A stretch of DNA of 64,000 nt, taken from the NCBI GenBank assembly GCA_030603395.1, contig JAUVXX010000002.1, positions 79,807 through 143,806 of the forward strand. Reading direction: 5' to 3'. Made by a program: the position numbers and the translations under genes. This document shows positions 1-64,000 of this stretch, one piece after another (the first letter of the stretch is position 1; every line of letters starts with the position of its first letter). The DNA comes from a bacterium (GTDB taxonomy: Bacteria > Patescibacteriota > Minisyncoccia > Minisyncoccales > CG1-02-41-26). Below the pieces are notes generated by a model. That model was given only the letters and a program-made list of their open reading frames with translations, had not been told where the DNA came from and searched no databases.

Positions 1-920
1 CCATGGTGGAAAGAGAGTCAACGATGGCCGAATAAGAATTGCCCTGGTAATCAGAAGAAACCAAAGGAGCATCCTCAACCCCCAAAATTCCCCGCAGCTC
101 TTCTCTTCCTGAGGCCTTCTTCAAAAGATAGTTTACCTCTTCGGTGGTGGTCTCTTTTTTAACGGTGCAAACAAAATCAACAATGGAAACAGTGGGAGTT
201 GGCACCCTCAGAGCCATTCCTGCCAACTTGCCTTTCAATTCCGGCAAACACTTCTCAACGGTCTCCGTAGCTCCGGTGGTGGTTGGAATGATATTTAAAG
301 CAGCGGCTCTCGCTCTCCTTAAATCTTTATGGGCTAAATCTAAAATCTTCTGGTCGTTAGTGTAGCTGTGGACTGTTGTCATAAAACCTTTCTCAATTTC
401 AAATTTCTCATCCAAAACTTTAGCCACCGGCGCCAAACAATTGGTAGTGCAAGAACCCATAGAAACAATCTTATCCCTTTTGGGCTCATATTTCTCTTGA
501 TTAACCCCCAAAAGATAGGTTGGAATTTCTCCCGATTTAGAGGGAGCCGAAATAATCACTCTTTTGGAGCCTGCGGCCAAATGCTTTTTCGCCCCTGCCA
601 AATCAGTAAAGTGCCCGGTACATTCCAAGACAATATCAACGTCAAGTTCCTTCCAGGGTAGTTTTTCGGGCTCAGGAGCAGCAAAAACCTTAACTTTGTT
701 GCCCCCCGCCGTGCCATCAATTAAAAGTTCATCTTCGTCAAATTTCACTCTCTTGTCATAAATACCATACAAAGAATCGTATCTCAGAAGATGAGCCAGA
801 GTTTCAGGAGGAGCCAAATCATTAATAGCCACCACCTCAAGCTCCGGATGCTTGTCCAAAATTCTCCGGAAAGTTAACCGACCAATCCGCCCAAAACCAT
901 TGATAGCTATTTTTGTCATA
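1..920 (-). CDS. gap: glyceraldehyde-3-phosphate dehydrogenase (N-terminal ~306 aa; C-terminus runs off the window start)
   Basis: Not in the ORF track because there is no stop inside the window. Minus-strand translation from the ATG at 918-920 reads MTKIAINGFGRIGRLTFRR...SMGSCTTNCLAPVAKVL...TVHSYTNDQ...NIIPTTTGA. This includes the NAD-binding N-terminus and the catalytic SCTTNC motif of GAPDH. Confidence 0.9.
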
Positions 921-923
921 AAT

Positions 924-1163
924 TTATTCTTTAAGTTTCAAGAGTTTAGTAATTTTTCCTCTATCAAAGCCGGCAATAAACTCCCCATCAATCTCTACTA
1001 CTGGCACTTCCATCTGACCTGACTTTTCAATCATTTCTTTTTGGGCTGCTTCATCTTGCGTAACATCCACCTCCTCAAATTCAATATGGTGCTCTTTCAA
1101 AAATTCCTTTAGAGTCACACAATAAGGACACATCTGGGTGAAAAAAACTCTAACCTTAGCCAT
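924..1163 (-). CDS. glutaredoxin-like protein (NrdH/YruB-type, CPYC active site)
   Basis: 79-aa ORF. MAKVRVFFTQMCPYCVTLKEFL carries a CPYC redox motif after beta1. The later VPVVEIDGEFIAGFD segment is typical of the glutaredoxin fold. Confidence 0.8.
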   Translation of the reverse strand: MAKVRVFFTQMCPYCVTLKEFLKEHHIEFEEVDVTQDEAAQKEMIEKSGQMEVPVVEIDGEFIAGFDRGKITKLLKLKE

Positions 1164-1169
1164 AATTAT

Positions 1170-1877
1170 TTATTGACAACCGCCATCTTCTGGATTTTCT
1201 CCGCTTGGAGATTCAGCCCCAGAAGGTACTTTACAGCCAGTGGCTGCTGCGAAATCTTCAAAAGTTCTTGCTCCTTGATACGGTTCTCCTTTGATAAGAA
1301 TAGTTGGATATCCTTCAACTCCTTTTTCTCTACACAACTCTTCCTCTTCTGTGCATTCAACATAGATGGGTTTTACCATATCAAATCCACCCAACATCTC
1401 CACCAGTTTTTTAGTCCAACCGCACCAATTTGCTCCATAGATAAGAAAATCAGTTTTTTTAAGACAATCTATAAATTCTGTGAGTTCTTCGGGGACTATG
1501 TCTGAAGATTGTGGTTCTTCAGACCCTGAGGTTTGAACAATAGATTCTTCTTTCAAATCAATTCCTTCAGGGAAAAAAAGTTTTCCATCTTTGGTGATAT
1601 AAGAGAAAAATTCCTGGTCCTCTATTTTTACCTTAAACCTATAAAGACCTTGCTCTTCGCTCGGCTCCCCCACCAAACTTGCCGTAATGGTCTGCGGAAG
1701 AAGGTTCTCATTGATATAATCTAATCCAATCTTGGTTGCTTCTTCAACCGAAAGAAAATTAGCCGAGGATTCTCTGTCCGACAGGTTAAACTGAAAATAA
1801 ATTAACCCTCCAGCTAAAATCCCGCAAGCTACCAAAAGTCCTATAATGATTAAGTTTTTATTTTCTAAATTTGCCAT
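1170..1877 (-). CDS. membrane-anchored thioredoxin-fold protein with degenerate CXXC (CGWT)
   Basis: 235 aa with an N-terminal TM helix (LIIIGLLVACGILAGGLIYF). The C-terminal YGANWCGWTKK...YVEC...LCREKGVEGYPTILIKGEPYQG resembles the Trx-like domain fused to bacterial VKOR homologues, but the second active-site Cys is replaced. Confidence 0.5.
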   Translation of the reverse strand: MANLENKNLIIIGLLVACGILAGGLIYFQFNLSDRESSANFLSVEEATKIGLDYINENLLPQTITASLVGEPSEEQGLYRFKVKIEDQEFFSYITKDGKLFFPEGIDLKEESIVQTSGSEEPQSSDIVPEELTEFIDCLKKTDFLIYGANWCGWTKKLVEMLGGFDMVKPIYVECTEEEELCREKGVEGYPTILIKGEPYQGARTFEDFAAATGCKVPSGAESPSGENPEDGGCQ

Positions 1878-1916
1878 AATAGTTTATGTTAGTAAATATT
1901 TTCTATTTTAGCAAGT

Positions 1917-2597
1917 TTAAAGGATTTTCCTGTTTTTTAATTTTAACAATTTATCAAATTTATAGCTTATTATGCCAGCATAAGGCACCTCAACATTAAT
2001 AATGTCCTGGTTGGATATTTTCTCAACATACTTTATCATTGCTCTTAAACTATTATGGCTGGCAACAACCAAGACATTTTTCCCTTTTCGCAAATCTTTC
2101 TCAATATATTTTTTGTAAAAAGGAACAGCCCGCCTATAAACTTCATCTAAACCTTCTCCTCCACCCGGAGGATCATTATTAAAACCCCTCCGCCACAATC
2201 TAACTTTTTCAGGGCCATATTTTTTGATGGTTTTTTCTTTATCCAAGCCCTGCAATTTTCCATAATATCTTTCGTTTAAATTTTCTGAAATATAGACTGG
2301 TAAATAGTTTTTGTGTGTTTCTCTAAAATTCCCCCATTTTTTCATTCTCCCTTCGTCAAGGTGAATAAAAATTGGGTATTTATTATCAATGTAATCTAAA
2401 ATTCTCACCAAGGTGTTTTGATTTCTAAGTAAAGGTGAGGAATAAGCAACATCAATCTTTGATTTAAATATTTTCCGGGCAACCTCTTTCGCTTTTTTAA
2501 TTCCCTCATTGCATAGAGGAACATCAACCCAGCCAGAGAATCGGTTTTCTAAATTCCATTGTGATTTAAGATGTCTTAATAAAATTAATTGAGCCAT
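1917..2597 (-). CDS. gpmA: 2,3-bisphosphoglycerate-dependent phosphoglycerate mutase (histidine phosphatase family)
   Basis: LILLRHLKSQWNLENRFSGWVDVPL matches the dPGM RHGESxWNxxNxFTGWxDVxL signature. A second catalytic His lies in VASHNSLRAM. The gene is adjacent to eno. Confidence 0.8.
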   Translation of the reverse strand: MAQLILLRHLKSQWNLENRFSGWVDVPLCNEGIKKAKEVARKIFKSKIDVAYSSPLLRNQNTLVRILDYIDNKYPIFIHLDEGRMKKWGNFRETHKNYLPVYISENLNERYYGKLQGLDKEKTIKKYGPEKVRLWRRGFNNDPPGGGEGLDEVYRRAVPFYKKYIEKDLRKGKNVLVVASHNSLRAMIKYVEKISNQDIINVEVPYAGIISYKFDKLLKLKNRKIL

Positions 2598-2599
2598 AT

Positions 2600-3838
2600 T
2601 TATTTTCCTTGATTTAGTTCTTCCTCTATTCTCAATAATCTATTGTATTTAGCCACCCTTTCTCCGCGAGAGGGCGCCCCTGCCAAGAGCCAGCCGGCAG
2701 CCAATCCCACCGAAAGGTCAGCTATAAAATCATCACAGGTTTCTCCTCCCCGGTGTTTAACAAAAACCTTCCAGCCATTTTGAACAGCAAGATTGGCCGC
2801 AGCTATCGTTTCAGAAACCGTTCCAATCTGATTAGGTTTTAAAATTAATCCGTTACAGGCCTTTTTAGCTATTGCCTCTTCTATTCTTTGAATATTGGTT
2901 GTTAAAAGGTCGTCTCCAATAATGGTAATTTCTTTGCCAAGCCTTTTGGTAATCTCTTGAAATCCCTGCCAATCTTCTTCAGCAAAAGGGTCCTCAATGG
3001 CCATAATTGGATATTTCTCCAAAATTTCTGCAAAGAACTTTAAAAGTTCTTCTCTGCTCAAGATTCCCTCTTCAAAATGATATTTTCCATTGCGGAAGAA
3101 AGAGGTGGCAGCTACATCAAGAATAATTTCTACCTTGTTTTGATAGCCCGCCTTGTCAATGGCTTCCATAACTAAATCCAAGGCCTCTTTGGTTCTCTTT
3201 AAGGGTGGGGTAAATCCTCCTTCAATTCCTACCTTGGTGGCTGATTGACCATATCTTTTATTTAAAATTAAACCAAGGGTGTGATAAATTTCAGTTCCCA
3301 TACGAAGCTGTTCAGAAAAAGAATCTTCTTGAGAAACAACTATAAACTCCTGAACGTCTAAATCTCCTCTACCGTGAAGCCCGCCCTCCATAAATAAAAT
3401 GCCAGGAACAGGCAAGGCAGGAGTTCTCTTGGCAATTTTTGAAAGCCATTTCCATAAAGGCAGGTTCTTAGCCGCAGCCCCGGCTCTCAAGCATGCCATT
3501 GATACTCCCAAAATGGCATTGGCTCCAAGTTTTGACTTGTTTTCTGTGCCGTCAAGCTCAATCAAAAGTTCGTCAATTTCTTTCTGCTCCGTCGCATCCT
3601 CTCCCTTAAGTTTGGGGGCTAAAATCTTTTCAATATTGGCCACTGCCTTTAAAACTCCTTTACCCAAAAATCTTTTACCGCCATCCCTTAATTCAATCGC
3701 CTCATATTTTCCCCGAGAAACTCCCGAAGGCACTTGAGCCCTAAAAACTCCCTGCTCGGTTTCAACTTCTGCTTCAACCGTGGGCTCTCCTTTTGAGTCC
3801 AAAATTTCCCTGGCTTTAATTTTTTTAATCTTAGACAT
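2600..3838 (-). CDS. eno: enolase (phosphopyruvate hydratase)
   Basis: 412 aa. IKKIKAREILDSKGEPTVEAEV at the N-terminus; the later SHRSGETED motif equivalent reads KHRGGETCDDFIADLSV. The sequence is collinear with enolase over its full length. Confidence 0.95.
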   Translation of the reverse strand: MSKIKKIKAREILDSKGEPTVEAEVETEQGVFRAQVPSGVSRGKYEAIELRDGGKRFLGKGVLKAVANIEKILAPKLKGEDATEQKEIDELLIELDGTENKSKLGANAILGVSMACLRAGAAAKNLPLWKWLSKIAKRTPALPVPGILFMEGGLHGRGDLDVQEFIVVSQEDSFSEQLRMGTEIYHTLGLILNKRYGQSATKVGIEGGFTPPLKRTKEALDLVMEAIDKAGYQNKVEIILDVAATSFFRNGKYHFEEGILSREELLKFFAEILEKYPIMAIEDPFAEEDWQGFQEITKRLGKEITIIGDDLLTTNIQRIEEAIAKKACNGLILKPNQIGTVSETIAAANLAVQNGWKVFVKHRGGETCDDFIADLSVGLAAGWLLAGAPSRGERVAKYNRLLRIEEELNQGK

Positions 3839-4787
3839 TTTTTCTTTGTAAATACTCGTAAGTGGCTAAAGCTGCTCGACAGCCCTCCCCAGCCGCGATG
3901 ATAATTTGCTTCCATCTGCCATCATTAACGTCACCAGCGGCAAAAATGCCTTCGGTTGAGGTTTGACAGGTTTGAAAATCAACCTTTATCTCATCCCTCT
4001 CGTTAAAGTCAACCAGACCCTTCAAGAAACCGGTGGCAGGCACTGAACCGATTTGGACAAAAACTCCATCAATGGGCACCTGAAAGGTTTTGCTGGTTTT
4101 CAGGTCCTGATAAACTATATCTTGAACTTTGTCCTTTCCTTCAATTTTCTTTAGTTCTTTATTTAGATGAACCTGAATTTTTGTTTCTTTTTTTACCTGC
4201 TGTTGTAAAAGTTCGTCAGCTGTTATTTTATTAGACCTCTCAAAGATAAAAATTCTTTTGGCATATTTTGCCAAGTCAATAGCCGCTTCAAAGCCAGCGT
4301 TGCCTCCCCCAACCACCGCCACACTCTTATCTCGGAAGAAGGGGCTGTCGCATATTGAACAGTACGATATTCCCTTGCCGATAAATTCCTTCTCTCCGGG
4401 AATTTCCAAAGGTCTTGGGTCGCGACCCGTAGCTACCAGGACCGCTTTGGTTAAAAACTCCTGTTTGCTTTTCGTTTTGATTGAGAAACGACACGCAGTG
4501 TCGCCCTGAGCGGAGAGAAGGGTCACCTTCCGCACCTTTTCTCCTTCCACAATTTCAATGTCAAATTTCTTCAAATGGTCTTTAAACTTTCCCATCAAGT
4601 CCTGACCAATAATTCCAAAAAATCCCGGATAATTATCAACCCGTCCCGTTTTACCAACCTGCCCTATAAAGTTTCCGGTCAGCAATAAAGTTTTTATTTT
4701 TTTTCTCCCAGCGTAAATACCCGCTGTGATACCAGCGGGCCCTCCACCAATAATGACTAAATCATATAAGCTTGATTTATGATTCAT
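3831..4787 (-). CDS. trxB: thioredoxin-disulfide reductase
   Basis: 318 aa. It has the FAD motif VIIGGGPAGITAGIYA, the redox-centre-equivalent CSICDSPFF (CxxC), the NADPH motif VVGGGNAGFEAA and a C-terminal GIFAAGDV. Confidence 0.85.
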   Translation of the reverse strand: MNHKSSLYDLVIIGGGPAGITAGIYAGRKKIKTLLLTGNFIGQVGKTGRVDNYPGFFGIIGQDLMGKFKDHLKKFDIEIVEGEKVRKVTLLSAQGDTACRFSIKTKSKQEFLTKAVLVATGRDPRPLEIPGEKEFIGKGISYCSICDSPFFRDKSVAVVGGGNAGFEAAIDLAKYAKRIFIFERSNKITADELLQQQVKKETKIQVHLNKELKKIEGKDKVQDIVYQDLKTSKTFQVPIDGVFVQIGSVPATGFLKGLVDFNERDEIKVDFQTCQTSTEGIFAAGDVNDGRWKQIIIAAGEGCRAALATYEYLQRKNV

Positions 4788-4813
4788 GATTTATGATTCA
4801 TGATTCATGATTT
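4772..4813. repeat. six tandem heptamers (WTGATTY) spanning the nnr stop and trxB start
   Basis: The plus strand reads ttgattt atgattc atgattt atgattc atgattc atgattt. It contains three palindromic TCATGA sites, which hold overlapping ATG/TGA on both strands. The nnr stop (4805-4807) and the trxB ATG (4785-4787) both lie inside the array. Confidence 0.85.
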
Positions 4814-5671
4814 TATTGCTTCGGGAATGGCTTCAATCAAGTCGGTGGCCAGCAAGCCAGGTCCAAACTTTTTGGCAGCTATTTCACCGGCTCTACCATT
4901 AATAAAAGCTCCGGCTCCGGCCGCCAAAAATGGCGCTACTCCTTGGGCCAACAAACTCCCGCAAATCCCAGCCAAGGTATCACCCGTTCCTCCGACAGTT
5001 AAATAGAGGGAGCCCGTCTCATTGACCGCCACCTCCTTACCGTCAGAAATGATATCTCTCTTTCCCTTAAGTAAGATAGTACAGCCCAATCTGCCAGCTT
5101 CCCCCTGGACCACTTTCACTTTTTCTTCAAAAGGTAAATCTTTGACGTCTTTTCCGGTTAGAGCAAGAAACTCAAAAGTATGGGGAGTCAGCAAGAAATT
5201 TCTTCCTTTCAAAACTTCGGGATTTTTGGCTACAGCGTGAATTCCATCGGCATCAATTACAGCTTGAATTTTGGACTGCCGCAGATATGCCTTCACCGTT
5301 TCCTTGGTCTCTTCTGACCTGCCCAGTCCCCCACCAATAACCACCGCTGTTTTATCTTTAGCAACCTGCCTAGCTCCCCCTGTCATGGAAATCAAAGTTG
5401 CTAAATCTTCCTTATCCAGCCAGGTTCCTTTTAAGGGGTAAGCCGCTAAATTGGGTGAAAAAGAAGCAATGATGTCAGCGGCTCTCTTAGGAGCCAAAAC
5501 CTGGACCATATCCACCCCGCTCCTGAAAGCCGCCATAGCAGCCAGGGCCGGTGAACCGGAATAAAATTGCCCACCTCCAATCACCAACAAAAGCCCAAAA
5601 TCATATTTGTGCACTCCCGGGGTTCTTTGCGGATAAACCTTTTTTAAAATGTCTTTGGTTATTTTTAACAT
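4805..5671 (-). CDS. nnrD: ADP-dependent NAD(P)H-hydrate dehydratase (YjeF C-terminal / carbohydrate kinase family)
   Basis: 288 aa. It has KYDFGLLLVIGGG, AVVIGGGLGRS and a C-terminal GGTGDTLAGI, all typical of Nnr/YjeF_C. Confidence 0.75.
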   Translation of the reverse strand: MLKITKDILKKVYPQRTPGVHKYDFGLLLVIGGGQFYSGSPALAAMAAFRSGVDMVQVLAPKRAADIIASFSPNLAAYPLKGTWLDKEDLATLISMTGGARQVAKDKTAVVIGGGLGRSEETKETVKAYLRQSKIQAVIDADGIHAVAKNPEVLKGRNFLLTPHTFEFLALTGKDVKDLPFEEKVKVVQGEAGRLGCTILLKGKRDIISDGKEVAVNETGSLYLTVGGTGDTLAGICGSLLAQGVAPFLAAGAGAFINGRAGEIAAKKFGPGLLATDLIEAIPEAIKS

Positions 5672-5678
5672 AAATTTT

Positions 5679-5794
5679 TAATTTCTAATTTCCAATTTTT
5701 ATTCAATTTCTAATTTTTAATTTTCAAACGTGTTTAGAAATTAAGAATTAAGTCATTAAGAATTCATTAAAAATTAAGAATTAAGAATTAGAAA
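5679..5794. repeat. AT-rich heptamer arrays, (AATTTCY)n then (AATTAAG)n, forming an imperfect long palindrome
   Basis: This is the galU-nnr spacer. The left half reads aatttct aatttcc aattttt attc aatttct aattttt aattttc. After the centre caaacgtgttt, the right half reads agaaatt aagaatt aagtcatt aagaattcattaaa aattaag aattaag aattag. Confidence 0.7.
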
Positions 5795-6667
5795 TTATTT
5801 TAGCTTTTTAATAAACTCTCTCAAAACTGGTCCGAATTCCGGATGGCGCAGACAGAGATACAAATTTGACTTCAGCCAGCTGGTCTTATTGCCGCACTCA
5901 AGCCACTCTCCTTCAAGCTCATATCCATAAACTATTTTACCATCTTTTATCATCTTTTTTAAGGCCTCAGCCAAAATTATCTCCCCATTCTCGTTTGGCC
6001 GGGTTTTTCGCAAATAGTCAAAGGCGGTAGAGTTTAAGATATATCTTCCCACAATAGCCAGGTCCGAGGGAGCTTTTTCCAAAGAGGGTTTCTCAATGAT
6101 ATCTTTAATTTTATAAAGACCATGCGCGATTTTCTCAACTCCAACCACTCCGTAAGAAGGGATTTTTTCTTTAGAAACTTTTTTTAAACCAACTACTGGT
6201 TTTTCGGATGTCTTAAAAATTTTTGCCAATTGTAAAATGGCGGGCGTTTTAGATTCAACTATGTCGTCGGGGAAAAGGACGGCTGTCGGCTCTCTTGTCC
6301 CCCTTTTTACTCTCAATAAAGCATCACCATCTCCCCGGGGCTCGGGCTGCAAAGAAGAAGAAAAAGAGAGTTCGGCAAATTCCTCATTGATTCTTTTTAA
6401 TTCTTTCAGTATTTCTTTTTTATTTCTCTTCCTCAGAATTTTTTCAAGTTTCAAATCCTTCTTGAAAAAATCCAAAATCATCTTATTCCTCCCAGAGAGA
6501 ACAAAAACAATACTTGAGATACCAGAAGCTTTAGCTTCTCTCACTGCATAACTTATCAAGGGCTGATCAACCAGGGGCAAAAGTTCCTTAGGTAGGGCTT
6601 TAGTTAAAGGTAAAAACCTGGTACCTAAGCCAGCCGCCAAGATGATGGCTTTTTTGACTTCCTGCAT
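5795..6667 (-). CDS. galU: UTP--glucose-1-phosphate uridylyltransferase
   Basis: 290 aa. KAIILAAGLGTRFLPLTKALPKELLPLVDQPLI is the GalU N-terminal signature, and VVGVEKI...IIEKP...AIVGRYIL follows later. Confidence 0.85.
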   Translation of the reverse strand: MQEVKKAIILAAGLGTRFLPLTKALPKELLPLVDQPLISYAVREAKASGISSIVFVLSGRNKMILDFFKKDLKLEKILRKRNKKEILKELKRINEEFAELSFSSSLQPEPRGDGDALLRVKRGTREPTAVLFPDDIVESKTPAILQLAKIFKTSEKPVVGLKKVSKEKIPSYGVVGVEKIAHGLYKIKDIIEKPSLEKAPSDLAIVGRYILNSTAFDYLRKTRPNENGEIILAEALKKMIKDGKIVYGYELEGEWLECGNKTSWLKSNLYLCLRHPEFGPVLREFIKKLK

Positions 6668-6670
6668 ATT

Positions 6671-7942
6671 CTACCTAAATTTTTTCCTTAAAAATGAGGG
6701 AATTTCCCATTGGGTTTCTCGTTCTCGCTCTCTCTCCTCTGCTTCCTTTTCAGCCTTCTTTATTTCCAGGCCGGTTCTGCGAATCTTGCCTTTCACTAAG
6801 TCCCCGGTGCGGGGCTTAACTTTCTTACCTTTACTCACAGGAGTGGATACCGTAACTTTCACTAACTTTGCTTTCTTTTTTTGTGTTGCTTCAGCTTTAG
6901 GAGAAACAGTCGCAGCCTTCTTCTCTTCCTTTACTTCCTTTACCTCCTGCGAACTTTTCCCTACTTGCAAAAGAGTAATCTTAAATTTTCTGGCATACTT
7001 TGAATTTTGAGAAATGCCAAAGATAATTTTCGCCTTGGGATTGAGCTCAGAAATCGCCCGGCTTGCCTCTTCAACTTCCTTCAATCCTAAATCCTTTCCT
7101 CCGCAAATATTAAACAAAATTCTTTTAGGGGACTCCTGCTGGGAATTTTGCTCAGCAAAAAGGGGATTCTCAAAAACTTCCTTAATTGCCTCCTCCACCC
7201 GATTAGGACCCTGCCCCAAACCCTGGCCAAAATAAATCACCCGCCCTCTTCCCTTCAAAATCGTCCGCAGGTCAGCGAAATCAATGTTAATCAGTCCAGG
7301 GGTCGAAATCATCTCAATTAAATCTTTCAAATAGTCAATCAAAACCTGATTCAATAAAGATAAGGCCCTTTTCAGGGGAGTTTTTTTGTCGCAGAGCCTA
7401 AAGATTTTCTCATTGGCTAAGGCAGCCGTACCGGATAAACTCTCTCTCAGGTCCTTGAGGGTGCTTTTAGCAAGACGCATTCTTTTTTCACCCTCAAAAC
7501 TGAAAGGTAGAATAAAAATCCCCAGAGCAATATTTTTTTGATTCTGGGCGGCTTCGGCAAAAACCAAGGAAGCTCCAGAACTCACTCCCCCTCCTAAAGA
7601 AGCTACCAGAACAGAAAGGTCCTGTCCTTTAAAAATCTTCTCTATTTTCTCTCTTTGCTTTTCAGCAGCTCTTTTTCCCAAATCAACGTTCATCCCTGTT
7701 CCTAAGCCATAGGTTAAATCTTCTCCAAACTGAAAAGTCCTCACCCCTCTGGGAATTTTCTTGAAAGTCCTTTGGTCCGTATCAGCAACCAAAAAACTCA
7801 CTCCCTTCAAACTCTTGGCCATCTCAGAAACAATGGAGCCACCCCCACCGCCAACACCAACCACCCTTATTTTTATCCTGCGAGGTCTCAGCGAGGACTC
7901 TGGTTTCTTTATCTTTATCTTTTTCTTAATCTTTTTGGACAT
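6671..7942 (-). CDS. ftsZ: cell division protein FtsZ with long Lys-rich C-terminal tail
   Basis: Contains RVVGVGGGGGSIVSEM and the tubulin signature LGGGVSSGAS. The ORF-track start at 7960 is a TTG inside a repeat. The first ATG is at 7940-7942 (MSKKIKKK...). Confidence 0.9.
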   Translation of the reverse strand: MSKKIKKKIKIKKPESSLRPRRIKIRVVGVGGGGGSIVSEMAKSLKGVSFLVADTDQRTFKKIPRGVRTFQFGEDLTYGLGTGMNVDLGKRAAEKQREKIEKIFKGQDLSVLVASLGGGVSSGASLVFAEAAQNQKNIALGIFILPFSFEGEKRMRLAKSTLKDLRESLSGTAALANEKIFRLCDKKTPLKRALSLLNQVLIDYLKDLIEMISTPGLINIDFADLRTILKGRGRVIYFGQGLGQGPNRVEEAIKEVFENPLFAEQNSQQESPKRILFNICGGKDLGLKEVEEASRAISELNPKAKIIFGISQNSKYARKFKITLLQVGKSSQEVKEVKEEKKAATVSPKAEATQKKKAKLVKVTVSTPVSKGKKVKPRTGDLVKGKIRRTGLEIKKAEKEAEERERERETQWEIPSFLRKKFR

Positions 7943-8052
7943 TAAAAATCCAAATGACAAAATCCAAATGACAAAAATACTTTTTTATTTGACATTTAAA
8001 CATTTGACATTGATTTGACATTGATTTGACATTTGACATTTGGGCTTTGGAT
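7943..8052. repeat. composite repeat spacer: 2x AAATCCAAATGACA, then 5x TTTGACA(TT..) and TTTGGAT units
   Basis: aaatccaaatgaca aaatccaaatgaca ... tttgacatttaaaca tttgacattga tttgacattga tttgaca tttgaca tttgggctttggattt. The left 14-mers are approximately the reverse complement of the right end (TGACATTTGG..TTTGGATTT), giving an imperfect long hairpin. Confidence 0.8.
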
Positions 8053-10371
8053 TTATTTTCTAAGTTCCTCAATCTTTCTTACGACGTCCTCATTGCCAGG
8101 ATTGAGCTCCAAAACTTTCTCAAACTCTCTTAGGGCGGATTCGTTCTCTCCCCTTCTCTCGTAAGCCAATCCCAGAGAATAATGGGCATTAGCATGATTG
8201 GGAGCAAATCTTATTATCTGCTGAAAGAGGTCAACAGCTTCATCTATTCTGTCGGAATTGTAATAAAGCCGACCCAGCTGGAAAAGGACTTCGGTGTTAA
8301 AGGGGTAAAATTGCGCCAACGTTTCCATTCTTCTTATTGCCTCCTCTATCCTCTGCTCGCTCTCGTCCAATAAACTTAGCTGTAAATTGGCATCAAGGTA
8401 TTCTGGCATCAATTCAACGGCTCTCCTGAACAACTCCCTGGCCTCTGTTATTCGGTTGTCAATCACCTTAAGTTTCCCCAGTTCGGTCAAGAGAACCGGA
8501 TTTCTCGGTTCGAGAGCCAAGGCGTTTTCAAAACTTTTAGTCCCCCACTCCAAAGCTCCTTGAGCTACCCCCCTAATATCGCGATAAATAACCCCTAATG
8601 TTTCTTGCGCTGCCACTCTATTAGGGCTAAGTTCAGTGGCTGCTTTCCCTTCTGCCACGGCCAGAGCCACCATATTCCCTATGACCTGATTGTCGGGTGT
8701 CGATTTGGCGGCTTCTTGAGCAAATCTTTGGAGATAAGTTCTGGCTAAAACAATGTGGTAGGTGCCTCTCTTTTCAGCAAGCCGGGTGGCTTCTTCCAGG
8801 TTCTTGAGGTTCTGGGTGGGATTTACCAGATAACTTTTGTATTTAACATCAGCCAAATAATATTTCCCCAGGCTGAAAAAGCAAAAAGCAAATCCAATCA
8901 AAACCACCCAAAAGATAACGCTAAAAATCAAACCAACCTCCGGAAAGTCCTTGAAAGAATAAACTTTCTCCTTGGGAGTACGGTCCCAAGAAACCACAGT
9001 CAGGCCCAGAAACAACCAGAAGCTAAAAGCCAGAATAATGTTCTGGTAAAAAACGAACTGCCCTATGAACAAGACAACAAAGCCAAGTAATAACGGTATT
9101 TGGATTTTGGCTGCCCTATTGGACACCCCGTAGGGTTCTTTTGGATTTGATTTGTCGTTTGGATTTTGGCTTTTGGATTTTAATATCATTAGCGATATCA
9201 TCAAGAACATGCCTACCATCAAAAAATAACTCAAAATTCCCAGAATTCCTACTGTCCCAAAGATTTCAGCAATATGGTTGCCGGCTCTGTCAAATCTTAT
9301 TTGCCAAAACTCACTTTGCAGGAAATCTACCGATTTAAATTTAGCGAAAGTGTAACTGAAATTGCCGAGCCCGGCTCCTAAAACAAGGTGCTCTTTTAAC
9401 CCCTGTCCCGCAACGCTCCAGCTGGTTCCTTGCTCCAAAAGCACTTCGCTTGGTAAATTACTGAAGCTGGAATCCTGAGGCAAAAGACTCTGCAAAGGAT
9501 TAAACAAAAGGAAAATCAAAGCAATCAACAAAAAGAAAATTGACAAGCTCAGTCGCCCAACGTCCTCTTTAAACACTCTTTTCCAAAAGGCAAATCCCAG
9601 AAAGCAAAGCAAAGTCAAAAGTATCATCAGCCAGGCTGGCCAAAAGTCAGTTAGCATTAAGAGAAAAAGCGAAGCAAAGAGCAAGAGATAAAATCCGAGA
9701 TTACCTCTTTTCTCCCCCTTGCCCGCCGTAGCTCCCGCAGGAGCGGAGGCGGGTTTCTCTTTGAAAGCCAATAGGCCAATTACCAATACCGAAATAAATG
9801 CCAAAAATATTGCCAGCTGTTCAAGGGAACCCCCGATGCTGTTGAAAATCCGGAGTTTCATCAGCTGGGGGAATTGCCAGTTGCCGGGTATGACGTTTTC
9901 AATTCTCGCCCAAATTCCAAATAAAGAAAAATAACTTATTGAAACCGCCAAGAACGCCGACCAGAGAAAAACTTTGAGTAAACCACTTATTCTAATAAGT
10001 CCTTCCTTGGCTTTAACGTTATTGGTAATCAGGAAATAAAAACCTCCCAAAGACAAAATCCCCATTAACGACGGCCAAAACCTTCCATAGAAGCCGAGCA
10101 AACTGGTAATCTTATCCTGAGAGAACAAAGCGCTAAAAATCATCACCACCAAAAATCCCAGAACATAAAGGTCAAGCGGGGTCCGGCGGAACCTAATCTC
10201 TTTATCTTGAAAAATCATCTTGCCCAACCAGGCCAAAATGCCGATTGAGACCAAAATGAAAAGTAAATAACCTTTGTTAAACTCAAATGCCTCAAAGCTG
10301 AAAGACAGCCAGAAAAGAGGCATCAGAAAAACGAGCGCGTAAATACTGAGCTTTATAACTTTTTGCCACAT
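8053..10371 (-). CDS. O-antigen ligase (Wzy_C)-like polytopic membrane protein with C-terminal TPR repeats (paralogue 1)
   Basis: The protein has many TM helices and the Wzy_C-type motif RAGNHIAEIFGTVGILGILSYF. The C-terminal ~230 aa carry TPR-like repeats (ALALEPRNP..., AVELMPEY..., IRFAPNHANAHYSLGLAYERRGE...LELNPGN). The ORF-track start at 10422 is a TTG inside a palindromic repeat, so I prefer the ATG at 10369-10371 (MWQKVIKL...). Confidence 0.7.
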   Translation of the reverse strand: MWQKVIKLSIYALVFLMPLFWLSFSFEAFEFNKGYLLFILVSIGILAWLGKMIFQDKEIRFRRTPLDLYVLGFLVVMIFSALFSQDKITSLLGFYGRFWPSLMGILSLGGFYFLITNNVKAKEGLIRISGLLKVFLWSAFLAVSISYFSLFGIWARIENVIPGNWQFPQLMKLRIFNSIGGSLEQLAIFLAFISVLVIGLLAFKEKPASAPAGATAGKGEKRGNLGFYLLLFASLFLLMLTDFWPAWLMILLTLLCFLGFAFWKRVFKEDVGRLSLSIFFLLIALIFLLFNPLQSLLPQDSSFSNLPSEVLLEQGTSWSVAGQGLKEHLVLGAGLGNFSYTFAKFKSVDFLQSEFWQIRFDRAGNHIAEIFGTVGILGILSYFLMVGMFLMISLMILKSKSQNPNDKSNPKEPYGVSNRAAKIQIPLLLGFVVLFIGQFVFYQNIILAFSFWLFLGLTVVSWDRTPKEKVYSFKDFPEVGLIFSVIFWVVLIGFAFCFFSLGKYYLADVKYKSYLVNPTQNLKNLEEATRLAEKRGTYHIVLARTYLQRFAQEAAKSTPDNQVIGNMVALAVAEGKAATELSPNRVAAQETLGVIYRDIRGVAQGALEWGTKSFENALALEPRNPVLLTELGKLKVIDNRITEARELFRRAVELMPEYLDANLQLSLLDESEQRIEEAIRRMETLAQFYPFNTEVLFQLGRLYYNSDRIDEAVDLFQQIIRFAPNHANAHYSLGLAYERRGENESALREFEKVLELNPGNEDVVRKIEELRK
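9139..9182. repeat. TTTGGAT/TTTGGCT heptamer-type low-complexity tract inside the coding sequence
   Basis: The plus strand reads ttttggatttgatttgtcgtttggattttggcttttggatttt, which encodes KSKSQNPNDKSNPK. The same motif family occurs in the 7943-8052 spacer. Confidence 0.6.
9709..9760. repeat. GC-rich two-tier palindromic element, copy 1 (inside paralogue 1)
   Basis: tttctcccccttgcccgccgtagc tcccgcaggagcgg aggcgggtttctct. Compared with 34575-34620, the 24-nt left arm has 2 mismatches and the 14-nt right arm is identical. The outer stem is CCCGCC/GGCGGG and the inner stem is GCTCC/GGAGC. Confidence 0.8.
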
Positions 10372-10380
10372 GAGCTTTTG

Positions 10381-10420
10381 CGATATTTCAATATATCGAT
10401 ATTTCGATATATCGAAATTC
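10381..10420 (-). promoter_or_regulatory. tandem 16-nt palindromic motif (CGATATTTCRATATAT x2 plus a partial copy) in the 5' leader of the Wzy_C/TPR gene
   Basis: cgatatttcaatatat cgatatttcgatatat cgaaattc. This contains the perfect 16-nt palindrome TTTCGATATATCGAAA and the 13-mer GATATTTCGATAT (10398-10410), which recurs at 20468-20480. Confidence 0.55.
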
Positions 10421-10439
10421 AATTTAACGACTTATATTA

Positions 10440-10467
10440 ATTATAACTTAATCAATTCAAAAAGCAA
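10440..10467 (-). promoter_or_regulatory. candidate sigma70-type promoter (-35 TTGCTT, 16-nt spacer, -10 TATAAT)
   Basis: The minus strand reads TTGCTTtttgaattgattaagtTATAAT. It lies between tRNA-Gln and the palindromic leader. Confidence 0.3.
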
Positions 10468-10480
10468 AGTTAAGAAATGA

Positions 10481-10554
10481 TGGCTGCGGGGCTAGGATTC
10501 GAACCTAGATCACGAGAGCCAGAATCTCGGGTGCGACCATTACACCACCCCGCA
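10481..10554 (-). tRNA. tRNA-Gln (anticodon CUG), CCA encoded
   Basis: The reverse complement is TGCGGGG-TG-GTGTAATGGTCGCAC-CGAGA-TTCTGGC-TCTCG-...-GGTTCGAATCC-...-CCCCGCA-G-CCA. The cloverleaf has a U1-A72 pair, the anticodon stem CGAGA/TCTCG, the loop TTCTGGC and a T-loop GGTTCGAATCC. Confidence 0.9.
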
Positions 10555-10557
10555 ATT

Positions 10558-11469
10558 TTAAACTTTTAAGTATTTGCGGACAGCCAGAAGAAAGGAAGTA
10601 ATTCCCAGACCGAGAGCAAAGACAAATTGGATTAGAAGCAAAGAAAGGAAATTTTCTTGGAAAAAAGTTAAAAAGTTAAAATCTAAAAGCCAGGTTTGTA
10701 ATCTTGAATTTAAGAAATTTAAGCTAGCGAAAAAGATTAAACTGGCTATACCAACAGCCAAAATTCCATAGATGATGCTTTGAACTAAAAAGGGGCCCCG
10801 GATAAACCAATTTGTTGCTCCTACCAGCCTCATGGTGCTGATCTCATCTTTTGAAGTGAAAATGGTCAATTTGACGGTATTGAAAGTAATAAGAATAACC
10901 AAAATTCCCAGGATTAAACTTAAGATAATGCCAGCCGTTTTAACGTTATTAATTATAGAAAAGAGCCGAACAATTACTTTTCTGTTTTGATAGTAAGAAA
11001 CTTTCTCAACTAAATTTTTAAAGGGACCTTCCACCAGGTAGTCGGAAATTTGAGCATAAAAGACAGGGTCTTTTGTTCTGATATTTAAAGAAGCCAAAAA
11101 GGGATTCTCCCCTACCTCTTCCAAAGCCTGAAGATAAAGCGGGTCATCCTGGTGTTTCTGGAGGAAAATTTCTTGAGCTTGAACTCTGGAGACGTATCGG
11201 ATGTCTTCTATGGCTGTTGAAAATTTATAAAGTCCTTGTTTAACTTCTAAAATATTATTTTCGGAAGTGTCTTTTTTGAAATAAACTGATATGTCAACTT
11301 TCTTTTGGGCTTCGGCAATTAAAAATTCGCTCAAGCCCTGAAAAAGGAAAAGTGAGATAACCACCAAGACGGCTACCGTCATAATAAAGATTACCTGGGA
11401 GCTCAAACCCTTATGCCGTAAAAATCCCTGCCAACCAAATTTGAAAATGCGTTTTAAAGACGTAAACAT
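10558..11469 (-). CDS. ftsX: cell division ABC transporter permease FtsX
   Basis: 303 aa with four TM helices and a large extracytoplasmic loop after TM1. It lies immediately downstream of ftsE. The N-terminus LKRIFKFGWQGFLRHKGLS is typical of FtsX. Confidence 0.85.
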   Translation of the reverse strand: MFTSLKRIFKFGWQGFLRHKGLSSQVIFIMTVAVLVVISLFLFQGLSEFLIAEAQKKVDISVYFKKDTSENNILEVKQGLYKFSTAIEDIRYVSRVQAQEIFLQKHQDDPLYLQALEEVGENPFLASLNIRTKDPVFYAQISDYLVEGPFKNLVEKVSYYQNRKVIVRLFSIINNVKTAGIILSLILGILVILITFNTVKLTIFTSKDEISTMRLVGATNWFIRGPFLVQSIIYGILAVGIASLIFFASLNFLNSRLQTWLLDFNFLTFFQENFLSLLLIQFVFALGLGITSFLLAVRKYLKV

Positions 11470-11474
11470 AGTTT

Positions 11475-11495
11475 TACAGAGGACAGTCCTCTGTA
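11475..11495. repeat. 19-21-nt hairpin TACAGAGGAC-A-GTCCTCTGTA between ftsE and ftsX (copy 1 of 2)
   Basis: A near-perfect palindrome fills the 29-nt ftsE-ftsX spacer. The same arms (ACAGAGG/CCTCTGT) recur at 15949-15969. Confidence 0.75.
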
Positions 11496-11498
11496 ATC

Positions 11499-12185
11499 TT
11501 AAAGGATGAATTTTCCCTGGGGGTCGTCGCGGATTAGTTTTCCTTCCTCCAGGGTAATTACTCTCCGATCTAAACCAATAATCACTTCTTTGTTATGGGT
11601 GGCTAAAATTATAGTGGTGCCCAGCCGATGGATTTTTTTAAAAAGATTGACAATCTCAAAAGTGTTGTAAAGGTCTAAGTTGCCAGTTGGCTCATCGGCC
11701 ACGATAACTTCCGGGCGATGGCAAAGAGCACGGGCGATGGCCAATCTTTGCTTCTCTCCCCCAGAAAGCTCCTCTGGGAAATTGGCAGCCCTCTCGGTCA
11801 AGCCCACTATATCTAAAATCTGAGGAACATCCCTTTGAATATCTCGGTCAGAAGCTCCGATAACCTGCATAACATAAGCAACATTTTCGGCAACCGTTTT
11901 CAAAGAAAGAAGCTTATAATCCTGGTGGACGACTCCGATTTTTCTCCTGAGTTTTTGGAGGTCCTTCTGGTTTCGGTGGATGCTCTTTCTCTCAAAAAAA
12001 ACTTCGCCCCGAGTTGGTTTTTCTTCCCCGATGAGTAAACGAATTAAGGTGGTCTTGCCAGCTCCGGACGTACCGGCGATAGAAACGAATTCTCCTTTTT
12101 GAACTTGAAAAGAAACATCTTGCAGAGCAACAATCGGTTTTCTGCTTGAGTGATAAATTTTGGTGACGGTCCTAAATAAAATCAT
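11499..12185 (-). CDS. ftsE: cell division ATP-binding protein FtsE
   Basis: Walker A is GTSGAGKTT, the ABC signature is LSGGEKQR and Walker B is [12 protein letters not shown]. The ORF-track 5' extension to 12359 lies inside prfB. The ATG at 12183-12185 ([11 protein letters not shown]...) gives a canonical 228-aa FtsE that overlaps the prfB stop by 14 nt. Confidence 0.9.
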
Positions 12186-13107
12186 GTAGTTTGGTTTCTG
12201 CTTCAATAAATTTATCCAAATTTCCGTCAAGAACTCCATCCACATCGCTTGTCTCAATATTGGTACGGTGGTCTTTGACGAGTTGGTAGGGATGGAAAAC
12301 ATAAGAACGTATTTGATTGCCAAATTCAGGAGAAACTCTCTTTCCTTTGATTTTTTCAAGCTCTTGCTGTTTCTCTCGCTGCCTCAGGTCAAACAATTTG
12401 GCAAGTAAAACCTGCAGAGCCCTCTTTCTGTTTTCTCCCTGCAGTCTTTCAACCTGACAAGCCACCTGCAAACCAGTTGGCAAATGGGTAATTCTAACAG
12501 CTGATTCCCTTCGATTAACATACTGACCTCCGGGGCCGGAGGCTCGGAAGGTCTCTGTCTTGAGGTCTTCTGGCCTGAGAGTAATTTTGGCTTCTTCTGG
12601 TGTTTCAATCTCTGGAATTATCTCAACCTTACTGAAAGAGGTGTGACGAAGTCCTTTGGCTGAAAAGGGAGAAATACGAACCAGTCTATGGACGCCGGTT
12701 TCTCTTTTTAAGATCCCGTAAACCCCCTTCCCTTTAATCTCCATGGTGATTGATTTAAGGCCGATTCTTCCTTCGGGCCCTCCACCTTCGGCAAAAGTCT
12801 GCGCCAAAATTTCCACCCTGAATCCTTTTTTGGAACAATATCTCTGATACATTTCAGCAAGCAAGGCTGTCCAATCTTCGGCATCCCTGCCGCCTGCTCC
12901 CGATTGAATAAAAAGAAGAACTGGTCCTTTGTCGTATTTCCCTCCGCTTTTCACGATTAGTTTAATCCTGTCTTTAAGCAAAGAGTATCTTTTTTGAATT
13001 TTTGCTGCCTCTTCTTTGTTTTGCCAAAAATCCGGCTTTCGCATCAGCGATTCAAGGTGCTTAACCTTTTCTGTCAATTCCTCAGTTTTTTCTTCAATTT
13101 CCCCCAT
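12172..13107 (-). CDS. prfB: peptide chain release factor 2 (short N-terminal domain, no programmed frameshift)
   Basis: Has the RF2-specific SPF motif (RISPFSAKG) and the GGQ motif (SGPGGQYVN). It is a single uninterrupted 311-aa ORF. tRNA-Thr lies 45 nt upstream, which leaves no room for a frameshift leader. Confidence 0.9.
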   Translation of the reverse strand: MGEIEEKTEELTEKVKHLESLMRKPDFWQNKEEAAKIQKRYSLLKDRIKLIVKSGGKYDKGPVLLFIQSGAGGRDAEDWTALLAEMYQRYCSKKGFRVEILAQTFAEGGGPEGRIGLKSITMEIKGKGVYGILKRETGVHRLVRISPFSAKGLRHTSFSKVEIIPEIETPEEAKITLRPEDLKTETFRASGPGGQYVNRRESAVRITHLPTGLQVACQVERLQGENRKRALQVLLAKLFDLRQREKQQELEKIKGKRVSPEFGNQIRSYVFHPYQLVKDHRTNIETSDVDGVLDGNLDKFIEAETKLHDFI

Positions 13108-13152
13108 GTTCTTTTCTCTTTCTTTTTAGCATGTTTTAATGGAAATTAAAAG

Positions 13153-13225
13153 AGCCAGAGATCGGATTCGAACCGATGGCCTGAGCTTTACGAAAGCCCT
13201 GCTCTACCAACTGAGCTACTCTGGC
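13153..13225 (-). tRNA. tRNA-Thr (anticodon CGU)
   Basis: The reverse complement is GCCAGAG-TA-GCTC-AGTTGGTA-GAGC-A-GGGCT-TTCGTAA-AGCTC-AGGCC-ATCGG-TTCGAAT-CCGAT-CTCTGGC-T. This is a complete cloverleaf with no encoded CCA. Confidence 0.9.
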
Positions 13226-13240
13226 GTCGCAAGTGCTCGG

Positions 13241-13311
13241 AGCGGGATACCAGGATCGAACTGGCGTTTCTTCCTTGGGAAGGAAGTGTACTACCACTGT
13301 ACTAATCCCGC
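13241..13311 (-). tRNA. tRNA-Gly (anticodon CCC)
   Basis: The reverse complement is GCGGGAT-TA-GTAC-AGTGGTA-GTAC-A-CTTCC-TTCCCAA-GGAAG-AAAC-GCCAG-TTCGATC-CTGGT-ATCCCGC-T. It lies 15 nt from tRNA-Thr. Confidence 0.9.
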
Positions 13312-13312
13312 C

Positions 13313-13750
13313 TTACCTGATTTTTAATTTTTCCAACAACCAATCTGAAATTTTTCCCCAGAAGGTCTCCTCTTTGTCCTTCTCTCCTTCTTCTACCCTC
13401 TCTTTGAGCACAAAAGCAACAACTTTTTCTCCCTCCTCCTGAAGATTCAAGTCCTCACGAGCCACCTTTTCTAAATAGTCACCACTTTGGGCTCTTGAGA
13501 GCTTGGTGATTAATTCTTCTCTTCCTGCTTGGGATTTCTGGAGTTCTCCCTGAATGTTGGTCAATTCTCTTTGTAATTTAGCTCTTTCTCGGCCTATTTT
13601 CAAGTTCAAAGTTATCAGAAAAATCAGAAAAATTCCAGCCAGCACCACCAGAAATATTGAGAATAGTTCTTTCCATCGCCGTGGCTGACGAGAGACCCTT
13701 TTCTTTTTGTCTTTGAATCTCTTTTTAAATCTCTGAGAAAATGTTATCAT
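13313..13750 (-). CDS. septum formation initiator family protein (FtsB/DivIC-like)
   Basis: It has a basic N-terminus, one TM helix (LFSIFLVVLAGIFLIFLITL), a coiled coil, and YLEKVAREDLNLQEEGEKVV, which resembles the DivIC/FtsB C-terminal motif. The ORF-track start at 13768 is a TTG; the first ATG is at 13748-13750. Confidence 0.6.
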   Translation of the reverse strand: MITFSQRFKKRFKDKKKRVSRQPRRWKELFSIFLVVLAGIFLIFLITLNLKIGRERAKLQRELTNIQGELQKSQAGREELITKLSRAQSGDYLEKVAREDLNLQEEGEKVVAFVLKERVEEGEKDKEETFWGKISDWLLEKLKIR

Positions 13751-13863
13751 AAGAGTGATGCGAGTCAAAGTTTTATTTAAGGCTTTTTGGATAGTAGTTG
13801 TTTCAATGATTGTGGTTAGTCTGATTCTTTCTTTATTTTAGGCTAACAAATTTTTAGATTTTC

Positions 13864-15558
13864 TCAACCCTTAAATTGTTTTTTAATGGAGAGCCAAATT
13901 ATTTTTGGCTCTTTTGATTTAAGAAGGAGGGAGAAAACAAGATAGACCCCTACTCCCCCAAATAGAGCTAAGAGGACCTGAAAGAAAATTCCAAAAAATG
14001 TCTCCAAATCAAGGAAGCTTGGGGAGATTCGCAGCCAGCCAAAGACCAAGATAATCATTAACAGGGTGGCTGTAAAAACTTTTTTCAGCCCCTGACTGAA
14101 ACGTGGCTGAAGGGTAAATTTTTTGAATTTCTTTTTTAGAAAAATAAAAAGGAGAAGAAATTGAAAGACGGAAGACAAAGAGAGAGCTAAGGGTAAGCCG
14201 AGAACGGAAATGTTTTTGACCTGGGATAGGTTGAGAGTCCCCGCTATAAAGTTTTCAAAAATGTTTGAGGTCCGGAAGAGCTTAACCAGGAAAAAACAGA
14301 GAGCAATGTTTAAAATCATAGATAAAATGGCGATTTTAACCGGAGTTTTGGTATCTTGCTGGGAGAAGAAAGCTCTGATTAAAAGCGGGGTGAGAGCCGC
14401 AGCAAAAAGCGCCAAGACAAATATTCCCAGGGCGGCTGAGGTCAATTGGGTTTCCCACCAGCTAAATTTCCCTTGACCCAAAATTGACGTCCCTAAAACT
14501 ATTCGGACGATACCGACCCTTAAAAGAAAAATTAAGAGACTCAGGGGAATTATCAAGAAAAGAATTCTGGAAAAAATATCAGAGAATTCTTTCAAAAAGT
14601 CCTCTTTTTTTCTCTGGACCCAGGCTTTAGCTAAGGCGGGGAAGGTGGCTACAGCAAAGGAAATGCCAATTAGCCCTATCGGTACTCCCTGGAGATTGTT
14701 GGCAAAGTTGAAAATAGTTAAAGAGCCCGGAACCAAGGTGGAAGCAATGGCCGTAACAACTATTAGATTTATATGGAAGGCGGCCGAACCTACAATTCGG
14801 GGAAGCATTAATCTAAAAATCTTTTGAAGACCGGGGTGTCTGAAATTAAAAGAGGGTTTAAAGCGGAAGCCAAATTTCAGAGCAGGGAAAATCTGTAAAA
14901 TTAGATGGAGAAAAGCCCCCGAAATAACTCCCAGGGCCAATCCCTTTAAACCAAAGATGGGAACTAAAAATAAAATTCCTGCAATGATTCCGACATTGTA
15001 AAAAATCGGAGCTAAAGCCAAAGCAAAAAATAAATTAAAGTACTGTAAAATTCCCGAGAAGATAGCTGAAATTCCCAAAAGAATTGGTGAGAAAAACATT
15101 AGACGAGTCAAGGCAACAACCAGTATTTTTTGCTCGGGAGAAAAACCGGGAACAATAAATCTAATCAGCTGAGGAGTGAAAACGGCCAATAAAGAACAGA
15201 GTGGAATTAACAGCAACAAAAAGAAGGTTAAGACATTGTTGGTTAAAACTTGAGCTTCAGCAGGGATAGTCCCTGTCTTGTCCCTGCTCTGTTTCTGCCC
15301 TGTCCCGAAGTATTCTGAGAAAACTGGCAAGAAAGCAGCCACAATTCCTCCGGTGATTAAAATTCCATAGATAAAATCAGGGATACGAAAAGCAGCAAAA
15401 TAAATATCGGTTTGCTGCTTACTAAAAAGATTGGCTAAAAGATTGTCGCGAAAAAGCCCCAACAGACGGCTAATCAATGCCGAGGAAGCGAGCAGTATGG
15501 CGGCAAAGGTAACGGTTTTTGTGGTGGAATTTAAAAAACGACTAAGCATTAATTTCAT
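13864..15558 (-). CDS. murJ: lipid II flippase MurJ (MviN family)
   Basis: About 14 TM helices, with N-terminal SRLLGLFRDNLLANLF and FRIPDFIYGILITGG typical of MurJ. The ORF-track start at 15609 overlaps the 3' end of the RNase P RNA. The ATG at 15556-15558 (MKLMLSRF...) avoids that overlap. Confidence 0.85.
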   Translation of the reverse strand: MKLMLSRFLNSTTKTVTFAAILLASSALISRLLGLFRDNLLANLFSKQQTDIYFAAFRIPDFIYGILITGGIVAAFLPVFSEYFGTGQKQSRDKTGTIPAEAQVLTNNVLTFFLLLLIPLCSLLAVFTPQLIRFIVPGFSPEQKILVVALTRLMFFSPILLGISAIFSGILQYFNLFFALALAPIFYNVGIIAGILFLVPIFGLKGLALGVISGAFLHLILQIFPALKFGFRFKPSFNFRHPGLQKIFRLMLPRIVGSAAFHINLIVVTAIASTLVPGSLTIFNFANNLQGVPIGLIGISFAVATFPALAKAWVQRKKEDFLKEFSDIFSRILFLIIPLSLLIFLLRVGIVRIVLGTSILGQGKFSWWETQLTSAALGIFVLALFAAALTPLLIRAFFSQQDTKTPVKIAILSMILNIALCFFLVKLFRTSNIFENFIAGTLNLSQVKNISVLGLPLALSLSSVFQFLLLFIFLKKKFKKFTLQPRFSQGLKKVFTATLLMIILVFGWLRISPSFLDLETFFGIFFQVLLALFGGVGVYLVFSLLLKSKEPKIIWLSIKKQFKG

Positions 15559-15570
15559 TGTATAAAAAAA

Positions 15571-15916
15571 AGTCCAAGCAGGCAATAAGCCGAATTCTGT
15601 CGAGGACAATCATTTGTCTGGGCCAAAGATTACTCCCTGGCTCTAGCGAGCTACTTTTCCAAAAGCTTCATGATAATCCACGAAACCTTTGATTTGCTCT
15701 TGCGCCCGATAAGGATTTAGCCGTTTCACTCCCCGATTACTCGAGGACTACCCCGTCATACGACGGGGTGCTCGGCCTTTCGGCCCAGCACGTCACTGTT
15801 CGCACCTCTACCATTACTGGCGACGGCTGTTAGCCGCTATCTTTTTTTATGGGTGTTCGGACTTTCCTCCCTTCACCATAAATGATGAAGAGCGATTGCC
15901 TCGCCTACTTGGACTC
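15571..15916 (-). ncRNA. rnpB: RNase P RNA (bacterial type A-like)
   Basis: The minus strand reads AGTCCAAGTAGGCGAGGCAATCGC...GGGAGGAAAGTCCGAACACC (CR-I) ...GGGAGTGAAACGGCT... CCAGACAAATGATTGTCCTCGACAGAATTCGGCTTATTGCCTGCTTGGACT (CR-IV/CR-V, ACAGAAnnCGGCTTA). The P1 helix pairs GTCCAAGTAGGC with GCCTGCTTGGAC. The end coordinates are +/- a few nt. Confidence 0.85.
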
Positions 15917-15920
15917 TTCC

Positions 15921-15949
15921 ATAATAGCAAAAAAATACTCCCCTGTCAA
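15921..15949 (-). promoter_or_regulatory. near-consensus sigma70-type promoter of rnpB (-35 TTGACA, 17-nt spacer, -10 TATTAT)
   Basis: The minus strand reads TTGACAggggagtatttttttgcTATTATggaagAGTCCAAG. The -10 box ends 5 nt before the P1 5' strand. Confidence 0.6.
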
Positions 15950-15969
15950 ACAGAGGTCTGTCCTCTGTT
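15949..15969 (-). terminator. hairpin AACAGAGG-acaga-CCTCTGTT after rnhA (copy 2 of the 11475-11495 hairpin)
   Basis: A 7-8-bp GC-containing stem lies 3 nt after the rnhA stop and is followed by TTTG on the minus strand. It overlaps the rnpB -35 box. Confidence 0.55.
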
Positions 15970-15971
15970 AG

Positions 15972-16409
15972 TTAGAGGAGTTTTTGAGAACGGGATTCTC
16001 CGTCAAGAACTTCGTTAACTAACTGGTCAGCCAGTTTATTTTGAGTTCTGGCAATCAAACTGAACTTTAAGTTTTTGAAATCTATCTTTAGATTCCACGC
16101 TTTCAAAAAGAGGTTTTGAATTTTGGGCTCTTTTATTTTGTACTCGCCCCTCATTTGTTTAATTAAAAGCTCTGAATCAGATTTTATCTCTATGGGTATC
16201 TTTTTTATCTTCTCTTTACCTAAAAGAGCCTTGGCTTTTTTAAGGGCAAAAATTAACCCCTGGTATTCTGCCTCATTATTGGTGGCTTCCCCAAGATATT
16301 GAGAATATTCCTTAAAAACCTTCTCTTCTCTGAAGAAAATCACCGCAAAAGCAGCCGGACCCGGGTTATCGCGAGAGCCGCCGTCAATGTAGATTATAAT
16401 TTTGGACAT
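15972..16409 (-). CDS. rnhA: ribonuclease HI
   Basis: IIIYIDGGSRDNPGPAA...TNNEAEYQGLIFALKKA...SDSELLIKQM...NKLADQLVN supplies the DEDD catalytic residues of type 1 RNase H. The ORF-track start at 16427 is a TTG; the ATG is at 16407-16409 (MSKIIIY). Confidence 0.8.
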   Translation of the reverse strand: MSKIIIYIDGGSRDNPGPAAFAVIFFREEKVFKEYSQYLGEATNNEAEYQGLIFALKKAKALLGKEKIKKIPIEIKSDSELLIKQMRGEYKIKEPKIQNLFLKAWNLKIDFKNLKFSLIARTQNKLADQLVNEVLDGESRSQKLL

Positions 16410-16413
16410 TGTA

Positions 16414-17562
16414 TTATAATTTCTCAAAATATCCGGTGAGGCATTGCTTCAGTTTCTCTAAGTTTTCGTTTTTGACAGTGAAGCCAGAAGCAGGAGAATG
16501 ACCACCGTAAACCTCAAGTAAAGAGTGACAATGCTTAAGCGCCTCAAGACTGTTGACTCCTTTGGGCGTCCTGACCGAACCCCTGCTTAATACTTGGTTG
16601 CTGTTGAAAATGAAGGTTGGTTTTTTAAATTTGTTTTTAATCCTTGAAGCCAAAGAACCGGTCGAGGAATGAGGAATCTCAGCACTACCTTCAAAAACAA
16701 TAGAAGAGGGAGAAAGGGCAATTTTTTGGGAAATCTCCTCGGTTAAGGCTGCGATAATTTGACGCCTTTGGGTGTTTTTTTCAAGGAGAACCTCTAAGAG
16801 TCGGCCAGCCTCTCTTTCGTCCTGGATGCTCAATAAAAGATAGCTTTCGGTCAGGTGTTCTTCAAACTCAGTTATTTGTAAAACGGAAATGATTTTGGCA
16901 GCTAATTCTCTGGGAGACAAGTTTTGCTCGTCAAAAGATTTTAGGAAGACCCGGAGACCCGGCCGAAAAGTAGAAGACAGAGAGCTTAAGCCATCTTCAA
17001 TTAAAATCTGGTTGTCCTCAATTTGGGGCATCATATCAGCCAGAGTTGCCAAGGCCACCAATTCCAAAAAACTCTGCCTGAGCTGGCTGGAAATTTTGTC
17101 TCCTAAAAGAAGTTCAGTGAGCTTGAAGATCAAACCGCAGGCGGCGAAAAATTTAAAGGGGTATTTATCGCCTTTTTGTTTGGGGTCAACCACGATAGAG
17201 GCTTGGGGGATTCCGTTTAATATCTCGTGGTGGTCAATAATAATGACTTCAAAACCGAGCTTTTTTGCCTGCTTGACCTCCTTGAAGTTCCCTATGCCGC
17301 AGTCCATTAAAATCAGCAAGGCTGGAGCATATTTGCTGATAAACTTTAAGGCACCCTCATTCAAGCCATAGCCCTCAACTCCTCGCTCGGGAAAATAAAG
17401 AGAGGGTTCGGCCCCCAAGCTCTTAATGGCTTCTTCTAAAATTAAAAGGGACACAGTGCCGTCAAGGTCTGCATCACCATAAAGAACGATATTTTCTTTC
17501 CCCTTGATTGCTTTTTTAATCCTTTGGGCAGCTTTTTTAAGATTTTTAATTTCCGTTTTCAT
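16414..17562 (-). CDS. DHH/DHHA1 family phosphoesterase (NrnA / RecJ-like)
   Basis: Contains the DHH motifs YGDADLDGTVS, LILMDCG and IIIDHHE, plus the DHHA1 motif YGGHSPASGF. Confidence 0.7.
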   Translation of the reverse strand: MKTEIKNLKKAAQRIKKAIKGKENIVLYGDADLDGTVSLLILEEAIKSLGAEPSLYFPERGVEGYGLNEGALKFISKYAPALLILMDCGIGNFKEVKQAKKLGFEVIIIDHHEILNGIPQASIVVDPKQKGDKYPFKFFAACGLIFKLTELLLGDKISSQLRQSFLELVALATLADMMPQIEDNQILIEDGLSSLSSTFRPGLRVFLKSFDEQNLSPRELAAKIISVLQITEFEEHLTESYLLLSIQDEREAGRLLEVLLEKNTQRRQIIAALTEEISQKIALSPSSIVFEGSAEIPHSSTGSLASRIKNKFKKPTFIFNSNQVLSRGSVRTPKGVNSLEALKHCHSLLEVYGGHSPASGFTVKNENLEKLKQCLTGYFEKL

Positions 17563-18737
17563 TTCAGGGCTTCTATTCCTGGCAATAATTCTCCCGCCAA
17601 GAAAGCTAACATGGCGCTTCCTCCAGTTGAAACATGAGAAAATTTATCTCTTAAATCAAATTTTTTCACCAAGGAAACGGTATCCCCTCCTCCGACCAAG
17701 CTGAAGGCCTGATGATTCCTGGTGATAGCTCGAGCCACCTCTTCGGTGCCTCTTCTGAAGTTTTCGTTCTCAGCCATTCCCAGAGCACCCGACCAGACAA
17801 TAGTTTTTCCTTCTTTGATGATATTAATGAAATTTCTAATGGTTTCGGGACCGATATCAAAAATTGACTCTTCCTTTCTAATATTCCCTGGGCCGGTCTG
17901 TCTGGTATAGATTTCTCCGGTTTCATCAGGAGAAACAATAACGTCAACTGGCAAGTGGAACTTGGGGTCGGTTAGACTCATTTTGCTAATCTTTTGGACG
18001 ACATCCTCTGCGGGCCAGGGTCTGCCAATACAGATTCCTTTGACTCTTAAAATGACGTTGGCAATCTTGCCGCCGAAAAGCAGATGGTCAGCTTTTCCAA
18101 GGAATTCTTCAATCACCTCAATTTTAGAAGAAATTTTAATTCCACCAATTATCACCACCAAAGGCTTCTCGGGATTCTCTTTGACCCTGGCGAGAGCCTC
18201 AATTTCTTCCTTGAGTGAAAATCCTGCAAAATGGGGCAGGAGTTTGGGCAGGGTCACCACCGAGGCATGACGACGGTGGAAAACACCAAAAGCTTCCCCC
18301 ACATAAACGTCAGCCAACTTGGCCAGCTCTCTGGCAAAATTTTCATCATTTTTTTCCTCACCTTTTTCAAATCTTAAATTTTCCAGGAGTAAAATTTGTC
18401 CCGGCTTTAGTTTTTTTATTTCCTTTTTGGGCTTACTACCCAAGACATCTTTGGAAAATCTAATTTTCTCTCCCAATAGTCTTTCCAATCTTTCTTTGAC
18501 CGGTCTCAAGGAATAGCGTTTTAACCTTTCTTTTTTCTGCTTTATCTCTTGGGGCCAGCCCAAATGACTGGATAAAATTATTTTCGCTCCACTATCTCTC
18601 AAATGCCTGATGGTCTGAAGAGTTTTCTGAATCTTAAAATCATCCAAAACTTTGCCTTCCCCTATGGGCACGTTAAAGTCACAGCGCACAAAAACTCGTT
18701 TTCCTTGAAAATTAAAATCTTTGAGAGTCTTTAACAT
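17559..18737 (-). CDS. pgk: phosphoglycerate kinase
   Basis: 392 aa. It has KRVFVRCDFNVP, SHLGWP (for SHLGRP), a conserved helix, and a C-terminal STGGSAMLAFLAG. Confidence 0.95.
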   Translation of the reverse strand: MLKTLKDFNFQGKRVFVRCDFNVPIGEGKVLDDFKIQKTLQTIRHLRDSGAKIILSSHLGWPQEIKQKKERLKRYSLRPVKERLERLLGEKIRFSKDVLGSKPKKEIKKLKPGQILLLENLRFEKGEEKNDENFARELAKLADVYVGEAFGVFHRRHASVVTLPKLLPHFAGFSLKEEIEALARVKENPEKPLVVIIGGIKISSKIEVIEEFLGKADHLLFGGKIANVILRVKGICIGRPWPAEDVVQKISKMSLTDPKFHLPVDVIVSPDETGEIYTRQTGPGNIRKEESIFDIGPETIRNFINIIKEGKTIVWSGALGMAENENFRRGTEEVARAITRNHQAFSLVGGGDTVSLVKKFDLRDKFSHVSTGGSAMLAFLAGELLPGIEALK

Positions 18738-18743
18738 AAATTT

Positions 18744-20462
18744 CTAAAATTTAATTGTCTCTCCGGGCTCTATCTTTCCTCTCTTGCTGGTTTTTGATTC
18801 TCCCTCCCTGTCTATATCCTCCAATGATTCTTTCAAGACCTTTTTTAATTCCTCCTTCTCTACCCCCTTTCTCTCTTTTTTACCCGACGGAGCTTCAGCG
18901 GATAAAGAGGCGGGTGGCTCTTTTTTACCAGAAAAAGTAGTTGGTCGGCGCAATATAAGGTCTTCCAAAGAAACAGTGGCAATCTCCTCTTCCTCCTTGT
19001 TTTCAGAAGAGTGTTCATCTCTCTTCCTAGACTCGTTCTCGGGGTGTCCTTGAGTATTTTTTTTAAAACAGACCTTGCAGTAAACGGGGCGGCGGATATC
19101 CGGCTTAAAGGGAACTTTTGTCCACTTGCCACACTTTTGGCATTTGGCATCAAAGAGCTCTATCTCAGAAACCCGAGGTTTTTCCTGCAAAACATAATTG
19201 CCAGTCCAGCGAGCGATTTTTTCTTCAACGATTTGGCGCGAAGTAGTGTATTTCTCTCTGGAAAAGGTGATAATTTTTTCGCTTTGGCTCTTCTCAGTCC
19301 TTTCAAAGGGAGGAAGGGTTTGGGCAGAGAAGGGTCTGCCGGCAACCCCATCTACCATTAATTTTAAATAAATCTGATATTTTGGCAAATTGACCAAATC
19401 CTGGGCATAAAATTCCGGGGAGAATTCTTTTTCCAGATATTCAGCGTCCTCAGCGCCCACCCGAAAAGAAACCAGGGTGCCGATGTTACCAAAAACAGCG
19501 TCTCTGACCGGCTCTTCCATCTGGGTAATATACTGGTGAGCCAAAATCAGACACAACCTGTATTTTCTGGCTTCAGATAAAATATTGACGAAACTCTCGG
19601 TGGCGAAATTCTGGAATTCATCAACATACAAAAAGAAGTCTTTTCGCTGTGACTCAGGGACATCCACCCTTGACATAGCTGCTAACTGAATTTTAGTTAT
19701 CAAAAGTCCTCCCAGGAGTTTTGAGGTATTCTCCCCTATTCTCCCCTTGGATAAGTTCAAAATCAAAATCTTTCCCTCATCCATGACCTTCCTCATATCA
19801 ACCGAGGAGGTGGTTTGCCCGATAATGTTTCTAATCAGGGGAGCGGAAATAAACTGCCCCACCTTATTCTGAATGGCCGCCGTTGCCTCTGACTCTAATC
19901 TTTGGGTATACCTGGCAAATTCCTGAATCCAAAATGCCTTGATGACCGGGTCGGTAATTTTGTCCACCACTTTTTTCCGATAGTCGGGGTCAGCCAACAT
20001 CCGATTAATTCCCAATAAGGTTGAGCCGGGGTATTCCAAAAGCGCCAGGATGGAATTATTCAAGATATACTCCATGCGGGCAGACCAAACATCAGGCCAG
20101 ATTTTCTTAAAAACCCCCATCAAGCCAGAAGCCACCAGATGACGTTGAGTCATTTCAACTTCCTCCATGACGTTGAAACTAATGGGGAAATCCGAATCAG
20201 CCGGGTTGAAATAGACCACATCCTTAACTCGGTTTTTGGGGATAAAATCTAAAAGTTCTTCAGCCGCTTCTCCGTGGGGGTCAACAAAGCCGACTCCCTT
20301 GCCGTCTCTGATGTCCTGGATAGCCATGTTTTTTAAAAGTTCGGTTTTGCCCATGCCGGTTTTTCCCACCAGGTAAAGATGCCTGCGTCTGTCGTCAAGC
20401 TTAATGCCGAATTTTTTTCTCTCATTACGGAAGGTGGTGTTGGCAAAAAAATTGGTCTCCAT
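18744..20462 (-). CDS. TraD/VirD4 (type IV coupling protein)-like P-loop ATPase with C-terminal CxxC...CxxC zinc ribbon and acidic/Lys-rich tail
   Basis: Walker A is VGKTGMGKTELL and the Walker B-like segment is FFLYVDEFQNF. ARKYRLCLILAHQY is typical of the TrwB/TraD/FtsK-HerA clade. A C-terminal CQKCGKWTKVPFKPDIRRPVYCKVCFKK follows. Confidence 0.65.
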   Translation of the reverse strand: METNFFANTTFRNERKKFGIKLDDRRRHLYLVGKTGMGKTELLKNMAIQDIRDGKGVGFVDPHGEAAEELLDFIPKNRVKDVVYFNPADSDFPISFNVMEEVEMTQRHLVASGLMGVFKKIWPDVWSARMEYILNNSILALLEYPGSTLLGINRMLADPDYRKKVVDKITDPVIKAFWIQEFARYTQRLESEATAAIQNKVGQFISAPLIRNIIGQTTSSVDMRKVMDEGKILILNLSKGRIGENTSKLLGGLLITKIQLAAMSRVDVPESQRKDFFLYVDEFQNFATESFVNILSEARKYRLCLILAHQYITQMEEPVRDAVFGNIGTLVSFRVGAEDAEYLEKEFSPEFYAQDLVNLPKYQIYLKLMVDGVAGRPFSAQTLPPFERTEKSQSEKIITFSREKYTTSRQIVEEKIARWTGNYVLQEKPRVSEIELFDAKCQKCGKWTKVPFKPDIRRPVYCKVCFKKNTQGHPENESRKRDEHSSENKEEEEIATVSLEDLILRRPTTFSGKKEPPASLSAEAPSGKKERKGVEKEELKKVLKESLEDIDREGESKTSKRGKIEPGETIKF

Positions 20463-20467
20463 AAAAA

Positions 20468-20480
20468 GATATTTCGATAT
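20468..20480 (-). promoter_or_regulatory. 13-mer GATATTTCGATAT (second copy) in the 24-nt spacer upstream of the TraD-like ATPase ATG
   Basis: Identical to 10398-10410. On the coding strand, ATATCGAAATATC ends 5 nt before the ATG at 20462. Confidence 0.5.
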
Positions 20481-20486
20481 GTCCTT

Positions 20487-21782
20487 CTATTCCGTGGGAA
20501 TAGGAGGTGGGCCGCCTTTTTTAGCTCCAATGCGGGGCACTCCCGGGGCGGGAGCCGCCAGTCTGCCCGGGAAATGAAATAAAGTGGCTAATTCTTCAAT
20601 ATTTAAAATGAATCTTCCGTTCTGGCTGGGATAAGGGGGATCTCTGGGATATAAGGGAGGAACCCTCTTAATATATTTTCGGAGTGTTCTTCTGCTTCTT
20701 AGATAAACCCTTCTCTTGGGCAAGAACCATTCCACCCTGGGAAAGGTTTTTTTCCAGGGTTTCAAACCATTAAGATTTTCAGTGGAAATTCCCTTAAAAA
20801 AACCGAAGGCAATTCGAGCCTTTGGCTTAAAAAAGACGTCTCTCTTGGCAAGATAAATACAGCGGACATTCGTGTAGTAACCGACCATGGCAATTTTATC
20901 CTCAATCCCCTTGACAATGTCCCGTTCTCCCGGAGTCAAACGCATTTCCGGGGGAATGATCGGCGCTTCCTTTTCTTCTTCCTCATAGGGTGCTTTGCCG
21001 CTGATTAAAACTCGGGCTGCCTCCCCCACCATTGATTTGGGTTTGGGTTCATCGGGTCTTTTAACAAGTTTAGCAACGATTTTTTTTCCCTCTTTTGCCC
21101 AGGGAATTTCTTCCCTGACCGGCATAATTCTAAACTGAACCCAGAGTTGCTCCCCTGCTTTTAAAATAGTCATTCCTTCAAGCAGTCCTGCCAGCGGGGT
21201 AATTCTTTTTTCCTCCGGGGTTAAGGGCATTTCTTCAAAGGCTCTGTAGGTCCTGATGGGATAGGGACTCTTATTAGAATTAATCATGTCCCAACCAAAA
21301 ACGTTCCATTCCTTGTTGGGAATATTCTGGGGAACGTTCTTGGCATAGTCTTCGACCTGAGATATTTCAGCTTCGGGAAATTGAGCGTAGATGTTTGACT
21401 CAATAATTTCTCGAAATGGCTCGGGCGTTCTTATGAAGAAGTGGACTTCCCCTCCGATACTGACAATCTCCAAGCTTAGGGAAAGCTGAAATTGCCCCTC
21501 AAACCATTTTTGTCTCCAGGTGATAATATCGTGTATCCCATGGAAACCGGCAAAAACCTGCTCCATGGATTGGATAAGCCGGGGGACTTCTTCGGGAATT
21601 TTGATTTCCAGTATTATCTTTTTAATGGTGTCGTCCCACTTTCCCTGGACATACCAGAGATAGTGGAATTTAAGAAAGGGAAAAAGAATGATGGGTAAAA
21701 GAACCCACCACCAAACTTTGAGGACCTGCCAAAAGATATTTAAGATTAAAACTATTGGTTCAAATGGAAAGAAATCAGACAT
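20487..21782 (-). CDS. hypothetical membrane protein (two N-terminal TM helices), partner of the TraD-like ATPase
   Basis: 431 aa with an N-terminal IVLILNIFWQVLKVWWWVLLPIILFPFL. The large soluble domain ends in LNIEELATLFHFPG and a Pro/Gly tail. I recognise no motif. It lies 24 nt upstream of the ATPase. Confidence 0.5.
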   Translation of the reverse strand: MSDFFPFEPIVLILNIFWQVLKVWWWVLLPIILFPFLKFHYLWYVQGKWDDTIKKIILEIKIPEEVPRLIQSMEQVFAGFHGIHDIITWRQKWFEGQFQLSLSLEIVSIGGEVHFFIRTPEPFREIIESNIYAQFPEAEISQVEDYAKNVPQNIPNKEWNVFGWDMINSNKSPYPIRTYRAFEEMPLTPEEKRITPLAGLLEGMTILKAGEQLWVQFRIMPVREEIPWAKEGKKIVAKLVKRPDEPKPKSMVGEAARVLISGKAPYEEEEKEAPIIPPEMRLTPGERDIVKGIEDKIAMVGYYTNVRCIYLAKRDVFFKPKARIAFGFFKGISTENLNGLKPWKKTFPRVEWFLPKRRVYLRSRRTLRKYIKRVPPLYPRDPPYPSQNGRFILNIEELATLFHFPGRLAAPAPGVPRIGAKKGGPPPIPTE

Positions 21783-21802
21783 TAAAAATTAAGGCCTTAA
21801 AA

Positions 21803-22828
21803 TCAGGCCTTTTTTAGGATGTACTTTCCTTCTTTGTTTTTCAAAAAGTAATTTTTATCAGTTAAATTCAAGAGGATGGTATTTTCTTTAACCAATCTTT
21901 GCTCAAGAACTCTTTTTAAAATTTCTTCCTGAGAAAGGGGCTTGACTTTCTCTCCTAAGATTTTTTTGATAACGTCTTTGACGGTGCCTGTTTCATAGCC
22001 CCACTCCCGTAAAGCATAAATCCCCCTGCCCACCAAGACAAATCTTTCATCCCGAATTAATTCATTGTGAACTGTTTGGGGAAGGACCTGGCTTTTTAGA
22101 AAAAACTTCCCGGTAAGATTTCCTGAATCTTCAGCGATTTTTCTGAAATGCAAGGGTTTCCCTGTCTCTTTCAAAACCAAATAAGCTCTGTCTTTTACTC
22201 CCCTTGGCTTGATTTCTGGCCAGACCGTCAAGCCATAATCTCCCATTGGTCCTTTTTCAATTTTCTTGGCAATTTCAAGGGAAGAGAGAGTGACCCGAAA
22301 GGACTCTTTCCCTTTACCGAAAGAAGAGAGGAGCTTCTCCTCTGAAACAGAGACTGCTACTTGTTCTAATTTTTTTAAAAGTTTTGCTAAAATTACTCCG
22401 ACCTCTCGAGAAAGATTTTGGTCAATTGTCCAAAAAGGATAGAAATCTTCGGTCTCTGGATAACGGAAGAAGGCATCTCCCAAATTTAAAAGGAAATGGA
22501 CTTGATTCTGGGAACGCTCTTCCCCCAAATCTGCCAAGAGAATATCTTCTCTCTTTAAGCCCCCTCGATTTTTAAGATGCTCTTTGAAATGAGAGAAAAC
22601 TCTCTTGAGGTCGTCTTCGGCTTTTTGCTCTTCCAATCCAAAGAAGCCGTCATTTTCAATCTGGCGAATTCTCTCCCTGGTTACCCCAAAATCGTGACCA
22701 ATGGCTTCCAGGGTTTCCCTTTTTCCAAAATCTCCCAACCCAAATCTTCTCTCCATAACTTCTTGCTGTCTTTGGGTCAAGGGATTCAAAACCTTCTGAC
22801 AAATTTTTGAGAAATTGAATTGTGGCAT
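21803..22828 (-). CDS. sigma-70 region 4-like HTH protein with C-terminal HARE-HTH/winged-helix-like domains
   Basis: [45 protein letters not shown] is a classic sigma region 4.2 / LuxR-like HTH. Later, [10 protein letters not shown]...[17 protein letters not shown] resembles the HARE-HTH of RpoE-delta-like proteins. Confidence 0.55.
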
Positions 22829-22836
22829 GTTGTCCT

Positions 22837-22865
22837 ATTTAAGCATAATGAAAACTAATTGTCAA
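22837..22865 (-). promoter_or_regulatory. candidate promoter (-35 TTGACA, 17 nt, -10 TTAAAT) only 8 nt upstream of the ATG; the transcript may be leaderless
   Basis: The minus strand reads TTGACAattagttttcattatgcTTAAATaggacaacATG. Confidence 0.4.
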
Positions 22866-22868
22866 CTC

Positions 22869-23774
22869 TTATTTCCGGTATCTCCTTTCCTTGAAACGGA
22901 GGAAGCTGACCAGCAGCGGAGTAGCCAAAAACAGCGAGGAATAGGTACCAAGACCAATTCCCAGGATAAGAGCCAAAGAAAAATACTTCAAGGTTTCTCC
23001 CCCGAATAAAAATATGGCAAAAAGGACGAAGAGGGTGGTTAAAGAAGTGTTCAGGGAGCGAGTCAGGGTCTGGTTTAAGCTTCTCTCAACCGTCAAATCA
23101 AAGGTAGGTTCCCGCAACCTCAAAAGATTTTCCCTGACTCTGTCAAAAACTACCACTGAATCGTTGATAGAATAACCGAAAATAGTCAAAAAGGCGGTGA
23201 TAATGGGAATGGTAATTTCTATGCCGTAAAATCTGCCCAAAACCGCAAAAACACCCAGAGGAATTAACACGTCGTGAAAAAGAGCGAGCAGGGAGGTTAA
23301 GCCGTAAACATAAGATTTAACCGGACGGGAAATCCTTCTGAAACTGAAAGCGATATAAAGCAAGATGGCCAGTAAAGCCAAAGAAACGACAATTTTGGTT
23401 TTTTGAGTCAGTTCTCTGCCAATTACCGGCCCGATGGATTGGAAACTTTCCGAACCCTCTTCAACCTCCCCCAATTTTCTAAGCTCTACCAAAATTTTCT
23501 GGTGAGTTTCTTCTGAGATCTCCTTCATTTTCAAGAGCACCCCCCTTTCTCCCAAGGACTGGACGACCACTTCTCCCAGTTCAAGTTCTTTTAAGCTCTC
23601 TCTTATTTCACCGGAAGGCGGTACCTGTTCTTGGTAAGTTAAAGAAAGCAAGCTTCCACCGGTAAAATCAATGCCCAGATTCAACCCAAAAACAAAGATA
23701 CTGACCACAGCGGAGCCGACCAAAGTGACAGAAATTATGTAGAATATTCTGCGATGTTTAATAAATGGAATCAT
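22869..23774 (-). CDS. secF: protein translocase subunit SecF
   Basis: 301 aa. It has LGIDFTGGSLL, six TM helices and GYSINDSVVVFDRVREN. Confidence 0.9.
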   Translation of the reverse strand: MIPFIKHRRIFYIISVTLVGSAVVSIFVFGLNLGIDFTGGSLLSLTYQEQVPPSGEIRESLKELELGEVVVQSLGERGVLLKMKEISEETHQKILVELRKLGEVEEGSESFQSIGPVIGRELTQKTKIVVSLALLAILLYIAFSFRRISRPVKSYVYGLTSLLALFHDVLIPLGVFAVLGRFYGIEITIPIITAFLTIFGYSINDSVVVFDRVRENLLRLREPTFDLTVERSLNQTLTRSLNTSLTTLFVLFAIFLFGGETLKYFSLALILGIGLGTYSSLFLATPLLVSFLRFKERRYRK

Positions 23775-23780
23775 GATTTA

Positions 23781-25076
23781 TTATCCCCAAAGCCATTTTA
23801 TTTTTTCCAACCTTGTCCCGACAAAGCTTCTCAAAAAAGTTCTGACCACAAATAAGGCAGAAAACATACTGACCAAAATCCCAAAACTCAAGGTTAAAGC
23901 AAACCCCTTAATAAAGCTGGCGCCGAAACTGAACATAATCAAAGCGACAATAAGGGTGGTCAGGTTGCCGTCCCTAATAGAAGGCCAGGCCCGGGAAAAA
24001 CCTATCTCAACCGACCTTGAGAAACCGGCTCCCTGCTTTCTTTCCTCTTTCATTCTTTCAAAAATCAAAACATTGGCATCAACCGCCATACCAATCGATA
24101 AAATAGCCCCCCCAATACCAGCCAAGGTCAGGGTGACGGGCACCAGTTTAAAAAGAGCCAGTAAAATGCCGGCATAAATAAGCAAACTCAAAGAAGCCAA
24201 AACACCAGAAACTCTGTAAAAGGCAATCATAAACAAAAGCACCAGTAAAAAACCAACGGCGCCAGCCTTTAACGATTTTTCCAAAGAAATTCTCCCCAGG
24301 ACGGGACCTATCGTATTCTGGGAAATCAATTTGATGGGCACGGGTAATGCCCCAGCATTTAAGTTTCTGGCTAATTCTCTGGCTTCCTCAATGGTGAACT
24401 TTCCGGTGATTTGAGCTCTGCCTGAGGGAATGGCCTCCCTGACCACCGGAGCTGAAATTAAAACATCATCAATAAAAATGGCTATTCTCTTGCCAACGTT
24501 TCTGGTGGTTAGGTCCTTGAAGATTTCTTTGCCCTCCTCATCAAACTCCAGAATAACCTGGGCTTCAAAAGTTGTTTGATTAAAGTCCAGTTGGGCTTTT
24601 TTTAGATAGCGGCCGGTGAGAGGGGTCGGTTGGAAGTACGGTTCCTCCTCTATCTCTTCCCTAAACTCAAGATAAGGAGTCTCACCTATCATTTGAATGG
24701 CCTCCCCTACCTCTTTAACTCCCGGCAATTCAACTATTAGCCGCTGGTCTTCCCGGGTTTGCTGAATCTGAACCTTGGGCTCCACTACCCCAAAAAGATT
24801 GATTCTTCTCTCAATGACATCCCTTAAACCCTGCATGGCCTCTCCCTCCTCTCCCTCGGCAATTTTTGACAAATCGGTTAGGTAGACCAAATGGGTTCCT
24901 CCCTGTAAATCAAGCCCCAAGCGGAAAGGCTTCTCGGGGAATTGAGGCAAACTTAAAAAAGTTTTTGAGTTGACAAAGCTGAGCCCCTGATTGATATATT
25001 TGGGGTAAACTGAATTTAAGGCAAAAAAAGCCAGGACAATAATGATGATTAAGCTAAGATAGGTTTTATGTTTCAT
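23781..25076 (-). CDS. secD: protein translocase subunit SecD
   Basis: 431 aa. It has LGLDLQGGTHLVY, a periplasmic domain, and a C-terminal TM bundle with GMAVDANVLIFERMKEE. Confidence 0.9.
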   Translation of the reverse strand: MKHKTYLSLIIIIVLAFFALNSVYPKYINQGLSFVNSKTFLSLPQFPEKPFRLGLDLQGGTHLVYLTDLSKIAEGEEGEAMQGLRDVIERRINLFGVVEPKVQIQQTREDQRLIVELPGVKEVGEAIQMIGETPYLEFREEIEEEPYFQPTPLTGRYLKKAQLDFNQTTFEAQVILEFDEEGKEIFKDLTTRNVGKRIAIFIDDVLISAPVVREAIPSGRAQITGKFTIEEARELARNLNAGALPVPIKLISQNTIGPVLGRISLEKSLKAGAVGFLLVLLFMIAFYRVSGVLASLSLLIYAGILLALFKLVPVTLTLAGIGGAILSIGMAVDANVLIFERMKEERKQGAGFSRSVEIGFSRAWPSIRDGNLTTLIVALIMFSFGASFIKGFALTLSFGILVSMFSALFVVRTFLRSFVGTRLEKIKWLWG

Positions 25077-27546
25077 GTTTAATGCTTAGTTTGAAGATGG
25101 TTCTTGAAATCTGAGAATCAATTAAATCTTGAAGTTCTCTGAAGATTTTGTAAGCCCCTGTTTTGTATTCTACCAGGGGATCTCTGCCGCCAAAAGCGCG
25201 CAGCCTCACCGAATCTTTCAAACGTTCCATGGTTTCTAATTGGTCCTTCCAGAAAAAATCTAAAGTCCTCAAACAAACGAATCTGCCGACTTTCTCCATG
25301 TTCTCTAACCCTTCTTTTTCTGCTTTGGCCTCAAACGCTTTTTCTGCTAAATCGTTTAAATAATCTAAAATTTGTTGACTTTGGCGAAACTCCCCCAGCT
25401 TGGCATGAACGGAGTTTACCATCGGGAAAATGGTCTTTATTTCTTCAAAGACTTCTTCAAGATGCCAATCTTCGGGAGAGGTTGAAGGACAATGAAAATC
25501 AACAACTTTTTTAATCTCTCTTTCAATAATTTCGAGAAGATGTTTTTTGAGTTCCTGGTAGGAGTATTTTAAAATCTTTTTTCTTTGACGGTAAATAACC
25601 TGGCGGTGTTTGGAAATCACGTCATCATATTCCAAAAGATGGTGTCTCAAGTCAAAATTTAATCCCTCAACCCTGGCTTGAGCTTTTTCAATGGCTCCAG
25701 ATAAGATTTTAGCTTCAATGGGCTGTGTCTCTGGAATTTTGAGAATCTCCATCAAAGATTTTATTCGCTCTGAACCGAAGGTTCGCAAAAGCTCATCCTC
25801 CAAAGAAATAAAGAATTGAGAAGAGCCGAGATCTCCCTGTCTGCCGGCCCTGCCTCGCAATTGATTGTCAATGCGCCGCGCTTCGTGTCTTTGAGCCCCA
25901 ATAACATGCAAACCACCCAGTGTCTTAACTTTCTGGGCTTCCTCCGTATCGGGAGGATTACCTCCCAAAATTATATCAACCCCTCTGCCCGCCATATTGG
26001 TAGCTACGGTTATCTGTCCGAGCTTGCCGGCCTGGGCAATAATCTGACCTTCTCTCTCGTGCTGCTTAGCATTCAAAATCTGATGGCTGATACCTTCTCT
26101 TGCCAAAAGTTTACCCAGATATTCATTTTTTTCAATGGAGGTCGTGCCAACCAAGATGGGTTGACGTTTCTGGTGCCGAGTTCTTATTTCCTCAACAATG
26201 GCTTTAAATTTTCCTTTTTCTGTTTTGTAAACCCTGTCCGGCAAATTTTGCCTTTGCATGGGAACTGCCGTCGGCACGATAATCACTTCAAGCCCGTAAA
26301 CTTTGTCAAATTCTTCGGCGGAGGTGGCTGCGGTACCGGTCATGCCAGCCAATTTCTGATACATTCTGAAATAATTCTGAAAAGTAATGGTGGCTAAAGT
26401 TCTTGATTCTGGCTGGACTTGGACTCCCTCTTTGGCCTCAACGGCCTGATGAAGCCCGCCTGAATACCTTCTGCCGGGCAGCAATCTTCCGGTAAACTCA
26501 TCAACAATGATTACTTTGCCGTCTTTAACAACATAATCTTTGTCTTTTTGAAAAAGAACCTCTGCCCTCAAGGCCTGCTCTAAATAGTGGAGATACTTCA
26601 TGCCTCTTTCTTGATAAATATTTTTTACTCCCAGAATTTTCTCAATTTTATTAACGCCTTCGTCGGTTAAAGTGGCAACTTTCATTTTTTCATCAATATT
26701 GTAATCAAGATTTTCTTTCAGTTGAGGAGTAATCCCGGAAAATTCCCGGTACATACCTGAGGCTTCAAAATCCGGCTGGGAAATTATTAAGGGGGTTCTG
26801 GCTTCATCAATTAAGATAGAGTCAACCTCATCAATGATGGCAAAATTAAATTCTCTCTGAGCTTGGTCTCTTGCAGAATGGACCATGTTGTCTCTCAAAT
26901 AATCAAAACCAAATTCATTATTTGTTCCATAGGTGATATCGGCCAAGTAGGCCTCTTTTCTTGAGCAGGGCCTTAAGAAATCCTCAACCACCGTAAATCC
27001 TCCCATCTCATCTCGAATTTTCTCCTCCTCCTCGGTTGGCTTTTTGTAATCCGGGTCGTATAAAAAAGATTGCTGGTGATTTAAACAACTAATACTCAGG
27101 CCGAGCATTTGATAAATCTGACCCATCCAGACGGTGTCACGTCTGGCCAGATAATCATTGACGGTCACTAAATGACATCCCTTTTCTGTTAAGGCATTCA
27201 AATACAAAGACAGGGTGGCGGCTAAGGTTTTTCCCTCACCGGTTTTCATTTCAGTAATTTTTCCCTGATGCAAGACAATCCCTCCTATTAGTTGAACGTC
27301 AAAATGGCGTTGGTGTAAGGTTCTCTTGGCTACTTCCCTGACCATTGAGAAGGCCTCCGGTAAAATATCGTTCAAAGATTCGCCTTTTTGCAGCCTTTCT
27401 TTGAACTCTTCTGTCTTCTCTTTAATCTGGGCATCAGAAAAATGCTCGAACTTTGGTTCAAGCAAATTTATTTCGTCAACCAATGGCTGGAGTCTCCTTA
27501 AGTATTTTTCATTGGGGTCACCAAAAAGTTTTGAAAAAAAACTCAT
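25066..27546 (-). CDS. secA: preprotein translocase ATPase SecA
   Basis: 826 aa. It has MKTGEGKTLAATL (Walker A), DEVDSILIDEARTPLIIS (DEAD-like) and TNMAGRGVDI. Confidence 0.95.
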   Translation of the reverse strand: MSFFSKLFGDPNEKYLRRLQPLVDEINLLEPKFEHFSDAQIKEKTEEFKERLQKGESLNDILPEAFSMVREVAKRTLHQRHFDVQLIGGIVLHQGKITEMKTGEGKTLAATLSLYLNALTEKGCHLVTVNDYLARRDTVWMGQIYQMLGLSISCLNHQQSFLYDPDYKKPTEEEEKIRDEMGGFTVVEDFLRPCSRKEAYLADITYGTNNEFGFDYLRDNMVHSARDQAQREFNFAIIDEVDSILIDEARTPLIISQPDFEASGMYREFSGITPQLKENLDYNIDEKMKVATLTDEGVNKIEKILGVKNIYQERGMKYLHYLEQALRAEVLFQKDKDYVVKDGKVIIVDEFTGRLLPGRRYSGGLHQAVEAKEGVQVQPESRTLATITFQNYFRMYQKLAGMTGTAATSAEEFDKVYGLEVIIVPTAVPMQRQNLPDRVYKTEKGKFKAIVEEIRTRHQKRQPILVGTTSIEKNEYLGKLLAREGISHQILNAKQHEREGQIIAQAGKLGQITVATNMAGRGVDIILGGNPPDTEEAQKVKTLGGLHVIGAQRHEARRIDNQLRGRAGRQGDLGSSQFFISLEDELLRTFGSERIKSLMEILKIPETQPIEAKILSGAIEKAQARVEGLNFDLRHHLLEYDDVISKHRQVIYRQRKKILKYSYQELKKHLLEIIEREIKKVVDFHCPSTSPEDWHLEEVFEEIKTIFPMVNSVHAKLGEFRQSQQILDYLNDLAEKAFEAKAEKEGLENMEKVGRFVCLRTLDFFWKDQLETMERLKDSVRLRAFGGRDPLVEYKTGAYKIFRELQDLIDSQISRTIFKLSIKHET

Positions 27547-27947
27547 ATTCCTTCTTCTCTGATTCTTCCCTTGCGGTAAAATCTTGCATGCGGGGAAAGT
27601 TTTAAATCTTTTTTTATTTTTCTCTGGGCTCTTTCAGTTTTTTGGATTTGGGATTTCTTATATTTTTCTAACAATCTTTGAAGTTCATCTTTTACCTCAA
27701 CAATGACCATTCTTAAATCTTTTCCCTCAGCAGTACTTCTCACCCCTTTACCAGGCAACGGAATTTGCGCCTCAGCGTAAAAAACATTTCCCTTCTGGTG
27801 ATGATAAGAGGGTTTGCCAACCTCCACGTAGGCCTTAATCACCAAAATACCTTCCAAAAATTTTTCAAGCTCTCTAAATTTTTGAATAATAAAACTTTTT
27901 AGGCTTTCGGACAACTTTATGTTGGTTGCCTTAATAATTACTCTCAT
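27543..27947 (-). CDS. hpf: ribosome hibernation promoting factor / RaiA family (S30AE)
   Basis: 134 aa. MRVIIKATNIKLSESLKSFIIQKFRELEKFL shows the beta-alpha-beta pattern of HPF/YfiA, followed by a basic C-terminal extension. Confidence 0.75.
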   Translation of the reverse strand: MRVIIKATNIKLSESLKSFIIQKFRELEKFLEGILVIKAYVEVGKPSYHHQKGNVFYAEAQIPLPGKGVRSTAEGKDLRMVIVEVKDELQRLLEKYKKSQIQKTERAQRKIKKDLKLSPHARFYRKGRIREEGI

Positions 27948-27970
27948 ATGTTAGAAATATTAGCAGAAAA

Positions 27971-28015
27971 CCTTTTAAAAAACAACCGAGCAGATAAAGT
28001 GTTATCTGCTCGGTT
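27971..28015 (-). terminator. strong rho-independent terminator (14-bp perfect stem plus a U tract)
   Basis: The minus strand reads AACCGAGCAGATAAcactTTATCTGCTCGGTTgttttttaaaagg. It lies downstream of murB and the small ORF, and upstream of hpf. Confidence 0.8.
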
Positions 28016-28037
28016 GAGAAGAATTCTACAAAATCTC

Positions 28038-28112
28038 TTATCTTTTCTTTCTTTTTCGGGTGGTCTTCTTTTTTAAAGCTGCCTTTTTCCTGGCTTTTTT
28101 TCTCTTAACCAT
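28038..28112 (-). CDS. speculative 24-aa highly basic peptide MVKRKKARKKAALKKKTTRKRKKR
   Basis: The ATG is preceded by A10 and the stop lies 22 nt before the strong terminator. It is too short for the ORF track and has no clear SD. It may be only 3'-UTR sequence of murB. Confidence 0.2.
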   Translation of the reverse strand: MVKRKKARKKAALKKKTTRKRKKR

Positions 28113-28257
28113 TTTTTTTTTGAGATCCTTCGGATTCTATCCTCAGGATGGCGCTGTGCGCCACTTTTAAATCTTGGCAAATAGTCGACTTTCTGAAATC
28201 CTATCCGCCTCAAAACTTTTATATTCTTATTTTATTATTTCATTTCAGAAAACAATG

Positions 28258-29148
28258 TCAAGCATTAAAGTATTGAATTTCTTCTTTGAGCTCAACGTTA
28301 AATTTATTTTTTACTTCTTTTTTGATTAAATTTATCAAACTCAAAACGTCTTTTGCCTGAGCTCCATCTAAATTAACGATAAAATTAGCGTGTTTCTCAG
28401 AAATCATAGCTCCCCCGCTTTTTCTTCCCTTCAACCCGCATTTTTCAATTAATTCCCCGGCTGAAACCCCTGAAGGATTCTTAAAAATACAGCCAGCCGA
28501 AGGAAATTTTAGAGGATGATTTTTCTCTCGGTAATCTAAAAAATGTTTTATCTCTTGCTCAATTTCCTTTGCCTTTCCCGGCTTCAGTTGGAGGATACAA
28601 GAAAGGATGATAAGATTTTTGTTTTTTTTAAAGATAGTTTCTTTGTAGCCAAAGTTGCAACTTTTTGCTTCAATATTTTTAATTTTTGATTCAGAGACAT
28701 CAAATACCTCTACACTTTTTACAACATCTGCCATCGAGTTGTCAAAAGCGGCAACGTTATTGTGAACTGCTCCTCCGACTGTGCCTGGGATGCCAGCCGC
28801 CCATTCAAGACCGGTCAAATTATTTTTTGCTGCCAATTTCACCAAATCACCTAATTCTGCTCCTGTCTCAGCTTCAATAATTTTGACATTTGACATTTTG
28901 TTTTGACATTTGACATTTGACATTTGACATTTTATCACTAATCCATTATATCCCTTATCCGAAACCAATAAATTGCTTCCTCCTCCCAAAATAAAAAAGG
29001 GCAACTTAGCGCTTTGGGCAAACTTTATTGCCTTTATTAATTCTTCTTTGCTTTTAGCTTGAAAAAAATACTTCGCCCTTCCCCCAATTTTAAACGTTGT
29101 ATAATTTTTTAACGGGATATTTTTCTGAATTCCCGGAAGAAGTTTCAT
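28258..29148 (-). CDS. murB: UDP-N-acetylenolpyruvoylglucosamine reductase MurB (carries an in-frame heptamer-repeat segment)
   Basis: It has the FAD-binding N-terminus NYTTFKIGGRAKYFF, then ILGGGSNLLV, GLEWAAGIPGTVGGAV and a C-terminal SAGCIFKNP...ISEKHANFIVN. Confidence 0.9.
   Translation of the reverse strand: MKLLPGIQKNIPLKNYTTFKIGGRAKYFFQAKSKEELIKAIKFAQSAKLPFFILGGGSNLLVSDKGYNGLVIKCQMSNVKCQNKMSNVKIIEAETGAELGDLVKLAAKNNLTGLEWAAGIPGTVGGAVHNNVAAFDNSMADVVKSVEVFDVSESKIKNIEAKSCNFGYKETIFKKNKNLIILSCILQLKPGKAKEIEQEIKHFLDYREKNHPLKFPSAGCIFKNPSGVSAGELIEKCGLKGRKSGGAMISEKHANFIVNLDGAQAKDVLSLINLIKKEVKNKFNVELKEEIQYFNA
28883..28930. repeat. (TTGACAT)2-tttgtt-(TTGACAT)4 tandem heptamers inside murB
   Basis: Perfect units span 28883-28896 and 28903-28930. 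The tract is 48 nt in total and is translated as KCQMSNVKCQNKMSNVK. Confidence 0.9.
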
Positions 29149-29170
29149 TGGAATTTAAATCTAAAATAAT

Positions 29171-29227
29171 GGGCCGGGAGGGTTGACCTCCAATTCTAGG
29201 TCTTTAGTGAGGACCAGCTCCCGACCC
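29171..29227. other. 57-nt GC-rich hairpin in the divergent murB / aminotransferase spacer
   Basis: GGGCCGGGAG...CTCCCGACCC pairs at 9 of 10 positions and encloses ggttgacctccaattctaggtctttagtgaggaccag. It contains AGTGAGGACC (29206-29215), whose reverse complement occurs at 30480-30489. Confidence 0.5.
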
Positions 29228-29229
29228 AG

Positions 29230-29258
29230 TTCTATTATAGAATATTTTAAAGTATAAT
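29230..29258 (+). promoter_or_regulatory. candidate promoter (-35 TTCTAT, 17 nt, -10 TATAAT) for the plus-strand aminotransferase-family gene
   Basis: TTCTATtatagaatattttaaagTATAATagaagatagaaaaATG. Confidence 0.35.
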
Positions 29259-29271
29259 AGAAGATAGAAAA

Positions 29272-30405
29272 ATGTATTTTACTCATCCTCAAATAAAGAT
29301 AACCGGGGAAAATTTGAAAAAAATTTTCTCAAGTTTTCTGAAAAAACCTGTCCAGCAAGCCGCTCAAAAACAGCTTTCTTATTACTTCCCGGAAAAGAAG
29401 TTTTTGTTTACTGACATGGGAAGAACCAGCTTTCGTTTGATTATTGAGAAATTAAATTTAAAAAACTCCCAAATGCTGATGCCAGCTTACATCTGCGATA
29501 TTTTTTATCCGATTCTGAAAAAATACCACATCAAGCCCGTCTTTTTAGACATTGATTTAAAAACTTTTAATATTAACCCGGAAGAGATTACCCAAAAAAT
29601 CACTCCCCAAACAAGAGCAATTCTTATCAGTCACACCTATGGTCTGCCAGCCAATTTAGAAAAGTTACTTGGAGTAGCCAAACAACACAATCTCTTGGTT
29701 ATTGAAGATTGCGCCCATGCTTTCGGGGCAAAGGAGCAGGGAAAATACGTTGGTAATTTTGGTGACGTCAGCTTCTTCAGTTTATACAAGCAATTTCCCA
29801 GCTTAAGAGGAGGCCTTTTGGTCTTTGAGAAAAACCTTGAAACAAGTTTAGCCAAAACTTCTTTTTCTTTCCGTGATTTTCTCTCTTTTTTGAATTGTTT
29901 TCCTTTTTTCAGCTTCTTCTTCAAGAAATTTGGTTCGGAAATCGCTCCAAAAATGCTCAGGAAAGAAAAAACCGAAAGACCTTCTCAAATCAATAGAGTT
30001 TCTTTTAATCTTTTTCTGGCTTTTTTAAAGGATTTTGAAAGAGATTTAAAAAGAAGAGTTGAGCTTGCCTCTTATTTTCAAGAAGAGCTTAAAAAATTGG
30101 GTTTTGAAACCCAAGAAGCTAAGAATAATGTTTTTTGCTATCTGTCGGCTCTGGTGCCCCTTAACTTAGACCGAGATAAATTAGTTAAAGATTTAAGAAA
30201 ATATAAAGTATTCGCCACCAGAATCTGGCACACTCCGATTATTCTGAATAAAGAGGTTCGGAAAGAATATAAGATTAATCTCTCCGAATTTAAGAACACG
30301 GTTGCTACAGCTCAAAGAATTATCAACTTTCCTTTGCAGAATTATTATAATAAAAAAGATATTGAAAAGATGGTTGGTATTTTGAAAAAGGTGTTAAAGA
30401 ATTAA
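29272..30405 (+). CDS. DegT/DnrJ/EryC1/StrS family PLP-dependent aminotransferase-like protein
   Basis: 377 aa. HTYGLPANLEKLLGVAKQHNLLVIEDCAHAFGAKEQGKYVGNFGDVSFFSLYKQFPS carries the family core with the PLP Lys in SLYK. It is one of only two plus-strand genes. Confidence 0.7.
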   Translation: MYFTHPQIKITGENLKKIFSSFLKKPVQQAAQKQLSYYFPEKKFLFTDMGRTSFRLIIEKLNLKNSQMLMPAYICDIFYPILKKYHIKPVFLDIDLKTFNINPEEITQKITPQTRAILISHTYGLPANLEKLLGVAKQHNLLVIEDCAHAFGAKEQGKYVGNFGDVSFFSLYKQFPSLRGGLLVFEKNLETSLAKTSFSFRDFLSFLNCFPFFSFFFKKFGSEIAPKMLRKEKTERPSQINRVSFNLFLAFLKDFERDLKRRVELASYFQEELKKLGFETQEAKNNVFCYLSALVPLNLDRDKLVKDLRKYKVFATRIWHTPIILNKEVRKEYKINLSEFKNTVATAQRIINFPLQNYYNKKDIEKMVGILKKVLKN

Positions 30406-30409
30406 AGCA

Positions 30410-30437
30410 AAAAGCTTTGGAAATCCCCAAAGCTTTT
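30410..30437. terminator. bidirectional terminator hairpin between convergent genes
   Basis: AAAAGCTTTGG-aaatcc-CCAAAGCTTTT, with A-rich sequence on one flank and T-rich sequence on the other. A second hairpin, ATCATCC-cgaa-GGATGAT, follows at 30459-30476. Confidence 0.7.
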
Positions 30438-30520
30438 CGCCGACCGTATGAATCGAGGTATCATCCCGAAGGATGATTCGGTCCTCACTTCGCCAATCTT
30501 AGCAAATTACTCTATCTTTG

Positions 30521-31324
30521 TCAACCCTTTTTAACTAAGCGGGAAAGGTTTTTAAAAATCATGGCTACTAAAATGGGGCCAGTTCCTCCGGGGGTGGGAG
30601 TGAATAATTTAGCTTTTTTTGATGCCTGGGGACTAACATCCCCATAAATTTTTCCATTCTTGACATCAAAGCCAAAATCAATAACCACTGCTCCCGGTTT
30701 AACCCAACTTTCTGGAATTAAATTTGCTTTACCTACCCCAGAAACTAAAATGTCAGCCGTTTTAATTAATCTCTCTTTTTCTTTTTTTGGAGTATCTTTT
30801 CCGACGACAAAAATATTCCGGGCGAGAACCTGGTCTTTTAACCAACGATATATGGGTTTTCCCACCAATCTTCCATAACCTGTCAAGAGAATTTTTTTGT
30901 TAGTGGGATTAATTTGATATCTCTCAAAAATAAATCTAACCACCTCTACGGTGGGCGCTAAGACTGGGGAGTGGGACAGAAGAGCATCTACGTCTTTTTG
31001 AGGAGGAAGGACTTTTAAGATTTCAGTTAAATTAAATTTCTGAGGTAAGGGTAACTGAATGATTATCCCAGTTATTAATTCAGCCTGGCTGAGCTTTTTG
31101 AGTTCTTCAGCTAATTCTTCGGTTGAAATTTCAGGAGAAAATTTATAAATTTTAAGTTCCACCCCTACTGAATCAGCCATCCGCTTTTTTTGTTCTAAGA
31201 AAGATATGCTGGCAGGATTTTCTCCTACGGTAACCGCTGCTAATTTTACCTTTTTAAACTTTTTAAACTCTTTCTTTAACTGAGCGGTTAATTCTTTGGC
31301 CAATTTTCTACCATGGATAATCAT
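30521..31324 (-). CDS. folD: bifunctional methylenetetrahydrofolate dehydrogenase/cyclohydrolase
   Basis: 267 aa. It has IIQLPLP, GYGRLVGKPI and a C-terminal TPTPGGTGPILVAMIFKN. Confidence 0.9.
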   Translation of the reverse strand: MIIHGRKLAKELTAQLKKEFKKFKKVKLAAVTVGENPASISFLEQKKRMADSVGVELKIYKFSPEISTEELAEELKKLSQAELITGIIIQLPLPQKFNLTEILKVLPPQKDVDALLSHSPVLAPTVEVVRFIFERYQINPTNKKILLTGYGRLVGKPIYRWLKDQVLARNIFVVGKDTPKKEKERLIKTADILVSGVGKANLIPESWVKPGAVVIDFGFDVKNGKIYGDVSPQASKKAKLFTPTPGGTGPILVAMIFKNLSRLVKKG

Positions 31325-31336
31325 AAAAAGAAAGGG

Positions 31337-32566
31337 TTAATAAATGGGAAATTTTTGACAAAGTTCCTCCACTTCTTCTCGGATTTGCTGGGGGTTTTCC
31401 TTTTTGGTAATAACTCTATTAATCCAAACCGCAATCTGTTTAACCTCTTTTTCTTTCATTCCTCGGAAAGTAATTGAGGGAGTGCCCAGCCTAATACCTG
31501 AGGGACTGTAGGGGTTTTTATCTTGAGGAATAGAATTCCGATTAGCTAATATTCCTGCTTTTTCCAATAACTTTTCTGCTTCCTGGCCTGAAATATCTTT
31601 ATTTCGTAAGTTTACCAACATTAAGTGGGTATCGGTACCATCTCCCACTAACTTAAATCCAAGACTCATTAGATTCTCAGCTAAAACCTTGGCACTCTTT
31701 ACAATTTGATGCTGGGAGGTTCTAAATTCATCGGTTTGGGCAATTTTTAAAGCCAGGGCTATAGCCGCAATTTTATTATTATGAGGTCCTCCCTGAAGCC
31801 CGGGGAAAATAGTTCTATTAATCTTCTCAGCTATTTTCTTTTTAGCAAAAACTATTGCTGCTCGGGGACCATTTAAGGTTTTGTGAGTAGTGGTAGTAAC
31901 CACATCAGCATGCAGAAAGGGAGAAGCGTGCTGAGAAGCAGCAACCAGGCCAGCAATATGAGAAATATCAGCTAGGTGCCACGCTCCCACCTTTTTAGCA
32001 ATTTCTCCAAATCTTTGAAAATCTACTCGATGGGGGAAGGCCGAGAAACCAGAGACAATAATTTTTGGCTGGGAAGCCTCTGCTATTTTCTCTATCTGGT
32101 CAAAATCTAAGTGGCCGTCTGAGCCCACCTCATATTTTACTGAGTTAAATATTCTCCCTGACAAACTCACCTTATGGCCGTGAGATAAATGACCCCCGGA
32201 AGATAAACTCATTCCCAAAATAGTATCTCCCGGATTCAATAAACCAAAATAAACCGCTAAATTAGCTGGAGTCCCGGAGAGACATTGAACATTTACCTGC
32301 CAGTTCTCCCCCGCCCCAAATACTTTCTTGGCTCTCCCTTGAGCTAATTTTTCTATCTTATCGTAATATTCATTACCGGGATAATATCTCTTCCCCGGCT
32401 CTCCTTCTGAGTATTTATTAACTAAAGGTGAACCCAAAACTTGAAGTACTTCTGGGGGAACTAGACATTCAGAAGGAATTAAATCCAGAGTCTTCTGTTG
32501 CCTTGCTATTTCTGAGGCAATTAATTCAGCTAAGGTGGGGTCAATTTTTTTTAATTTTTCAACCAT
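31337..32566 (-). CDS. glyA: serine hydroxymethyltransferase
   Basis: 409 aa. It has IPSECLVPPEVLQ, GGHLSHGH and TTTTHKTLNGPRAA, which includes the PLP Lys. Confidence 0.95.
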   Translation of the reverse strand: MVEKLKKIDPTLAELIASEIARQQKTLDLIPSECLVPPEVLQVLGSPLVNKYSEGEPGKRYYPGNEYYDKIEKLAQGRAKKVFGAGENWQVNVQCLSGTPANLAVYFGLLNPGDTILGMSLSSGGHLSHGHKVSLSGRIFNSVKYEVGSDGHLDFDQIEKIAEASQPKIIVSGFSAFPHRVDFQRFGEIAKKVGAWHLADISHIAGLVAASQHASPFLHADVVTTTTHKTLNGPRAAIVFAKKKIAEKINRTIFPGLQGGPHNNKIAAIALALKIAQTDEFRTSQHQIVKSAKVLAENLMSLGFKLVGDGTDTHLMLVNLRNKDISGQEAEKLLEKAGILANRNSIPQDKNPYSPSGIRLGTPSITFRGMKEKEVKQIAVWINRVITKKENPQQIREEVEELCQKFPIY

Positions 32567-32574
32567 ATATTTTT

Positions 32575-40452: not shown

Positions 40453-41454
40453 TTATTTTCTGAATAGCTTAAAAAAGCCTAAAATTGAACCTAATCCATA
40501 ACCAATGTGGCGCGAAATAAAAACGACTGGCATTAAAAACAAAAACCTGAAATCTTTTTCTTTTTTAGCGATTACCAGAGAGAAACAAAGGTTGACAGAA
40601 AGATATAAAAAAATTATAGCCAGAAAAAGCAGAAAGAAAATTCTTGAAACAAAAGAGAGTACCCCAAAGCCAATTAAGATTGAAACAAACTTTAAGGGAA
40701 TTAGGTGTCTCCAGGAAAAAATTTTAATGCCGAACTTTAAAGGATAAATTGTCCAGATTCCGTCAGTAAAATTATGCCAGAAGAAATCTTTTAGATTGTC
40801 TGAGGGATAATAGAAAGCCGTGATATCCGGCACCAGAAGAATTTTCCCGCCCGCCTTCTTTAATCTTTTATTAAACTCAATATCTTGGGACCTGATTAGT
40901 TTCTCGTTAAAGAGCCCGATTTTCTTAAAAACCTCTTTTCTGTAGCAGCCCCCAAAAACAGTATCTACCTGTCTGGGCTTTTTAGAGCCAGTTCTGAAGT
41001 AAGAGGTACCTGCGCCAAAAGGATGGGCAAGAGAAATAGCAATGGCTTTAGCTACGGGACCACTTCGTTTTGGCAAAGTTTTTATTACCCCGCCCACATT
41101 ATCAGCCCTATATTCATTTAAATACCTGACGCACTTTGAAATATAATCTTTTTGGTAAGAAGCGTGAGCATCTATTCTTACGATAATCTCTCCCTTGGCT
41201 TTTTTTATACCAATGTTTAATCCAAAAGGGGTAAATCCTTGGGGATTTTCTAATAACTTAATAAAAAGATATTGCTTGATGTATCTTTTTACAATCTCCC
41301 CTGTCCTGTCTTTACTCATTCCATTAACAACTAAAATCTCCATCTTATTTTTTGGATAATCCTGTGAAATTAGAGAATCCAAACATTTCCCAATATATTT
41401 TTCCTCATCTCTACAGGGGATAATTATTGAAAGAAAAGGCAAATTGTTTGTCAT
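40453..41454 (-). CDS. family 2 glycosyltransferase with C-terminal TM helices
   Basis: LSIIIPCRDEEKYIGKCLDSLISQDYP...ILVVNGMSKDRT...RIDAHA gives the GT-A DxD-type core. Two to three C-terminal TM helices follow. Confidence 0.85.
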   Translation of the reverse strand: MTNNLPFLSIIIPCRDEEKYIGKCLDSLISQDYPKNKMEILVVNGMSKDRTGEIVKRYIKQYLFIKLLENPQGFTPFGLNIGIKKAKGEIIVRIDAHASYQKDYISKCVRYLNEYRADNVGGVIKTLPKRSGPVAKAIAISLAHPFGAGTSYFRTGSKKPRQVDTVFGGCYRKEVFKKIGLFNEKLIRSQDIEFNKRLKKAGGKILLVPDITAFYYPSDNLKDFFWHNFTDGIWTIYPLKFGIKIFSWRHLIPLKFVSILIGFGVLSFVSRIFFLLFLAIIFLYLSVNLCFSLVIAKKEKDFRFLFLMPVVFISRHIGYGLGSILGFFKLFRK

Positions 41455-42734
41455 GTTAGAAATTGGGGCATTACTTTATTAAGATTACCCAGGGTGATTG
41501 TGCATAACGCTCTTGTGCCCGTGTGGGCAGAGTCAAAGCAGGCCATGGTTGCGTCTCTATTCCACCTGGGATGTAAATCACACATAAACAAATCTTCAAA
41601 TTTTGCACCGACATATTTACGCGGTGAATAGAGCTTGGCAAGATTGTACCGTTTCTTGTTCTTTGTATCGTACAATATCAGGTATCTGACACGAAACCTG
41701 TCCGGGTAGCTATCGGTGATAATCCATCTGCGGTCTTTTGAAAATGAAGGATGACCGTCAGAATTGAAAGAATCTTCGCCAATAATGGAAAACTCGTCCG
41801 TCCTGTCTTTGAAAAGATAATATTTGTCTCCGTGTTTTTCAGTCCTGGCGTAAGCCAGAATGTTTTCGTTATCTTGCCAGGCAACGTGAGAAACCATTCC
41901 TGAAGTTGGGAAAATAAAAATATTCTTGCCCTTCAAATCACAGGAGAGCATTCTGGTCCATTGTCGGTTGCTGCGTTGCTGCCAACGGTGGAAAAAAACG
42001 AATCTTTCGCCTGAAGGTGAAAACTGGCAATGGGTGAAGTAGTGAAATGCTCCAGCCATTGAGGGCTCTGGTTGAATTTTTGCAATATCAGCTACGGTAA
42101 AAATCAGCTGAGTTTGCCCTGAGGCAATATCAATGAGGCGGAGGCCATGTTTTGAAGGCAGCAGGCTCTCCTGCTCGGGATCAACGCCGTTGGCGTATCC
42201 GTATCCATGCGGGGAGCTGTGCAGGCGAGCAAAACTATAGCTTAATGCCTTTGCACCTCCGGGACTAATAGCCGCTACCGGTATAGAAAGTGTCAGTAGA
42301 AGTTCCCCCACTTTGTTAACGATTCGAGCAACGTGCCCCTTCCCATCGTAATCATTAAAGGCAATATTGCCTGAGCTGCCCACCCATTGGAGCATAGCAC
42401 CCTGGTGCCAGTTCCAAGCCCTGGTGCTTCCGACCCCCTTGAAATCTCGGTAATTCGGACCAGAAAAATATCCAACCTCAACAATGTCATTGGGTTCTGG
42501 CATCCGCAGAGGAACAGCAAAACGATGGGCCAGCAGCATTTGATTATCAGCAGACCAGGGACATTTGTCGTGAAAACCAAAGAAAAAATCCTCCCGAACC
42601 TCTATCCGGTAGGCGGACTGTGTCCGTTTAACCGGCACTAAGTCGCACATTCTTTGGTAAACATCCCTTATCCGTCTTTTTAGGCGCGGGTTATTTTTTA
42701 CTAAATTATAAATAAACAATTCTAACTTGTTCAT
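41451..42734 (-). CDS. hypothetical protein, possible beta-propeller fold; lies in a GC-rich patch
   Basis: 427 aa. Repeated segments such as FSPSGERFVFF, GHPSFSKDRRWIITDS and CDLHPRWNRD resemble TolB/oligogalacturonide-lyase-like propeller blades. I recognise no catalytic motif. Confidence 0.45.
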   Translation of the reverse strand: MNKLELFIYNLVKNNPRLKRRIRDVYQRMCDLVPVKRTQSAYRIEVREDFFFGFHDKCPWSADNQMLLAHRFAVPLRMPEPNDIVEVGYFSGPNYRDFKGVGSTRAWNWHQGAMLQWVGSSGNIAFNDYDGKGHVARIVNKVGELLLTLSIPVAAISPGGAKALSYSFARLHSSPHGYGYANGVDPEQESLLPSKHGLRLIDIASGQTQLIFTVADIAKIQPEPSMAGAFHYFTHCQFSPSGERFVFFHRWQQRSNRQWTRMLSCDLKGKNIFIFPTSGMVSHVAWQDNENILAYARTEKHGDKYYLFKDRTDEFSIIGEDSFNSDGHPSFSKDRRWIITDSYPDRFRVRYLILYDTKNKKRYNLAKLYSPRKYVGAKFEDLFMCDLHPRWNRDATMACFDSAHTGTRALCTITLGNLNKVMPQFLT

Positions 42735-42735
42735 A

Positions 42736-43626
42736 TTATTTTCTATAAAAACTTGACCCCCGATTCATAATTAATCTCATAAGTTTAATAAGCGGGGCAA
42801 AAAGCCAATACATTCCAGAGTAGGTAACTAACCAACGATAGATGGTATAAACTAAACCTTTTTTTCTTTTTGTCAAGCCGTCTTTCCCTAGCTTGTAATC
42901 ACAATCACGAAGGGTAAAGAGATGAGGATAACCTCCAGCTAAGGCAAGATTACGCTTTGCTTCAACTCCGGTGTATATCCCTTTTTGTCCTCCTAAGTCG
43001 CTGGGATAATCATGATATTGATGGATAATAAAAACCTGCTCAGTAATATCTACAACTGGGATATTTTTGGTATGGGTATAGTAAAATAACCAATTATCAA
43101 AAATAGCCCTACCTAAGGTAAAAGGTGGTATCTCATCATAAACCTCTTTGGGAAACATAAAGATATCACTACCGGTATGACCTTGGCGTTCGCCATTTTT
43201 CTTTACATAGGATTTTATTTTTTCCTCCCAATCAGTTGAAAAGTCAATTAATTGAGAGATATCTACGTTCCACCTCCGACCTATTATAAGACATCTTGCT
43301 AAATGCTGACGAACAAATTGATGGGCTTTTAAAAAATCGTTTGTCAAAATAACATCCGATGTTATGTGACACAACCAATCATTGGAAGCTGCTTTTTTTG
43401 CCTCCCGAAAAATAGAGCTATATAATGGGGTTCCATATTCGTTCTTTTCAATCTCCGGGATGTGGCGAAGGTGAAGGTCATCGGCAATTTCTTTAGTGCC
43501 CTCCTCGTCTCCCATTAAAATAATCTCCGGTTTGGGACGGAGAAGCGTCCAGCTTTTAATGGCATTTGTCTGGATTATTCCTATATGTCCCTTGAATGGT
43601 TTTGGAACAGCGATTAGAGTTAGCAT
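42736..43626 (-). CDS. hypothetical protein, possible nucleotide-diphospho-sugar transferase; lies in a GC-rich patch
   Basis: 296 aa. The assignment rests only on its context in the glycan island and an N-terminal beta-alpha pattern (LIAVPKPFKGHIG...EIILMGDEEG...HITSDVIL). The functional call is weak. Confidence 0.4.
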   Translation of the reverse strand: MLTLIAVPKPFKGHIGIIQTNAIKSWTLLRPKPEIILMGDEEGTKEIADDLHLRHIPEIEKNEYGTPLYSSIFREAKKAASNDWLCHITSDVILTNDFLKAHQFVRQHLARCLIIGRRWNVDISQLIDFSTDWEEKIKSYVKKNGERQGHTGSDIFMFPKEVYDEIPPFTLGRAIFDNWLFYYTHTKNIPVVDITEQVFIIHQYHDYPSDLGGQKGIYTGVEAKRNLALAGGYPHLFTLRDCDYKLGKDGLTKRKKGLVYTIYRWLVTYSGMYWLFAPLIKLMRLIMNRGSSFYRK

Positions 43627-44948
43627 AAATGTTTTAGAAGCTCAATAATGTTTGAAAATCCTTCTGATTCTAATTTTGTTTTGGGTTTCTTCTGGTATTT
43701 ATTATCGCGGATTGACTCTAAAATATTAATAAACTTCTCTTCGGTATCAACATATTCAATCCCTTCAAAATCTTTATAATAATCTCCTAAAAACTCGTGG
43801 AGAAAATCTAAAGATAATATTGGTTTCTCCGGACGTTGCAGAGAAGCAGTAAAAAGAGCAGTACTGGCTGACAAAGGTAATTCTATGATAACATCAGCTA
43901 TGGCAATGTATTTATCTGCCGGCTCTTGAGGATTGACAACTTTAATATTTTTGGAAATCGTTTCTAAGCTTCCTTTTATTTTATTAATATCTTTAGTACC
44001 CGGATGAGGTTTTATATAAATTTTCCATCCCGAAAGCATTTCACTGATTAATTTGACGGTGGCAATCCAGTTTTTTTCTCTTTCTTCTGTTGGAATTAAA
44101 GAATAATCATTTTTTCTAAATCCAATTTCCGTGTCTATTGGCAGCATTAAACTCACAATTTTTGCATTTTCTTTATATTTTTTTAACTTATTCAAATATA
44201 TTCTTTCAAAAAACTCTTTATTCCGGGCTAAGGGATGAGATAAAATATATAATTTTTTAGCTGGCACTCCATCTCGGAGGAATATGTCATAATCTCTTTT
44301 TGAGAAAACAGTTTGATAATCAGCATCTCTCATTCCCGATTGACCTCTCCTTAATATATGACTTGACTTTCCAAAAAATGGTTTCTCTCCCACTATTAAG
44401 GGTAAGAGCCAATAATAAAGAAAGTGACCGAAATACTTTCTACATTTTACAAAAAAAAATCTTAACCAAAATGGCAGAAAAGAAGGGAATCTTAAATGGG
44501 CATTTATTAAATCCACCCGTCTTGCTTCTGCGACACTCTCTCCAATATTTGCAACCTGAACAGCGATCTTAAGAATATTTTTTCTTTTGGCAAACCTCAT
44601 TAGATATAATTCAAAAAGAGAATGCATATCACTTGAAGAAATTATAATATCTGGTTTATCTTGTTGCAGAACGTTTTTTGCTAATTTAAAAAGGTAGATA
44701 TTTTTGGCAAATAAGTTCATCTTCTTCCCGGTTAACTGTCGGACAGGTATAATCTTTTCTAATTTGGGAAACAATGTTCTATTTTTAAGAACTTTCTCTG
44801 TTTCTGAGTCTAACTTTTCAGAAAGCAATATTACCGGATAAACTTGGGAAACCTCACAAAGATACCCAATTAAAGTAGTCCGAAACGTCCTGGGAAGAGG
44901 TGCATAAAAGAGGACCTTTTTTATTTTTGAATGGCTTTTCTCTGTCAT
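43620..44948 (-). CDS. hypothetical protein, possibly a GT-B-like / HP-motif capsule-type or sialyltransferase-like enzyme
   Basis: 442 aa. An N-terminal Rossmann-like KKVLFYAPLP..PDIIISSSD is followed by a C-terminal half with IYIKPHPGTKD, an HP motif of the kind seen in KpsS/KpsC and several sialyltransferase families. The assignment is tentative. Confidence 0.35.
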   Translation of the reverse strand: MTEKSHSKIKKVLFYAPLPRTFRTTLIGYLCEVSQVYPVILLSEKLDSETEKVLKNRTLFPKLEKIIPVRQLTGKKMNLFAKNIYLFKLAKNVLQQDKPDIIISSSDMHSLFELYLMRFAKRKNILKIAVQVANIGESVAEARRVDLINAHLRFPSFLPFWLRFFFVKCRKYFGHFLYYWLLPLIVGEKPFFGKSSHILRRGQSGMRDADYQTVFSKRDYDIFLRDGVPAKKLYILSHPLARNKEFFERIYLNKLKKYKENAKIVSLMLPIDTEIGFRKNDYSLIPTEEREKNWIATVKLISEMLSGWKIYIKPHPGTKDINKIKGSLETISKNIKVVNPQEPADKYIAIADVIIELPLSASTALFTASLQRPEKPILSLDFLHEFLGDYYKDFEGIEYVDTEEKFINILESIRDNKYQKKPKTKLESEGFSNIIELLKHLC

Positions 44949-44956
44949 TTTTAAAT

Positions 44957-46423
44957 TTATTCTCTTTTGAATCTATCTATTATATTATCTAAACTATTGG
45001 AGATATAATTAATTTCTTTTTCTGTTAAATTATTGTAAAAAGGCAAGGCAATGGTCAGGCCTGAGACTTTTTCTGTTAGCGGAAAACTTCCTTTTTTATA
45101 ACCAAACATCTTTACGTAAAATGGCTCTAAATGGATGGGTGGGAAGTAATCCCGGCAATTAATTCCCCTTGCCCTTAATTCTTTTATAATTTGGTCTCGG
45201 TCTTCCTTCAAAAATCGTTTATCATCAAGTCGTATAACATAAACAAACCAGCTCATTTTTACATTAGGAGCAATATAAGGAATTTTTATTCCCTCTATTT
45301 TACTTAACCTCTCATTGTAGAAATTAGCTACCCTCTGTCGTTTTTCAAGCATCTCATCAATCCTCTTCATTTGGACCACTCCTAAAGCCGCGCTCAATTC
45401 GCTCATTCGATAATTGTATCCCAATCTTGAATGAGATAGCCAGGCATCACCTTCATCTCTTCCCTGATTTCGCATACTCTGGCATAACTTTGCTATTTTT
45501 TCATCATTAGTAACAACCATTCCTCCTTCAGCGGTAACAATCTGTTTGTTTGGATAAAAGGCGAAGACGCCTAGACTGCCCAAAGAGCCGCACTTTTTTC
45601 CCTTGTGTTCTGAACCAAGAGCCTCAGCTGAATCTTCAATTAAATAAAGTTTGTATTTTTTAGCGATTCTTTCCAACTCGTCCCAATCAGCCGGATGACC
45701 AAAGATATCGACCACTAAGATAGCTTTGGTTTTTTTAGTAATTTTTTCTTCTATTTTATTAACATCAATACATAAAGTATTCTTATCTATATCAACGAAA
45801 ACCGGTTTTGCTCTTTCAAATAAAATACAGTTGGCTGAAGCAATAAAGCTAAAAGGGCTGGTAATTACCTCATCTCCATCTTTGATATCTAAACTCCTTA
45901 TACATAAATGAAGCCCGCTTGTTCCACTATTTACGGCTATGGCATATTTTGTTCCAGTATAATTAGCTATTTTTTCTTCAAATTCTTTAATTTTAGGTCC
46001 AATGCTCAGAAAAGGCGTAGATAGAACCTGATTTATCGCCTCTATCTCCTTATGGGTAATATCAGGGCTGGAAAGGGGAATAGTTCTTAATTCTGAAAGT
46101 AAAGCAATGTCTATCAAAATTCCTTCATTATCTATTATTGGAATTCCTCGAATGTCTTTCTTGAGCATTATTTCTAATAACTCTGTGGCTGGAGTACTTT
46201 TTGGAGCTGTAATCGGATTGATAGTCATTATTTTTTTAATTGGGGTATTAAAATCTTTACCAGACAATAAAGCCCGACGGATATCTCCATCGGTCGCTAC
46301 TCCAAGAAGTTTTTTATTTTCATTAACAATAAAAACTATTCTGATGCCAGATTTATTAATACGTTCCATCGTTTCCCGAATAGTACTGGATTCTATAACT
46401 ATGACTGAATCAATTTTATTCAT
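44957..46423 (-). CDS. CBS-pair domain fused to a DegT/PseC/LegC-type sugar aminotransferase
   Basis: Residues 1-115 form two CBS motifs (LLGVATDGDIRRAL...; GIPIIDNEGILIDIA). The remainder is DegT family (AVNSGTSGLHL, LIEDSAEALGSEHKGKKCGSLG, FAFYPNKQIVTAEGGMVVT). Confidence 0.8.
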   Translation of the reverse strand: MNKIDSVIVIESSTIRETMERINKSGIRIVFIVNENKKLLGVATDGDIRRALLSGKDFNTPIKKIMTINPITAPKSTPATELLEIMLKKDIRGIPIIDNEGILIDIALLSELRTIPLSSPDITHKEIEAINQVLSTPFLSIGPKIKEFEEKIANYTGTKYAIAVNSGTSGLHLCIRSLDIKDGDEVITSPFSFIASANCILFERAKPVFVDIDKNTLCIDVNKIEEKITKKTKAILVVDIFGHPADWDELERIAKKYKLYLIEDSAEALGSEHKGKKCGSLGSLGVFAFYPNKQIVTAEGGMVVTNDEKIAKLCQSMRNQGRDEGDAWLSHSRLGYNYRMSELSAALGVVQMKRIDEMLEKRQRVANFYNERLSKIEGIKIPYIAPNVKMSWFVYVIRLDDKRFLKEDRDQIIKELRARGINCRDYFPPIHLEPFYVKMFGYKKGSFPLTEKVSGLTIALPFYNNLTEKEINYISNSLDNIIDRFKRE

Positions 46424-46835
46424 ATTTTTTAATATCTTTTTTGCTTAATTTTCTGATTAATTTTACTGGTATTCCCAAAGCCAAGGTATTTTTAGGAATG
46501 TCTCTATTGACAAAACTAAAGGCCCCCACAATAGAATTTTCTCCAACAGTCACCCCCGGCATTACCAACGAATGAGAACCTATTTTACAATTCTTTTTTA
46601 GAACTACTTTTCCTTTTTTATCATCAATGGTGGAAACAGAATAAATGGAACAATGGGAGCCCAATTGTACATAATCTTCAATTATCACCCCTTCCTTAGC
46701 ATTAATATAGGTGAAAGCACCGATGTCGGTTTTGTAGCCCAATTTAAGGTTCTCCTTATTTTTAACCAGCCAGTTATATTTTGTCAACTTTCCCTCTTCA
46801 ATTTTTGGATACTTCCAATTTTTAAATCTCGTCAT
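46416..46835 (-). CDS. hexapeptide-repeat (left-handed beta-helix) acetyltransferase
   Basis: 139 aa. IGAFTYIN..., VQLGSHCSI, CKIGSHSLVMPGVTVGENSIVGAFSFV are LbH repeats, as in PglD/PseH/NeuD/WbbJ-type sugar N/O-acetyltransferases. Confidence 0.8.
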   Translation of the reverse strand: MTRFKNWKYPKIEEGKLTKYNWLVKNKENLKLGYKTDIGAFTYINAKEGVIIEDYVQLGSHCSIYSVSTIDDKKGKVVLKKNCKIGSHSLVMPGVTVGENSIVGAFSFVNRDIPKNTLALGIPVKLIRKLSKKDIKKYE

Positions 46836-46868
46836 ATTTTGTAATTTTTTATTTGTTTGATTTCAACC

Positions 46869-46897
46869 TTGACTTTTAATGTATTTTATTTTATAAT
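46869..46897 (+). promoter_or_regulatory. near-consensus sigma70-type promoter (-35 TTGACT, 17 nt, -10 TATAAT) for the DMT transporter gene
   Basis: TTGACTtttaatgtattttatttTATAAT. An AAAGGAAG Shine-Dalgarno-like sequence lies 6 nt before the ATG at 46950. Confidence 0.6.
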
Positions 46898-46949
46898 CTA
46901 AATTAGTTTCTTTAATAAAAACTTTAAAATGAAATGAAAGGAAGAAAAG

Positions 46950-47822
46950 ATGACTTGGCAAATCGCTTTAGGAGTATTGTTAGTTATCAATATTGGCAGT
47001 GTGATTCTTTCAAAACTTGCCAGCGACGCGCTACCAGAGAAGTCAAAGGGAATATTTTGGCTGTATCTGTTTAGCGCCTGCATAGTGGTTCTCTGGTTCG
47101 GTTTTTCCGGAAAGGAGTTTGGTGTCGGAGTAGCGGTTTTTCTGATGATAATTGCTATTGGATTCATAAACGGCTTTGGCAACTACTGTATGTGGAAAGC
47201 ATTTGGAGAAAGTTTAAGTAAAAGTGTATTATTCTTTCCCTTAATGGAGGTCTGTGCTATTGGACTAGCAGTGTTTTTCCTTGGGGAATTTCAGCTCTGG
47301 AATCAGCAATTGCTACTGGGGGCTATTTTATGCTTTGCCGCAATATGGATTTTCCGTTTTACCTGCAGTAGATCTGCAAAAAAGGGCAAGGCAAGCAAGA
47401 TATGGCTGTTTTCTATTCTGGGAATGGTCATTGTCGGAGGACTGACTACCTTTCTAGTGCAAGTTTGCTCTTTTACTATCCCAAAAGGAACATTTCTAAT
47501 GGGATGGTATATTGGCTCTTTCTTGAGTACGCCTGTCCTACTGAAACTTGAAAAGGCAAATCCTTTTCAAAAAATCTCCAAAAAAACTGTTTTGCTTTGT
47601 CTGGTAACGGCGGTGGCCATCGTTGGAGCTCTCGGAGCTCTGTACTGGACCTACCAGTTAGGAGGTCCAGCAAGTTCGGTCCTGCCCATCAAGGGATTAG
47701 CCATCACCATTATTCCAGTAATCATTGGCTGGTTAATCCTTAAAGAAAGGAGATTATCAAAAACAGAGTGGCTGGGATTTGTGGTCGGGCTTATCGGGGC
47801 GATACTGATTTTGCTTCGCTAA
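46950..47822 (+). CDS. EamA/DMT superfamily transporter (about 10 TM helices)
   Basis: 290 aa that is hydrophobic throughout, with an internal two-fold repeat of five helices. The C-terminal GFVVGLIGAILILL is typical of EamA domains. It is the second of the two plus-strand genes. Confidence 0.7.
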   Translation: MTWQIALGVLLVINIGSVILSKLASDALPEKSKGIFWLYLFSACIVVLWFGFSGKEFGVGVAVFLMIIAIGFINGFGNYCMWKAFGESLSKSVLFFPLMEVCAIGLAVFFLGEFQLWNQQLLLGAILCFAAIWIFRFTCSRSAKKGKASKIWLFSILGMVIVGGLTTFLVQVCSFTIPKGTFLMGWYIGSFLSTPVLLKLEKANPFQKISKKTVLLCLVTAVAIVGALGALYWTYQLGGPASSVLPIKGLAITIIPVIIGWLILKERRLSKTEWLGFVVGLIGAILILLR

Positions 47823-47857
47823 GTTAACAAGATAAGAACATCATAAACAGGAACGTC

Positions 47858-47893
47858 GGGGAGTAAAAGACAATTTTGCTCCCCTCTTCTTTT
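47858..47893 (+). terminator. rho-independent terminator after the DMT gene
   Basis: GGGGAGTAAAA-gacaa-TTTTGCTCCCC followed by TCTTCTTTT. Confidence 0.65.
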
Positions 47894-47905
47894 GCGCAGA
47901 ATTCT

Positions 47906-49057
47906 TTATTGATAACTGATTTGTTTTTGTAATAATTTTTTATCTATTTTTATTTCACTTAAGATGTTGGCGATCCTTGGACCTGTCTTACCGTCTCCGT
48001 AAGGATTTTTACATCTTTTTACCTTTTGTCCAAATTTTTTATCATAAAGCGCTTTCTTAATCGCTCTTTTTATCTGCTCTTTGCTAAAACCTACATCAAT
48101 TACATTGGCTACTCTCTCTCTTCCTTTCTGTCTTTGGCCAATATTTACCGTTGGCAAATTAAATGAGGGTGCTTCTATTATTCCCGAGCTTGAGTTACCC
48201 ACTAAGACGCTCACTATTCTCATCAAACTCAAGTAATCTTTATGAGGGACATTTTTATAAATTTGGATAAAGGGATATTTTCTATATCGTTCAATAACTT
48301 TTATCATTCTTCTACCACCCGCATCAGAATTCGGATAAATGATAATTGTCTGGCAGCCAAGTTCTTTTACTGCTTTCATTGTTTCTCTCATCTGTTTCCC
48401 GGCATCTTCAACCTCTGTTGTTACCGGATGTTGGAGTACCAATAAAATTGGTTTGTATAAATCCAATTTATATTTTTTTGCTGTATTTTTTTTAGAAAAT
48501 AATCTTTCACCTAAAATACTGTCTAAACCCGGGGCACCCACTACAAATACTCGCTGTTTATCCTCGCCCATTCTTATTATCCTTTCGGCTGATTTTTTTG
48601 TGGCTGGAAAGTGAATGTGAGACAGCTTGGTTATGGCGTGTCGAGCAAATTCATCAACGGTAGAGGTAATATCCCCGCCGTGGCTGTGAGCAACTGGAAT
48701 TGTCAAATATGCTCCCACTATTGCTCCTGATAACATCTCTGCTCTATCTCCTTCTATCAAAATAATGTCGGGTTTTATGCGTTTAATAACTCTGGTAAGC
48801 TTTAAGGTAAATTCTCCAATAAAATTAGACATTGATTCTTTGTTGTCTCTTTTATATATTGCCTTTATCTTATGAACTTTAAAATTATCTTTTTTTATCT
48901 CGCTTATGGTCTTACCAAATTCAGACATTAGGTGCATTCCAGTGACCACTATTTCTAACTTTAATTTCGGATGCCTGTTAATGCAGAATAAAGTCTTCCT
49001 CATTAAACCATATTCTGCTCTTGTGCCCGATATGTATAAAATTTTTCTTTTTTTCAT
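47906..49057 (-). CDS. neuC: UDP-N-acetylglucosamine 2-epimerase (hydrolysing), NeuC/LegG type
   Basis: 383 aa. It has ILYISGTRAEYGLM, GDRAEMLSGAIVGAYLTIPVAHSHGGD, HFPATKKSAERIIRMGE and GNSSSGIIEAPSF. Confidence 0.85.
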   Translation of the reverse strand: MKKRKILYISGTRAEYGLMRKTLFCINRHPKLKLEIVVTGMHLMSEFGKTISEIKKDNFKVHKIKAIYKRDNKESMSNFIGEFTLKLTRVIKRIKPDIILIEGDRAEMLSGAIVGAYLTIPVAHSHGGDITSTVDEFARHAITKLSHIHFPATKKSAERIIRMGEDKQRVFVVGAPGLDSILGERLFSKKNTAKKYKLDLYKPILLVLQHPVTTEVEDAGKQMRETMKAVKELGCQTIIIYPNSDAGGRRMIKVIERYRKYPFIQIYKNVPHKDYLSLMRIVSVLVGNSSSGIIEAPSFNLPTVNIGQRQKGRERVANVIDVGFSKEQIKRAIKKALYDKKFGQKVKRCKNPYGDGKTGPRIANILSEIKIDKKLLQKQISYQ

Positions 49058-49197
49058 ATCTTATCCCAAGTAATTAACTCGTCTTTTTTAATATCTTCCT
49101 TAGCAACTTTGCCAAAAACTTTTTCAAGGTATTTGGGCTTAAGTCCTGTCCCCGGTCTTTTAATGACCAACATCTTTTCTTTTATGGTGGCTCCTTT
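49054..49197 (-). pseudogene. C-terminal SAF-domain segment of the NeuB-family synthase, displaced into another frame
   Basis: The frame after the A5 run reads KGATIKEKMLVIKRPGTGLKPKYLEKVFGKVAKEDIKKDELITWDKI*. This is the canonical NeuB/PseI SAF-domain end, and it terminates in the ATGA overlap with neuC (stop 49054-49056, neuC ATG 49055-49057). Confidence 0.75.
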
Positions 49198-50150
49198 TTA
49201 ATATCTTCAGCTGCTACAATGCTTTTTCTGACTACTTTGGCTACCTCTACTTCGCTTGGCCTGGGTTCCTTAATCCCATCTCCTAAAGCTTCCCCGATAT
49301 CTAACTCTTTAATAATATTTTGGGGATTTTCTTTTTGAGTCAACCTTGTTTCAGTATTTCTTATTCCCTCAACCATTTCCTTTAATTCTTGGGGTTCAAG
49401 AGAGGCTTTGTGGTCGGGTCCTGGTAGGTTTCTGTCTAAGGTAAAATGCTTCTCAATGATGCAAGCACCGAGAGCGACAGTAGCCAAAGAAACATTTATA
49501 TCTTCTGTGTGGTCTGAATATCCAACGGGTAAATTAAATTCTTTTTCCAGTGTTTGAATTGCTTTCAGGTTGACCTCATTTAAAGGTGTCGGGTAGTTTG
49601 TGGTGCAGTGCAATAAAATTAATTCTTTATTGATTGGCAGAATTGTCTCAACTGCTTCCCTTATTTCTTCTAAGTAAGCCATGCCAGTTGATAAAATTAT
49701 TGGCAAGCTCTTTTCAGCGATATATTTCAATATGGGTAAATTAGTTAAATCTCCGCTGCCAACCTTAATAGCCGGAGATAATTCAGCAATAAGGTCAACA
49801 TCTTCTTGACAAGAGTGAGGAGTGGAAAGAAAAATTATATTTTTTTTATCACAATATTTTTTTAATTCTTTAAAATCTTTGTGCTTTAATTCCAGTTTTC
49901 TTAACATTTCTAACTGACTTTCTTTTTTACCAATATTCCTCTTCTGGTAATCAGCCATTCCTGTTTTTTCTGTAACTAAATTCTCTGCTCTAAACACTTG
50001 AAATTTTATAGCATCAACCCCCGCTTCTTTGGCGGCCGCAACTAATTTTTTAGCCAATTTAAGAGAACCGTTATGATTAACTCCAGCTTCAGCAATTATA
50101 AAACAGGGTTTATCTTCTCCTATTATTTTTTTGCCAATTTTAATTTTCAT
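49182..50150 (-). CDS. neuB: N-acetylneuraminate/legionaminate/pseudaminate synthase family protein (NeuB-like), truncated by a frameshift
   Basis: 322 aa. PCFIIAEAGVNHNGSLKLAKKLVAAAKEAGVDAIKFQ...GYSDHT... carries the TIM-barrel core. The ORF ends AAEDIKKEPP* just where the SAF domain should start. Confidence 0.85.
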   Translation of the reverse strand: MKIKIGKKIIGEDKPCFIIAEAGVNHNGSLKLAKKLVAAAKEAGVDAIKFQVFRAENLVTEKTGMADYQKRNIGKKESQLEMLRKLELKHKDFKELKKYCDKKNIIFLSTPHSCQEDVDLIAELSPAIKVGSGDLTNLPILKYIAEKSLPIILSTGMAYLEEIREAVETILPINKELILLHCTTNYPTPLNEVNLKAIQTLEKEFNLPVGYSDHTEDINVSLATVALGACIIEKHFTLDRNLPGPDHKASLEPQELKEMVEGIRNTETRLTQKENPQNIIKELDIGEALGDGIKEPRPSEVEVAKVVRKSIVAAEDIKKEPP

Positions 50151-50183
50151 TATTTTAAAAGAAAAGGTCTTTCTAAGAATAAT

Positions 50184-51335
50184 CTATTTTCTATTCTTAT
50201 TTTTATCCTCGTTCTCACATTGCTGTTTCCATATTGGATTTTTTACTCTCCATTTACCATTGACTTTTTCAAAAATATTTCTATTTCTCCATTTTTCGAT
50301 AACTTTCCAAAACTCTTTCTCGGTTAATCCTATATAATCTAGAAAAAATTTAAAATATTTTTTAGGAAATTCCCCATCATACTTTTTTACAAGCTTAATT
50401 GCTACCTCTCTGGTTAATCTTCCTTCTCTAATTAAATGGCCAGCATCTGATGTTGCTCGGCAAATCCCAAATTTCATCCACATTAAGTAATAGTGAAAAC
50501 CATCCAGTTTATCATCCAAGCTTGCATAATTAGTAAAGGTACCTTCGGATCGGTTTTTCCGGGCCCGAAAACCACATTTTTCTTTTGCCAGTTCGTAATT
50601 TTTATAGGGATCCCAAAGGTCAAAATGTGAAAAATGAATGAGCTTAATCCCCTTACTTTCAATCTCTTTTTCGCTTGGAAACATAAATGGTTTCAAGTCA
50701 TTTAAAGAAATTTCTTTGTCTATATACTTGTCAACATTCTGCTCGGAATATAAAAATTTTCTAACATATTCTCCATCAAAAACAGGTAAATTTTTTGTTT
50801 TGATTGAACCCCCATATTCAATTTCTGGATCTTCTCCATAAACTACTAATTTAATACCATAATTAATGGCTATTCTTACGGGTGCTGCCATCTGACCAAA
50901 GATAAATGGTAGAAAGGGATCTCCAAATTCTACAAACCCCTTTTTTGTAAGTTTTCTGTAAACTCGTCCATTAGGGATAACTGCAATTAGATCAAAACCC
51001 GAATTAACAAAGTTCTCTAAATTTTTTCGCCCGATATCTGTCGCCAGACCATTTCCTTGCCACGTTACACATAAAGGATGCATACGCAAATCGTGTTTCA
51101 TCCGCCAAGCCACATAAGAACCATCTTTCCCCCCACTGACAGGAATAATACAGTCATAGCTACCATCTTTAGCCCTATATCTATTACAAAATGCTTCTAA
51201 TTTTTTCCATTTTGCTTTCCAATTAATTTTATTAAACTTCTCTTCAGAATACCGACAGGCATTACATACTCCTTCTTCATCAAAAGTAATCCTGGGTCTT
51301 GTATTTGACATTACGCATTTTTTACAATATTTCAT
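50184..51335 (-). CDS. N-acetyl sugar amidotransferase (PP-loop ATPase; WbuX/PseA-like)
   Basis: MKYCKKCVMSNTRPRITFDEEGVCNACRY is a Zn-ribbon-like N-terminus, followed by the PP-loop CIIPVSGGKDGSY. This family makes acetamidino groups on amino sugars. Confidence 0.8.
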   Translation of the reverse strand: MKYCKKCVMSNTRPRITFDEEGVCNACRYSEEKFNKINWKAKWKKLEAFCNRYRAKDGSYDCIIPVSGGKDGSYVAWRMKHDLRMHPLCVTWQGNGLATDIGRKNLENFVNSGFDLIAVIPNGRVYRKLTKKGFVEFGDPFLPFIFGQMAAPVRIAINYGIKLVVYGEDPEIEYGGSIKTKNLPVFDGEYVRKFLYSEQNVDKYIDKEISLNDLKPFMFPSEKEIESKGIKLIHFSHFDLWDPYKNYELAKEKCGFRARKNRSEGTFTNYASLDDKLDGFHYYLMWMKFGICRATSDAGHLIREGRLTREVAIKLVKKYDGEFPKKYFKFFLDYIGLTEKEFWKVIEKWRNRNIFEKVNGKWRVKNPIWKQQCENEDKNKNRK

Positions 51336-51340
51336 AGTAA

Positions 51341-53086
51341 TTAAATTGATTTAATTTTAATTTTTGGGGGTTTCTTTTGCTGAACAGAAACATTCATCTT
51401 AACCAAATCTTTATTTTCATCCAATAATTGACAAATGTCATAGACATTAAAATATTCTTTCTTTTTTGACAGAATGCGAAATATCTTTGTTACTAATTTA
51501 AAATCTTCTTTGGTATCAACGGTAACCCGATATTGGGGTCGAAAAATATCTGGGTCCTCAACTTTAATAACATCACACTTAAATATACCGGGTTTCCTAA
51601 AATATGGTCCCCAGATTTCAGTATCTGAAGAATCTTTTAAATCACATACTTTCTCGAGAGCATTTTTAGAAACAGCATATGCCCCGCAACCAAGAGGTAA
51701 TCCTTTGATTTCACAAAAATCAAACTTCTCTCTAAGATATCTCTCAATCATTTTTTCTATAAAAATAGGTTCTACAAATGGATCGTCCGCAGTTATACTT
51801 ATAATCAAATCTACGTCAAATTTTCGAGCACAATCCCTCATCCGAAGCAAAACATCTTCTTCGCTACCTCGAAAATACTTTATGTCTTTTTTCTTGGTAA
51901 TTTTAATTAATGGGTTGTCCTGAGGATTAGTTGAAGTCATCATTACTACGGGAGTAATATGGCAATGCTTTAATCTGTCAATCATCCACCCAACTATTGG
52001 TTTGCCTAAAATCGGCTTTATGATTTTAAGGGGAAGCCGTTTTGATTTTAATCTGGCAGTTATAAATATGCCAACCTTGGGAAGCTCTCTCTTTTTGATT
52101 GGTTCAAATCTTTCATAAGACAGCCTTGACTTTTTATTAAGTAATGATTTTAACCGGCTGCCAGAAATTTCTCCTCTTTTTGCTCTCATTACTGCTAAAT
52201 TATCCTTACCAAAATTCTGGCCAGCCTTAATATCCTTTTTAGCTACAACTTTCATTAAGGACTTGTACTTTCTGTAGCGGAGTTCATCAGGAGAAACCTC
52301 ATTTACTTTCTTATCAAGGATTTTACCAGCCATTCTAATATTTTTTACAAAATCAGCAAATTCATCCGGATTTAAAGCAGCTTCATAATCGTGGCCTTTC
52401 AGGGCTCTGTTGTGAGTAATATGCTTCTCAGTAATAGAAGCTCCTTGCGAGATAGCCAAAACCGGTAAATAAGTAGAGGCAGAAGATATGGGCTCTGAAT
52501 GGTCCTGATAGCCCCAGGGAAGATTTAATTTTTGGGATAATTCCCGGATAAAATTAAGATTAATGCCTTGAGGCCTTGTGGGAAAATTTTGCAACCCATA
52601 CATTAGATGAATCTTGGCTTTTTTATTAACAGAGTAGATAAATTTTAGGATTTTTTCTATTCCTTCTTTTCCCATTCCCCCAACCGACAAATGAATTTCC
52701 TTTTTTGACTTGACTACCTCTCGGATTAGATCCTTGTTTTCTAAATTGGATGAATGAAATTTAAATCCTTTAATAGGTTTGTTTCTGCAAAATTTAGCGC
52801 TCTCTAAGTCATAAACATTAGCCCAAACATCTAAGTGGAGAGTATTAGCTTTCTTTATAAGTTTTGCCCATACTTTTTGATTTAAGTAGAAGCTTTTTAT
52901 ATTTTTATAGTCCTCGTCTTGAGGAATAATATAGGTCGCAAGGTCAATCAATTGAAATAAAATTCCATCGGCTCCGGCTAAAGAAGCAGATTTAATAATA
53001 AATTCAGCAATTTTGGCATCTCCCTCATGAGAAGAAGCCATTTCCGCCAAAATATATGTAAATGTTTTTTTATCTTTTATTTGCAT
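51341..53086 (-). CDS. fusion protein: NeuB/SpsE-like synthase (with SAF domain) plus cytidylyltransferase (SpsF / CMP-NulO synthetase-like)
   Basis: The N-terminal ~340 aa read FTYILAEMASSHEGDAKIAEFIIKSASLAGADGILFQ...GYQDHS...SAF (VVAKKDIKAGQNF...MRAKRG). The C-terminal ~235 aa read GIFITARLKSKRLPLKIIKPILGKPIV...YFRGSEEDVLLR...ITADDPF, which is the CTP_transf_3 family. Confidence 0.75.
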   Translation of the reverse strand: MQIKDKKTFTYILAEMASSHEGDAKIAEFIIKSASLAGADGILFQLIDLATYIIPQDEDYKNIKSFYLNQKVWAKLIKKANTLHLDVWANVYDLESAKFCRNKPIKGFKFHSSNLENKDLIREVVKSKKEIHLSVGGMGKEGIEKILKFIYSVNKKAKIHLMYGLQNFPTRPQGINLNFIRELSQKLNLPWGYQDHSEPISSASTYLPVLAISQGASITEKHITHNRALKGHDYEAALNPDEFADFVKNIRMAGKILDKKVNEVSPDELRYRKYKSLMKVVAKKDIKAGQNFGKDNLAVMRAKRGEISGSRLKSLLNKKSRLSYERFEPIKKRELPKVGIFITARLKSKRLPLKIIKPILGKPIVGWMIDRLKHCHITPVVMMTSTNPQDNPLIKITKKKDIKYFRGSEEDVLLRMRDCARKFDVDLIISITADDPFVEPIFIEKMIERYLREKFDFCEIKGLPLGCGAYAVSKNALEKVCDLKDSSDTEIWGPYFRKPGIFKCDVIKVEDPDIFRPQYRVTVDTKEDFKLVTKIFRILSKKKEYFNVYDICQLLDENKDLVKMNVSVQQKKPPKIKIKSI

Positions 53087-55229
53087 GAGAGATTACGCAA
53101 TCTTTTATCTCGGCAAAATCGTCGTAATATTTTGATGAAGGGTTATTCAGGGAACTTAAAAACTGAGCTTTTGGCTTTGGAAAAAATATTTTTGTTCTTA
53201 TGTATAATGACCTAAGTTTTCCATATAGGCTATCGGGTAAATTTAAAAAATTAAAAATATCTCGTATTCTATTTTTTAGAAAACATTTAAAATCATTGGG
53301 GTAGTTTTTCTTTAAATAGATAGCCATTGCATCATCAATCACCTTTTTTGATTTCTCTATGTCTAACTGAGATTTTTTACTTAAGTGAATTGCTAAGCAT
53401 TTTTTGAACTTAGCATATTTTTCATGATAACTACCTTCCTTGATAAATTCAGGAATATCTTCATTTCTGATACCTGCTGAATCAGGGATTATTTCCCGGG
53501 CAGTATAAAGCACATCTAAACATTTCATTTTACCGCATATCAATGCAAACATAGAGGGTAAAAGTTCAGCAAACCGTTCATCATCTGTGAATTTCAACAT
53601 TTCTTTAAAAATCATTTTCAAAAATTCAGTTTGGTGAACACCAAAAAGAGTTACCACTGAATAATCTGATAAATGTTTAAATAATCTCAATTTTGGGTCT
53701 TCAAAAGTAATTGATTCAGTTAAACATCCAGATGTTAAATAAAATTGTTTTTTTCCGCTCTTTTTAGTTTTTAAATAGAAAGATATGTGATTGCCGTAAA
53801 CAACCGTAAAATCAGGGTTATTTTCGAGAAAATCAACAGCTCGTTTAATGCCTTTCGGAGTAACAAAATCATCATCGGCACAAAATAAACAATATTTAGT
53901 TTTAGCATAATTTACGGCGTCAGCGGCCTGATGGCGAAACTTATCAAGCTTCTCTGAATAATGATTGAGGTATAAAATGTCTAAATCCAAGAAAGAAGAA
54001 ATAATTTCTTTATTTTTTGTTTTATTTTCATCCGAGCTGGAATCTGAAACAATGAGCTTAAAATCATTTTTATATTCCCTGTAATAATCAATGAGTCGTC
54101 TTAGGCAACCTGGACGGTTGTGGGTTATGATTATGATGGTAGCTTTTATCATTTTATTATTTTTTATTGCATGAGACATTATACAAGTTCGTATCTTATT
54201 AAAATCTTTGTAATATTCGGTCGGCAGGTCATTTGTTGAAGTTGAATTTGAATAATTATTATCTTTTTTGGGTAAAGAAAACAGCCGCCGATATAATAAA
54301 CTTATTTTTTTATATATCCAATCAGGCATATTTAACTTGTGTAAAATATTTGCCACTCCCATTATTAAAAAATGATAAGGGTTTATGTATACAGACATAG
54401 CTTTATCAACTATCCTTTTTGATTTCTCTATTCCTAATTGAGATTTTTTGCTTAGGTGGGTCGCCAAACATTCTCTAAACTTAATGTATTTCTCGTCATA
54501 AGTACCCTCCCTAATAAAATCGTCCATAGTTTTTGCCCTACTAGTTGCACAATCAGGAGTTACTTCCCTGACTCCATAAAGCACGTCTAAAGATTCCATT
54601 TTCCCATGTATTAAGGCAAGCATAGATGGTAAAAGTTCGCCAAATCTTCCATCATTTGTGAATTTTAATGTCTCTTTAAAAATCATTTTAAAAAAATCAG
54701 TTCGGAGAACGCCGAAAATGGTTACCGAATAATTTGATAAATATTCAACTAATCTCGATTTTGCTTCTGGAAAAGTAATTGATTTATGTAAATATATAGG
54801 AGCCCAATAAAATTGCTTCTTTCTACTCCTTTTAGTTTTTAAATAGAAAGAAACATAATCGCCGTGGGCGACTGTAAAGTCAGGGTTATTTTCGAGAAAA
54901 TCAACAGCTTGTTTAATACCTTTCGGAGCAATAAAATCATCATCGGCACAATATATGCAGTATTTGCTTTTGACATAATTTGAAGCATCAAGGAGCTGAT
55001 GATGGGCTTCATTACTTCCATGGGAGGAATCGCTATGGTAATTAACATATAAGATGTCTGAATCTAAGAAAGAAGAAATAGTTTCTTTATTTTTTGTTTT
55101 ATTTTCATCCGAGCTGGAATCTGAAACAATTATCTTAAAATCATTTTTATATTCCCTGTAATAATCAAGGAGTCGTCTTAGATGACCTGGACGGTTATGG
55201 GTTATGACTATAATGGTAGCTTTTATCAT
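53070..55229 (-). CDS. tandem-duplicated GT-A-like glycosyltransferase, two ~360-aa paralogous units fused in one ORF
   Basis: Unit 1 (55229-54153) and unit 2 (54152-53070) both start MIKATII(V/I)ITHNRPG.LRRL.DYYREYKNDFK.IVSDSSSDENKTKNKE. Unit 2 begins with its own ATG at 54150-54152. The first ~150 nt of the two units are more than 90% identical by hand alignment, and the rest is much more diverged. Confidence 0.65.
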   Translation of the reverse strand: MIKATIIVITHNRPGHLRRLLDYYREYKNDFKIIVSDSSSDENKTKNKETISSFLDSDILYVNYHSDSSHGSNEAHHQLLDASNYVKSKYCIYCADDDFIAPKGIKQAVDFLENNPDFTVAHGDYVSFYLKTKRSRKKQFYWAPIYLHKSITFPEAKSRLVEYLSNYSVTIFGVLRTDFFKMIFKETLKFTNDGRFGELLPSMLALIHGKMESLDVLYGVREVTPDCATSRAKTMDDFIREGTYDEKYIKFRECLATHLSKKSQLGIEKSKRIVDKAMSVYINPYHFLIMGVANILHKLNMPDWIYKKISLLYRRLFSLPKKDNNYSNSTSTNDLPTEYYKDFNKIRTCIMSHAIKNNKMIKATIIIITHNRPGCLRRLIDYYREYKNDFKLIVSDSSSDENKTKNKEIISSFLDLDILYLNHYSEKLDKFRHQAADAVNYAKTKYCLFCADDDFVTPKGIKRAVDFLENNPDFTVVYGNHISFYLKTKKSGKKQFYLTSGCLTESITFEDPKLRLFKHLSDYSVVTLFGVHQTEFLKMIFKEMLKFTDDERFAELLPSMFALICGKMKCLDVLYTAREIIPDSAGIRNEDIPEFIKEGSYHEKYAKFKKCLAIHLSKKSQLDIEKSKKVIDDAMAIYLKKNYPNDFKCFLKNRIRDIFNFLNLPDSLYGKLRSLYIRTKIFFPKPKAQFLSSLNNPSSKYYDDFAEIKDCVISHANKR

Positions 55230-55246
55230 TTATTTATTAAAAAGGA

Positions 55247-56245
55247 TTAAACATAGGGAAGGTGACACCTGGCACATAATGGTACTTTGTGCCACTCTCC
55301 TTTATTATGCAATTCTCTAATTCTTCGCATTTTTTCACCAAGCCAAACATCTTTAATACTAGTATCCTTTGCATTTCCGAAGCCACATTCAGCGTCGTAA
55401 TCTGTACAACATAAACCAATTTTCCCATCCCAATGCACGAACAACCGTTGATATAATTGAGGACAAACAAAATTTGACCGTTGATGACGTTTCACAGTAT
55501 ATCTTTTTTCTTTATCCATTCCCTGAGGATTTATATAATCAACAAATCCTATTAAATCAACAATGGACTTCCATAGTTTTATGTAGTCCAAAACCTCTTC
55601 TTTGTTTTCTTTCATCACTACCATACTAACTCTAACTATTGGGCTCGAGCTCCTTGATTCATTTCTTAACTGGACAAAATTCTTTACATTTTCAATAACC
55701 CTTTCAAAGCTCGCTCCTACCCTTATCTTTTCATATCTCTCTTTAAGGGAAGAGTCAAATGATATAAAGAGTTTATCTAATCCCGCATCAATTAATCCTT
55801 TAGACATACTCTTTGTCAATAGGACTCCGTTTGTATTAAACATAACATCTACTATTCCTTTATTTTTGGCATAAGCCACCATTTTTATCAGGTCTTTACA
55901 GATTAAAGGTTCTCCTAAATAACTCAATTTTATGGAGCACAATCCATTATCAGTTCCTTCGTCAACAACCTTTTTAAATAACTCAAAGTCCATATCTCCC
56001 TCCTCTATTTTTTCTCCCCTTTCTAATTTTATGGTCCGGGGACACATTGGGCAGCGTAAATTACATCTTCTGGTTGATTCTATGTCTAAGTGTAAAGGGA
56101 ACTCACCCACAATTTGTTTTTGAGGGTTCTCATGCCACTTTCTTCTGTATTCCCAATATTCTTCCAGTCGGGCAGCCTCCCATTTTTTATTATGGTCAGA
56201 AACCTTTACTTCTGTATAGGTAGGATTTACTTTTATATATTTCAT
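55247..56245 (-). CDS. radical SAM protein with Cys-rich C-terminal (SPASM/twitch-like) region
   Basis: ESTRRCNLRCPMCPR is the CX3CX2C motif, and SYLGEPL follows. The C-terminus reads FVCPQLYQRLFVHWDGKIGLCCTDYDAECGFGN...VPLCARC. Confidence 0.8.
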   Translation of the reverse strand: MKYIKVNPTYTEVKVSDHNKKWEAARLEEYWEYRRKWHENPQKQIVGEFPLHLDIESTRRCNLRCPMCPRTIKLERGEKIEEGDMDFELFKKVVDEGTDNGLCSIKLSYLGEPLICKDLIKMVAYAKNKGIVDVMFNTNGVLLTKSMSKGLIDAGLDKLFISFDSSLKERYEKIRVGASFERVIENVKNFVQLRNESRSSSPIVRVSMVVMKENKEEVLDYIKLWKSIVDLIGFVDYINPQGMDKEKRYTVKRHQRSNFVCPQLYQRLFVHWDGKIGLCCTDYDAECGFGNAKDTSIKDVWLGEKMRRIRELHNKGEWHKVPLCARCHLPYV

Positions 56246-57192
56246 AATGATTTCAATAAAGCAATAGTTTCATCGTAAGAAAGTTTTTTCAAAGGCGTGT
56301 AATGACTTTGCTCTGAGCAATTAATTATATCAACTGGCTTCAGATTGTATATTTTATAAATTTTTTCTAACATTAAAGGCATGGCGACATTAAAAAGCTT
56401 AGTGCCAATCATAAGCTTCTCTGCAGTCCGTTCTACAATAGAATCTGGATTACTTGGACCAGTTTCTCTAAAATAAAGTTCTTCGGTGTTTACTCTTCCG
56501 CCATCGCCGCCGAAAATAACCACTAAAGAAGCCCCTCCTATTACTGCCAAAGAGAGCAATATTGAAAAAGAATCTTGTCTTGGAAAATCTAAGGGGTATT
56601 CCATGCTCGGAATCCGCAGAGACAATCCAGCCTCCATCGTTATATAAGTAAAAGTAGAAGTAAAAAATAAGAGTTTTTTATCATATTTTTTAATAAATTT
56701 GTCTAAGTTAAATCCCTCTGGTATCTTTTTTTCCTGAAAAGATTGTTTTTCAGAAATAAATATATTGTCCCCCGGCCTTTCCAGAAAATCAATTATATTA
56801 TCCATATCTCCACCGGGATCACCACTCTTCATAACTACTGAAAGACGACGGCTAATTTTTTTTAAAATGTATTTCTCAACTGGCCAGCAAATATTTAGGC
56901 CGAAATAGCAGATATCGCAATTCTTAAGTTCAGTAATCCTTTGCTCAAGTTGTCTGATGGAGGCTCCGTGCAATAAAATTACCACTGGTCTTTTGTTTAT
57001 CAACCGGCGCAATCTCTTGATTCTTTCCTCAGTATCGGGTAGATAGTGAGTAAAATTCATCCTATCAGGTTCTTTGACAATTGGAGTTGTTGCATAAAAT
57101 CGACAAACCTCATCAAGCCCCCTTCTAACTCTCGAAATAAGCAATGCTTTCTCTAAGATTTTCTTAAAGATTCTTTTTAAAATTTTATTCAT
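56242..57192 (-). CDS. hypothetical protein
   Basis: A 316-aa ORF translationally coupled on both sides by 4-nt overlaps. PVVILLHGASIRQLE and VVIFGGDGG suggest a Rossmann-like fold, but I recognise no family. Confidence 0.4.
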   Translation of the reverse strand: MNKILKRIFKKILEKALLISRVRRGLDEVCRFYATTPIVKEPDRMNFTHYLPDTEERIKRLRRLINKRPVVILLHGASIRQLEQRITELKNCDICYFGLNICWPVEKYILKKISRRLSVVMKSGDPGGDMDNIIDFLERPGDNIFISEKQSFQEKKIPEGFNLDKFIKKYDKKLLFFTSTFTYITMEAGLSLRIPSMEYPLDFPRQDSFSILLSLAVIGGASLVVIFGGDGGRVNTEELYFRETGPSNPDSIVERTAEKLMIGTKLFNVAMPLMLEKIYKIYNLKPVDIINCSEQSHYTPLKKLSYDETIALLKSL

Positions 57193-57202
57193 TTTGATTT
57201 AA

Positions 57203-58495
57203 TTATTGTATTAGACATATTGCTTGTAATAAATTTTTAGCGATGAAATCTGGTTTCGCGTTAAACAGTTTATCTTTTCCTCCATAGCCAGTTTTTACTA
57301 AAATAGTTTTACAGCCAGCTCGCTTGCCAGCCAATATATCGCTGGTTTTATCACCAATTAAATAAGATTTTTTTAAATCAACGTTAAATTCTTTTTTTGC
57401 TTTCAATAGCAACCCTATCTCTGGTTTTCGGCAATCACATTTAATTTTCAGCTTCGGTATTTCGCCTCGGAATCCCCTCTCGGGATGGTGGGGACAATAA
57501 TAAATAGCATCTATTTTGGCGTCTTTTTTGCCTAACTCTGTTTCTAATTTTTTATGGATGTTTGAGAGAGTTTTTTCTGTCATAAAGCCCTTGGCAAGCA
57601 TTGGTTGGTTGGTAATTAGAATAGTGAGATAGTTAGAGTCATTGATTTTTTTTATGGCTTTTGGAGCAAAATTATATATTTTTAAATCTTCTACTTCAGA
57701 GGGCTGGTCCACTTCTTTGTCAATTACTCCGTCTCGGTCAAGGAAAATAGCTTTTCTTTTATTTTTTAAGTTGAGCCGCTTAATCTTTCCTGAAGCATAA
57801 TCCTGTTTAACTTTTTTCAGACGTTCGGGTGTGCCTATATCTTTTAAGTATTCGGGAGTATTATAAGCGTAGATTTTTTGTTTGGCTTTTAATATTAAAG
57901 GTAAAATATTTTTTTCAATGTCAGATTTTTTTTGGGAAGTAATATATTTAAATATTTTTGAAGAAAAAATAAATACCGAGGCAATGCTTAAATTGCGGAA
58001 AGTTGCTCCTGAACGATGCGGTCTTATTAATAAAGATGTGATTCTACCTGTCTTATCAACCTCAACCAGATCGCTGTCAAAAGGATGGTCGTTAGGATGA
58101 ACAACAATTGAGCCAATTTTTTCCTTTTTTTGCCGATGATAATTGATAAATCTCCCAATATCAAAATTCAGCATTACATCTCCTGATAAAACTAAAAAAT
58201 CTTCCTTTATTTTTTTCTCCAATGTTTTAATGGCACCAGCTGTGCCCAAAGGTTTTTCTTCTTGGTGATAAGAAATGTTAACCTGCCATTTTCTTCCATC
58301 TCCAAAATATTCTCTTATTTGATTGCCCAAGTATCCCAAAGGCAACCAAATATCTCTGATGCCGTATTTTCTCAAGAGCATAATTTGATGTTCAAGAATC
58401 GGTTTATCACCTATTTTTATCAGGGGCTTGGGAATCTTTTTGCCGAGAGAACCCAGTCGTTTTCCCTTACCCCCGGCTAAAATTACTGCTTTCAT
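57203..58495 (-). CDS. bifunctional sugar-1-phosphate nucleotidyltransferase (HddC-like) / D,D-heptose 1,7-bisphosphate phosphatase (GmhB-like HAD)
   Basis: The N-terminus MKAVILAGGKGKRLGSLGKKIPKPLIKIGDKPILEHQI is the NTP_transferase signature. The C-terminus AIFLDRDGVIDKE...ITNQ...YYCPHHPE...CDCRKP...IGDKTSDILAG carries the HAD-IIIA GmhB motifs, including the Zn-site Cys/His. Confidence 0.8.
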   Translation of the reverse strand: MKAVILAGGKGKRLGSLGKKIPKPLIKIGDKPILEHQIMLLRKYGIRDIWLPLGYLGNQIREYFGDGRKWQVNISYHQEEKPLGTAGAIKTLEKKIKEDFLVLSGDVMLNFDIGRFINYHRQKKEKIGSIVVHPNDHPFDSDLVEVDKTGRITSLLIRPHRSGATFRNLSIASVFIFSSKIFKYITSQKKSDIEKNILPLILKAKQKIYAYNTPEYLKDIGTPERLKKVKQDYASGKIKRLNLKNKRKAIFLDRDGVIDKEVDQPSEVEDLKIYNFAPKAIKKINDSNYLTILITNQPMLAKGFMTEKTLSNIHKKLETELGKKDAKIDAIYYCPHHPERGFRGEIPKLKIKCDCRKPEIGLLLKAKKEFNVDLKKSYLIGDKTSDILAGKRAGCKTILVKTGYGGKDKLFNAKPDFIAKNLLQAICLIQ

Positions 58496-58502
58496 AGATT
58501 TT

Positions 58503-59081
58503 TCACTTAGGACCGAATATTTCTTTTTCTACTATTTCACAAATAATGTGACCAATTAAAATATGGGATTCTTGAATCCTTGGAGTGTCAGTTGAAGGTA
58601 CTTTGATTAAATAACGACATAAATCCTTCATTTTCCCGCCACTTTCTCCGGTGAACCCCACGGTAATCAGCTTTAGATTGTTTGCTGTCTCAATTGCTTT
58701 TATTATATTTGCAGAATTTCCAGAAGTTGAAATGGCAACTAAAATATCTCCTGGCCTTCCGTTGGCTTTAATGAGTCTTGAAAACACTTCTTCATAGGAA
58801 AGATCATTAGCTACTGCTGTCATAAAAGACGTATTTATATTCAAGGGTTCGACATACAAGGGTTCTCTGTCCAAATAAAACTTTCCAGAAAGCTCCCCTG
58901 CTATATGCTGGGCGTCAGCCGCACTTCCTCCATTTCCACAAAAAAGCACTTTCTTATCGTTCCTGAGGGCATCTATCATCTTCTCAGCAACCCGCTCAAT
59001 TAGTTGCAGAGTCTCTCTATCACCCAAAATCTTCTTCTTTGCTTCTATGGTATTTTTTATGGCTTGGATAATTATTGACAT
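58503..59081 (-). CDS. gmhA: phosphoheptose isomerase (sedoheptulose-7-phosphate isomerase, SIS domain)
   Basis: 192 aa. It has LFCGNGGSAADAQHIAGEL, ISTSGNS and QESHILIGHIICE. Confidence 0.85.
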   Translation of the reverse strand: MSIIIQAIKNTIEAKKKILGDRETLQLIERVAEKMIDALRNDKKVLFCGNGGSAADAQHIAGELSGKFYLDREPLYVEPLNINTSFMTAVANDLSYEEVFSRLIKANGRPGDILVAISTSGNSANIIKAIETANNLKLITVGFTGESGGKMKDLCRYLIKVPSTDTPRIQESHILIGHIICEIVEKEIFGPK

Positions 59082-60019
59082 TTTTTTATTGTTTTAATAA
59101 TGCTCTCTTCATCCAAATTATTTAATTCCAGCAAATGATTTCTATCTCCTAAATCAAAAACGTGTTTATCGTTAAAACCTAAATTTTTTACTTTGACATT
59201 TGACTGGCGGTCGCGAACTATTTTTGATAGCAAGCTATCCAATCCCCCGTTATTTATAAGTGCTTCTTCAATGGTAATAATGTATTCATATTTTTTGAGA
59301 ATCTCAAATAATAATTTCTCTGCCATGGGCTTTAACATAAACACATCAACAACTCCAACGTTCCCAAGTTTTTTTGCTGCTGCTAAAGCCCGGTGGGTCA
59401 TAAAGCCGGTGGAAACCAAACAAACTTTTTCGCCTTTCAATAATTCATAAAATCCGTTCTCTATGTTTAAATCATTAACGCCATCATAAAGAGCAGGTAA
59501 AGGTTTGCCGTCAAACCGACAGTATTTTGGTATTTTGGTGTTAATTGAATAATCAACGAACTTTTCTGCCAATCTCCAGTCACTCGGCGAAAATACCATA
59601 AAATTAGGTAAAAGCCTCATAATGCTGATATCTTCTAAACAATGGTGGGTGGGGCCGGACATATCGTAACTTAATCCTGCTCCAACCCCTATAAGATTTA
59701 CATTTACCGGTTTTATTTGTGATGATATAGATAAATTTGACCTTATCTGTTCATAGGCTCTCATAGTCAAAAAAGACGTTATGGCATAAGCGTAAACAAC
59801 ATAGCCCTCCAAAGCCAAGCCGGTAGCTATGTTTATCAAATTTTGTTCGGCAATCCCGACGTTTATAAATCTATCTCCAAATTCTTTCTTTAGTTTATCC
59901 AAACTGGGCGCGCCAAAATCGTCAGCTAAGAAAAAGAGGCGATTATTTTTTTTCATTCTTTCACAAACTCTCTCTATAAAGGCATCTCTCATTGTTTTTA
60001 TTGGCTGGGAACTGGTCAT
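59072..60019 (-). CDS. transketolase C-terminal subunit (Pyr plus TKC domains)
   Basis: 315 aa. FINVGIAEQNLINIATGLALEGYVVYAYAITSFLTMRAYEQIR...GPTHHCLEDISIMRLLPN, followed by a full TKC domain. Confidence 0.85.
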   Translation of the reverse strand: MTSSQPIKTMRDAFIERVCERMKKNNRLFFLADDFGAPSLDKLKKEFGDRFINVGIAEQNLINIATGLALEGYVVYAYAITSFLTMRAYEQIRSNLSISSQIKPVNVNLIGVGAGLSYDMSGPTHHCLEDISIMRLLPNFMVFSPSDWRLAEKFVDYSINTKIPKYCRFDGKPLPALYDGVNDLNIENGFYELLKGEKVCLVSTGFMTHRALAAAKKLGNVGVVDVFMLKPMAEKLLFEILKKYEYIITIEEALINNGGLDSLLSKIVRDRQSNVKVKNLGFNDKHVFDLGDRNHLLELNNLDEESIIKTIKKCQ

Positions 60020-60840
60020 TTTAATTCTTTAATCGCTTTATTGATTTCATTTTCTTTTAATGACTTTATGTGACACAAAGCATCGCCCTCCAACTGGGAA
60101 ACTCCCTTTCCCTTAATGGTATCAGCTATTAAGACCCTGGGGCGATTATCATGGCTTCCTGTTAAAATCTTCAATGCATTGCGCAACTTTTCTATGTGGT
60201 GACCGTCAACCAGGGCAGTTTTCCATTTAAAAGCTCGGAACTTTTCTTCCAAGGGCTCTAAATCAATGATATTTTTACAGTAGTCAAGCATAGAAATTTT
60301 ATTATTATCAACAATTAATATCAAATTATCTAATTTGTGGTGGGAGGCAAACATAACAGCTTCCCAGACCGCTCCTTCATATAATTCCCCGTCACCTGAC
60401 AAAACAAATACTTTTGAATTCAAATTTTTCTTCTTCAAGGCCAGGGCTATGCCGCAAGCCACTCCCAGGCCATGCCCTAAAGCGCCGTTTATAGTTTCAA
60501 AACCCGGGATTCTGGTATCCGGGATATCACCCAAAAAAGAACCTTTTTGCGACATCTTTGTTAGCTCCTTTTTATCAAAAAAACCAAGGTCGGCTAATAT
60601 TGAGTATAAAGAAATTGCCCCGTGTCCTTTGCTGATTATAAACCTGTCTCTTTCCTGCCAATTAGGGTTCTTGGGATTAATGTTTAAAATTTTGCCGTAG
60701 TATAAAGCAACGAATATTTCAACGTCAGATAAAGATGAGGCCAACCGAAACCCTGGAGACATTTTATAAAGGTTTAATGTTTCTCTTCTAACCCACAACG
60801 CTTTCTCTTTTAAGAAGTTGATTAAGTCCGATTTTTTCAT
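60016..60840 (-). CDS. transketolase N-terminal subunit (ThDP-binding PP domain)
   Basis: 274 aa. It has SKGHGAISLYSILA, GALGHGLGVACGIAL and the canonical ThDP motif LSGDGELYEGAVWEAVMFASHHKLDNLILIVDNNK. Confidence 0.85.
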   Translation of the reverse strand: MKKSDLINFLKEKALWVRRETLNLYKMSPGFRLASSLSDVEIFVALYYGKILNINPKNPNWQERDRFIISKGHGAISLYSILADLGFFDKKELTKMSQKGSFLGDIPDTRIPGFETINGALGHGLGVACGIALALKKKNLNSKVFVLSGDGELYEGAVWEAVMFASHHKLDNLILIVDNNKISMLDYCKNIIDLEPLEEKFRAFKWKTALVDGHHIEKLRNALKILTGSHDNRPRVLIADTIKGKGVSQLEGDALCHIKSLKENEINKAIKELK

Positions 60841-60846
60841 ATTTAT

Positions 60847-61980
60847 TTACCTTTGAAAATATTCATATAAAACACCGGAAACATAATCTAAATCTTCTTT
60901 GCTGAGATACTGATGAATTCCGAAATGTAAACCATTATCCCCAACATATTCTGCTTCAGGAAATTCTCCTAATTTATGCCCTAAAAATTCAAATGCTTTA
61001 TGTTGAGTAGGCATACTCCCAAAATTCCTCTTACACTCAATTGAATTATCTTGAAGAAACTCATACAGCTTCTTATAATTATATTTTGGATTTTTTAAGG
61101 TAATGCTAAATGCGTGTGGAGATGTCGTCTCATAAGGTTCTTCAGAGTTAAAAAACGCAAAATCCCTTAACTTTTTTGTTTTTTCTAATAAATAATTAAG
61201 GTTTTTCTTTCTTTTATTAAACACTTCCCAAAAGCTCTTTATCCCCTCTAATGTAATAGCTGCGGGAAGAATATTTATTCTGAAATTCAGTCCGTGTCTC
61301 ATATGGTCAAAATATAAAGAACCCGGCTTTCTTCCATGGCTTTTCAGGGAAGTTAGAACATCATAGATTTTAGGGTCGTTTGTAGAACACATTCCTCCAT
61401 CTCCACCAGAAATAATATGGGCTACATAATAACTAAATGTAGAAACACTCCCGAACTGTCCTATAAACTTGTCTTTATATTTAGCTCCGTGTGCTTCGCA
61501 ACAATCCTCAATTATTTTAAGATTATATTTTTTAGCAAGTTTCTGAATAACATCCATTTCACAGGGCTTTCCCATCGTATGAACTGCCATTATAGCTACT
61601 GTTCTTGAGTTTATCTTTTCTTCTATTTTTTCAGGGTCTATGTTTAATGTTTCTCTTTTAATATCTACAAAGACAGGTTTAAATCCTGCCGCAAGAACAG
61701 AGTTCCCAGCAGCGGCAAATGCCAAAGCAGGGGCAATTATCTCATCTCCTCTTTTAGCGCCGAAATCGTACAAAGCCATACAAGCAGCGATATCTGCATC
61801 TGTGCCATTACTTACGGCTACATTATACTTGTAACCAAACAGTCTTCCCCATTCTTTTTCTAATTCTTTAACTAAGTATCCACCGGAAACAAAGTTTGAA
61901 TCGAGTGCCTTATTGATAAGTTCTTTCGCCTCATCATTGATTATTAAATCTCCGAATTTTATTTTTCTGTTTGACATCAT
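60847..61980 (-). CDS. DegT-family PLP/PMP enzyme with His in place of the PLP lysine (ColD / E1-type sugar 3-dehydratase-like)
   Basis: 377 aa. It has VSNGTDADIAA and IIEDCCEAHGAKYKDKFIGQFG. The FSYYVAHIISGGDGGM segment aligns with FSFYPAKILGALGDGG (36486-37601) and FAFYPNKQIVTAEGG (44957-46423), which places H where those have K. Confidence 0.7.
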   Translation of the reverse strand: MMSNRKIKFGDLIINDEAKELINKALDSNFVSGGYLVKELEKEWGRLFGYKYNVAVSNGTDADIAACMALYDFGAKRGDEIIAPALAFAAAGNSVLAAGFKPVFVDIKRETLNIDPEKIEEKINSRTVAIMAVHTMGKPCEMDVIQKLAKKYNLKIIEDCCEAHGAKYKDKFIGQFGSVSTFSYYVAHIISGGDGGMCSTNDPKIYDVLTSLKSHGRKPGSLYFDHMRHGLNFRINILPAAITLEGIKSFWEVFNKRKKNLNYLLEKTKKLRDFAFFNSEEPYETTSPHAFSITLKNPKYNYKKLYEFLQDNSIECKRNFGSMPTQHKAFEFLGHKLGEFPEAEYVGDNGLHFGIHQYLSKEDLDYVSGVLYEYFQR

Positions 61981-62477
61981 TTATCTCTCTTGGATAAAAT
62001 AGGATTTTTTATTGGCCAGCGGATTTTAAAATTAGGGTCATTCCACTTATAGCTAAATTGACCTTTGGGTTCGTAATAAGTAGATTGCTTGTATGAAAAG
62101 ATAGCCTCCCTGCTTAAAATCAAATGGGCATTGCCGTATTTTGGCGGTATTAACACCTGAAGCCTATTTTTGTCTGACAAGATAAAAGATTGCCATTTGC
62201 CAAAATCTTTAGAATTTTTATCACAATTTACTACTACCAGCTCAAGTTTTCCGTATAGACAGGAAACCAGCTTCCAGGTTCTATTATCTCCGTGAATACC
62301 CCTTAAGACATTTTTCTTTGAAACAGAAATATCATCTTGGATAAATTTAATATCAATCCCCTTTTTTTGATAGAGTTCTTCATTGTAGGTCTCTAAAAAC
62401 TGTCCCCTAAAGTCTTCAAACACAGCTAGTTTAATAACCAAGACGTTCTTTAAATTTGTTTTTGATACTTTAATCAT
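61977..62477 (-). CDS. RmlC-like cupin sugar 3,5-epimerase
   Basis: FEDFRGQFLETYN, NVLRGIHGD and VLIPPKYGNAHL are dTDP-4-dehydrorhamnose 3,5-epimerase family motifs. The ORF-track start at 62483 is a GTG; the ATG is at 62475-62477. Confidence 0.8.
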   Translation of the reverse strand: MIKVSKTNLKNVLVIKLAVFEDFRGQFLETYNEELYQKKGIDIKFIQDDISVSKKNVLRGIHGDNRTWKLVSCLYGKLELVVVNCDKNSKDFGKWQSFILSDKNRLQVLIPPKYGNAHLILSREAIFSYKQSTYYEPKGQFSYKWNDPNFKIRWPIKNPILSKRDK

Positions 62478-62482
62478 AATCA

Positions 62483-63469
62483 CTATTCAGGACTACAGTA
62501 AATAATTTTACTGCCGTCTTTTTCAAAATTAAATTTGACCTCCAGTAAATTTTTTAATTTTTCTCTCACTTTCTGTTGGTTTTCTGGAGGAACAAAGAAA
62601 AGCATAAATCCTCCCCCGCCCGCTCCCAAGAGTTTTCCACCTACAGCTCCAGCCTTCATTGCCCTCCCGTAGATGTTATCTATCATTGGATTGCTTATTT
62701 TATTGGAAAGGCTTTTCTTTATTTGCCAGGTTTTATTAAGTAACTTTCCAAACTCCAAAATATCCTCCCTCTTATTAAGAATATTTAGTGCTTCATCAAC
62801 CATCTGATACATTACAGTTAATTCTCTTTTTTTATCGGGAGTGTTTTTAATTTGGTCTTTAGCAACATCAGAAGCAAATCGGGACAATCCCGTAAAAAAC
62901 AACATCAGGTGATTCTGTAATTTTGCCATTCTCTCTTTTTCTAAAATAACCGGCTCTATCTTAATTTTATCTTCTTTTGAAAAGGTTATTTTATTAAATC
63001 CTCCGAAGCTTACGGCAACCTGGTCCTGTGAACCAACATTTTCTCGGAGAACGTCTCTTTCTATATGAATTGCCTCTTTGGCTAACTTTTCTTTTGAAGG
63101 CATCTTACTTTTTAAGGCGTAAAGAGAATTAAGCAGGCCTACGGTAAAAGATGAACTTGAGCCCAAGCCAGCTTGGGCAGGCAGGTCTCCATCATGATGA
63201 ATTTCCATTCCTTTATCAACTTTTAAAAAATTCAAGGCTGCTTTAACTGCTGGATGTAAAATTTCATTCACATCCTTGACCGTCTCAATTTTAGACCAAA
63301 CAATTCGATGTTTATGAGGAAAAAAAGGAGGCAAATACCTAAGGGTAATGTAAGAATATTTATCAATGGTGGTAGACAAAACCGCTCCCTCATTTTCTCT
63401 ATACCAGACGGGGTAATCTGTTCCTCCGCCGAAAAAAGAAATACGAAAAGGTGTTTTGCTGATAATCAT
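62483..63469 (-). CDS. GHMP-family sugar kinase (D-glycero-D-manno-heptose 7-phosphate kinase HddA-like)
   Basis: 328 aa. It has ISKTPFRISFFGGGTD, the GHMP motif II PAQAGLGSSSSFTVGL and the C-terminal motif GGKLLGAGGGGFMLFFV. Confidence 0.75.
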   Translation of the reverse strand: MIISKTPFRISFFGGGTDYPVWYRENEGAVLSTTIDKYSYITLRYLPPFFPHKHRIVWSKIETVKDVNEILHPAVKAALNFLKVDKGMEIHHDGDLPAQAGLGSSSSFTVGLLNSLYALKSKMPSKEKLAKEAIHIERDVLRENVGSQDQVAVSFGGFNKITFSKEDKIKIEPVILEKERMAKLQNHLMLFFTGLSRFASDVAKDQIKNTPDKKRELTVMYQMVDEALNILNKREDILEFGKLLNKTWQIKKSLSNKISNPMIDNIYGRAMKAGAVGGKLLGAGGGGFMLFFVPPENQQKVREKLKNLLEVKFNFEKDGSKIIYCSPE

Positions 63470-64000
63470 AAAATCTTTTTGTTTAAATTAGTTTTATGCC
63501 AATCCATTGTCCTTTTTATTCCTTCATCTAAAGAAATCTTAGGAAACCAGCCAAGAGAATTTTTTGCTTTAGATGTATCCAGACACAATTTTGTTTTTAT
63601 AGTAGGTTTGGACTTGTCGTATTCTATTTTAATGTTCTTACCCGAACAGACAATGATTTTCTTCACCAGATCACTGACAGAAATAGAAGTACTTAAACCA
63701 ATATTATAAAGTTCAAATTTTGATTTCTGCTTTTTAATCGCTATTCCTACAAAATTCACTAGGTCAGAAATATACAAGAGATCTCTCTCTTCTTCCCCTG
63801 TGCCCCAGACCACAATTTTTCCATTTTTAGCAGTTAAAACCTTAGTCATAGTTGCACCAAAAACATGTGATTTTTCTAAATCAAATTTATCGTATGGACC
63901 ATAGATGTTGGAATGTCTAATAACCGTATATTTAGTATCCCCTATCCTGGAATAAAATTCACACATCTTTTCAATGTAGACCTTTGTCCAGCCCACACCA
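63466..64000 (-). CDS. NAD(P)-dependent epimerase/reductase, GDP-L-fucose synthase (Fcl/ColC)-like; C-terminal part only, as the gene continues past the window end
   Basis: The frame is open to the window edge. IRHSNIYGPYDKFDLEKSHVFGATMTKV...KIVVWGTGEEERDLLYISDLV matches the Fcl pattern NLYGPxDNFxxxxSHVxPAxI...VWGxGxPxREFLxVDD. Confidence 0.7.
   Translation of the reverse strand, partial: GVGWTKVYIEKMCEFYSRIGDTKYTVIRHSNIYGPYDKFDLEKSHVFGATMTKVLTAKNGKIVVWGTGEEERDLLYISDLVNFVGIAIKKQKSKFELYNIGLSTSISVSDLVKKIIVCSGKNIKIEYDKSKPTIKTKLCLDTSKAKNSLGWFPKISLDEGIKRTMDWHKTNLNKKIL

Follow-up and report, generated by a model that had tools for sequence, protein, structure and literature searches.

Rickettsia palindromic elements (RPEs) are palindromes that lie in frame within ORFs of a small, AT-rich and gene-dense genome and are read through as an extra peptide. 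The GC clusters and 'byp' elements of yeast mitochondria, which belong to a eukaryotic organelle, are also short (~30-50 nt), and byp elements are skipped by the ribosome. Members of the IS200/IS605 group move as single-stranded DNA by the 'peel and paste' activity of HUH enzymes, and PATEs are their miniature derivatives. PATEs of IS200/IS605 origin are treated in PMC6006769. The closest architectural match to the element described here is the E. coli-type REP (the GTAG-3 family; REP/BIME). According to the survey of this class, such repeats are 30-40 nt long and GC-rich, with an outer stem of 6-7 bp that is followed on either side by 2-3 non-complementary nt, a GC-closed inner loop or hairpin whose length varies, and an unpaired terminal tag of 4 nt; stem residues covary within a family, and the repeats occur singly and clustered, some of them inside genes (PMC3733652). 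In their published description, RPE-4 and RPE-6 are CGTC-tagged REPs with AT-starting stems of 8-9 bp.

The window analysed here, a 64-kb stretch of patescibacterial DNA, contains exactly two copies of a short palindromic element, both on the minus strand and both within ORFs (Table 1). The two sequences named in the original prediction are present exactly as quoted (9709-9760 and 34575-34620). A scan with a covariance model (CM) built from unrelated family members returned only these two sites, with everything else in the window at or below 8.5 bits. Each half-motif is restricted to the same two places in the 64 kb, and none of 100 shuffles reached the observed counts. The element is much richer in GC than its surroundings, as had been claimed, with values of 0.78 (copy 1) and 0.70 (copy 2) compared with 0.37-0.43 locally; an AT-rich, small genome is the setting of both hairpin inserts. 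As 94% of the window is coding, almost any insertion falls in a gene. Five of the six reading frames of the element are free of stop codons and the unit length is a multiple of three, and therefore the host ORFs remain open and the element is translated through. The resulting peptide is small and rich in Ala, Gly, Pro and Ser.

Table 1. Coordinates of the two element copies, their host targets and host genes in the 64-kb window
Feature	Position	Strand	Description	Evidence or remark
Element copy 1	9718..9753	-	36 nt, CCCGCC-TCC-GCTCC-TGCG-GGAGC-TAC-GGCGGG-CAAG	Peptide PASAPAGATAGK; CM 41.4 bits, E=3.3e-8
Element copy 2	34584..34613	-	30 nt, CCCGCC-TTC-GC-CAAG-GC-TAC-AGCGGG-CAAG	Peptide (T)RLRQGYSGQ(G); CM 46.5 bits, E=1.7e-9
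Copy 1 outer stem, 5' arm CCCGCC	9748..9753	-	Pairs with 9722-9727 (GGCGGG)	Fold and CM; stem covaries in family
Copy 1 core	9728..9747	-	Internal loop TCC/TAC around inner hairpin GCTCC-TGCG-GGAGC	Family core T[TC]CGC..GCTAC
Copy 1 3' tail CAAG	9718..9721	-	Unpaired conserved tag; last nt of inserted unit	Within insert boundary
Copy 2 3' tail CAAG	34584..34587	-		Insert boundary, tail conservation, CM
Host target 5' of copy 1	9754..9762	-	..AAAGAGAAA^	Also in empty alleles L127 and L002
Host target 3' of copy 1	9702..9717	-	^GGGGAGAAAAGAGGTA	Filled/empty allele comparison
Host target 5' of copy 2	34614..34623	-	..GGAGAGAAA^	Compared with empty allele L124
Host target 3' of copy 2	34568..34583	-	^GAGGAGAAATAGAAAC	Filled/empty allele comparison
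Host gene 1	8053..10371 (8053-10371/10422)	-	P0001, 772 aa, polytopic membrane protein with C-terminal TPR repeats	Wzy_C in orthologues
Host gene 2	32575..34653	-	P0121, 692 aa, Wzy_C/O-antigen-ligase-like membrane protein	

Folding bore out the outer stem proposed for both copies (6 bp in copy 1) and the inner stem proposed for copy 1 (5 bp). The inner stem GCCTT/AAGGC suggested for copy 2 is untenable, as 2 nt of it already belong to the 3' arm of the outer stem; the family model leaves only GC/GC around a CAAG loop, and the fold of this copy was no better than that of shuffled sequences (z=-0.4 to -0.9). Both copies sit in purine-rich linkers coding for K, E, R and G in two paralogous membrane-protein genes: copy 1 in a K/E-rich loop of the first host protein that is hypervariable and has hydrophobic segments on either side, and copy 2 in the N-terminal tail of the second, downstream of a conserved MGKKSR start. 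The reading frame of copy 2 is one off that of copy 1, and collinear alignment of the two paralogues places the insertions at non-homologous positions, both as originally predicted. The two target sites resemble each other more than purine richness alone predicts.

Comparison of filled with empty alleles showed that both segments are insertions, with empty sites lacking 36 nt and 30 nt. At site 1, one orthologue lacks exactly the 36-nt insert (P0003, L127) and a second has 6 other nt (AAGGAG) in its place (P0002, L002); the insert is missing in both closest orthologues. At site 2, exactly the 30-nt insert is absent from P0124 (L124), and most of 120 homologues are without it, the empty tail reading RERGEI. 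The ends of the insertions are base-exact at both sites, without target-site duplication or microhomology, and delimit the unit CCCGCC-TYC-[GC..hairpin..GC]-TAC-GGCGGG-CAAG. The arms had been quoted with the correct sequence, but their outer parts (GAGAAA, GRGGAGAAA) are host DNA that is present in empty alleles, so the element ends where Table 1 places it and does not fill the limits first drawn. Other alleles record its later history. Stem compensation (CCCTCC/GGAGGG) is seen in P0125, at the orthologous site in L004, a partial deletion in P0123, and AT decay in P0133; the peptide persists in decayed copies. Several orthologues share the site 2 peptide, ET(R/L/F)LRQGY(G/S), and in P0133 its codons have changed synonymously, which indicates that this insertion is old. 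The same insertion at the same codon is found in independent assemblies of different projects (L001, ENA; L004, NCBI), and a decayed copy of it in a third (L003, NCBI). Around copy 1, the window and L001 share an identity of 0.80-0.90, compared with 0.72 for the whole gene. A recombination tract might explain the copy 1 insertion that they share, but protein-level conservation is seen over the same region, and this remains only a lead from sequence comparison.

Across the family the unit has the form [6-nt arm]-TYC-GC[variable hairpin]GC-TAC-[complementary 6-nt arm]-CARG. Conserved across the family are a 14-nt core, TTCGC-YAAR-GCTAC, and the 3' CARG tail, while the 6-bp outer stem and the inner hairpin are free to vary, with covariation. 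Pairing in the outer stem reaches 99%, and in 23 cells both sides have changed. When the pattern consisted of core and tail only, 35 of the 39 matches had arms complementary at five or more of six positions, and more than 20 different arm sequences were represented; inner hairpins range from 2 to 7 bp and are all self-complementary. The tail follows C-A/G-A/G-G, and its three pattern-free positions are 73-76% conserved in 160 copies, for most of which the first C was fixed by the search pattern. The unit is asymmetric, as the CARG tail is conserved family-wide and the 5' flank is not. A correlation between inner-loop and tail sequence was tested and found to be unsupported. Lengths of 30 or 33 nt predominate among intergenic copies too, so selection on coding copies alone does not account for the multiple-of-three length. 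With covarying stems, differing frames and empty alleles, the proposal that conservation lies at the nucleotide or structure level, and not in the protein, holds.

A pattern scan detected at least 119 genome loci in more than 10 phyla, and copies were also found in viral contigs of IMG/VR (17 + 37 viral stretches) and at 14 metagenome loci anchored on GAGAAA. The element is thus not limited to Patescibacteria; the family occurs in many phyla and in phage contigs. The outcome that would have overturned the original prediction, namely no further copies together with two ancestral peptides, was not seen: the many copies recovered have covarying stems, and site 1 is unoccupied in the two closest orthologues. 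In other AT-rich contigs, including several Patescibacteria MAGs, copies lie in frame in grpE, nusA, gyrB, rplU, rplV, metG and tgt (products GrpE, NusA, GyrB, L21, L22, MetRS and TGT), and in genes for a RecD2-like helicase and a VirB4-like ATPase. At low-GC loci, 9 of 30 copies are intragenic, as are all of the ~9 distinct sites anchored on GAGAAA. Copies in GC-rich genomes are often intergenic (about half seem so, although ORF calls there are unreliable) and sometimes form head-to-tail arrays. Local density can be high, for example seven copies in 8 kb of L091. The neighbouring genes are housekeeping genes, and in phage contigs the copies are often beside lambda-type portal genes.

With E. 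coli-type REPs the element shares its size, GC-richness, covarying outer stem, non-complementary nt on each side of it, inner hairpin, 4-nt tag, and single or clustered copies of which some are intragenic. Its size and imperfect palindrome agree with those of a REP (20-40 nt); the many copies per genome that are also expected of a REP can be judged only from the two in the 64-kb window and from local clusters such as that of L091. Where REPs carry a terminal GTAG or CGTC, the element has CARG (CYTG when read on the opposite strand), and GTAG occurs in it only as part of the internal loop. A CTTG or CAAG tag is not mentioned in the REP survey of Di Nocera et al. 2013 (PMC3733652). The core of the element is the same across phyla and its stem is free, whereas a classical REP evolves together with its own RAYT and varies from species to species. 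Its arrays run head-to-tail, whereas RAYT-associated REPs are typically inverted pairs (REPINs), an observation that speaks against a RAYT-type explanation. REPs are expected to be mostly extragenic and downstream of ORFs, which fails here for the window copies and the GAGAAA-anchored sites, and no RAYT gene flanked by copies (REPtron) emerged from RayT, Pfam and flanking-cluster searches of limited sensitivity.

The behaviour of RPEs was the comparison drawn originally, and in-frame palindromic insertion in ORFs, presence or absence among orthologues and the inclusion of housekeeping genes are indeed common to both, the empty alleles bearing this out. The likeness is one of analogy and not homology. 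The element does not fit the description of RPE-4 or RPE-6 and, as far as published descriptions show, is not of the same sequence family as RPEs; RPE-1 is ~100-150 nt long compared with 30-36 nt, and RPEs are known only from Rickettsia and relatives. In common with IS200/IS605 are the absence of target duplication, a hairpin with a 3' tetranucleotide that belongs to the element, and asymmetric ends. The ends of IS200/IS605, however, are two different subterminal hairpins and not a single hairpin of 30 nt, and these elements insert directly after a fixed sequence of four or five nt, on its 3' side; GAGAAA^ closes both window targets, but no 5' target tetranucleotide is conserved in the family. 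Yeast mitochondrial GC clusters and byp elements are likewise short GC-rich hairpins, spreading through AT-rich genomes, that can lie in coding genes, and their sequences are not known to be related to the element. Unlike byp, the element needs only ordinary translation, because it keeps the frame open and is a multiple of three nt long. Integron attC sites offer a parallel in plausible structural recognition, paired arms of lax sequence, an unpaired spacer and a variable terminal hairpin. They differ in having RYYYAAC/GTTRRRY boxes and a length of ~55-140 nt, and the copies of the element are not gene cassettes and have no integrase nearby.

Two other classes were considered and rejected. Elements with terminal inverted repeats have a target-site duplication and are typically 50-500 nt long, and the present element, at 30-36 nt, has no duplication at clean sites. 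A Rho-independent terminator was excluded because the T-rich run (TTTCTCT) is host flank; it follows the hairpin on the plus strand alone, which is antisense to the genes, and family-wide the sequence 3' of the hairpin is CARG and then varies. A literature search with core and tail strings and keywords found no published description of the element, and a 2026 preprint on hairpins was judged unrelated. With a tag of its own, no RAYT found, no Rfam match and no published description, the element is taken to be a member of neither the REP nor the RPE family.

The explanation preferred here, with moderate confidence, is that both sequences belong to a family of REP-type repeats that are short, palindromic, rich in GC and non-autonomous. 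The element would move in the form of a single-stranded DNA fold, which an enzyme supplied in trans would recognise by its hairpin, cut and join; after insertion, homologous recombination of the gene segment around it might carry it from one related lineage to another. The mobiliser can be named only tentatively, the likeliest candidate being a RAYT-like or IS200/IS605-like transposase of the HUH/Y1 class, and the mechanism is inferred and not demonstrated. In-frame insertions in disordered hydrophilic segments are likely the only ones that survive, and the window copies are probably passengers without host-selected function. With E. coli RayT as query, phmmer detected no homologue in the ORFs of the window or of ~1.1 Mb of loci, with limited sensitivity and without whole genomes. 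Among 150 flanking ORFs no Pfam family was enriched, reverse transcriptase and integrase included, and Y1_Tnp was absent from the 25 most frequent families; TnpA was not found. All-against-all clustering of 2,891 flanking ORFs gave no recurrent non-phage protein cluster adjoining the copies, and the ~130-aa ORFs that have copies on their flanks in the viral loci L128 and L137 had no Pfam match and were mutually unrelated. A lineage-specific transposase does not readily explain the family, because the 14-nt core is the same across phyla.

The hairpin could instead have been inserted without a transposase, by capture of an abundant small ssDNA or cDNA hairpin (retron-like, another reverse-transcriptase product or a phage by-product) at a break or replication gap, or by single-strand recombination through a tyrosine recombinase, as with integron attC. 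This is unlikely, though it stays in consideration: the exact ends without duplication or microhomology, the lack of a transposase linked to the copies and the phage contigs with copies near portal genes would all suit it, and a conserved core with a free stem resembles structure-specific recognition of the attC kind. No direct evidence of any kind supports it, however, neither reverse transcriptase nor integrase is enriched nearby, and the attC variant lacks its defining features, the R-box (GTTRRRY) being absent and the unit only 30 nt. Recurrence might also reflect function and not mobility, if the element were a selected RNA structure such as a protein-binding or stabilising hairpin, which we regard as improbable. 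The strand complementary to the window mRNA would read [stem]-GUA-GC-YUUR-GC-GAA-[stem], with a 3x3 internal loop whose GUA/GAA is presumed to resemble a loop E or sarcin-ricin submotif. Both stems covary strongly around the invariant core, the compensatory change in L004 fits a maintained structure, and copies downstream of genes lean mildly to antisense (45 vs 27). Against this, copies inside genes take both orientations (39 sense, 25 antisense) in unrelated contexts, the genes here form an unbroken minus-strand block to which the loop-E-like strand of the window is antisense, and copy 2 folds no better than shuffled sequence. Exact presence/absence alleles at two sites and the decay of old copies under AT pressure, with the peptide retained, also weigh against selection on RNA. 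Rfam 15 returned nothing relevant at E-values up to 10 for 9650-9820 of the window, and on 15 copy-carrying loci only tRNA, rRNA and 6S, none at the element.

Similarity at the protein level or by coincidence, whether through ancestral conserved peptides or low-complexity convergence in K/E-rich linkers, is very improbable. The recurrent site 2 peptide with its synonymous changes and the low-complexity, purine-rich nature of both sites are what such a reading would lead one to expect, but it is already largely refuted by copies of the same 30-mer that are intergenic and antisense in other phyla, by the empty alleles (site 1 in the two closest orthologues, site 2 in most) and by CM hits with E-values of 1e-8 to 1e-9; the two copies are, moreover, in different frames. 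That the element is an artefact of assembly, binning or polishing is scarcely credible. MAGs do account for 118 of the 119 genome matches listed, and no convincing match, only partial ones at chance level, was found in 72,556 plasmids or 50,697 GenBank phages, so that there is no record from a cultured model organism. Yet some copies are on megabase long-read contigs and on one isolate genome, host ORFs remain open, the same codon carries the insertion in the independent ENA and NCBI assemblies, and the alleles include decay in grades, a partial deletion and a compensatory change.

Returning to the REP-type repeat, a bolder form of this reading is, on the whole, rather unlikely: an undescribed, trans-phylum minimal mobile DNA, a ~30-nt hairpin with the core TTCGC-YAAR-GCTAC and CARG recognised by a widespread unidentified enzyme while the stems drift, with phages as possible carriers, which would routinely add ~10-12 codons to essential Patescibacteria genes, among them gyrB, nusA, grpE, rplU, rplV, metG and tgt; or else the core would itself serve the host, as an RNA or ssDNA motif like loop E. 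If confirmed, recurrent peptides such as PAFAKATAGK, RLRQGYGGQ, PPSLKLRRA, LPAVALAKAG and ARRSLGEGG would, in any protein predicted from such contigs, be translations of one DNA hairpin, which would be relevant to annotation, to protein-family alignments and to 'lineage-specific insertions' in ribosomal and replication proteins. The exact filled and empty alleles, with a defined 3' end after CARG, provide a test system. Confirmation would give the REPs a third class of tag, with a recognition core common to phyla, which suggests a common, unknown mobilising or binding factor. It would also mean that small-genome Patescibacteria tolerate palindromic insertions in essential proteins, as Rickettsia does.

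Exactly two places in the 64 kb, both minus-strand, are matched by a covariance model whose input was 65 copies from other genomes and viral contigs plus the two window copies; nothing else scores above 8.5 bits. An exact search of the 64-kb window likewise found the half-motifs without mismatch only at the two places noted in the original prediction, and both quoted stretches are present exactly as given there. As had been stated, the GC content of the copies (0.78 in copy 1, 0.70 in copy 2) is far above that of the region (0.37–0.43). Both lie within long minus-strand ORFs, the products of which are collinear paralogues: Wzy_C/O-antigen-ligase-type polytopic membrane proteins with C-terminal TPR repeats. 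Copy 1 is translated as PASAPAGATAGK (residues 206–217 of a 772-aa protein) and copy 2, in the N-terminal tail, as (T)RLRQGYSGQ(G), one frame apart, which bears out the proposed use of two reading frames. Copy 2 can be placed truly within coding sequence because the upstream N-terminal MGKKSR is nearly invariant across 120 homologues. The two-tier hairpin proposed for both held only in part: copy 1 folds strongly in this way, but copy 2 keeps an outer stem of 5–6 bp with an inner stem of GC/GC only (the proposed GCCTT/AAGGC overlaps the outer stem), and its fold is no better than that of shuffled sequence.

Coordinates of the element copies, their insertion targets and other repeats in the window
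Feature	Position	Strand	Covariance model	Empty allele (locus/protein)	Window allele (flank + insert + flank)	Remarks
Copy 1 (site 1)	9718–9753	-	41.4 bits, E=3.3e-8	AGAGAGAAA^GGGGAGAAAAGAGG (L127/P0003)	AAAGAGAAA + CCCGCCTCCGCTCCTGCGGGAGCTACGGCGGGCAAG + GGGGAGAAAAGAGG	
Copy 2 (site 2)	34584–34613	-	46.5 bits, E=1.7e-9	AAGAGAGAAA^GAGGAGAAATAGAAACT (L124/P0124)	AGGAGAGAAA + CCCGCCTTCGCCAAGGCTACAGCGGGCAAG + GAGGAGAAATAGAAACT	
Target of copy 1	9702–9762					
Target of copy 2	34568–34623					
TTTGACA tandem array	7990–8049					Between ftsZ and the 8053–10422 gene
TTTGACA tandem array	28878–28935					Inside or upstream of ORF 28258–29148
Tandem duplication, ~1,070 nt	53311–55238					73–91% identity over three segments; internal repeat of a large protein (719-aa ORF 53070–55229)

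Orthologue DNA with and without the segment was fetched, and the sites were aligned to set the limits of the element. Filled and empty alleles differ by exactly 36 nt at site 1 and 30 nt at site 2; neither insert can be shifted by a single base, and the comparison revealed no target-site duplication at either site. GAGAAA and GRGGAGAAA, originally taken as arms or flanking repeats of the element, are host sequence already present in the empty alleles. Orthologues differ in the length of the hypervariable loop that bears copy 1. The copy is missing from the two closest of them (87% and 85% protein identity) and is common to a distant one (P0005, 69% protein identity), with 35/36 nt identical. 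At the nucleotide level the window gene matches that of P0005 with an identity of 0.72 overall and 0.80–0.90 around the element, a rise that hints at recombinational transfer without proving it. At site 2, most of the 120 homologues have an empty ..RERGEI.. tail, and four further alleles record what later became of the insertion: P0123 has only the 3' remnant AGTGGGCAAG left, with an in-frame 21-nt deletion; P0133 carries a copy decayed towards AT, its LRQGYS retained via synonymous changes; the stem is broken in P0122; and in P0125 (CCCTCC...GGAGGG) both sides have changed with pairing preserved. In the same N-terminal tail, at residues ~14–35, P0172 and P0237, two orthologues of the 32575–34653 protein, have a GC-rich-looking peptide of another kind (..GGQAGPPASLREQARLRSV..), which probably stems from a separate family of palindromic elements at this permissive spot.

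When the elements are stripped from the window, the 16-mer AGAGAAAGRGGAGAAA occurs exactly only at the two insertion targets, with three sites at one mismatch or fewer and six at two or fewer. The targets are identical at 15/22 positions, against a mean of 9.9/22 when purine-rich 22-mers of the window are paired at random. Since the 5' flank is not conserved across the whole family, this likeness, which remains unexplained, could stem either from a target preference specific to the lineage or from survivorship in K/E-rich linkers. Among other features of the window, an 18-mer of the TTTGACA array (TGTCAAA on the gene strand) has six matches against 0.22 expected. Of 32 segments of 2 kb, 30 have a negative GC skew, with the cumulative skew dropping almost steadily (1–64,000), and GC content steps down from ~0.42 (1–28 kb) to ~0.35 (28–64 kb).

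Further copies are plentiful. When one genome per species was scanned with an exact pattern, the element turned up at no fewer than 119 loci, and the range first framed as Patescibacteria must be widened to many phyla and to viral contigs. The matches listed include Acidobacteriota, Planctomycetota, Verrucomicrobiota, Nitrospirota, Bacteroidota, Chloroflexota, Actinomycetota, Armatimonadota, Myxococcota and Desulfobacterota, several proteobacterial classes and at least six Patescibacteria lineages, and among them are megabase long-read contigs and one isolate genome. In IMG/VR viral contigs the element adjoins lambda-type portal genes in eight cases; in a set of related contigs (L131, L135, L139, L163, L181 and others) it is found at the 5' end of a lambda-family portal gene (PF05136) or a short way upstream. 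Head-to-tail arrays occur at some loci, such as L091 (seven copies in 8 kb), the viral locus L128 (five matches at E≤0.1) and L007, a Patescibacteria MAG, where three copies bracket a tRNA gene (3821–4068), one of them, with CCCGCC arms, lying to one side and the other two, with arms TCCGCC/GGCGGA or TCCACC/GGTGGA, to the opposite side.

Aligned copies follow a common plan: a 6-nt arm, TYC, GC[variable]GC, TAC, the complementary 6-nt arm and a 3' tail. The inner loop between GC and GC ranges from 4 to ~20 nt and is always self-complementary, and the three positions of the tail (C-A/G-A/G-G) not fixed by the pattern are 73–76% conserved without being required by the search. The outer stem covaries: in the set aligned to the model, pairing holds in 99% of cells, and both sides are changed in 23 cells, where shuffles predict 1.2. 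In a less biased test, a viral scan specifying core and tail alone, the arms were at least 5/6 complementary in 35 of 39 matches and comprised more than 20 different sequences, some of them AT-rich (e.g., CTAACT/AGTTAG). The conserved information thus lies in the 14-nt core TTCGC-YAAR-GCTAC and the CARG tail, the stems being merely structural.

The window is 94% coding (the minus strand has 54 of the 56 ORFs that reach 90 aa), so that nearly any insertion will hit a gene. Five of the six frames of the canonical unit are free of stop codons, and the unit is most often 30 or 33 nt long. At low-GC loci of the genome scan, copies lie within long ORFs in both orientations and several frames. Metagenomes searched for the element with GAGAAA as anchor gave 14 loci (~9 distinct sites); at all of these it lies in a K/E-rich segment and is read in frame, giving ..EK-PA(F/S)AxATAG-(E/K)... 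The in-frame insertion inferred originally is thus seen on a much wider scale, including housekeeping genes: hosts of in-gene copies are GrpE, NusA, GyrB (in an N-terminal extension), ribosomal proteins L21 and L22, MetRS, a RecD2-like helicase, a VirB4-like ATPase and TGT. One VirB4-like ORF (L151) holds three copies (PPSLKATDGQ or SPSLKATDGQ twice, and PASALATAG), and one of three NusA loci (L149) holds two, PASAKATAG at residue 92 and PAFAKASAGKP near the C-terminus. No more than 1.5 kb separates grpE from a copy in L069 and L104 (Vicinamibacterales, GC-rich Acidobacteriota) and in the low-GC metagenome contigs L147, L148 and L158, with hrcA nearby in L069 and these three contigs; in L069 the element is inside grpE at a position different from that in the low-GC contigs (L104 was not compared).

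The unit is discrete, with exact ends, an asymmetric tail and no target duplication, and it shows presence/absence and decay alleles, both orientations, genic and intergenic copies, arrays and phage carriage. Together these properties are those of DNA that moves, and not of a selected coding segment or a strand-specific RNA. A function of the core as an RNA or single-stranded DNA motif is kept open; the internal loop of the complementary strand reads GUA/GAA, which may resemble a loop E submotif. Insertion is inferred to go through a single strand in folded form, on which an as yet unidentified enzyme that recognises hairpins would act in trans. HUH/Y1 transposases cause no target duplication, and a short 3' tetranucleotide forms the element end. 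These enzymes provide the best precedent (REP-associated Y1/HUH transposases, or RAYT, with repetitive extragenic palindromes, REPs; TnpA with IS200/IS605; PMC3733652, PMC6006769). No homologue of E. coli RayT was detectable in the window or in ~1.1 Mb of loci, no Pfam family was enriched among 150 flanking ORFs, and no recurrent non-phage protein was found among flanking ORFs. As no enzyme was found and an identical core across phyla is unusual for REP/RAYT pairs, an HUH step is put forward only tentatively, with the balance somewhat against it, and a transposase-independent route is also retained.

The closest architectural match is the E. coli-type REP of the GTAG-3 family: an outer stem, 2–3 unpaired nt per side, an inner loop that varies and is closed by GC, and a terminal tag of 4 nt. 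Intragenic REPs are documented, and the short Rickettsia palindromic elements (RPEs) RPE-4 and RPE-6 are CGTC-tagged REPs (PMC3733652). The present element does not fit those groups on several counts: its tag is CARG rather than GTAG or CGTC, no RAYT was found, its arrays run head-to-tail and its core is conserved across phyla. The family is absent from that REP survey, no Rfam family matches it, and curated plasmid and phage collections gave no convincing match; the literature search found no description, although its coverage was incomplete and a prior one cannot be excluded. Overall, the original finding is real and its interpretation essentially right, once the element limits, the inner stem of copy 2 and the taxonomic range are corrected. 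The element works like an intragenic REP or RPE, yet stands outside the described families, and is best filed with palindromic repeats of the REP/RPE kind.

What the first reader, a model, noticed from the sequence alone, without database searches (positions are those of the whole stretch)
18744..21782. Orphan TraD/VirD4-like ATPase with zinc ribbon plus a dedicated membrane protein, embedded among housekeeping genes
The 572-aa ATPase has Walker A (GKTGMGKT), Walker B (YVDEFQNF) and a coupling-protein-like core. Unusually, it ends with a CxxC-N17-CxxC zinc ribbon and a charged tail.

It lies 24 nt downstream of a 431-aa protein with two N-terminal TM helices and no recognisable domain. The pair sits downstream of a sigma-region-4/HARE-HTH gene and upstream of pgk.

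I see none of the usual companions in the window: no VirB4, relaxase, pilin, integrase or other T4SS/conjugation gene, and no compositional break. A minimal two-component membrane-anchored DNA (or nucleoprotein) translocase in a reduced genome would be functionally interesting, for example for DNA uptake or exchange with a host. To my knowledge it is uncharacterised.
Basis: partly seen in the sequence, partly recalled or inferred. Interest (0 to 1): 0.55.

Follow-up and report, generated by a model that had tools for sequence, protein, structure and literature searches.

The report
Split coupling-protein ATPase of Patescibacteria
The two genes encode the two halves of one membrane-tethered motor protein of the conjugation 'coupling protein' family; this motor is a strongly conserved core gene of the ultra-small Patescibacteria, other lineages make it as a single chain, and its cargo is still unknown.

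Summary
In detail: the ORFs, Walker motifs, CxxC-x17-CxxC ribbon and 24-nt spacer are all present, and the window holds no T4SS genes.

It is not an oddity of one genome.
- The 431-aa protein belongs to Pfam DUF8128. The ATPase follows it directly in 78 of 80 species genomes.
- In Berkelbacteria, Gottesmanbacteria and relatives the orthologue is one 726-963-aa chain. That chain equals DUF8128 plus the ATPase head to tail, so the window holds a gene fission.
- Bacillus phage G gp156 (PHROG 5156) is a related fusion.

The ATPase is VirD4/TrwB-type (hhalign 97%, Foldseek TM 0.62) and has no membrane anchor of its own. The best structural matches of the DUF8128 model are all VirB4 (TrwK); sequence profiles do not detect this.

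Patescibacteria carry two paralogues. In Southlakia epibionticum, published Tn-seq calls type A essential. The probable orthologue of this pair (type B) is non-essential but is slowly depleted.

One type-B gene lies beside a virB4/pilin cluster. My best reading is therefore an accessory coupling or energising ATPase of the chromosomal T4SS (confidence 0.45). The main rival is a T4SS-independent nucleic-acid translocase (0.3).

Orphan T4CP homologues in Patescibacteria were catalogued in 2025. The DUF8128 partner, the fission and the two paralogues were not found in the searched literature.

The parts
21803..22828 (-). Conserved upstream neighbour: a 341-aa protein with sigma-70 region 4 (residues 14-62) and a HARE-HTH domain (residues 211-276).
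   Evidence: Pfam Sigma70_r4 at 1.9e-11 and HARE-HTH at 2.4e-11. It lies directly upstream of DUF8128 in 79/80 genome loci and in L085. In S. epibionticum the same architecture, SEML1_0294 (essential), precedes the 921-aa T4CP-like SEML1_0293. It is absent from this position in L087 and in the fused-gene loci.
22837..22865 (-). Promoter-like site (TTGACA, 17 nt, TGcTTAAAT) 8 nt before the start codon of the sigma/HARE gene. It may drive the three-gene unit.
   Evidence: Read directly from the sequence. It is not in the consensus scan list because the -10 element departs at position 2. This is an inference only.
21791..21811 (-). Hairpin AAGGCCT-loop-AAGGCCTT followed by a T-rich run. It overlaps the stop codon of the sigma/HARE gene and ends 9 nt before the DUF8128 start codon.
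   Evidence: Terminator-like hit with 7 pairs and the sequence itself. Function was not tested; it could lower read-through into the pair.
20487..21782 (-). Gene for the DUF8128 protein (431 aa), the detached N-terminal module of the motor.
   Evidence: More than 2000 homologues, most carrying PF26449. 2509 clusters at 50% identity. Aligns to residues 1-376 of the fused orthologue P0419. hhalign to the phage G gp156 N-terminus gives 96.8% probability, E 2.5e-10. PHROG 5156 positions 76-210 are matched.
21642..21761 (-). Membrane anchor (residues 8-47; hydrophobic core at residues 10-45, with a nearly invariant K22 and WWW at 24-26).
   Evidence: Kyte-Doolittle scan, AF2 long helix at residues 8-52, conserved columns. 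The fused orthologues P0419 and P0423 have a single TM at residues 2-35; P0464 has none.
20565..21626 (-). Cytoplasmic alpha/beta domain (residues 53-406). It ends in the junction motif EELATLFHFPG (20565-20597).
   Evidence: AF2 model with pLDDT 73 and pTM 0.74. The top 13 Foldseek PDB hits are all TrwK/VirB4 chains (E 2.4e-5 to 7.5e-4, probability 0.99-1.0, TM 0.30-0.35); the next hit is at E 8.6e-3. The motif is conserved in the fused proteins and in gp156, and it resembles the L098 VirB4 'SLATTFPF' sequence upstream of Walker A.
20490..20564 (-). C-terminal tail of DUF8128 (residues 407-431, ...KKGGPPPIPTE). This is the former inter-domain linker.
   Evidence: It matches the linker ...KKGEPPANLPIE of the fused P0419 and P0423, which runs straight into the ATPase N-terminus.
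20463..20486 (-). 24-nt spacer at the fission point between the two halves.
   Evidence: The fused orthologues have about 12 residues here.
18744..20462 (-). Gene for the soluble T4CP (VirD4/TrwB)-type ATPase (572 aa).
   Evidence: Pfam. hhalign to TrwB gives 93.5%, rising to 97.1%, E 5.6e-11 over 321 columns with a broader profile. Foldseek: TrwB TM 0.62 and rmsd 4.9, HerA E 2e-11, Cag-beta, DotL. Median identity across the 71 of 80 loci with an HSP covering at least 60% of the query is 70%, against 61% for SecA. No TM segment.
20343..20366 (-). Walker A motif GKTGMGKT (residues 33-40).
   Evidence: G33, K34, T35, G36, G38 and K39 are invariant in 32 homologues; M37 and T40 vary. Coordinates.
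19779..20153 (-). All-alpha insertion (residues 104-228). It corresponds to the all-alpha domain of TrwB.
   Evidence: AF2 helices at residues 104-228 lie between core strands. The region lies within the stretch aligned to TrwB, which runs from Walker A to Walker B.
19605..19628 (-). Walker B motif YVDEFQNF (residues 279-286). It is followed by the invariant R299 and Q310, which align with TrwB GRKAG and GLQS.
19068..19142 (-). CxxC-x17-CxxC treble-clef zinc ribbon (residues 441-465).
   Evidence: zf_Tbcl_2 at 1e-13 and TIGR04272 at 6e-14. The four Cys are invariant. The CxxC pattern was not found in the fused orthologues checked.
18747..19067 (-). Low-complexity charged tail (residues 466-572). 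It carries two short conserved motifs (SLEDLIL-R-P-FS and terminal G-IEPGETIKF), likely docking motifs.
   Evidence: Alignment A2. pLDDT is below 50. The docking role is an inference by analogy with T4CP C-terminal tails (my own knowledge of TraD-TraM and DotL adaptors).

Best explanation
SHOWN.
- The two genes encode the N-terminal and C-terminal halves of one conserved Patescibacteria protein.
- The N-terminal half (DUF8128) is a membrane anchor plus a roughly 350-residue cytoplasmic alpha/beta domain.
- The C-terminal half is a VirD4/TrwB-type P-loop ATPase. Its Walker A, Walker B, Arg and Gln residues are intact. It has an all-alpha insertion, a C-terminal zinc ribbon and a charged tail.
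- In other classes the orthologue is a single chain in exactly this order. In the Paceibacteria-type lineages (the close relatives of the window sampled, plus L085 and L087) the gene is split in the linker.
- Patescibacteria carry two paralogues, A and B. The window pair is type B.

INFERRED.
- The DUF8128 subunit tethers a ring (probably a hexamer) of the ATPase to the inner face of the membrane.
- Its VirB4-N-terminal-domain-like fold lets it dock onto the inner-membrane platform of the chromosomal patescibacterial type IV secretion system. This would resemble the way the VirB4 N-terminal domain docks onto VirB3 and VirB8.
- The ring uses ATP to recruit and feed a substrate (protein, DNA or nucleoprotein) into that machine. 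The zinc ribbon and tail act as the substrate or adaptor receptor.
- Type A would be the essential partner of the T4SS. Type B (this pair) would be an accessory one, for a second substrate class or condition.
For: Pairing and fission:
- Adjacent on the same strand in 78/80 species genomes and in the distant loci L085 and L087.
- About 90 single-chain proteins carry PF26449 + PF10412.
- The alignment is colinear: DUF8128 residues 14-426 match P0419 residues 1-376, and ATPase residues 2-493 match P0419 residues 389-875. The junction is seamless.
- PHROG 5156 matches both halves. hhalign against phage G gp156 gives 96.8%.

T4CP identity of the ATPase:
-.
- A rough NJ tree puts types A, B and gp156 next to TrwB, with VirB4 further out.

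VirB4-like N-terminal module:
- The top 13 Foldseek hits are all TrwK.
- A shared pre-Walker-A motif is seen.

Link to the T4SS:
- The type-B P0464 is divergently adjacent to a PrgI/TraC-like/VirB4/M23 cluster with a T4SS pilin gene nearby. It lacks its own TM.
- The literature reports 148 T4CP genes near virB4. The Southlakia T4SS cluster lacks a recognisable coupling protein.

Strong purifying selection:
- Median identity is 70% for the ATPase and 61% for SecA.

Tn-seq in Southlakia:
- SEML1_0142 (type A by synteny with L093) is essential.
- SEML1_0293 is 921 aa and has the sigma/HARE gene upstream as in the window. It is called non-essential, but its reads fall 5817, 2940, 1372 over T0-T2 while its neighbours stay flat.
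Against: - No T4SS gene lies within the 64-kb window. Only 148 of 5,713 patescibacterial T4CP homologues are near virB4.
- T4CP homologues occur in 96% of genomes but VirB4 in 80%. Two copies per genome plus MAG incompleteness could explain this gap (my inference).
- The probable Southlakia orthologue is dispensable although the T4SS is essential.
- The VirB4-like fold rests on one medium-confidence model (pLDDT 73, TM 0.30-0.35). Profile comparison with TrwK, TrsE or TrsD does not see it.
- The orthology of SEML1_0293 is inferred from synteny, Pfam domains and a 379-residue offset, not from its sequence.
- No physical interaction, oligomeric state or substrate has been tested.
Confidence: 0.45

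Rival explanations
1. T4SS-independent housekeeping nucleic-acid translocase. The membrane-tethered ring would pump DNA or RNA on its own or with another channel. Examples: a motor for DNA uptake through ComEC, a role in chromosome or plasmid handling at the membrane, or nucleic-acid scavenging from the host.
For: - The ATPase is the most conserved gene in its neighbourhood, more conserved than SecA.
- It sits in a housekeeping block (secA-secDF-...-pgk-rnhA-murJ) that is syntenic across species.
- Its zinc ribbon is of a type annotated as a treble-clef finger. I did not test any nucleic-acid link for this domain.
- A DNA-binding HTH protein is encoded directly upstream in several classes.
- The phage relative CP-51 gp91 sits next to a Replic_Relax protein.
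- T4CP homologues are more prevalent than VirB4.
- Relaxases are nearly absent from Patescibacteria.
Against: - The probable Southlakia orthologue is not essential, so it is not an indispensable segregation motor.
- Nothing here links the pair to comEC or to division genes beyond general proximity.
- The zinc ribbon is missing from the fused orthologues checked.
- One type-B gene is next to a T4SS.
Confidence: 0.3
2. Motor associated with protein export or membrane-protein handling, working with SecDF. For example, it could extract or deliver pilins or secreted proteins, as proposed for VirB4 as a pilin dislocase.
For: - secD-secF lie next to type-B genes in at least five distinct arrangements: Paceibacteria, L085, L087, Berkelbacteria-type L096 and L097 and L100.
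- The N-terminal module has a VirB4-like fold.
Against: - In L096, L097 and L100 secDF is convergent, so it is not co-transcribed.
- The tgt-...-secDF order looks like inherited synteny.
- There is no SecDF near the gene in Southlakia or in L098.
- The ATPase domain is of the DNA-coupling type.
Confidence: 0.07
3. Anti-phage defence module (a HerA- or MADS-type ATPase with a membrane effector).
For: - The PADLOC mad8 model hits the ATPase (2.5e-15, 54.8 bits), with weak HerA hits.
- Foldseek also finds defence-associated HerA complexes at E around 1e-7.
Against: - No other MADS or HerA-partner gene (methyltransferase, nuclease, SIR2) lies nearby.
- The locus has fixed synteny and is near-universal, with 70% identity. 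That is the opposite of a variable defence island.
- The hits are explained by shared superfamily membership.
Confidence: 0.04
4. Remnant of an integrated conjugative element or prophage.
For: - Relatives exist in Bacillus phages (G gp156, CP-51 gp91, SPO1-like phages) and as PHROG 5156.
- T4CPs are typical of mobile elements.
Against: - No integrase, relaxase, repeats or GC shift at the locus.
- The chromosomal position is identical in 78/80 species.
- No relative of DUF8128 was found in IMG/VR with clade patterns, nor by tblastn in phage genomes.
- Identity to the phage proteins is only about 25-28%.
Confidence: 0.03

Closest known systems
Type IV coupling proteins (TrwB of R388, VirD4, TraD, Cag-beta, DotL)
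   Same: - P-loop nucleotide-binding domain with an inserted all-alpha domain.
- Walker A and B motifs, plus Arg and Gln that align with TrwB GRKAG and GLQS.
- hhalign 97% over 321 columns; Foldseek TM 0.62, rmsd 4.9 A.
- Pfam TrwB_AAD_bind and TraG-D_C score above cut-off.
   Different: - No transmembrane segment on the ATPase chain.
- The N-terminal module is a roughly 400-residue DUF8128 domain instead of a short TM hairpin, and here it is a separate polypeptide.
- A C-terminal zinc ribbon is present.
- There is no relaxase or Dtr partner.
- It is a chromosomal, vertically inherited and highly conserved core gene.
- Scores are far below the NCBIfam TraD/VirD4 equivalog cut-offs.
VirB4 ATPases (TrwK of R388; the split TrsD + TrsE of pGO1; patescibacterial TraC-like + VirB4)
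   Same: - The overall plan is a roughly 400-residue N-terminal domain followed by a RecA-type ATPase of the same superfamily.
- The best structural matches of the DUF8128 model are all TrwK chains.
- A similar motif ('LAT-x-F/H-P') lies about 50 residues before Walker A.
- An N-terminal piece encoded as a separate gene also occurs in monoderm VirB4 systems.
   Different: - The ATPase domain is clearly closer to T4CPs than to VirB4.
- There are no hits to the AAA_10, P-loop_TraG or CagE_TrbE_VirB models.
- Sequence profiles do not detect similarity of the N-terminal domain.
Bacillus phage G gp156, PHROG 5156 and related proteins of SPO1-like phages
   Same: - A single chain with DUF8128 and then the T4CP-like ATPase.
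- Both window proteins match the PHROG profile in order.
- hhalign for DUF8128 gives 96.8%; tblastn for the ATPase gives E 8e-38.
- gp156 itself carries PF26449.
   Different: - The phage protein has an internal rather than N-terminal hydrophobic segment.
- No CxxC-x17-CxxC pattern was found in gp156.
- Identity is about 25-28%.
- It is encoded next to a VirB4-like ATPase (gp155).
- Its function is also unknown.
Southlakia epibionticum SEML1_0293 and SEML1_0142 (Wang et al. 2023, PMC10633639)
   Same: SEML1_0293:
- 921 aa, with TrwB_AAD_bind, TraG-D_C and DUF87 domains starting at residue 402.
- The Sigma70_r4 + HARE-HTH gene lies directly upstream, as in the window.

SEML1_0142:
- It shares synteny with the DUF8128-carrying type-A protein P0450.
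   Different: - Both are single-chain proteins.
- I could not read their sequences, so orthology and the DUF8128 content of SEML1_0293 are inferred.
- The Tn-seq phenotypes differ: type A is essential, while the probable type-B orthologue (SEML1_0293) is non-essential with gradual depletion.
HerA / FtsK translocases
   Same: - Same FtsK-HerA superfamily.
- HerA gives the lowest Foldseek E-value (2e-11).
- The DUF87 model scores above cut-off.
   Different: - No NurA-type partner.
- No FtsK_SpoIIIE or gamma-domain match.
- The TM-score is better with TrwB.
- A TrwB-type all-alpha domain is present.

Membership tests
Type IV coupling protein (VirD4/TrwB/TraD) | P-loop nucleotide-binding domain with Walker A, Walker B and the conserved Arg and Gln | tested here: met
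   In 32 homologues the Walker A residues G33, K34, T35, G36, G38 and K39, the Walker B residues D281-F286, and R299 and Q310 are all invariant, and they align to the TrwB motifs.
Type IV coupling protein (VirD4/TrwB/TraD) | All-alpha domain inserted in the nucleotide-binding domain | tested here: met
   Helices at residues 104-228 in the AF2 model. The region lies within the stretch aligned to TrwB residues 118-393. Pfam TrwB_AAD_bind scores 41.6 bits against a cut-off of 20.5.
Type IV coupling protein (VirD4/TrwB/TraD) | N-terminal transmembrane domain on the same polypeptide | tested here: not met
   The ATPase has no hydrophobic segment. The anchor is on the separate DUF8128 protein; it is in cis in the fused orthologues P0419 and P0423.
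Type IV coupling protein (VirD4/TrwB/TraD) | Genetic linkage to a relaxase/Dtr module or a T4SS | tested here: not met
   None in the 64-kb window. It is met for one type-B relative, P0464, which lies beside PrgI/TraC-like/VirB4. The rest of the genome is not available.
Type IV coupling protein (VirD4/TrwB/TraD) | Score above the curated full-length family models (NCBIfam TraD/VirD4 equivalogs) | tested here: not met
   Best hit is SXT_TraD at 46.9 bits against a cut-off of 366. CD1115 VirD4-like scores 28.4 against 250.
Type IV coupling protein (VirD4/TrwB/TraD) | Hexameric ring with DNA-stimulated ATPase activity that is required for substrate transfer | not testable with these tools
   Needs biochemistry and genetics.
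VirB4 ATPase | VirB4-type N-terminal domain | tested here: inconclusive
   The top 13 Foldseek hits of the DUF8128 model are all TrwK (E 2.4e-5 to 7.5e-4, TM 0.30-0.35). hhalign to TrwK, TrsE and TrsD is negative. Only the junction motif is shared.
VirB4 ATPase | VirB4-type C-terminal ATPase domain (AAA_10, P-loop_TraG, CagE_TrbE_VirB models) | tested here: not met
   No such Pfam hit at E up to 1. hhalign to TrwK covers the P-loop only. VirB4 is the most distant group in the tree.
Pfam DUF8128 (PF26449) | Match to the family model | tested here: met
   Indirect. The model is absent from the local Pfam copy. PF26449 is pre-computed on most homologues that are 51-77% identical to the window protein and on the syntenic genes in L001, L085 and L087.
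PHROG 5156 (phage fused DUF8128-ATPase) | Both halves match the profile in order | tested here: met
   DUF8128 matches positions 76-210 (6.4e-9). The ATPase matches positions 407-806 (8.2e-65) of the 824-position profile.
HerA helicase/translocase | HerA core plus a partner nuclease (NurA or a defence effector) | tested here: not met
   DUF87 scores 25.8 bits against 23.2, and Foldseek finds 4d2i at E 2e-11. No nuclease partner is in the neighbourhood, and the TM-score is better with TrwB.
FtsK/SpoIIIE | FtsK_SpoIIIE motor and gamma domain | tested here: not met
   No Pfam or NCBIfam hit.
MADS defence system (mad8) | Presence of the other MADS genes | tested here: not met
   Only the ATPase hits mad8. 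The neighbours are secDF, the sigma/HARE gene, pgk, a DHH protein and rnhA.

The most novel reading that the evidence does not exclude
DUF8128-ATPase proteins (types A and B of Patescibacteria, plus the phage G/PHROG 5156 group) would be a previously unrecognised third branch of the VirB4/VirD4 motor family. This branch would keep a VirB4-type N-terminal domain on a VirD4-type ATPase, making it an evolutionary intermediate between the two signature T4SS ATPases. Within it, the type-B paralogue (this pair, with its zinc ribbon and its sigma/HARE-HTH neighbour) would act independently of the T4SS as a housekeeping nucleic-acid import or export motor of these host-dependent cells.
Probability: 0.2. 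Interest if true: 0.8.

Novelty: new variant of a known kind. Interest (0 to 1): 0.55.

Why it matters
Patescibacteria make up a large share of bacterial diversity and live attached to host cells. Their chromosomal T4SS is essential in the one genetically tractable species (PMC10633639). Yet its substrate, and how it is energised, are unknown, and no coupling protein was recognised in the cluster.

This analysis shows that the 'orphan' T4CP homologues noted in 2025 are a defined family with a large, VirB4-like N-terminal module (DUF8128). It also shows that they come as two ancient paralogues, and that in many lineages one of them is split into the gene pair seen here.

This yields concrete, testable candidates for the missing T4SS partner ATPases, and a Rosetta-stone argument for a protein complex. 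It also shows an unusual domain combination that bears on how VirB4 and VirD4 diverged.

The same module in Bacillus jumbo phages and SPO1-like phages is unexplained.

Tried and rejected
- Profile comparison of DUF8128 with TrwK, TrsE and TrsD found nothing significant. A broader 265-sequence profile matched only the P-loop and junction region.
- The local Pfam copy gives no hit for DUF8128, even when all 28 alignment members are scanned at E up to 10.
- The PDB sequence search with the DUF8128 profile found nothing.
- tblastn of DUF8128 against phage genomes gave no match. The IMG/VR scan with clade patterns found no relative.
- hhalign of DUF8128 against the CP-51 gp91 N-terminus was negative, so only phage G-type proteins are demonstrably fused relatives.
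- The exact-sequence look-up of the window ATPase's contig was not on record.
- R388 was not retrievable under accession BR000038; NC_028464 was used instead.
- Literature searches for DUF8128, for HARE-HTH with Patescibacteria, and for the SEML1 locus tags returned nothing.
- The defence reading (PADLOC mad8) and the mobile-element reading were considered and rejected on context.
The only recurrent short motif seen is a (TTTGACA)n repeat elsewhere in the window.

Full report
**1. Observation**

- On the minus strand the window encodes, in order:
  - a 341-aa Sigma70_r4 + HARE-HTH protein (21803-22828);
  - a 431-aa protein (20487-21782);
  - after 24 nt, a 572-aa ATPase (18744-20462);
  - after 6 nt, pgk.
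- The ATPase has Walker A GKTGMGKT (residues 33-40) and Walker B YVDEFQNF (residues 279-286). It also has a CQKC-x17-CKVC ribbon (residues 441-465) and a charged tail.
- Pfam TrwB_AAD_bind, TraG-D_C, DUF87, T4SS-DNA_transf and zf_Tbcl_2 all pass their cut-offs. TIGR04272 also matches.
- The rest of the window is housekeeping genes and a polysaccharide cluster. I scanned 10 selected ORFs against Pfam and read the others from their translations. On that basis I saw no VirB4, relaxase, pilin or integrase.
- GC is flat at 0.42-0.43 around the locus.
- The description is therefore accurate, with two corrections:
  - The 431-aa protein belongs to Pfam DUF8128 (PF26449).
  - Its hydrophobic N-terminus is one 36-residue stretch that may cross the membrane once or twice.

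**2. The ATPase is a coupling-protein-type motor**

- By sequence, the nearest solved structures are TrwB and DotL.
- A profile of homologues aligns to TrwB from Walker A through the all-alpha domain to Walker B. Probability is 93.5% with alignment A2. It rises to 97.1%, E 5.6e-11 over 321 columns, with a broader profile.
- The pGO1 VirD4-like TrsK gives 95.8%. A patescibacterial VirB4 gives 83%. TrwK matches at the P-loop only.
- The AF2 model (pLDDT 70) matches HerA, TrwB, Cag-beta and DotL. The best TM-score is with TrwB (0.62, rmsd 4.9 A). No VirB4 appears in the top 50.
- R299 and Q310 are invariant and align with TrwB GRKAG and GLQS.
- The chain has no transmembrane segment. This is unlike canonical coupling proteins (my knowledge of TrwB, VirD4 and TraD).

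**3. The membrane protein**

- DUF8128 has more than 2000 homologues in the word-indexed search. An exhaustive search finds 2509 clusters at 50% identity.
- No paper in the library mentions the family.
- The AF2 model (pLDDT 73, pTM 0.74) shows a long N-terminal helix followed by two alpha/beta units.
- The 13 best Foldseek PDB hits are all TrwK/VirB4 chains from the R388 T4SS. E runs from 2.4e-5 to 7.5e-4, probability is 0.99-1.0 and TM is 0.30-0.35. The next hit is at E 8.6e-3.
- Sequence profiles do not recover this similarity. There is one exception, a motif just before Walker A. DUF8128 has LN-x-EELATL-x-HFP; a patescibacterial VirB4 has NMDTTSLATTFPF. In both the motif lies about 50 residues upstream of the P-loop.
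- I treat the VirB4-N-terminal-domain likeness as a supported structural resemblance, not as proven homology.
- The context adds weight. An uncharacterised protein encoded directly before a VirB4/VirD4-superfamily ATPase has, as its best fold match, the N-terminal domain of the sister ATPase.

**4. The two genes are one unit**

- A scan of species-representative genomes found at least 571 genomes with a close DUF8128 relative.
- In the 80 best loci the ATPase follows on the same strand in 78. One exception is a contig end. The other, L076, has an intact DUF8128 followed directly by pgk.
- The pairing persists in more distant lineages where the downstream genes differ: rpiB in L085, and an ECF sigma factor in L087.
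- PHROG 5156 is an 824-position profile. DUF8128 matches positions 76-210 and the ATPase matches positions 407-806.
- Bacillus phage G gp156 (825 aa) is such a fusion.
- Searching with gp156 returned about 90 single-chain proteins of 725-1142 aa carrying PF26449 + PF10412. Named sources are Berkelbacteria, Falkowbacteria, Saccharibacteria and Gottesmanbacteria.
- The window proteins align to these head to tail. DUF8128 residues 14-426 match P0419 residues 1-376. ATPase residues 2-493 match P0419 residues 389-875, at 52% identity.
- At the junction the fused sequence reads ...KKGEPPANLPIE-ENVPSGELTVFAKTDYRHMSHNFGIKINDRRYH. That equals the DUF8128 C-terminus (...KKGGPPPIPTE) followed by the ATPase N-terminus (METNFFANTTFRNERKKFGIKLDDRRRH).
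- The window therefore holds a gene fission in the inter-domain linker. The reverse event, a fusion in the other lineages, cannot be excluded.

**5. Two paralogues, and what genetics says**

- A rough NJ tree of the ATPase cores gives two patescibacterial clades.
  - Clade B contains the window, the other split forms, and the fused P0419, P0421, P0423, P0425 and P0464.
  - Clade A contains P0450, P0429 and the upstream copies in L096, L097 and L099.
  - gp156 lies outside both clades. TrwB comes next, and VirB4 is furthest.
- In L096, L097 and L099 the two paralogues are in tandem, each preceded by a small protein of unknown family.
- The published census found 5,713 VirD4-type T4CP homologues in 2,918 of 3,035 Patescibacteria genomes. 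Only 148 are near virB4, and VirB4 is present in 2,417 genomes. The authors note that the T4CPs may have been exapted.
- Southlakia Tn-seq tables:
  - SEML1_0142 is 1019 aa and is essential. Its neighbourhood (small ORF, the gene, a hypothetical gene, an adhesin, gyrB, gyrA) is the same as that of the DUF8128-carrying type-A protein P0450.
  - SEML1_0293 is 921 aa and its TrwB_AAD_bind domain starts at residue 402. That is a 379-residue offset from the window ATPase, about the size of DUF8128.
  - SEML1_0293 lies directly after SEML1_0294, an essential Sigma70_r4 + HARE-HTH protein, as in the window.
  - SEML1_0293 is called non-essential. Its normalised reads fall 5817, 2940, 1372 over T0-T2 while its neighbours stay level.
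- I infer that SEML1_0293 is the fused type-B orthologue. I could not read its sequence.

**6. Contexts**

- The type-B P0464 (Gottesmanbacteria, 726 aa, no TM) is divergently adjacent to a cluster of PrgI, TraC-like, VirB4 and an M23 peptidase. A T4SS pilin gene lies nearby.
- secD-secF flank type-B genes in five different arrangements. This could be inherited synteny of a tgt-...-secDF block.
- The sigma/HARE-HTH gene precedes the pair in Paceibacteria, in L085 and in Southlakia. It does not do so in L087 or in the tandem loci.
- Across the 80 close loci, counting only those where the best HSP covers at least 60% of the query, the ATPase is the most conserved gene of the block. Median identities are:
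  - ATPase 70% (71 loci);
  - SecA 61% (only 25 informative loci);
  - RNase H 58.5%;
  - SecD 57%;
  - PGK 47.5%;
  - DUF8128 45%.

**7. How it most likely works**

- Shown: this is a two-chain version of a membrane-anchored T4CP-type ATPase with intact catalytic residues.
- Inferred:
  - DUF8128 tethers a ring of the ATPase to the membrane and docks it to the T4SS inner-membrane platform through its VirB4-like domain.
  - The ring recruits and drives a substrate into the T4SS. The zinc ribbon and tail act as the receptor.
  - Type A is the essential partner and type B an accessory one.
- I give this reading 0.45.
- The main rival (0.3) is a T4SS-independent nucleic-acid translocase. It is favoured by the extreme conservation, the housekeeping context, the zinc ribbon, the upstream HTH protein and the near absence of relaxases.
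- The prevalence gap (96% against 80%) is weak evidence either way. Two gene copies are more likely than one to be caught in incomplete MAGs (my inference).
- The defence reading (mad8 hit), the mobile-element remnant reading and the SecDF-linked reading are less likely, for the reasons given under rival explanations.

**8. Known or new**

- It is published that Patescibacteria carry T4CP homologues away from virB4 (PMC12102498). The Southlakia genes have Tn-seq calls (PMC10633639).
- The following points were not found in the searched literature:
  - the DUF8128 partner and its VirB4-like fold;
  - the fission/fusion relationship;
  - the two paralogues;
  - the phage relatives.
- I class the finding as a new variant of a known kind.

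**9. Limits**

- The source genome beyond the window could not be read, so its T4SS content is unknown.
- Both structure models are of medium confidence.
- The tree is a quick distance tree.
- Paralogue assignment in Southlakia rests on synteny and domain coordinates.
- No interaction or activity has been tested.

Noticed in passing
window 7984-8049 and 28878-28935: Runs of the heptamer TTTGACA (TTTGACATTTGACATTTGACATTT...) occur twice. One lies in the intergenic region just upstream of ftsZ. The other lies inside the open murB-like ORF (28258-29148), where it stays in frame. They look like tandem -35-type hexamers or a simple-sequence contingency tract.
   Followed up: partly
window 28000-64000: GC drops from about 0.42 to 0.33-0.37 at roughly 28 kb. 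There a long minus-strand cluster of sugar-modifying, glycosyltransferase and O-antigen-ligase-like genes begins. It may be a laterally acquired surface-polysaccharide island.
   Followed up: no
window 53311-55238: An internal tandem duplication of about 1.07 kb (three repeat families, 73-91% identical) lies inside the 719-aa ORF at 53070-55229.
   Followed up: no
window 21803-22828; S. epibionticum SEML1_0294: The Sigma70 region 4 + HARE-HTH protein is a conserved neighbour of the pair. Its Southlakia counterpart is essential in Tn-seq. It also scores just below the cut-off of the RNA polymerase delta-subunit model (TIGR04567, 36.2 bits against 42). It could be a lineage-specific RNA-polymerase-associated factor.
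   Followed up: partly
L003-L082, L085, L087, L096, L097, L100: secD-secF lie next to the type-B DUF8128/ATPase genes in several lineages with otherwise different neighbours. In the tandem loci they are convergent and a tgt gene lies upstream. This could be ancient synteny or a functional link.
   Followed up: partly
L076 5959-8488: In this one species genome DUF8128 is intact (435 aa) but pgk follows it directly. No ATPase was found in the 13-kb locus. About 730 nt of unassigned DNA lie between the sigma/HARE gene and DUF8128.
   Followed up: partly
L096 6455-6991, L097 5013-5534, L099 2643-3167, L100 526-1035: A conserved protein of about 170 aa with no Pfam match lies immediately upstream of every fused type-B gene examined. 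It occupies the position that the sigma/HARE-HTH gene holds in the window. Type-A genes are likewise preceded by small ORFs of 106-159 aa; the Southlakia counterpart SEML1_0141 is called essential at T1-T2 and shows a growth defect at T0.
   Followed up: partly
L090 1223-5365 (Bacillus phage G) and L091 829-6314 (phage CP-51): In phage G the fused gp156 follows gp155, a VirB4-like ATPase (P-loop_TraG, AAA_10). In CP-51 the related gp91 is followed by a Replic_Relax protein, and an actin-like segregation protein (gp96) lies about 0.9 kb upstream with four small ORFs in between. These are T4SS-like or plasmid-like modules inside large Bacillus phages, and their function is unknown.
   Followed up: partly
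L082 (JQDQ01000042.1, labelled Smithella sp. SCADC): A contig filed under a deltaproteobacterium carries the typical patescibacterial block secF, sigma/HARE, DUF8128 and ATPase (68% identity for the ATPase). It is probably a mis-binned CPR contig. Many loci labelled 'uncultured Candidatus Saccharibacteria' also carry the split gene arrangement seen in the window's close relatives.
   Followed up: no
window 21791-21811: A terminator-like hairpin overlaps the stop codon of the sigma/HARE gene, 9 nt before the DUF8128 start codon. It might set a lower expression level for the pair than for the essential upstream gene.
   Followed up: no

Follow-up and report, generated by a model that had tools for sequence, protein, structure and literature searches.

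The closest described counterpart of a heptanucleotide array within a bacterial coding sequence is neuO, a gene of the E. coli K1 prophage CUS-3. There, a 7-nt unit (5'-AAGACTC-3') is repeated in tandem and translated in three frames, full-length product is made only when the unit number is in frame, and this number changes by strand slippage (PMC13001214). The array described here, which lies in the murB gene of a 64-kb stretch of Patescibacteria DNA (hereafter, the window), is like neuO in these respects. The differences concern location and stability: neuO, a dispensable gene for capsule modification, has its tract at the 5' end, whereas the murB tract is in the middle of an essential one; and, unlike that of neuO, the murB unit sequence turns over between lineages.

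Over-representation of heptamers in prokaryotes has already been recorded (PMC4692102). Described families of heptameric simple sequence repeats (SSRs) include the cyanobacterial STRR and GGGGA(T/C)T repeats, the Xanthomonas GGGAATC and the Beggiatoaceae TAACTGA, whose genomic positions are conserved while length and sequence vary between close relatives; a slippage bias related to the polymerase footprint has been proposed as their cause (PMC4692102; PMC4679880). The murB array shares their period of 7, the over-represented class among long SSRs. In contrast to it, these families are mainly intergenic, with one specific unit predominating in each genome, whereas the murB array is coding and many units coexist. 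Moreover, units at the murB site are A/T-rich with a single C, whereas those of Xanthomonas and Nostoc are rich in G and capable of quadruplex formation. We found no coverage of Patescibacteria in the heptameric SSR literature.

Two further classes of repeats invite comparison. Rickettsia palindromic elements and cyanobacterial small dispersed repeats resemble in-frame palindromic inserts found in murB orthologues; this resemblance concerns the neighbourhood of the site in relatives, the window tract being insert-free. Elhai et al. reportedly noted in 2008 that the cyanobacterial small dispersed repeats are associated with heptamer repeats. Slippage also generates the "cryptically simple" coding regions of AT-rich genomes, in which repeats occupy surface-exposed, tolerant parts of conserved proteins. 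Such regions are normally multiples of 3 nt and correspond to disordered loops; the murB tract differs from them in its 7-nt unit, its predicted ordered beta-meander and its fixed length. With a unit of 7 nt, every slip shifts the frame. As a rule, SSRs in coding sequence are suppressed mid-protein (PMC3315296). The evidence presented below leads us to regard the murB tract, with a probability of roughly 0.68, as a slippage-driven, in-frame heptanucleotide microsatellite that encodes, within the FAD-binding domain of MurB, a permissive beta-meander of three strands.

Results

A heptanucleotide array inside a genuine murB gene

The open reading frame at 28258-29148 is a genuine type II (S. aureus-like) murB whose product keeps the full MurB fold. 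It matches the Pfam families FAD_binding_4 (7.8e-23) and MurB_C (4.4e-35) and, in phmmer searches, the solved structures 3tx1 (2e-54) and 1hsk (4e-53). An AlphaFold model built on a 119-sequence alignment (pLDDT 93.7) superimposes on 1hsk with a Foldseek TM score of 0.93 and an rmsd of 1.6 A; an earlier model from a 28-sequence alignment (pLDDT 71.6, residues 52-79 below 50) was set aside. By established knowledge murB is an essential gene, and it encodes a step of peptidoglycan precursor synthesis; enzymes of this type use a catalytic Arg, Ser, Glu triad. In the MurB alignment Glu290 is invariant and Ser217, in a PSAGC motif, nearly so. Where 1hsk has its Tyr-Arg motif, the window and its closest relatives have Lys169; most other sequences have Arg. 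Among the 80 representative-genome loci returned, the best relative of the window MurB is 63% identical.

A sequence-only reading of this DNA had described 2 + 4 perfect TTGACAT units within the murB coding sequence, and both sequence and TRF confirm them. On the forward strand, units at 28883-28889 and 28890-28896 are followed by tttgtt (28897-28902) and by four more units at 28903-28930; TRF delimits the array at 28882-28932, with period 7 and 7.4 copies (Table 1). As that reading also placed it, the tract lies between the GGGSN and GLEWAAGIPG motifs of MurB, and its frame arithmetic was right: since the unit length is not a multiple of 3, changes of one or two units shift the murB frame and only three-unit changes keep it. 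The longest perfect run comprises 4.4 units (perfect period-7 run at 28902-28932), and among units of 5-15 nt no other tandem repeat in the 64-kb window reaches 3 perfect copies. With 0.02 expected, the window contains five copies of the 14-mer TTGACATTTGACAT; four lie in the murB tract and one at 8026-8039.

Table 1. Coordinates of the murB gene, its heptamer tract and the intergenic array upstream of ftsZ in the window.
Feature	Position	Strand	Basis or remark
Intergenic array, 5 TTGACAT units at 7989, 8004, 8015, 8026, 8033 (spacings 15, 11, 11, 7)	7989-8039	+	Between TPR-protein gene and ftsZ
murB, UDP-N-acetylenolpyruvoylglucosamine reductase, type II, 296 aa	28258-29148	-	ORF, Pfam, structure matches
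Degenerate unit AAAATTA after block 2	28878-28884	-	Sequence, register
Period-7 tract, codons 73-89, translated KCQMSNVKCQNKMSNVK	28882-28932	-	Sequence, translation, TRF
Block 2: 2 perfect units AAATGTC (= TTGACAT x2, 28883-28896, + strand)	28885-28898	-	Sequence, register
6-nt interruption AAAACA (+ strand tttgtt region)	28899-28904	-	Keeps 4 + 2 units in frame
Block 1: 4 perfect coding-strand units AAATGTC from the AAA codon of Lys73	28905-28932	-	Sequence, register
Strands and turns over codons 73-89: end of strand 67-74, turn 75-78 (QMSN), strand 79-85, turn 86-87 (SN), start of strand 88-94			Structure model

The repetition is at the DNA level, over and above that expected from the peptide and its codons. 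At a lag of 7 the 51-nt tract has an identity of 0.818, compared to a mean of 0.567 under synonymous resampling (P = 2.6e-4), and within it Val is always encoded by GTC and Ser by TCA, minority codons that make up 18% and 22% of the respective usage. These figures bear on the possibility that selection acts on the protein, favouring an amphipathic K-x-Q-x-S-N-x meander or surface diversification, with DNA periodicity as a by-product of AT-biased codon usage. The structure model lends this idea some appeal: strands 67-74, 79-85 and 88-94, joined by the turns QMSN and SN, form a three-strand beta-meander, and the model places residues 73-89 within it at roughly one predicted strand plus turn per heptapeptide. 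Some arrays in relatives (L058, L134, L025) also show an a-b-b-a unit order in which the two units read in the same frame are equal, and the hairpin and following helix make up the one hyper-divergent patch between the window and its close relative L081. However, the resampling test rejects codon bias as the source of periodicity; no constraint on the protein would require each 7-nt unit to be read in three frames; and relatives accommodate widely differing residues, insertions and even the loss of most of the substructure. We thus regard this explanation as very unlikely.

Same-register arrays in relatives

Two of the checks suggested by the sequence-only reading, orthologue alignment and mapping onto a structure, were carried out; besides locating the segment in the beta-meander, they revealed that arrays recur in relatives. 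Our survey covered 164 Patescibacteria murB loci (973 kb in total, 5-21 kb per relative). A period-7 run of at least 20 nt is present at this murB site in about 46 of 155 orthologues. Many Patescibacteria of the Parcubacteria/Paceibacteria type carry such arrays, all beginning at the codon of Lys73, a nearly invariant residue in the orthologue alignment, and all in one nucleotide register. The units themselves differ. Twenty types were counted among 37 TRF arrays, and at least 20 different A-rich units exist at the site, with the consensus AAA[A/T][T/A]TC; examples are AATTTTC x4 (L015 and L110), AAGCTAC x4 (L045), CAAATCT x4 (L072), AAAGTCA x4 (L069 and L141) and AAAATAC x5 (L101). Unit number is nearly fixed at 5-7, with about 4-5 units in the orthologues, as is the length of the encoded segment (19 or 24 residues, the common 19-residue form corresponding to 5 units). 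Perfect arrays have persisted in lineages that share only 46-60% identity in MurB. Codon identity between lineages at first appeared elevated in the tract (0.71 vs 0.50); after amino-acid matching, only Gln, Lys and Ser stay higher there.

An assembly artefact was considered and rejected: the arrays span 30-40 nt, and the period-7 runs come from many separate assemblies.

An in-frame 7-nt repeat in the window and 7-base repeats of other sequence in relatives give the site the look of a fast-evolving, slippage-prone microsatellite in a tolerant hairpin. In 12 relatives, the hairpin and the following helix are mostly replaced by a linker of roughly 10 residues, indicating that the substructure is dispensable in some of them. 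Of three readings offered from the sequence, capture of an intergenic repeat by a tolerant surface loop came closest. Its tolerant-loop part agrees with the beta-meander encoded by the tract and with these 12 relatives. Its capture part fails, in that orthologues show same-register period-7 arrays and no net insertion: this is not a captured repeat; the hairpin coding sequence is itself a long-standing microsatellite.

Period 7 predominates and is concentrated in murB

In these genomes tandem repeats most often have period 7, which accounts for 104 of 172 arrays across the 973 kb as opposed to 0 in composition-preserving shuffles. Heptamer arrays reach a density of 0.43 per kb in murB compared to 0.049 in the mostly coding flanks (about 9 times; P = 6e-26). 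Besides the window tract, 62 others were found inside murB, and further arrays lie inside a long ORF (about 630-890 aa) downstream of murB, which we take to be SecA. The richness of murB in such arrays is not obviously explained under pure neutrality, nor does neutrality explain the persistence of perfect arrays across such diverged MurB lineages.

Identical units recur within a genome in 6 of 50 pairs, above expectation (permutation P = 0.009). By mean unit distance, units of one genome are not significantly closer to each other than units of different genomes (P = 0.135), and we treat within-genome sharing as suggestive because only the count of identical units is significant. A single genome may hold several different units (five in L025). 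The recurrence of identical units hints at ectopic copying or a genome-specific factor. In the window, the same heptamer had been noted upstream of ftsZ; that array is real, comprising five TTGACAT units, and the ORF downstream of it has Tubulin/FtsZ domains. Its relation to the murB heptamer is suggestive only.

Lack of a promoter signature at the tract

We considered whether the tract could be an internal array of antisense promoters, with TTGACA motifs serving as -35 boxes for plus-strand transcription toward the DegT-family gene at 29272. Six perfect -35 hexamers are present on the forward strand, oriented toward that gene, and the designation of TTGACA at 15944-15949 as the -35 element of a promoter was borne out: the hexamer belongs to a near-consensus promoter (15949-15921) upstream of the RNase P RNA gene in the window. 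Against this, no sigma-70-like site was found in 28500-29400, where 2.0 were expected. The best -10 candidate, TATATC (28947-28952), 17 nt past the last TTGACA, is without the conserved T at position 6 and is not usable. The unit is not conserved either, as orthologous arrays in the same register use TTGACA-free units (CTACAAG, ATTTTCA, AAATCTC); the murB/DegT arrangement is retained in L082 and L084. Furthermore, the DegT gene is preceded by an upstream region of its own, 123 nt long and containing a TATAAT. Neither Rfam nor tRNA scans gave a hit at the tract or in the spacer between murB and DegT. The promoter proposal, which originated with the sequence-only reading, is therefore extremely improbable.

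Slippage occurs at the tract, and nearly all alleles are in frame

In one survey locus, L075, on contig JAUWYA010000019.1 of the metagenome-assembled genome CSMAG_2698, the array has 4 units where 5 would restore the frame, and the remainder of the gene is intact. Slippage thus occurs at the tract, by one unit in this case. Such an allele is what would be expected of a contingency locus, in which slips of one or two units reversibly switch murB off, for example for growth/dormancy bet-hedging in an episymbiont. A unit whose length is not divisible by 3, present in 4 + 2 perfect copies within the coding sequence, is suited to such a role, as are the unusual persistence of the array and its enrichment in murB, and heptanucleotide coding repeats do drive phase variation of neuO (PMC13001214). 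The comparison with neuO is, however, largely unfavourable. Out-of-frame alleles amount to 1 of 164 loci, L075 itself, whereas 65.6% of genomes are OFF for neuO, and the 4 + 2 units of murB (longest perfect run, 4.4) contrast with 3-53 units, most often 20, in neuO (PMC13001214). Rather than occupying the 5' end of a gene for surface structures or modification, the murB tract is located about a quarter of the way into a housekeeping gene that established knowledge holds to be essential. No copy-number differences were seen between near-identical locus pairs, few of which carry strong arrays. Finally, the L075 allele, from an assembly of 8.6x coverage, may reflect an error or a minority variant. 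Thus, while the frameshifting potential and the existence of a one-unit frameshift allele stand, a contingency function is unlikely.

Concerted evolution of the units

Units within a gene resemble each other (mean distance 2.35-2.5) more than they resemble orthologous units (3.3), a relationship that holds in 40 of 52 genes and indicates concerted evolution. The window, L083 and L021 have a common architecture of 4 units, AAAACN and 2-3 units (the AAAACN interruption is found at the matching place in L004 as well as in these two relatives), while their block units differ (TG/TG in the window, TG/AC in L083, AC/AC in L021). A closer comparison is afforded by L081, whose DNA is about 95% identical to the window over 1.6 kb. 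Here, the tract is AATTTTC x4 where the window has AAATGTC x6, and the sole hyper-divergent patch, covering the hairpin and the following helix, forms a mosaic of roughly 200 nt centred on the tract. A search among all loci found no donor for this patch.

Free slippage predicts length changes in steps of 7 residues; the observed lengths cluster at 19 and 24 residues, so that homogenisation must proceed nearly without length change. Such length-constant homogenisation needs conversion-like events or -1/+1 cycles passing through lethal-looking intermediates.

Mini-insertions nested in the arrays

Many relatives carry in-frame palindromic mini-insertions at this murB site. These are dispersed repeats of 21-57 nt, often nested in the heptamer array; none of the machinery for their transposition was identified. 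One possibility is selection on a DNA-level element, the arrays being kept as landing pads for mini-elements, as recombination hot spots or as sites copied within the genome. All 9 of the 9 site-1 insertions read have heptamer units on both sides; site-1 inserts are dispersed repeats that also occur elsewhere in the loci, and one is present in one and absent from the other of the 97%-identical genes L091 and L099. The mosaic patch on the tract in the L081 comparison and the identical units within genomes, among them those of the murB and ftsZ-upstream arrays of the window, point in the same direction. Yet the within- versus between-genome comparison of mean unit distance, the coexistence of several units in a genome and the failed search for a patch donor all speak against such an element. 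The window tract itself carries no insert, and being a target does not demand selection for a target role. Selection of this kind appears improbable.

Discussion

Altogether, these data favour the view of the murB tract as a passively arising, in-frame microsatellite. Slipped-strand mispairing or unequal exchange, with a strong preference for 7-nt steps, would make the arrays and homogenise them, while purifying selection would clear out-of-frame products and those of wrong length. Units of the AAAxyTC type would be tolerated because none of their three reading frames contains a stop codon. Their translation, K-x-Q-x-S-N/K-x, alternates polar and variable residues and may suit exposed strands joined by S-N turns. 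The tract would thus have no regulatory role, acting as a mutational hot spot that may now and then yield frameshifted murB alleles.

A bolder view is that the arrays are actively maintained: a lineage-specific process would rewrite 7-nt arrays of fixed length and register in essential genes of Paceibacteria-type Patescibacteria (at three murB sites and one in the likely SecA), either so that cell-wall synthesis can be shut off reversibly, L075 then being an OFF allele, or to provide insertion sites for mini-elements. We consider this a long shot.

If the tract is the passive microsatellite that we favour, murB offers the case of a non-triplet microsatellite that is long-lived in an essential enzyme, with fixed register, in an ordered beta-meander, and with turnover of its unit. 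As such, it runs counter to the rule that mutable SSRs are suppressed mid-protein (PMC3315296). It suggests that replication or repair in Patescibacteria has a strong bias toward 7-nt slippage and provides a natural system for concerted evolution under frame constraint. Heptamer tracts also mark sites where in-frame mini-elements accumulate and, as L075 exemplifies, can make essential genes resemble frameshifted pseudogenes in metagenome-assembled genomes.

A heptanucleotide array within the murB coding sequence

The sequence-only reading placed a 2 + 4 array of TTGACAT heptamers, here called the tract, inside murB. This was confirmed by the sequence itself, by a TRF call and by domain and structure matches (see the table). 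The predicted protein matches the solved type II MurB structures 3tx1 and 1hsk (E ~1e-54), its fold comparing to that of 1hsk with a TM of 0.93 and an rmsd of 1.6 A. On the coding strand the unit is AAATGTC, and residues 73-89 read KCQMSNVKCQNKMSNVK. The window contains five occurrences of the double unit TTGACATTTGACAT (0.02 expected), four of them in the tract and one at 8026-8039; no other perfect tandem repeat with units of 5-15 nt and at least three copies occurs across the 64 kb. At residue 169, the window and its closest relatives have Lys where most other MurB homologues have Arg; the aligned Arg of the S. aureus Tyr-Arg motif is catalytic.

When the peptide of the window was kept and codons were redrawn according to the window's own codon usage, lag-7 identity averaged 0.567, as compared to 0.818 in the actual tract (P = 2.6e-4). 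GTC and TCA, both minority codons, are used without exception. The repetition is a DNA-level phenomenon.

In an AlphaFold model built on 119 homologues (mean pLDDT 93.7), strands at residues 67-74, 79-85 and 88-94 are joined by turns QMSN (75-78) and SN (86-87). The tract is predicted to span this three-strand beta-meander, with one heptapeptide (three DNA units) corresponding roughly to one strand plus turn. Since 3tx1 and 1hsk have a plain hairpin in the equivalent segment, shorter by 4-5 residues, the tract encodes a small sheet and is not an insertion into a loop.

Coordinates of the features discussed (window positions, unless MurB residues or a relative's locus, L plus number, are indicated)
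Feature	Location	Strand	Description
murB ORF	28258-29148	minus	296 aa; Pfam FAD_binding_4 + MurB_C
Tract	28883-28930	plus	TTGACAT x2, tttgtt, TTGACAT x4
TRF call	28882-28932		period-7 array
Lys169 codon	about 28642-28644
Patch divergent in L081	28785-28984		about 200 nt
Array cluster 1	MurB, around residues 77-82		tract hairpin, per model
Array cluster 2	MurB, around residues 151-166		second hairpin, per model
Array cluster 3	MurB, around residues 223-237		loop, per model
Spacer hairpin	29170-29226	minus	about 57 nt, GGGTCGGGAG...CTCCCGGCCC; between murB (start 29148) and DegT-family gene (29272, plus)
Period-7 array	4773-4812		gene junction; ATGAATC/ATAAATC
Period-7 arrays	5673-5797		spacer between NAD(P)H-hydrate dehydratase (4805-5671) and nucleotidyl-transferase (5795-6667) genes
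Period-7 array	7945-8042		gene boundary/intergenic
14-mer repeat	7945-7976	plus	AAAATCCAAATGAC x2.3, just upstream of ftsZ
Period-7 array	9158-9181	opposite	inside TPR-protein gene; AAAATCC/AAACGAC, encodes IKIQKPKSKRQIKSK
Period-7 array	25063-25088		gene junction; ATTAAAC type
Likely-SecA arrays	L015 5857-5888; L021 7114-7166; L025 7481-7544; L075 1654-1719		period 7
Slipped murB	L075 256-1127		JAUWYA010000019.1
Site-1 arrays	L101; L110; L045		AAAATAC x5; AATTTTC x4; AAGCTAC x4
Site-1 arrays	L069 and L141; L072; L100		AAAGTCA x4; CAAATCT x4; AAATGTC x4
Mini-insertions in array	L132; L084; L002		CCTGCCTGTCCGGCAGGCAGG; 57-nt double hairpin; 32-nt perfect palindrome

Arrays of different units occupy the same site in orthologues

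We compared 164 murB loci, of which 80 came from species-representative genomes, 80 from metagenomes and 4 from exact protein look-ups. According to record titles, some of whose labels are evidently automatic, they belong to Patescibacteria of the Parcubacteria/Paceibacteria type. The loci are phylogenetically non-independent, with a few duplicates; a neighbour-joining tree served solely to order them.

At the same position between the GGGSN and GLEW motifs, many orthologues have period-7 DNA made of other units. Runs of at least 20 nt are present in 46 of 155 orthologues: 37/101 where identity to the window is 53% or more and 9/54 among more distant ones, which mostly have a normal MurB hairpin at the site (for example IKLKLNDIKIEGEK). 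The 37 TRF arrays at this site comprise 20 different units, with the consensus AAA[A/T][T/A]TC. When cut in register, every array has as its first codon the AAA of Lys73, a nearly invariant residue, right after Val-Ile. The common form, of 19 residues, consists of 5 units + 13 nt, and the 24-residue form, to which the window belongs, of 4 units + AAAACN + 2-3 units.

In 19-residue forms of the closer clade, units differ on average by 2.35-2.5 positions within a gene as compared to 3.3 from orthologous units in other genes, and in 40 of 52 genes the within-gene distance is the lower one. These data show that the units undergo concerted evolution. A 4 + 6 nt + 3 architecture is common to the window and two relatives, with block-1/block-2 units AAATGTC/AAATGTC (window), AAATGTC/AAAACTC (L083) and AAAACTC/AAAACTT-type (L021), as if each block could overwrite the other. 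L081, the closest relative, shares ~95% DNA identity with the window over 1.6 kb outside one patch of 65-70% identity, which is centred on the tract, includes the following helix and carries AATTTTC x4 where the window has AAATGTC x6. In appearance the patch resembles imported or hypermutated DNA; a search for its donor among the loci found none.

Tolerance of the site

A tolerant loop that captured an intergenic repeat had been envisaged. The tolerance is real: 12 relatives have ~10 residues of the GQPLSSYVSK type instead of most of the hairpin and the helix after it, and many others have in-frame palindromic mini-insertions, 21-57 nt or longer, inside the array. However, because the register is fixed and the length unchanged, the comparisons argue for an array that is old and in situ rather than recently captured.

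Copies of the mini-inserts recur elsewhere in the loci; they are therefore dispersed repeats. One 57-nt element at a further array site in murB (site 2) is present in only one of two 97%-identical genes (L091, L099). GC-rich palindromic elements lie at the tract hairpin (site 1) in L132, L104, L090, L084, L095, L120, L109, L113, L002, L092 and L008; L109 has a second mini-element copy within the same murB, and L075 one within the likely-SecA ORF.

The spacer between murB and the DegT-family gene contains a hairpin (-28.3 kcal/mol, z = -2.8), single-copy in the window and with no Rfam match. Its 24-nt core, CTCACTAAAGACCTAGAATTGGAG, is found exactly beside murB in L081 and L082, oriented as in the window, and also in L002 and L092, in reverse, despite MurB being only 61-65% identical. 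Such a small hairpin may be mobile, or may act as a regulatory RNA.

A promoter rejected, an evolved switch unlikely

An internal antisense promoter array, proposed from the TTGACA hexamers, was rejected. A promoter scan called no sigma-70-like site in 28500-29400, the sole correctly spaced -10 candidate (TATATC) lacks the conserved final T, and the unit, hence TTGACA, is not kept in orthologous arrays, though L082 and L084 retain the divergent murB/DegT arrangement.

The frameshift arithmetic behind a contingency tract is right, and one Nealsonbacteria MAG (L075) has four units where five would restore VIKIQNSKFKIQNSNIYAEAG. The frame change, a one-unit, 7-nt deletion, falls exactly in the tract and the remaining ~215 codons are intact. 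Slips thus occur; an annotator would label this murB a pseudogene or two ORFs. An evolved phase-variable switch is nonetheless unlikely: of 164 loci only one has a slipped allele, the run of units is short, and murB specifies a peptidoglycan-precursor enzyme. By comparison, in neuO, the only heptamer switch within a coding sequence to have been well studied, unit numbers span 3-53, and the OFF state is seen in 65.6% of genomes (PMC13001214).

Period-7 arrays beyond the tract

Of the 172 tandem arrays with at least 3 copies and a score of at least 40 in 973 kb of loci, 104 have period 7, while composition-preserving shuffles of these loci yielded no period-7 arrays. With 63 arrays in 146 kb, murB is ~9x denser in arrays than its flanks, where 774 kb contain 38 (binomial P = 6e-26), and murB arrays form three clusters. 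Judged by size and position, the long ORF downstream of murB is probably SecA; four loci share a hot spot in it, one common site at about residue 175-200, and in L021 and L075 the unit there is identical to, or one base off, the murB unit of that genome.

The heptamer was said to be shared with the array upstream of ftsZ. Within loci (5-21 kb per relative) identical units recur above expectation (6/50 pairs, P = 0.009), but mean unit distance within genomes is not significantly lower, and single genomes hold several different units. The link between the two arrays is no more than suggestive.

Other arrays were seen in the window. The 5673-5797 spacer has two opposed arrays, TTCTTAA-type then AAATTAG/AAATTAA-type on the coding strand, which together could form a long AT-rich hairpin. 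Two arrays lie right on stop/start junctions of consecutive genes, that at 4773-4812 providing the stop (TGA) of the preceding gene together with the ATG and initial codons (MNHKS) of the following one; they recall the start-codon-proximal TAACTGA repeats of Beggiatoaceae (PMC4679880). The array in the TPR-protein gene is related to the 14-mer repeat just upstream of ftsZ.

Origin and maintenance of the array

Altogether, these data establish that the array is repetitive at the DNA level, keeps a fixed register and length, evolves in concert and shows a period-7 bias, that the structure is permissive, and that a one-unit slip has occurred naturally once. We propose that units would be created and homogenised by slipped-strand mispairing or unequal exchange preferring 7 nt, most products being purged by selection on reading frame and hairpin length. 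AAAxyTC units may persist in coding DNA because they have no stop codon in any frame, and their translation, K-x-Q-x-S-N/K-x, would suit exposed strands joined by S-N turns. This scheme leaves unaccounted for the excess of arrays in murB over its neighbours and homogenisation without length change, the latter puzzling because single slips are frameshifts. For these reasons we allow a selected or actively maintained role for the array a small chance, though we think it improbable.

Heptamers are over-represented among long prokaryotic SSRs, for which a polymerase-footprint explanation has been proposed (PMC4692102); we found no literature on such repeats in Patescibacteria. The tract works as a coding SSR, with mechanics like those of the neuO heptamer repeat, and shares its period with the cyanobacterial, Xanthomonas and Beggiatoa heptamer families. 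Unlike intergenic families it is coding, with many units in use, and in membership tests it grouped neither with phase-variable loci nor with promoters. A heptamer microsatellite conserved at a single site and in a single register within an essential gene across a bacterial lineage, while its units turn over, appears not to have been described before.

Follow-up and report, generated by a model that had tools for sequence, protein, structure and literature searches.

Evolved enzymes with two glycosyltransferase domains have conserved architectures with linker and interface regions. Two GT-A/GT2 modules are carried in one polypeptide by the E. coli K4 chondroitin polymerase (PDB 2Z86), for example, and this enzyme shows weak similarity (E = 8e-4) to the N-terminal part of the module considered here. 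A second comparable system is the phase variation of LOS and capsule glycosyltransferases in Campylobacter jejuni (wlaN, 8G/9G), in which single-base changes in homopolymers of surface-glycan genes switch expression off frequently and reversibly; the contingency tracts of Campylobacter are at least 8G long and switch faster as their length grows (PMC7248181). The present locus lies in a nonulosonic-acid and heptose glycan island of about 20 genes in a Patescibacteria (Nealsonbacteria-like) genome, and was analysed within a 64-kb stretch of DNA (64,000 nt; the window). Like the K4 enzyme it encodes two GT-A/GT2 modules in one polypeptide, and like the Campylobacter genes it shows a single-base homopolymer change in surface-glycan genes. 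Unlike evolved two-domain enzymes, however, the fusion is present on one contig only, has no linker and has retained separate stop and start signals for its two genes; and in contrast to tracts of at least 8 nt with reversible switching, the runs are A5-A6 or shorter and the outcome is a fusion.

The features of the fused gene are as follows.

53070..55229, minus strand: fused ORF, 719 aa, two complete ~360-aa TIGR04440/GT2 glycosyltransferase units
54153..55229, minus strand: unit 1, a complete TIGR04440/GT2 module, 359 codons as read and 357 aa with one A restored
53070..54152, minus strand: unit 2, a complete TIGR04440/GT2 module, 360 aa plus stop, own ATG at 54152-54150
54933..54950, minus strand: CADDDF (DxD) of unit 1, intact; D96, D97, D98 and F99 are (nearly) invariant across the family
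53865..53882, minus strand: CADDDF (DxD) of unit 2, intact; the same family-invariant columns, D96-D98

The original prediction that this ORF consists of two paralogous genes of about 360 aa is borne out by alignment of the units (59% protein identity, 216/364, E = 3e-150) and by their profile matches. Scored separately, units 1 and 2 reach 165.5 and 154.7 bits against TIGR04440 (cut-off 70 bits) and 36.8 and 43.6 bits against PF00535 (GT2, GT-A fold; cut-off 23.3 bits). The TIGR04440 match of unit 1 spans profile positions 2-215 of 215, and a family HMM covers this unit over positions 1-355. By profile and DxD motif, both modules are assigned to the TIGR04440/PF00535 glycosyltransferases, with a predicted transfer activity that would involve a nucleotide-sugar donor and an acceptor. 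A full-text literature search for TIGR04440 returned no papers and no characterised member. The AF2 model of unit 1, the unit chosen for modelling, has a GT-A fold (pLDDT 86.9, pTM 0.84), and a Foldseek search with it returned SpsA, TarP and TarS as top matches (probability 1.0). Among solved structures, the folds of these inverting GT2, GT-A enzymes come closest to that of the N-terminal ~220 residues, DxD included, but the enzymes share just 12-14% identity with the module; the helical C-terminal part of ~140 residues had no solved counterpart among the fold matches.

The point at which the two units meet, and the corresponding end of unit 2, can be compared directly.

54153..54170, minus strand: junction GCA ATA AAA AAT AAT AAA, one A short of the GCA AAT AAA AGA TAA of unit 2
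53084..53086, minus strand: ATG of the downstream NeuB-like/cytidylyltransferase gene (51341..53086), inside the TCT CAT GCA of unit 2

Unit 1 ends TCT CAT GCA ATA AAA AAT AAT AAA ATG and unit 2 ends TCT CAT GCA AAT AAA AGA TAA. Insertion of an A after GCAA gives SHANKK followed by two stops and then A-ATG, which places the ATG of unit 2 at 4 nt past the first stop and 1 nt past the second. The loss of a single A from an A run had been proposed to explain the missing stop of unit 1, and the restored SHANKK-TAA-TAA agrees with this, but the position of the lost base is not unique: as judged by reading, an A added at any of three places, namely the A2 run at 54167-54168, the A6 run at 54160-54165 and the AA that follows at 54157-54158, likewise produces a stop within a few codons. 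The latent tandem stops, TAATAA, are still present out of frame at 54159-54154, the ATG of unit 2 is intact within an unchanged A/T-rich start context, and there is no linker between the units beyond five bridging codons. Family C-termini stop 3-8 residues past a conserved ...VLSH motif. The end of unit 2 overlaps the start of the next gene, as had been noted, by 17 nt (ATG at 53086). The TCTCATGCAA string around that ATG is also retained at the end of unit 1, and the overlapping start of the downstream NeuB-like gene is likewise present in the syntenic locus L043.

Comparison with related genomes revealed single copies or separate tandem pairs and no second fused copy. The two-unit architecture occurs in 1 of 182 collected family members, namely this protein (P0001), while 130 of the 182 are 330-400 aa in length. 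P0001 was also the sole two-unit protein among the best 150 of 193 matches (E < 1e-30) from a search of 1.84 billion representatives. Separate genes are therefore the family norm. Three syntenic loci carry one copy of 362-366 aa (L043 8001-9089, L046 8893-9993, L047 2980-4080) directly upstream of the NeuB-like/cytidylyltransferase gene or genes; the NeuB-like and cytidylyltransferase parts are separate genes in L043. These glycosyltransferases resemble the units in family, length (~360 aa) and C-terminal end motif, they overlap or abut the downstream NeuB-like start as here, and their neighbourhoods include the heptose, NeuC, aminotransferase and hexapeptide-transferase genes found in the window. 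They differ in being present once, as against two copies in one ORF, and their identity is merely 46-57%. By position, unit 2 is the orthologue of the single glycosyltransferase in these loci (the L046 protein is 56.7% identical to unit 2 versus 51.9% to unit 1), and unit 1, without a positional counterpart there, is the extra copy. Tandem TIGR04440 pairs occur as separate genes in three other genomes, arranged head to tail with tiny gaps in two Chloroflexi MAGs (L008 6001..7059 and 7081..8166; L013 6001..7083 and 7113..8201) and overlapping in L045 (1005..2093 and 2080..3198). In contrast to the present ORF, these pairs have a stop codon between the genes; they are of independent origin and far more diverged than units 1 and 2. 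Given a unique fusion, syntenic single copies and separate pairs elsewhere, the join is either very recent or an artefact.

Searches for further copies were negative within the collections examined. The fused protein forms a singleton cluster from one NCBI contig of 167 kb, and an exact look-up of it returned no contig. Among GTDB representative genomes, unit 1 used alone as the query gave no match, and the family alignment gave only distant relatives (at most 51% identity). The fused protein had no close relative in a JGI metagenome scan, which returned a single match at 36%. Repaired versions of unit 2, unit 1 (with NKK, IKK or IKNK endings) and NeuB were all absent from a collection of 15 billion proteins, so that collection holds no independent assembly with separate genes.

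The two units are most alike at their 5' ends.

55050..55229, minus strand: homogenised tract, unit 1 copy, codons 1-60 (nucleotide identity, dS, outgroup comparison)
53973..54152, minus strand: homogenised tract, unit 2 copy, codons 1-60 (nucleotide identity, dS); similarity ends at the ATG

Gene conversion or recombination at these ends had been suggested from hand counts (7 mismatches in ~90 nt, then 2 in the next ~50), which agree with the alignment, and the homogenisation is borne out more strongly than first proposed. Divergence between the units is not uniform: in 60-nt windows, nucleotide identity is 0.90, 0.95 and 0.93 over the first 180 nt, drops to 0.47, and later varies between 0.43 and 0.90. 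In the 60 nt preceding each ATG the two copies agree at just 18 of 60 positions. The dS value is 0.18 for codons 1-60 and 0.85 for the remainder, with silent differences at 4/53 sites in the tract versus 48/158 elsewhere (Fisher p = 7e-4), a divergence ~4-5 times lower. The max-chi2 breakpoint falls near codon 55-60, at a value reached by 26 of 5000 permutations. Over residues 1-60 the units are 90% identical to each other but at most 68% (50-68%) to any outgroup (binomial 6e-5). Over residues 61-359 they are 56% identical, the corresponding values for P0003 and the L046 glycosyltransferase are 57-58% and 51-55%, and the bootstrapped nearest neighbours are mostly outgroups. The units thus appear to be old paralogues that, beyond residue 60, are as far apart from each other as from homologues of other lineages.

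High 5' identity could also arise without any exchange, if the nucleotide-binding N-terminal part had been under stronger purifying selection, acting on protein or mRNA, since a single duplication. Residues 1-60 are indeed the most conserved part of the family, divergence climbs gradually towards the 3' end, and a second patch of 90% identity (nt 271-360) falls on the invariant CADDDF...VDFLE motif, with a silent deficit of p = 0.25. Selection of this kind is nevertheless very improbable as the explanation, since the tract is depleted in silent differences, similarity ends abruptly near codon 60, and outgroups lag far behind the paralogue within residues 1-60 and equal it past that point. The second patch (alignment nt 271-360) was itself considered as a conversion tract and rejected, given its non-significant silent deficit (p = 0.25) and its overlap with the invariant catalytic motif. 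Partial gene conversion is an already known phenomenon, of which this is a clean textbook case. The tract has 13 differences in 180 nt, so homogenisation long predates the joining of the frames and is unrelated to it.

The junction is one of two frame lesions in the island, the other being situated 4 kb away.

49195..49199, minus strand: A5 run of neuB, one A short; a restored A gives a 365-aa NeuB

The single-A frame anomaly reported at this site proved to be real, as the restored 365-aa NeuB is collinear with an intact 368-aa orthologue and the gene as read is truncated. The island is otherwise intact. About 58 other ORFs in the window are also intact, with full-length profile coverage or otherwise accounted for, and the long gaps are all explained by RNase P RNA (15571-15911) and non-coding spacers. 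The window contains 814 A/T runs of at least 5 nt, 258 (32%) within the island and 556 outside, and under uniform error both lesions would fall in the island with a chance of 0.10.

The history that fits these data best, to which we give about an even chance, is that of old paralogues, a 5' exchange and a real, very recent single-A slippage deletion with a neutral outcome. Two adjacent single-module (~360 aa) GT-A/GT2 TIGR04440 genes would be the starting state, and gene conversion or recombination would have replaced the first ~180 nt of one copy with that of the other, 13 differences having arisen since. Much later (as it were 'yesterday'), one A would have dropped out of the upstream copy in its final, A-rich codons, putting the TAA TAA stops out of frame and the downstream ATG in frame to give a 719-codon ORF. 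The deletion would be present in the sequenced population and parallel the single-A loss in neuB, both lesions lying in a surface-glycan island that would be dispensable and evolve fast, a setting in which such changes may be tolerated and perhaps favoured. Translation would give an enzyme of roughly 83 kDa (estimated from length) in which the two modules follow head to tail and both DxD sites are intact; with the A/T-rich context of its start unaltered, unit 2 may still start independently. The fusion would be a neutral accident of a real deletion, and no evolved bifunctional enzyme.

The same history of paralogues and conversion is compatible with an A that the organism has and the assembly lacks, either because a homopolymer was under-called or through a local consensus error where the island is strain-mixed and of low coverage, a reading we consider somewhat less probable. 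Two separate ~42-kDa enzymes would then be made, with unit 2 translated by coupling 1-4 nt past the stop of unit 1. Both lesions are -1 events in A runs, the classic signature of homopolymer under-calling. At the junction one A recreates a stop homologous to that of unit 2, plus a second stop and the adjacent ATG, and the intact stops and ATG and the absence of linker drift since the event are exactly as an artefact predicts. A broken neuB, a key pathway enzyme, is suspicious in an otherwise intact operon and island of a streamlined genome. The fused form is 1 of 182 family members, and both it and the truncated NeuB are known solely from one NCBI contig of a metagenome-type assembly, with no second copy found. 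Strain-mixed glycan islands in metagenome bins are, moreover, prone to local consensus errors, which would account for both lesions being in the island. Against a general error stand the distribution of lesions (0 in 556 runs outside versus 2 in 258 inside the island, the chance of 0.10 given above), the full length of every other ORF checked despite 814 A/T runs, and the shortness of the affected runs (A5-A6, or A2), a length at which present-day consensus sequences seldom err. Of the two, real and recent deletions in a glycan island that the cell can dispense with seem slightly more probable to us than a miscount.

A selected or regulated design for the single ORF, whether an evolved two-domain glycosyltransferase, a phase-variable switch or a programmed -1 frameshift, is very unlikely. 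Both modules are intact, the module is fused elsewhere to a 2H-phosphoesterase, a membrane domain or an epimerase-like domain, and the neighbouring NeuB-cytidylyltransferase fusion is conserved; the tandem architecture, however, is found in no other of the 182 collected members, and the ORF lacks a linker and still carries start and stop signals for both genes, TAA TAA being restored by one A. A literature search for a documented precedent of in-frame cgtA-neuA fusion found no text. For frameshifting, A_AAA_AAT would have to lead straight to UAA and yield unit 1 alone plus the fusion. By reading, a slippery heptamer does lie in phase at the junction (A AAA AAU, 54166-54160), as does AAA AAG at the neuB lesion, but such a heptamer is trivial in a Lys/Asn-rich tail, and deleting one A from any A run leaves a slippery-looking run. 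No stimulating RNA structure was detected downstream of the junction (MFE -9 kcal/mol, z = -0.13 versus shuffles), and none of the homologues (182 members) shares the heptamer arrangement. On/off-type variation had been raised as a possible cause but does not fit: contingency tracts are simple-sequence tracts typically of at least 7-8 nt in an ORF or promoter, the junction here has runs of A6 and A2 and neuB one of A5, as against the tracts of at least 8G that switch faster with length (PMC7248181), and the glycosyltransferase outcome is a fusion, not on/off. Almost as doubtful is that both A losses are real and selected, a Patescibacteria population remodelling or switching off its nonulosonic-acid glycan by short-homopolymer slippage, for example in phage escape or changed host attachment. 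NeuB would then be knocked out and the transferases welded into an incipient two-domain enzyme, and the original products would still be made in part through leaky -1 slippage on A_AAA_AAT and AAA_AAG.

The fused ORF reflects either an unremarkable recent mutation or a slip in base count, and no new type of enzyme. Should the deletion prove real, gene fusion by stop-codon loss has here been caught as it happens, a concrete example of the route from tandem paralogues in tightly packed operons to glycosyltransferases with two domains. Should it be an artefact, a public assembly contains two base-count errors, through which the protein databases have acquired a truncated NeuB and a 719-aa 'bifunctional' protein that is spurious. 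To our knowledge, the surface glycans of Patescibacteria are essentially unstudied. The TIGR04440 module is a conserved partner of NeuB-cytidylyltransferase genes, which makes it a candidate nonulosonic-acid-related transferase. The adjacent 581-aa NeuB-like/cytidylyltransferase ORF was considered as a third indel-made fusion and rejected, as its architecture is conserved in more than 50 clusters.

The 719-aa glycosyltransferase reading frame divides exactly into two modules, both on the minus strand of the window.

53070..55229, minus strand: fused glycosyltransferase ORF, 719 aa, made up of unit 1 and unit 2
55229 to 54153, minus strand: unit 1, TIGR04440 match of 165.5 bits (cut-off 70) and a PF00535 (GT2) match
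54152 to 53070, minus strand: unit 2, TIGR04440 match of 154.7 bits (cut-off 70) and a PF00535 (GT2) match

TIGR04440 is an NCBIfam entry with the NCBI name 'TIGR00180 family glycosyltransferase' and a score cut-off of 70. Each unit is by itself a full-length member, in agreement with the original prediction of two ~360-aa units, and their proteins are 59% identical. Both keep the CADDDF (DxD) motif that is invariant in the family. AlphaFold2 models unit 1 with confidence (pLDDT 86.9, pTM 0.84) as a GT-A domain to which a helical C-terminal part is attached. SpsA, TarP and TarS, only 12-14% identical, have the nearest solved folds (structure comparison and sequence-level PDB search).

Read on the coding strand, unit 1 finishes with TCT CAT GCA ATA AAA AAT AAT AAA and runs directly into the start of unit 2 (ATG ATA AAA GCT), while unit 2 itself ends in TCT CAT GCA AAT AAA AGA TAA. 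The original reconstruction of the junction proved correct, as one A inserted after GCAA gives SHANKK and TAA TAA, with a single base between the second stop and the unit 2 ATG. By reading of the sequence, the missing A has no unique site: a stop within a few codons also returns when the base is added to the A2 run (54167-54168), to the A6 run (54160-54165) or to the AA after it. Proteins of the family terminate 3-8 residues past a conserved VLSH-like motif (alignment of 28 members), and unit 1 therefore has its natural end exactly at the junction, without a linker. The 60 nt preceding the two unit ATGs are unrelated (18/60 identical). Shine-Dalgarno sequences, loose matches included, precede only 7 of 46 window genes, and starts are preceded by A/T-rich sequence; since the genome hardly uses this signal and starts genes in such sequence, the start context of unit 2 is equal to that of any other gene. 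Many window genes overlap or abut, which, together with the scarcity of Shine-Dalgarno sequences, suggests translational coupling or Shine-Dalgarno-independent initiation.

The pair belongs to a glycan island, in which it lies next to a second composite gene.

About 43.6 to 64 kb, minus strand: glycan island
51341-53086, minus strand: NeuB-like domain (without SAF domain) fused to a cytidylyltransferase, 581 aa

The island comprises, in operon order, a heptose kinase, an RmlC-like protein, an aminotransferase, a split transketolase, GmhA, HddC-GmhB, an unknown protein, a radical SAM/SPASM protein, the glycosyltransferase pair, the NeuB-like/cytidylyltransferase, WbuX, NeuB, NeuC, a plus-strand membrane protein, a hexapeptide acetyltransferase and a CBS-aminotransferase. 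Four loci carrying family members (L043, L045, L046 and L047) share with window positions 43620-63469 a recurrent set of genes for the TIGR04440 glycosyltransferase, NeuB-like/cytidylyltransferase, NeuB, NeuC, hexapeptide transferase and DegT aminotransferase, as well as heptose genes; the opposite-strand membrane protein (290 aa, 46950-47822, plus strand) recurs with them. The NeuB-like/cytidylyltransferase fusion is a conserved natural architecture (>50 clusters, 57-81% identity, 561-614 aa), whereas the syntenic L043 encodes its two parts in distinct genes that overlap (349 + 255 aa).

An exhaustive HMMER search with unit 2 against 1.84 billion representative proteins returned 193 matches at E<1e-30, and among the 150 best matches listed only the fused protein of the window (P0001) contained two units. 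The family HMM likewise gave two full-length domain matches in P0001 only among 182 collected members, 130 of which are 330-400 aa long. Fusions to other domains do occur in the family (to a 2H-phosphoesterase-like region at the N terminus, to a membrane domain or to an epimerase-like domain at the C terminus); a second copy of the module was fused to none of the 182 besides P0001. In the syntenic loci L043, L046 and L047, a single glycosyltransferase gene of 362-366 aa lies directly upstream of the NeuB-like/cytidylyltransferase gene(s), and unit 2 is consistently nearer than unit 1 to these single-copy enzymes (identity to positional orthologues 56.7% vs 51.9%, and 50.8% vs 45.8%). Tandem pairs occur elsewhere as separate genes.

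L008: tandem pair, 352 + 361 aa, 21-nt gap
L013: tandem pair, 360 + 362 aa
L045: tandem pair, 362 + 372 aa, 14-nt overlap

The two-gene state is thus the norm. The single ORF is evolutionarily instantaneous: it arose by mutation very recently, or else it is an artefact.

The closest homologues (P0002-P0012; for example, 199-1896 of locus L044) have an N-terminal domain of ~215 aa resembling 2H-phosphoesterases/2'-5' RNA ligases (PF13563, faint), and in other homologues the module is preceded by a membrane region of ~720 aa or followed by a region resembling UDP-GlcNAc 2-epimerase. The family is widespread, with members in archaeal MAGs (Bathyarchaeia, Woesearchaeota, Altiarchaeota, Heimdall- and Lokiarchaeia), Chloroflexi and CPR genomes.

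Divergence between the two units is not uniform. When a codon-based alignment is divided into 60-nt windows, the first three have nucleotide identities of 0.90, 0.95 and 0.93, the fourth only 0.47, and those thereafter between 0.43 and 0.90. The dS value (Nei-Gojobori) is 0.18 for codons 1-60 vs 0.85 for the remainder, and synonymous differences at codons for the same amino acid number 4/53 vs 48/158 later (Fisher p=7e-4). A maximum-chi-square scan of silent codons places a breakpoint near codon 55-60, the observed value being attained in 26 of 5000 permutations. Outgroup comparisons are discordant along the gene: over residues 1-60 the units are 90% identical, and outgroups reach at most 68% (binomial 6e-5), while past residue 60 the units are 56% identical to each other, 57-58% to the homologue P0003 and 51-55% to the glycosyltransferase of the syntenic locus L046. 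Over the last third, identity between the units is 47%, vs 50-53% with some outgroups, and bootstrap replicates place an outgroup nearest to unit 1 in 60% of cases and nearest to unit 2 in 76%. By these silent-site and outgroup comparisons, the units are old paralogues, or one copy was acquired separately, and the first ~180 nt were exchanged later, in agreement with the 5' homogenisation originally proposed. As 13 differences remain within the tract, the exchange took place long before the frame fusion and independently of it. Another patch with 90% identity, at alignment nt 271-360, shares positions with the invariant catalytic motif, and its deficit at silent sites falls short of significance (p=0.25). 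The final ~28 nt of both units (54170-54185 and 53070-53100, minus strand) are also unusually alike (about 24/28) and include TCTCATGCAA, the unit 2 copy of which contains the start codon of the downstream gene. These similar ends may mark where the original duplication ended, or they may stem from another short exchange.

A companion lesion lies ~4 kb away in neuB (49182..50150, minus strand), which ends at profile position 262 of 329. One A added to the A5 run at 49195-49199 gives a 365-aa NeuB (49063-50150, minus strand) that has a SAF-type region at its C terminus and aligns collinearly with the 368-aa NeuB of L043, which is intact (60% identity, lesion region included); this other single-A anomaly from the original prediction is real. 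The public protein collection contains NeuB as a truncated 322-aa product. The exact fused protein occurs in one 167-kb NCBI contig only, no close relative was found in GTDB representative genomes or JGI metagenomes, and the hypothetical repaired products are absent from a 15-billion-protein collection.

We give roughly even chances to a real recent deletion of the A. Somewhat doubtful, though possible, is that the base was miscounted, and the small remainder goes to other explanations. Each of the two lesions removes one A from an A run, as homopolymer under-calling would, yet the window has 814 A/T runs of at least 5 nt and about 58 other ORFs are covered over the full profile length or explained in another way. 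The island holds 32% of these runs, and uniform error would place both lesions inside it with a probability of 0.10. Confinement to the island is the pattern that would be expected if frameshifts last only in places that tolerate them, here a surface-glycan island that the cell can dispense with; errors of local consensus, in an island that varies between strains, would fit it as well.

Three further readings of the junction were rejected. While the single-base fusion logic and 5' conversion of the original prediction stand, its suggestion of on/off-type variation does not. Known contingency tracts are at least 8 nt long and switch faster with length (PMC7248181), whereas the runs here are A5-A6 or shorter, and the outcome for the glycosyltransferase is fusion, not switch-off. 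As for programmed -1 frameshifting, the in-phase A AAA AAU at the junction is a trivial by-product of the A run, the RNA downstream of this heptamer is unstructured (z=-0.13) and the arrangement has no conserved feature. The idea that a bifunctional enzyme has evolved was dismissed because the architecture is not conserved, has no linker and keeps the internal stop and start signals.

Each ~360-aa module is most likely an inverting-type GT-A enzyme, has an intact DxD site and would presumably add one sugar to a surface glycan; the module is genomically tied to genes for nonulosonic-acid synthesis and activation. If the deletion is real, the product would be a head-to-tail two-module protein with unit 1 changed in its last 3-4 residues only, and free unit 2 could also arise through internal initiation. 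Truncated neuB may switch off its branch of the pathway, which would render the fusion selectively neutral. As a genomic event the fusion is ordinary, and the enzyme family in which it is seen is a known one.

The markers SecA, SecD, FtsZ and MurJ, together with a class A RNase P RNA, identify the organism as a bacterium; the closest named homologues of its SecA, from Candidatus Nealsonbacteria and Patescibacteria, are 68-75% identical, and the closest of all is 87% identical. Other features of the window are as follows.

12172-13107, minus strand: release-factor gene, 311 aa, PCRF match from profile position 40
13152-13225: tRNA-Thr, 44 nt upstream of the release-factor gene
15571-15911, minus strand: class A bacterial RNase P RNA, 153.8 bits, occupying the largest apparently non-coding gap
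37608-38868, minus strand: short split-transketolase-like pair, 252 + 161 aa, without Transketolase_C domain
59072-60840, minus strand: full-length split-transketolase-like pair, 274 + 315 aa

Because the tRNA lies so close upstream, there is no space for the usual N-terminal part of the release factor or for an RF2-type frameshift leader.
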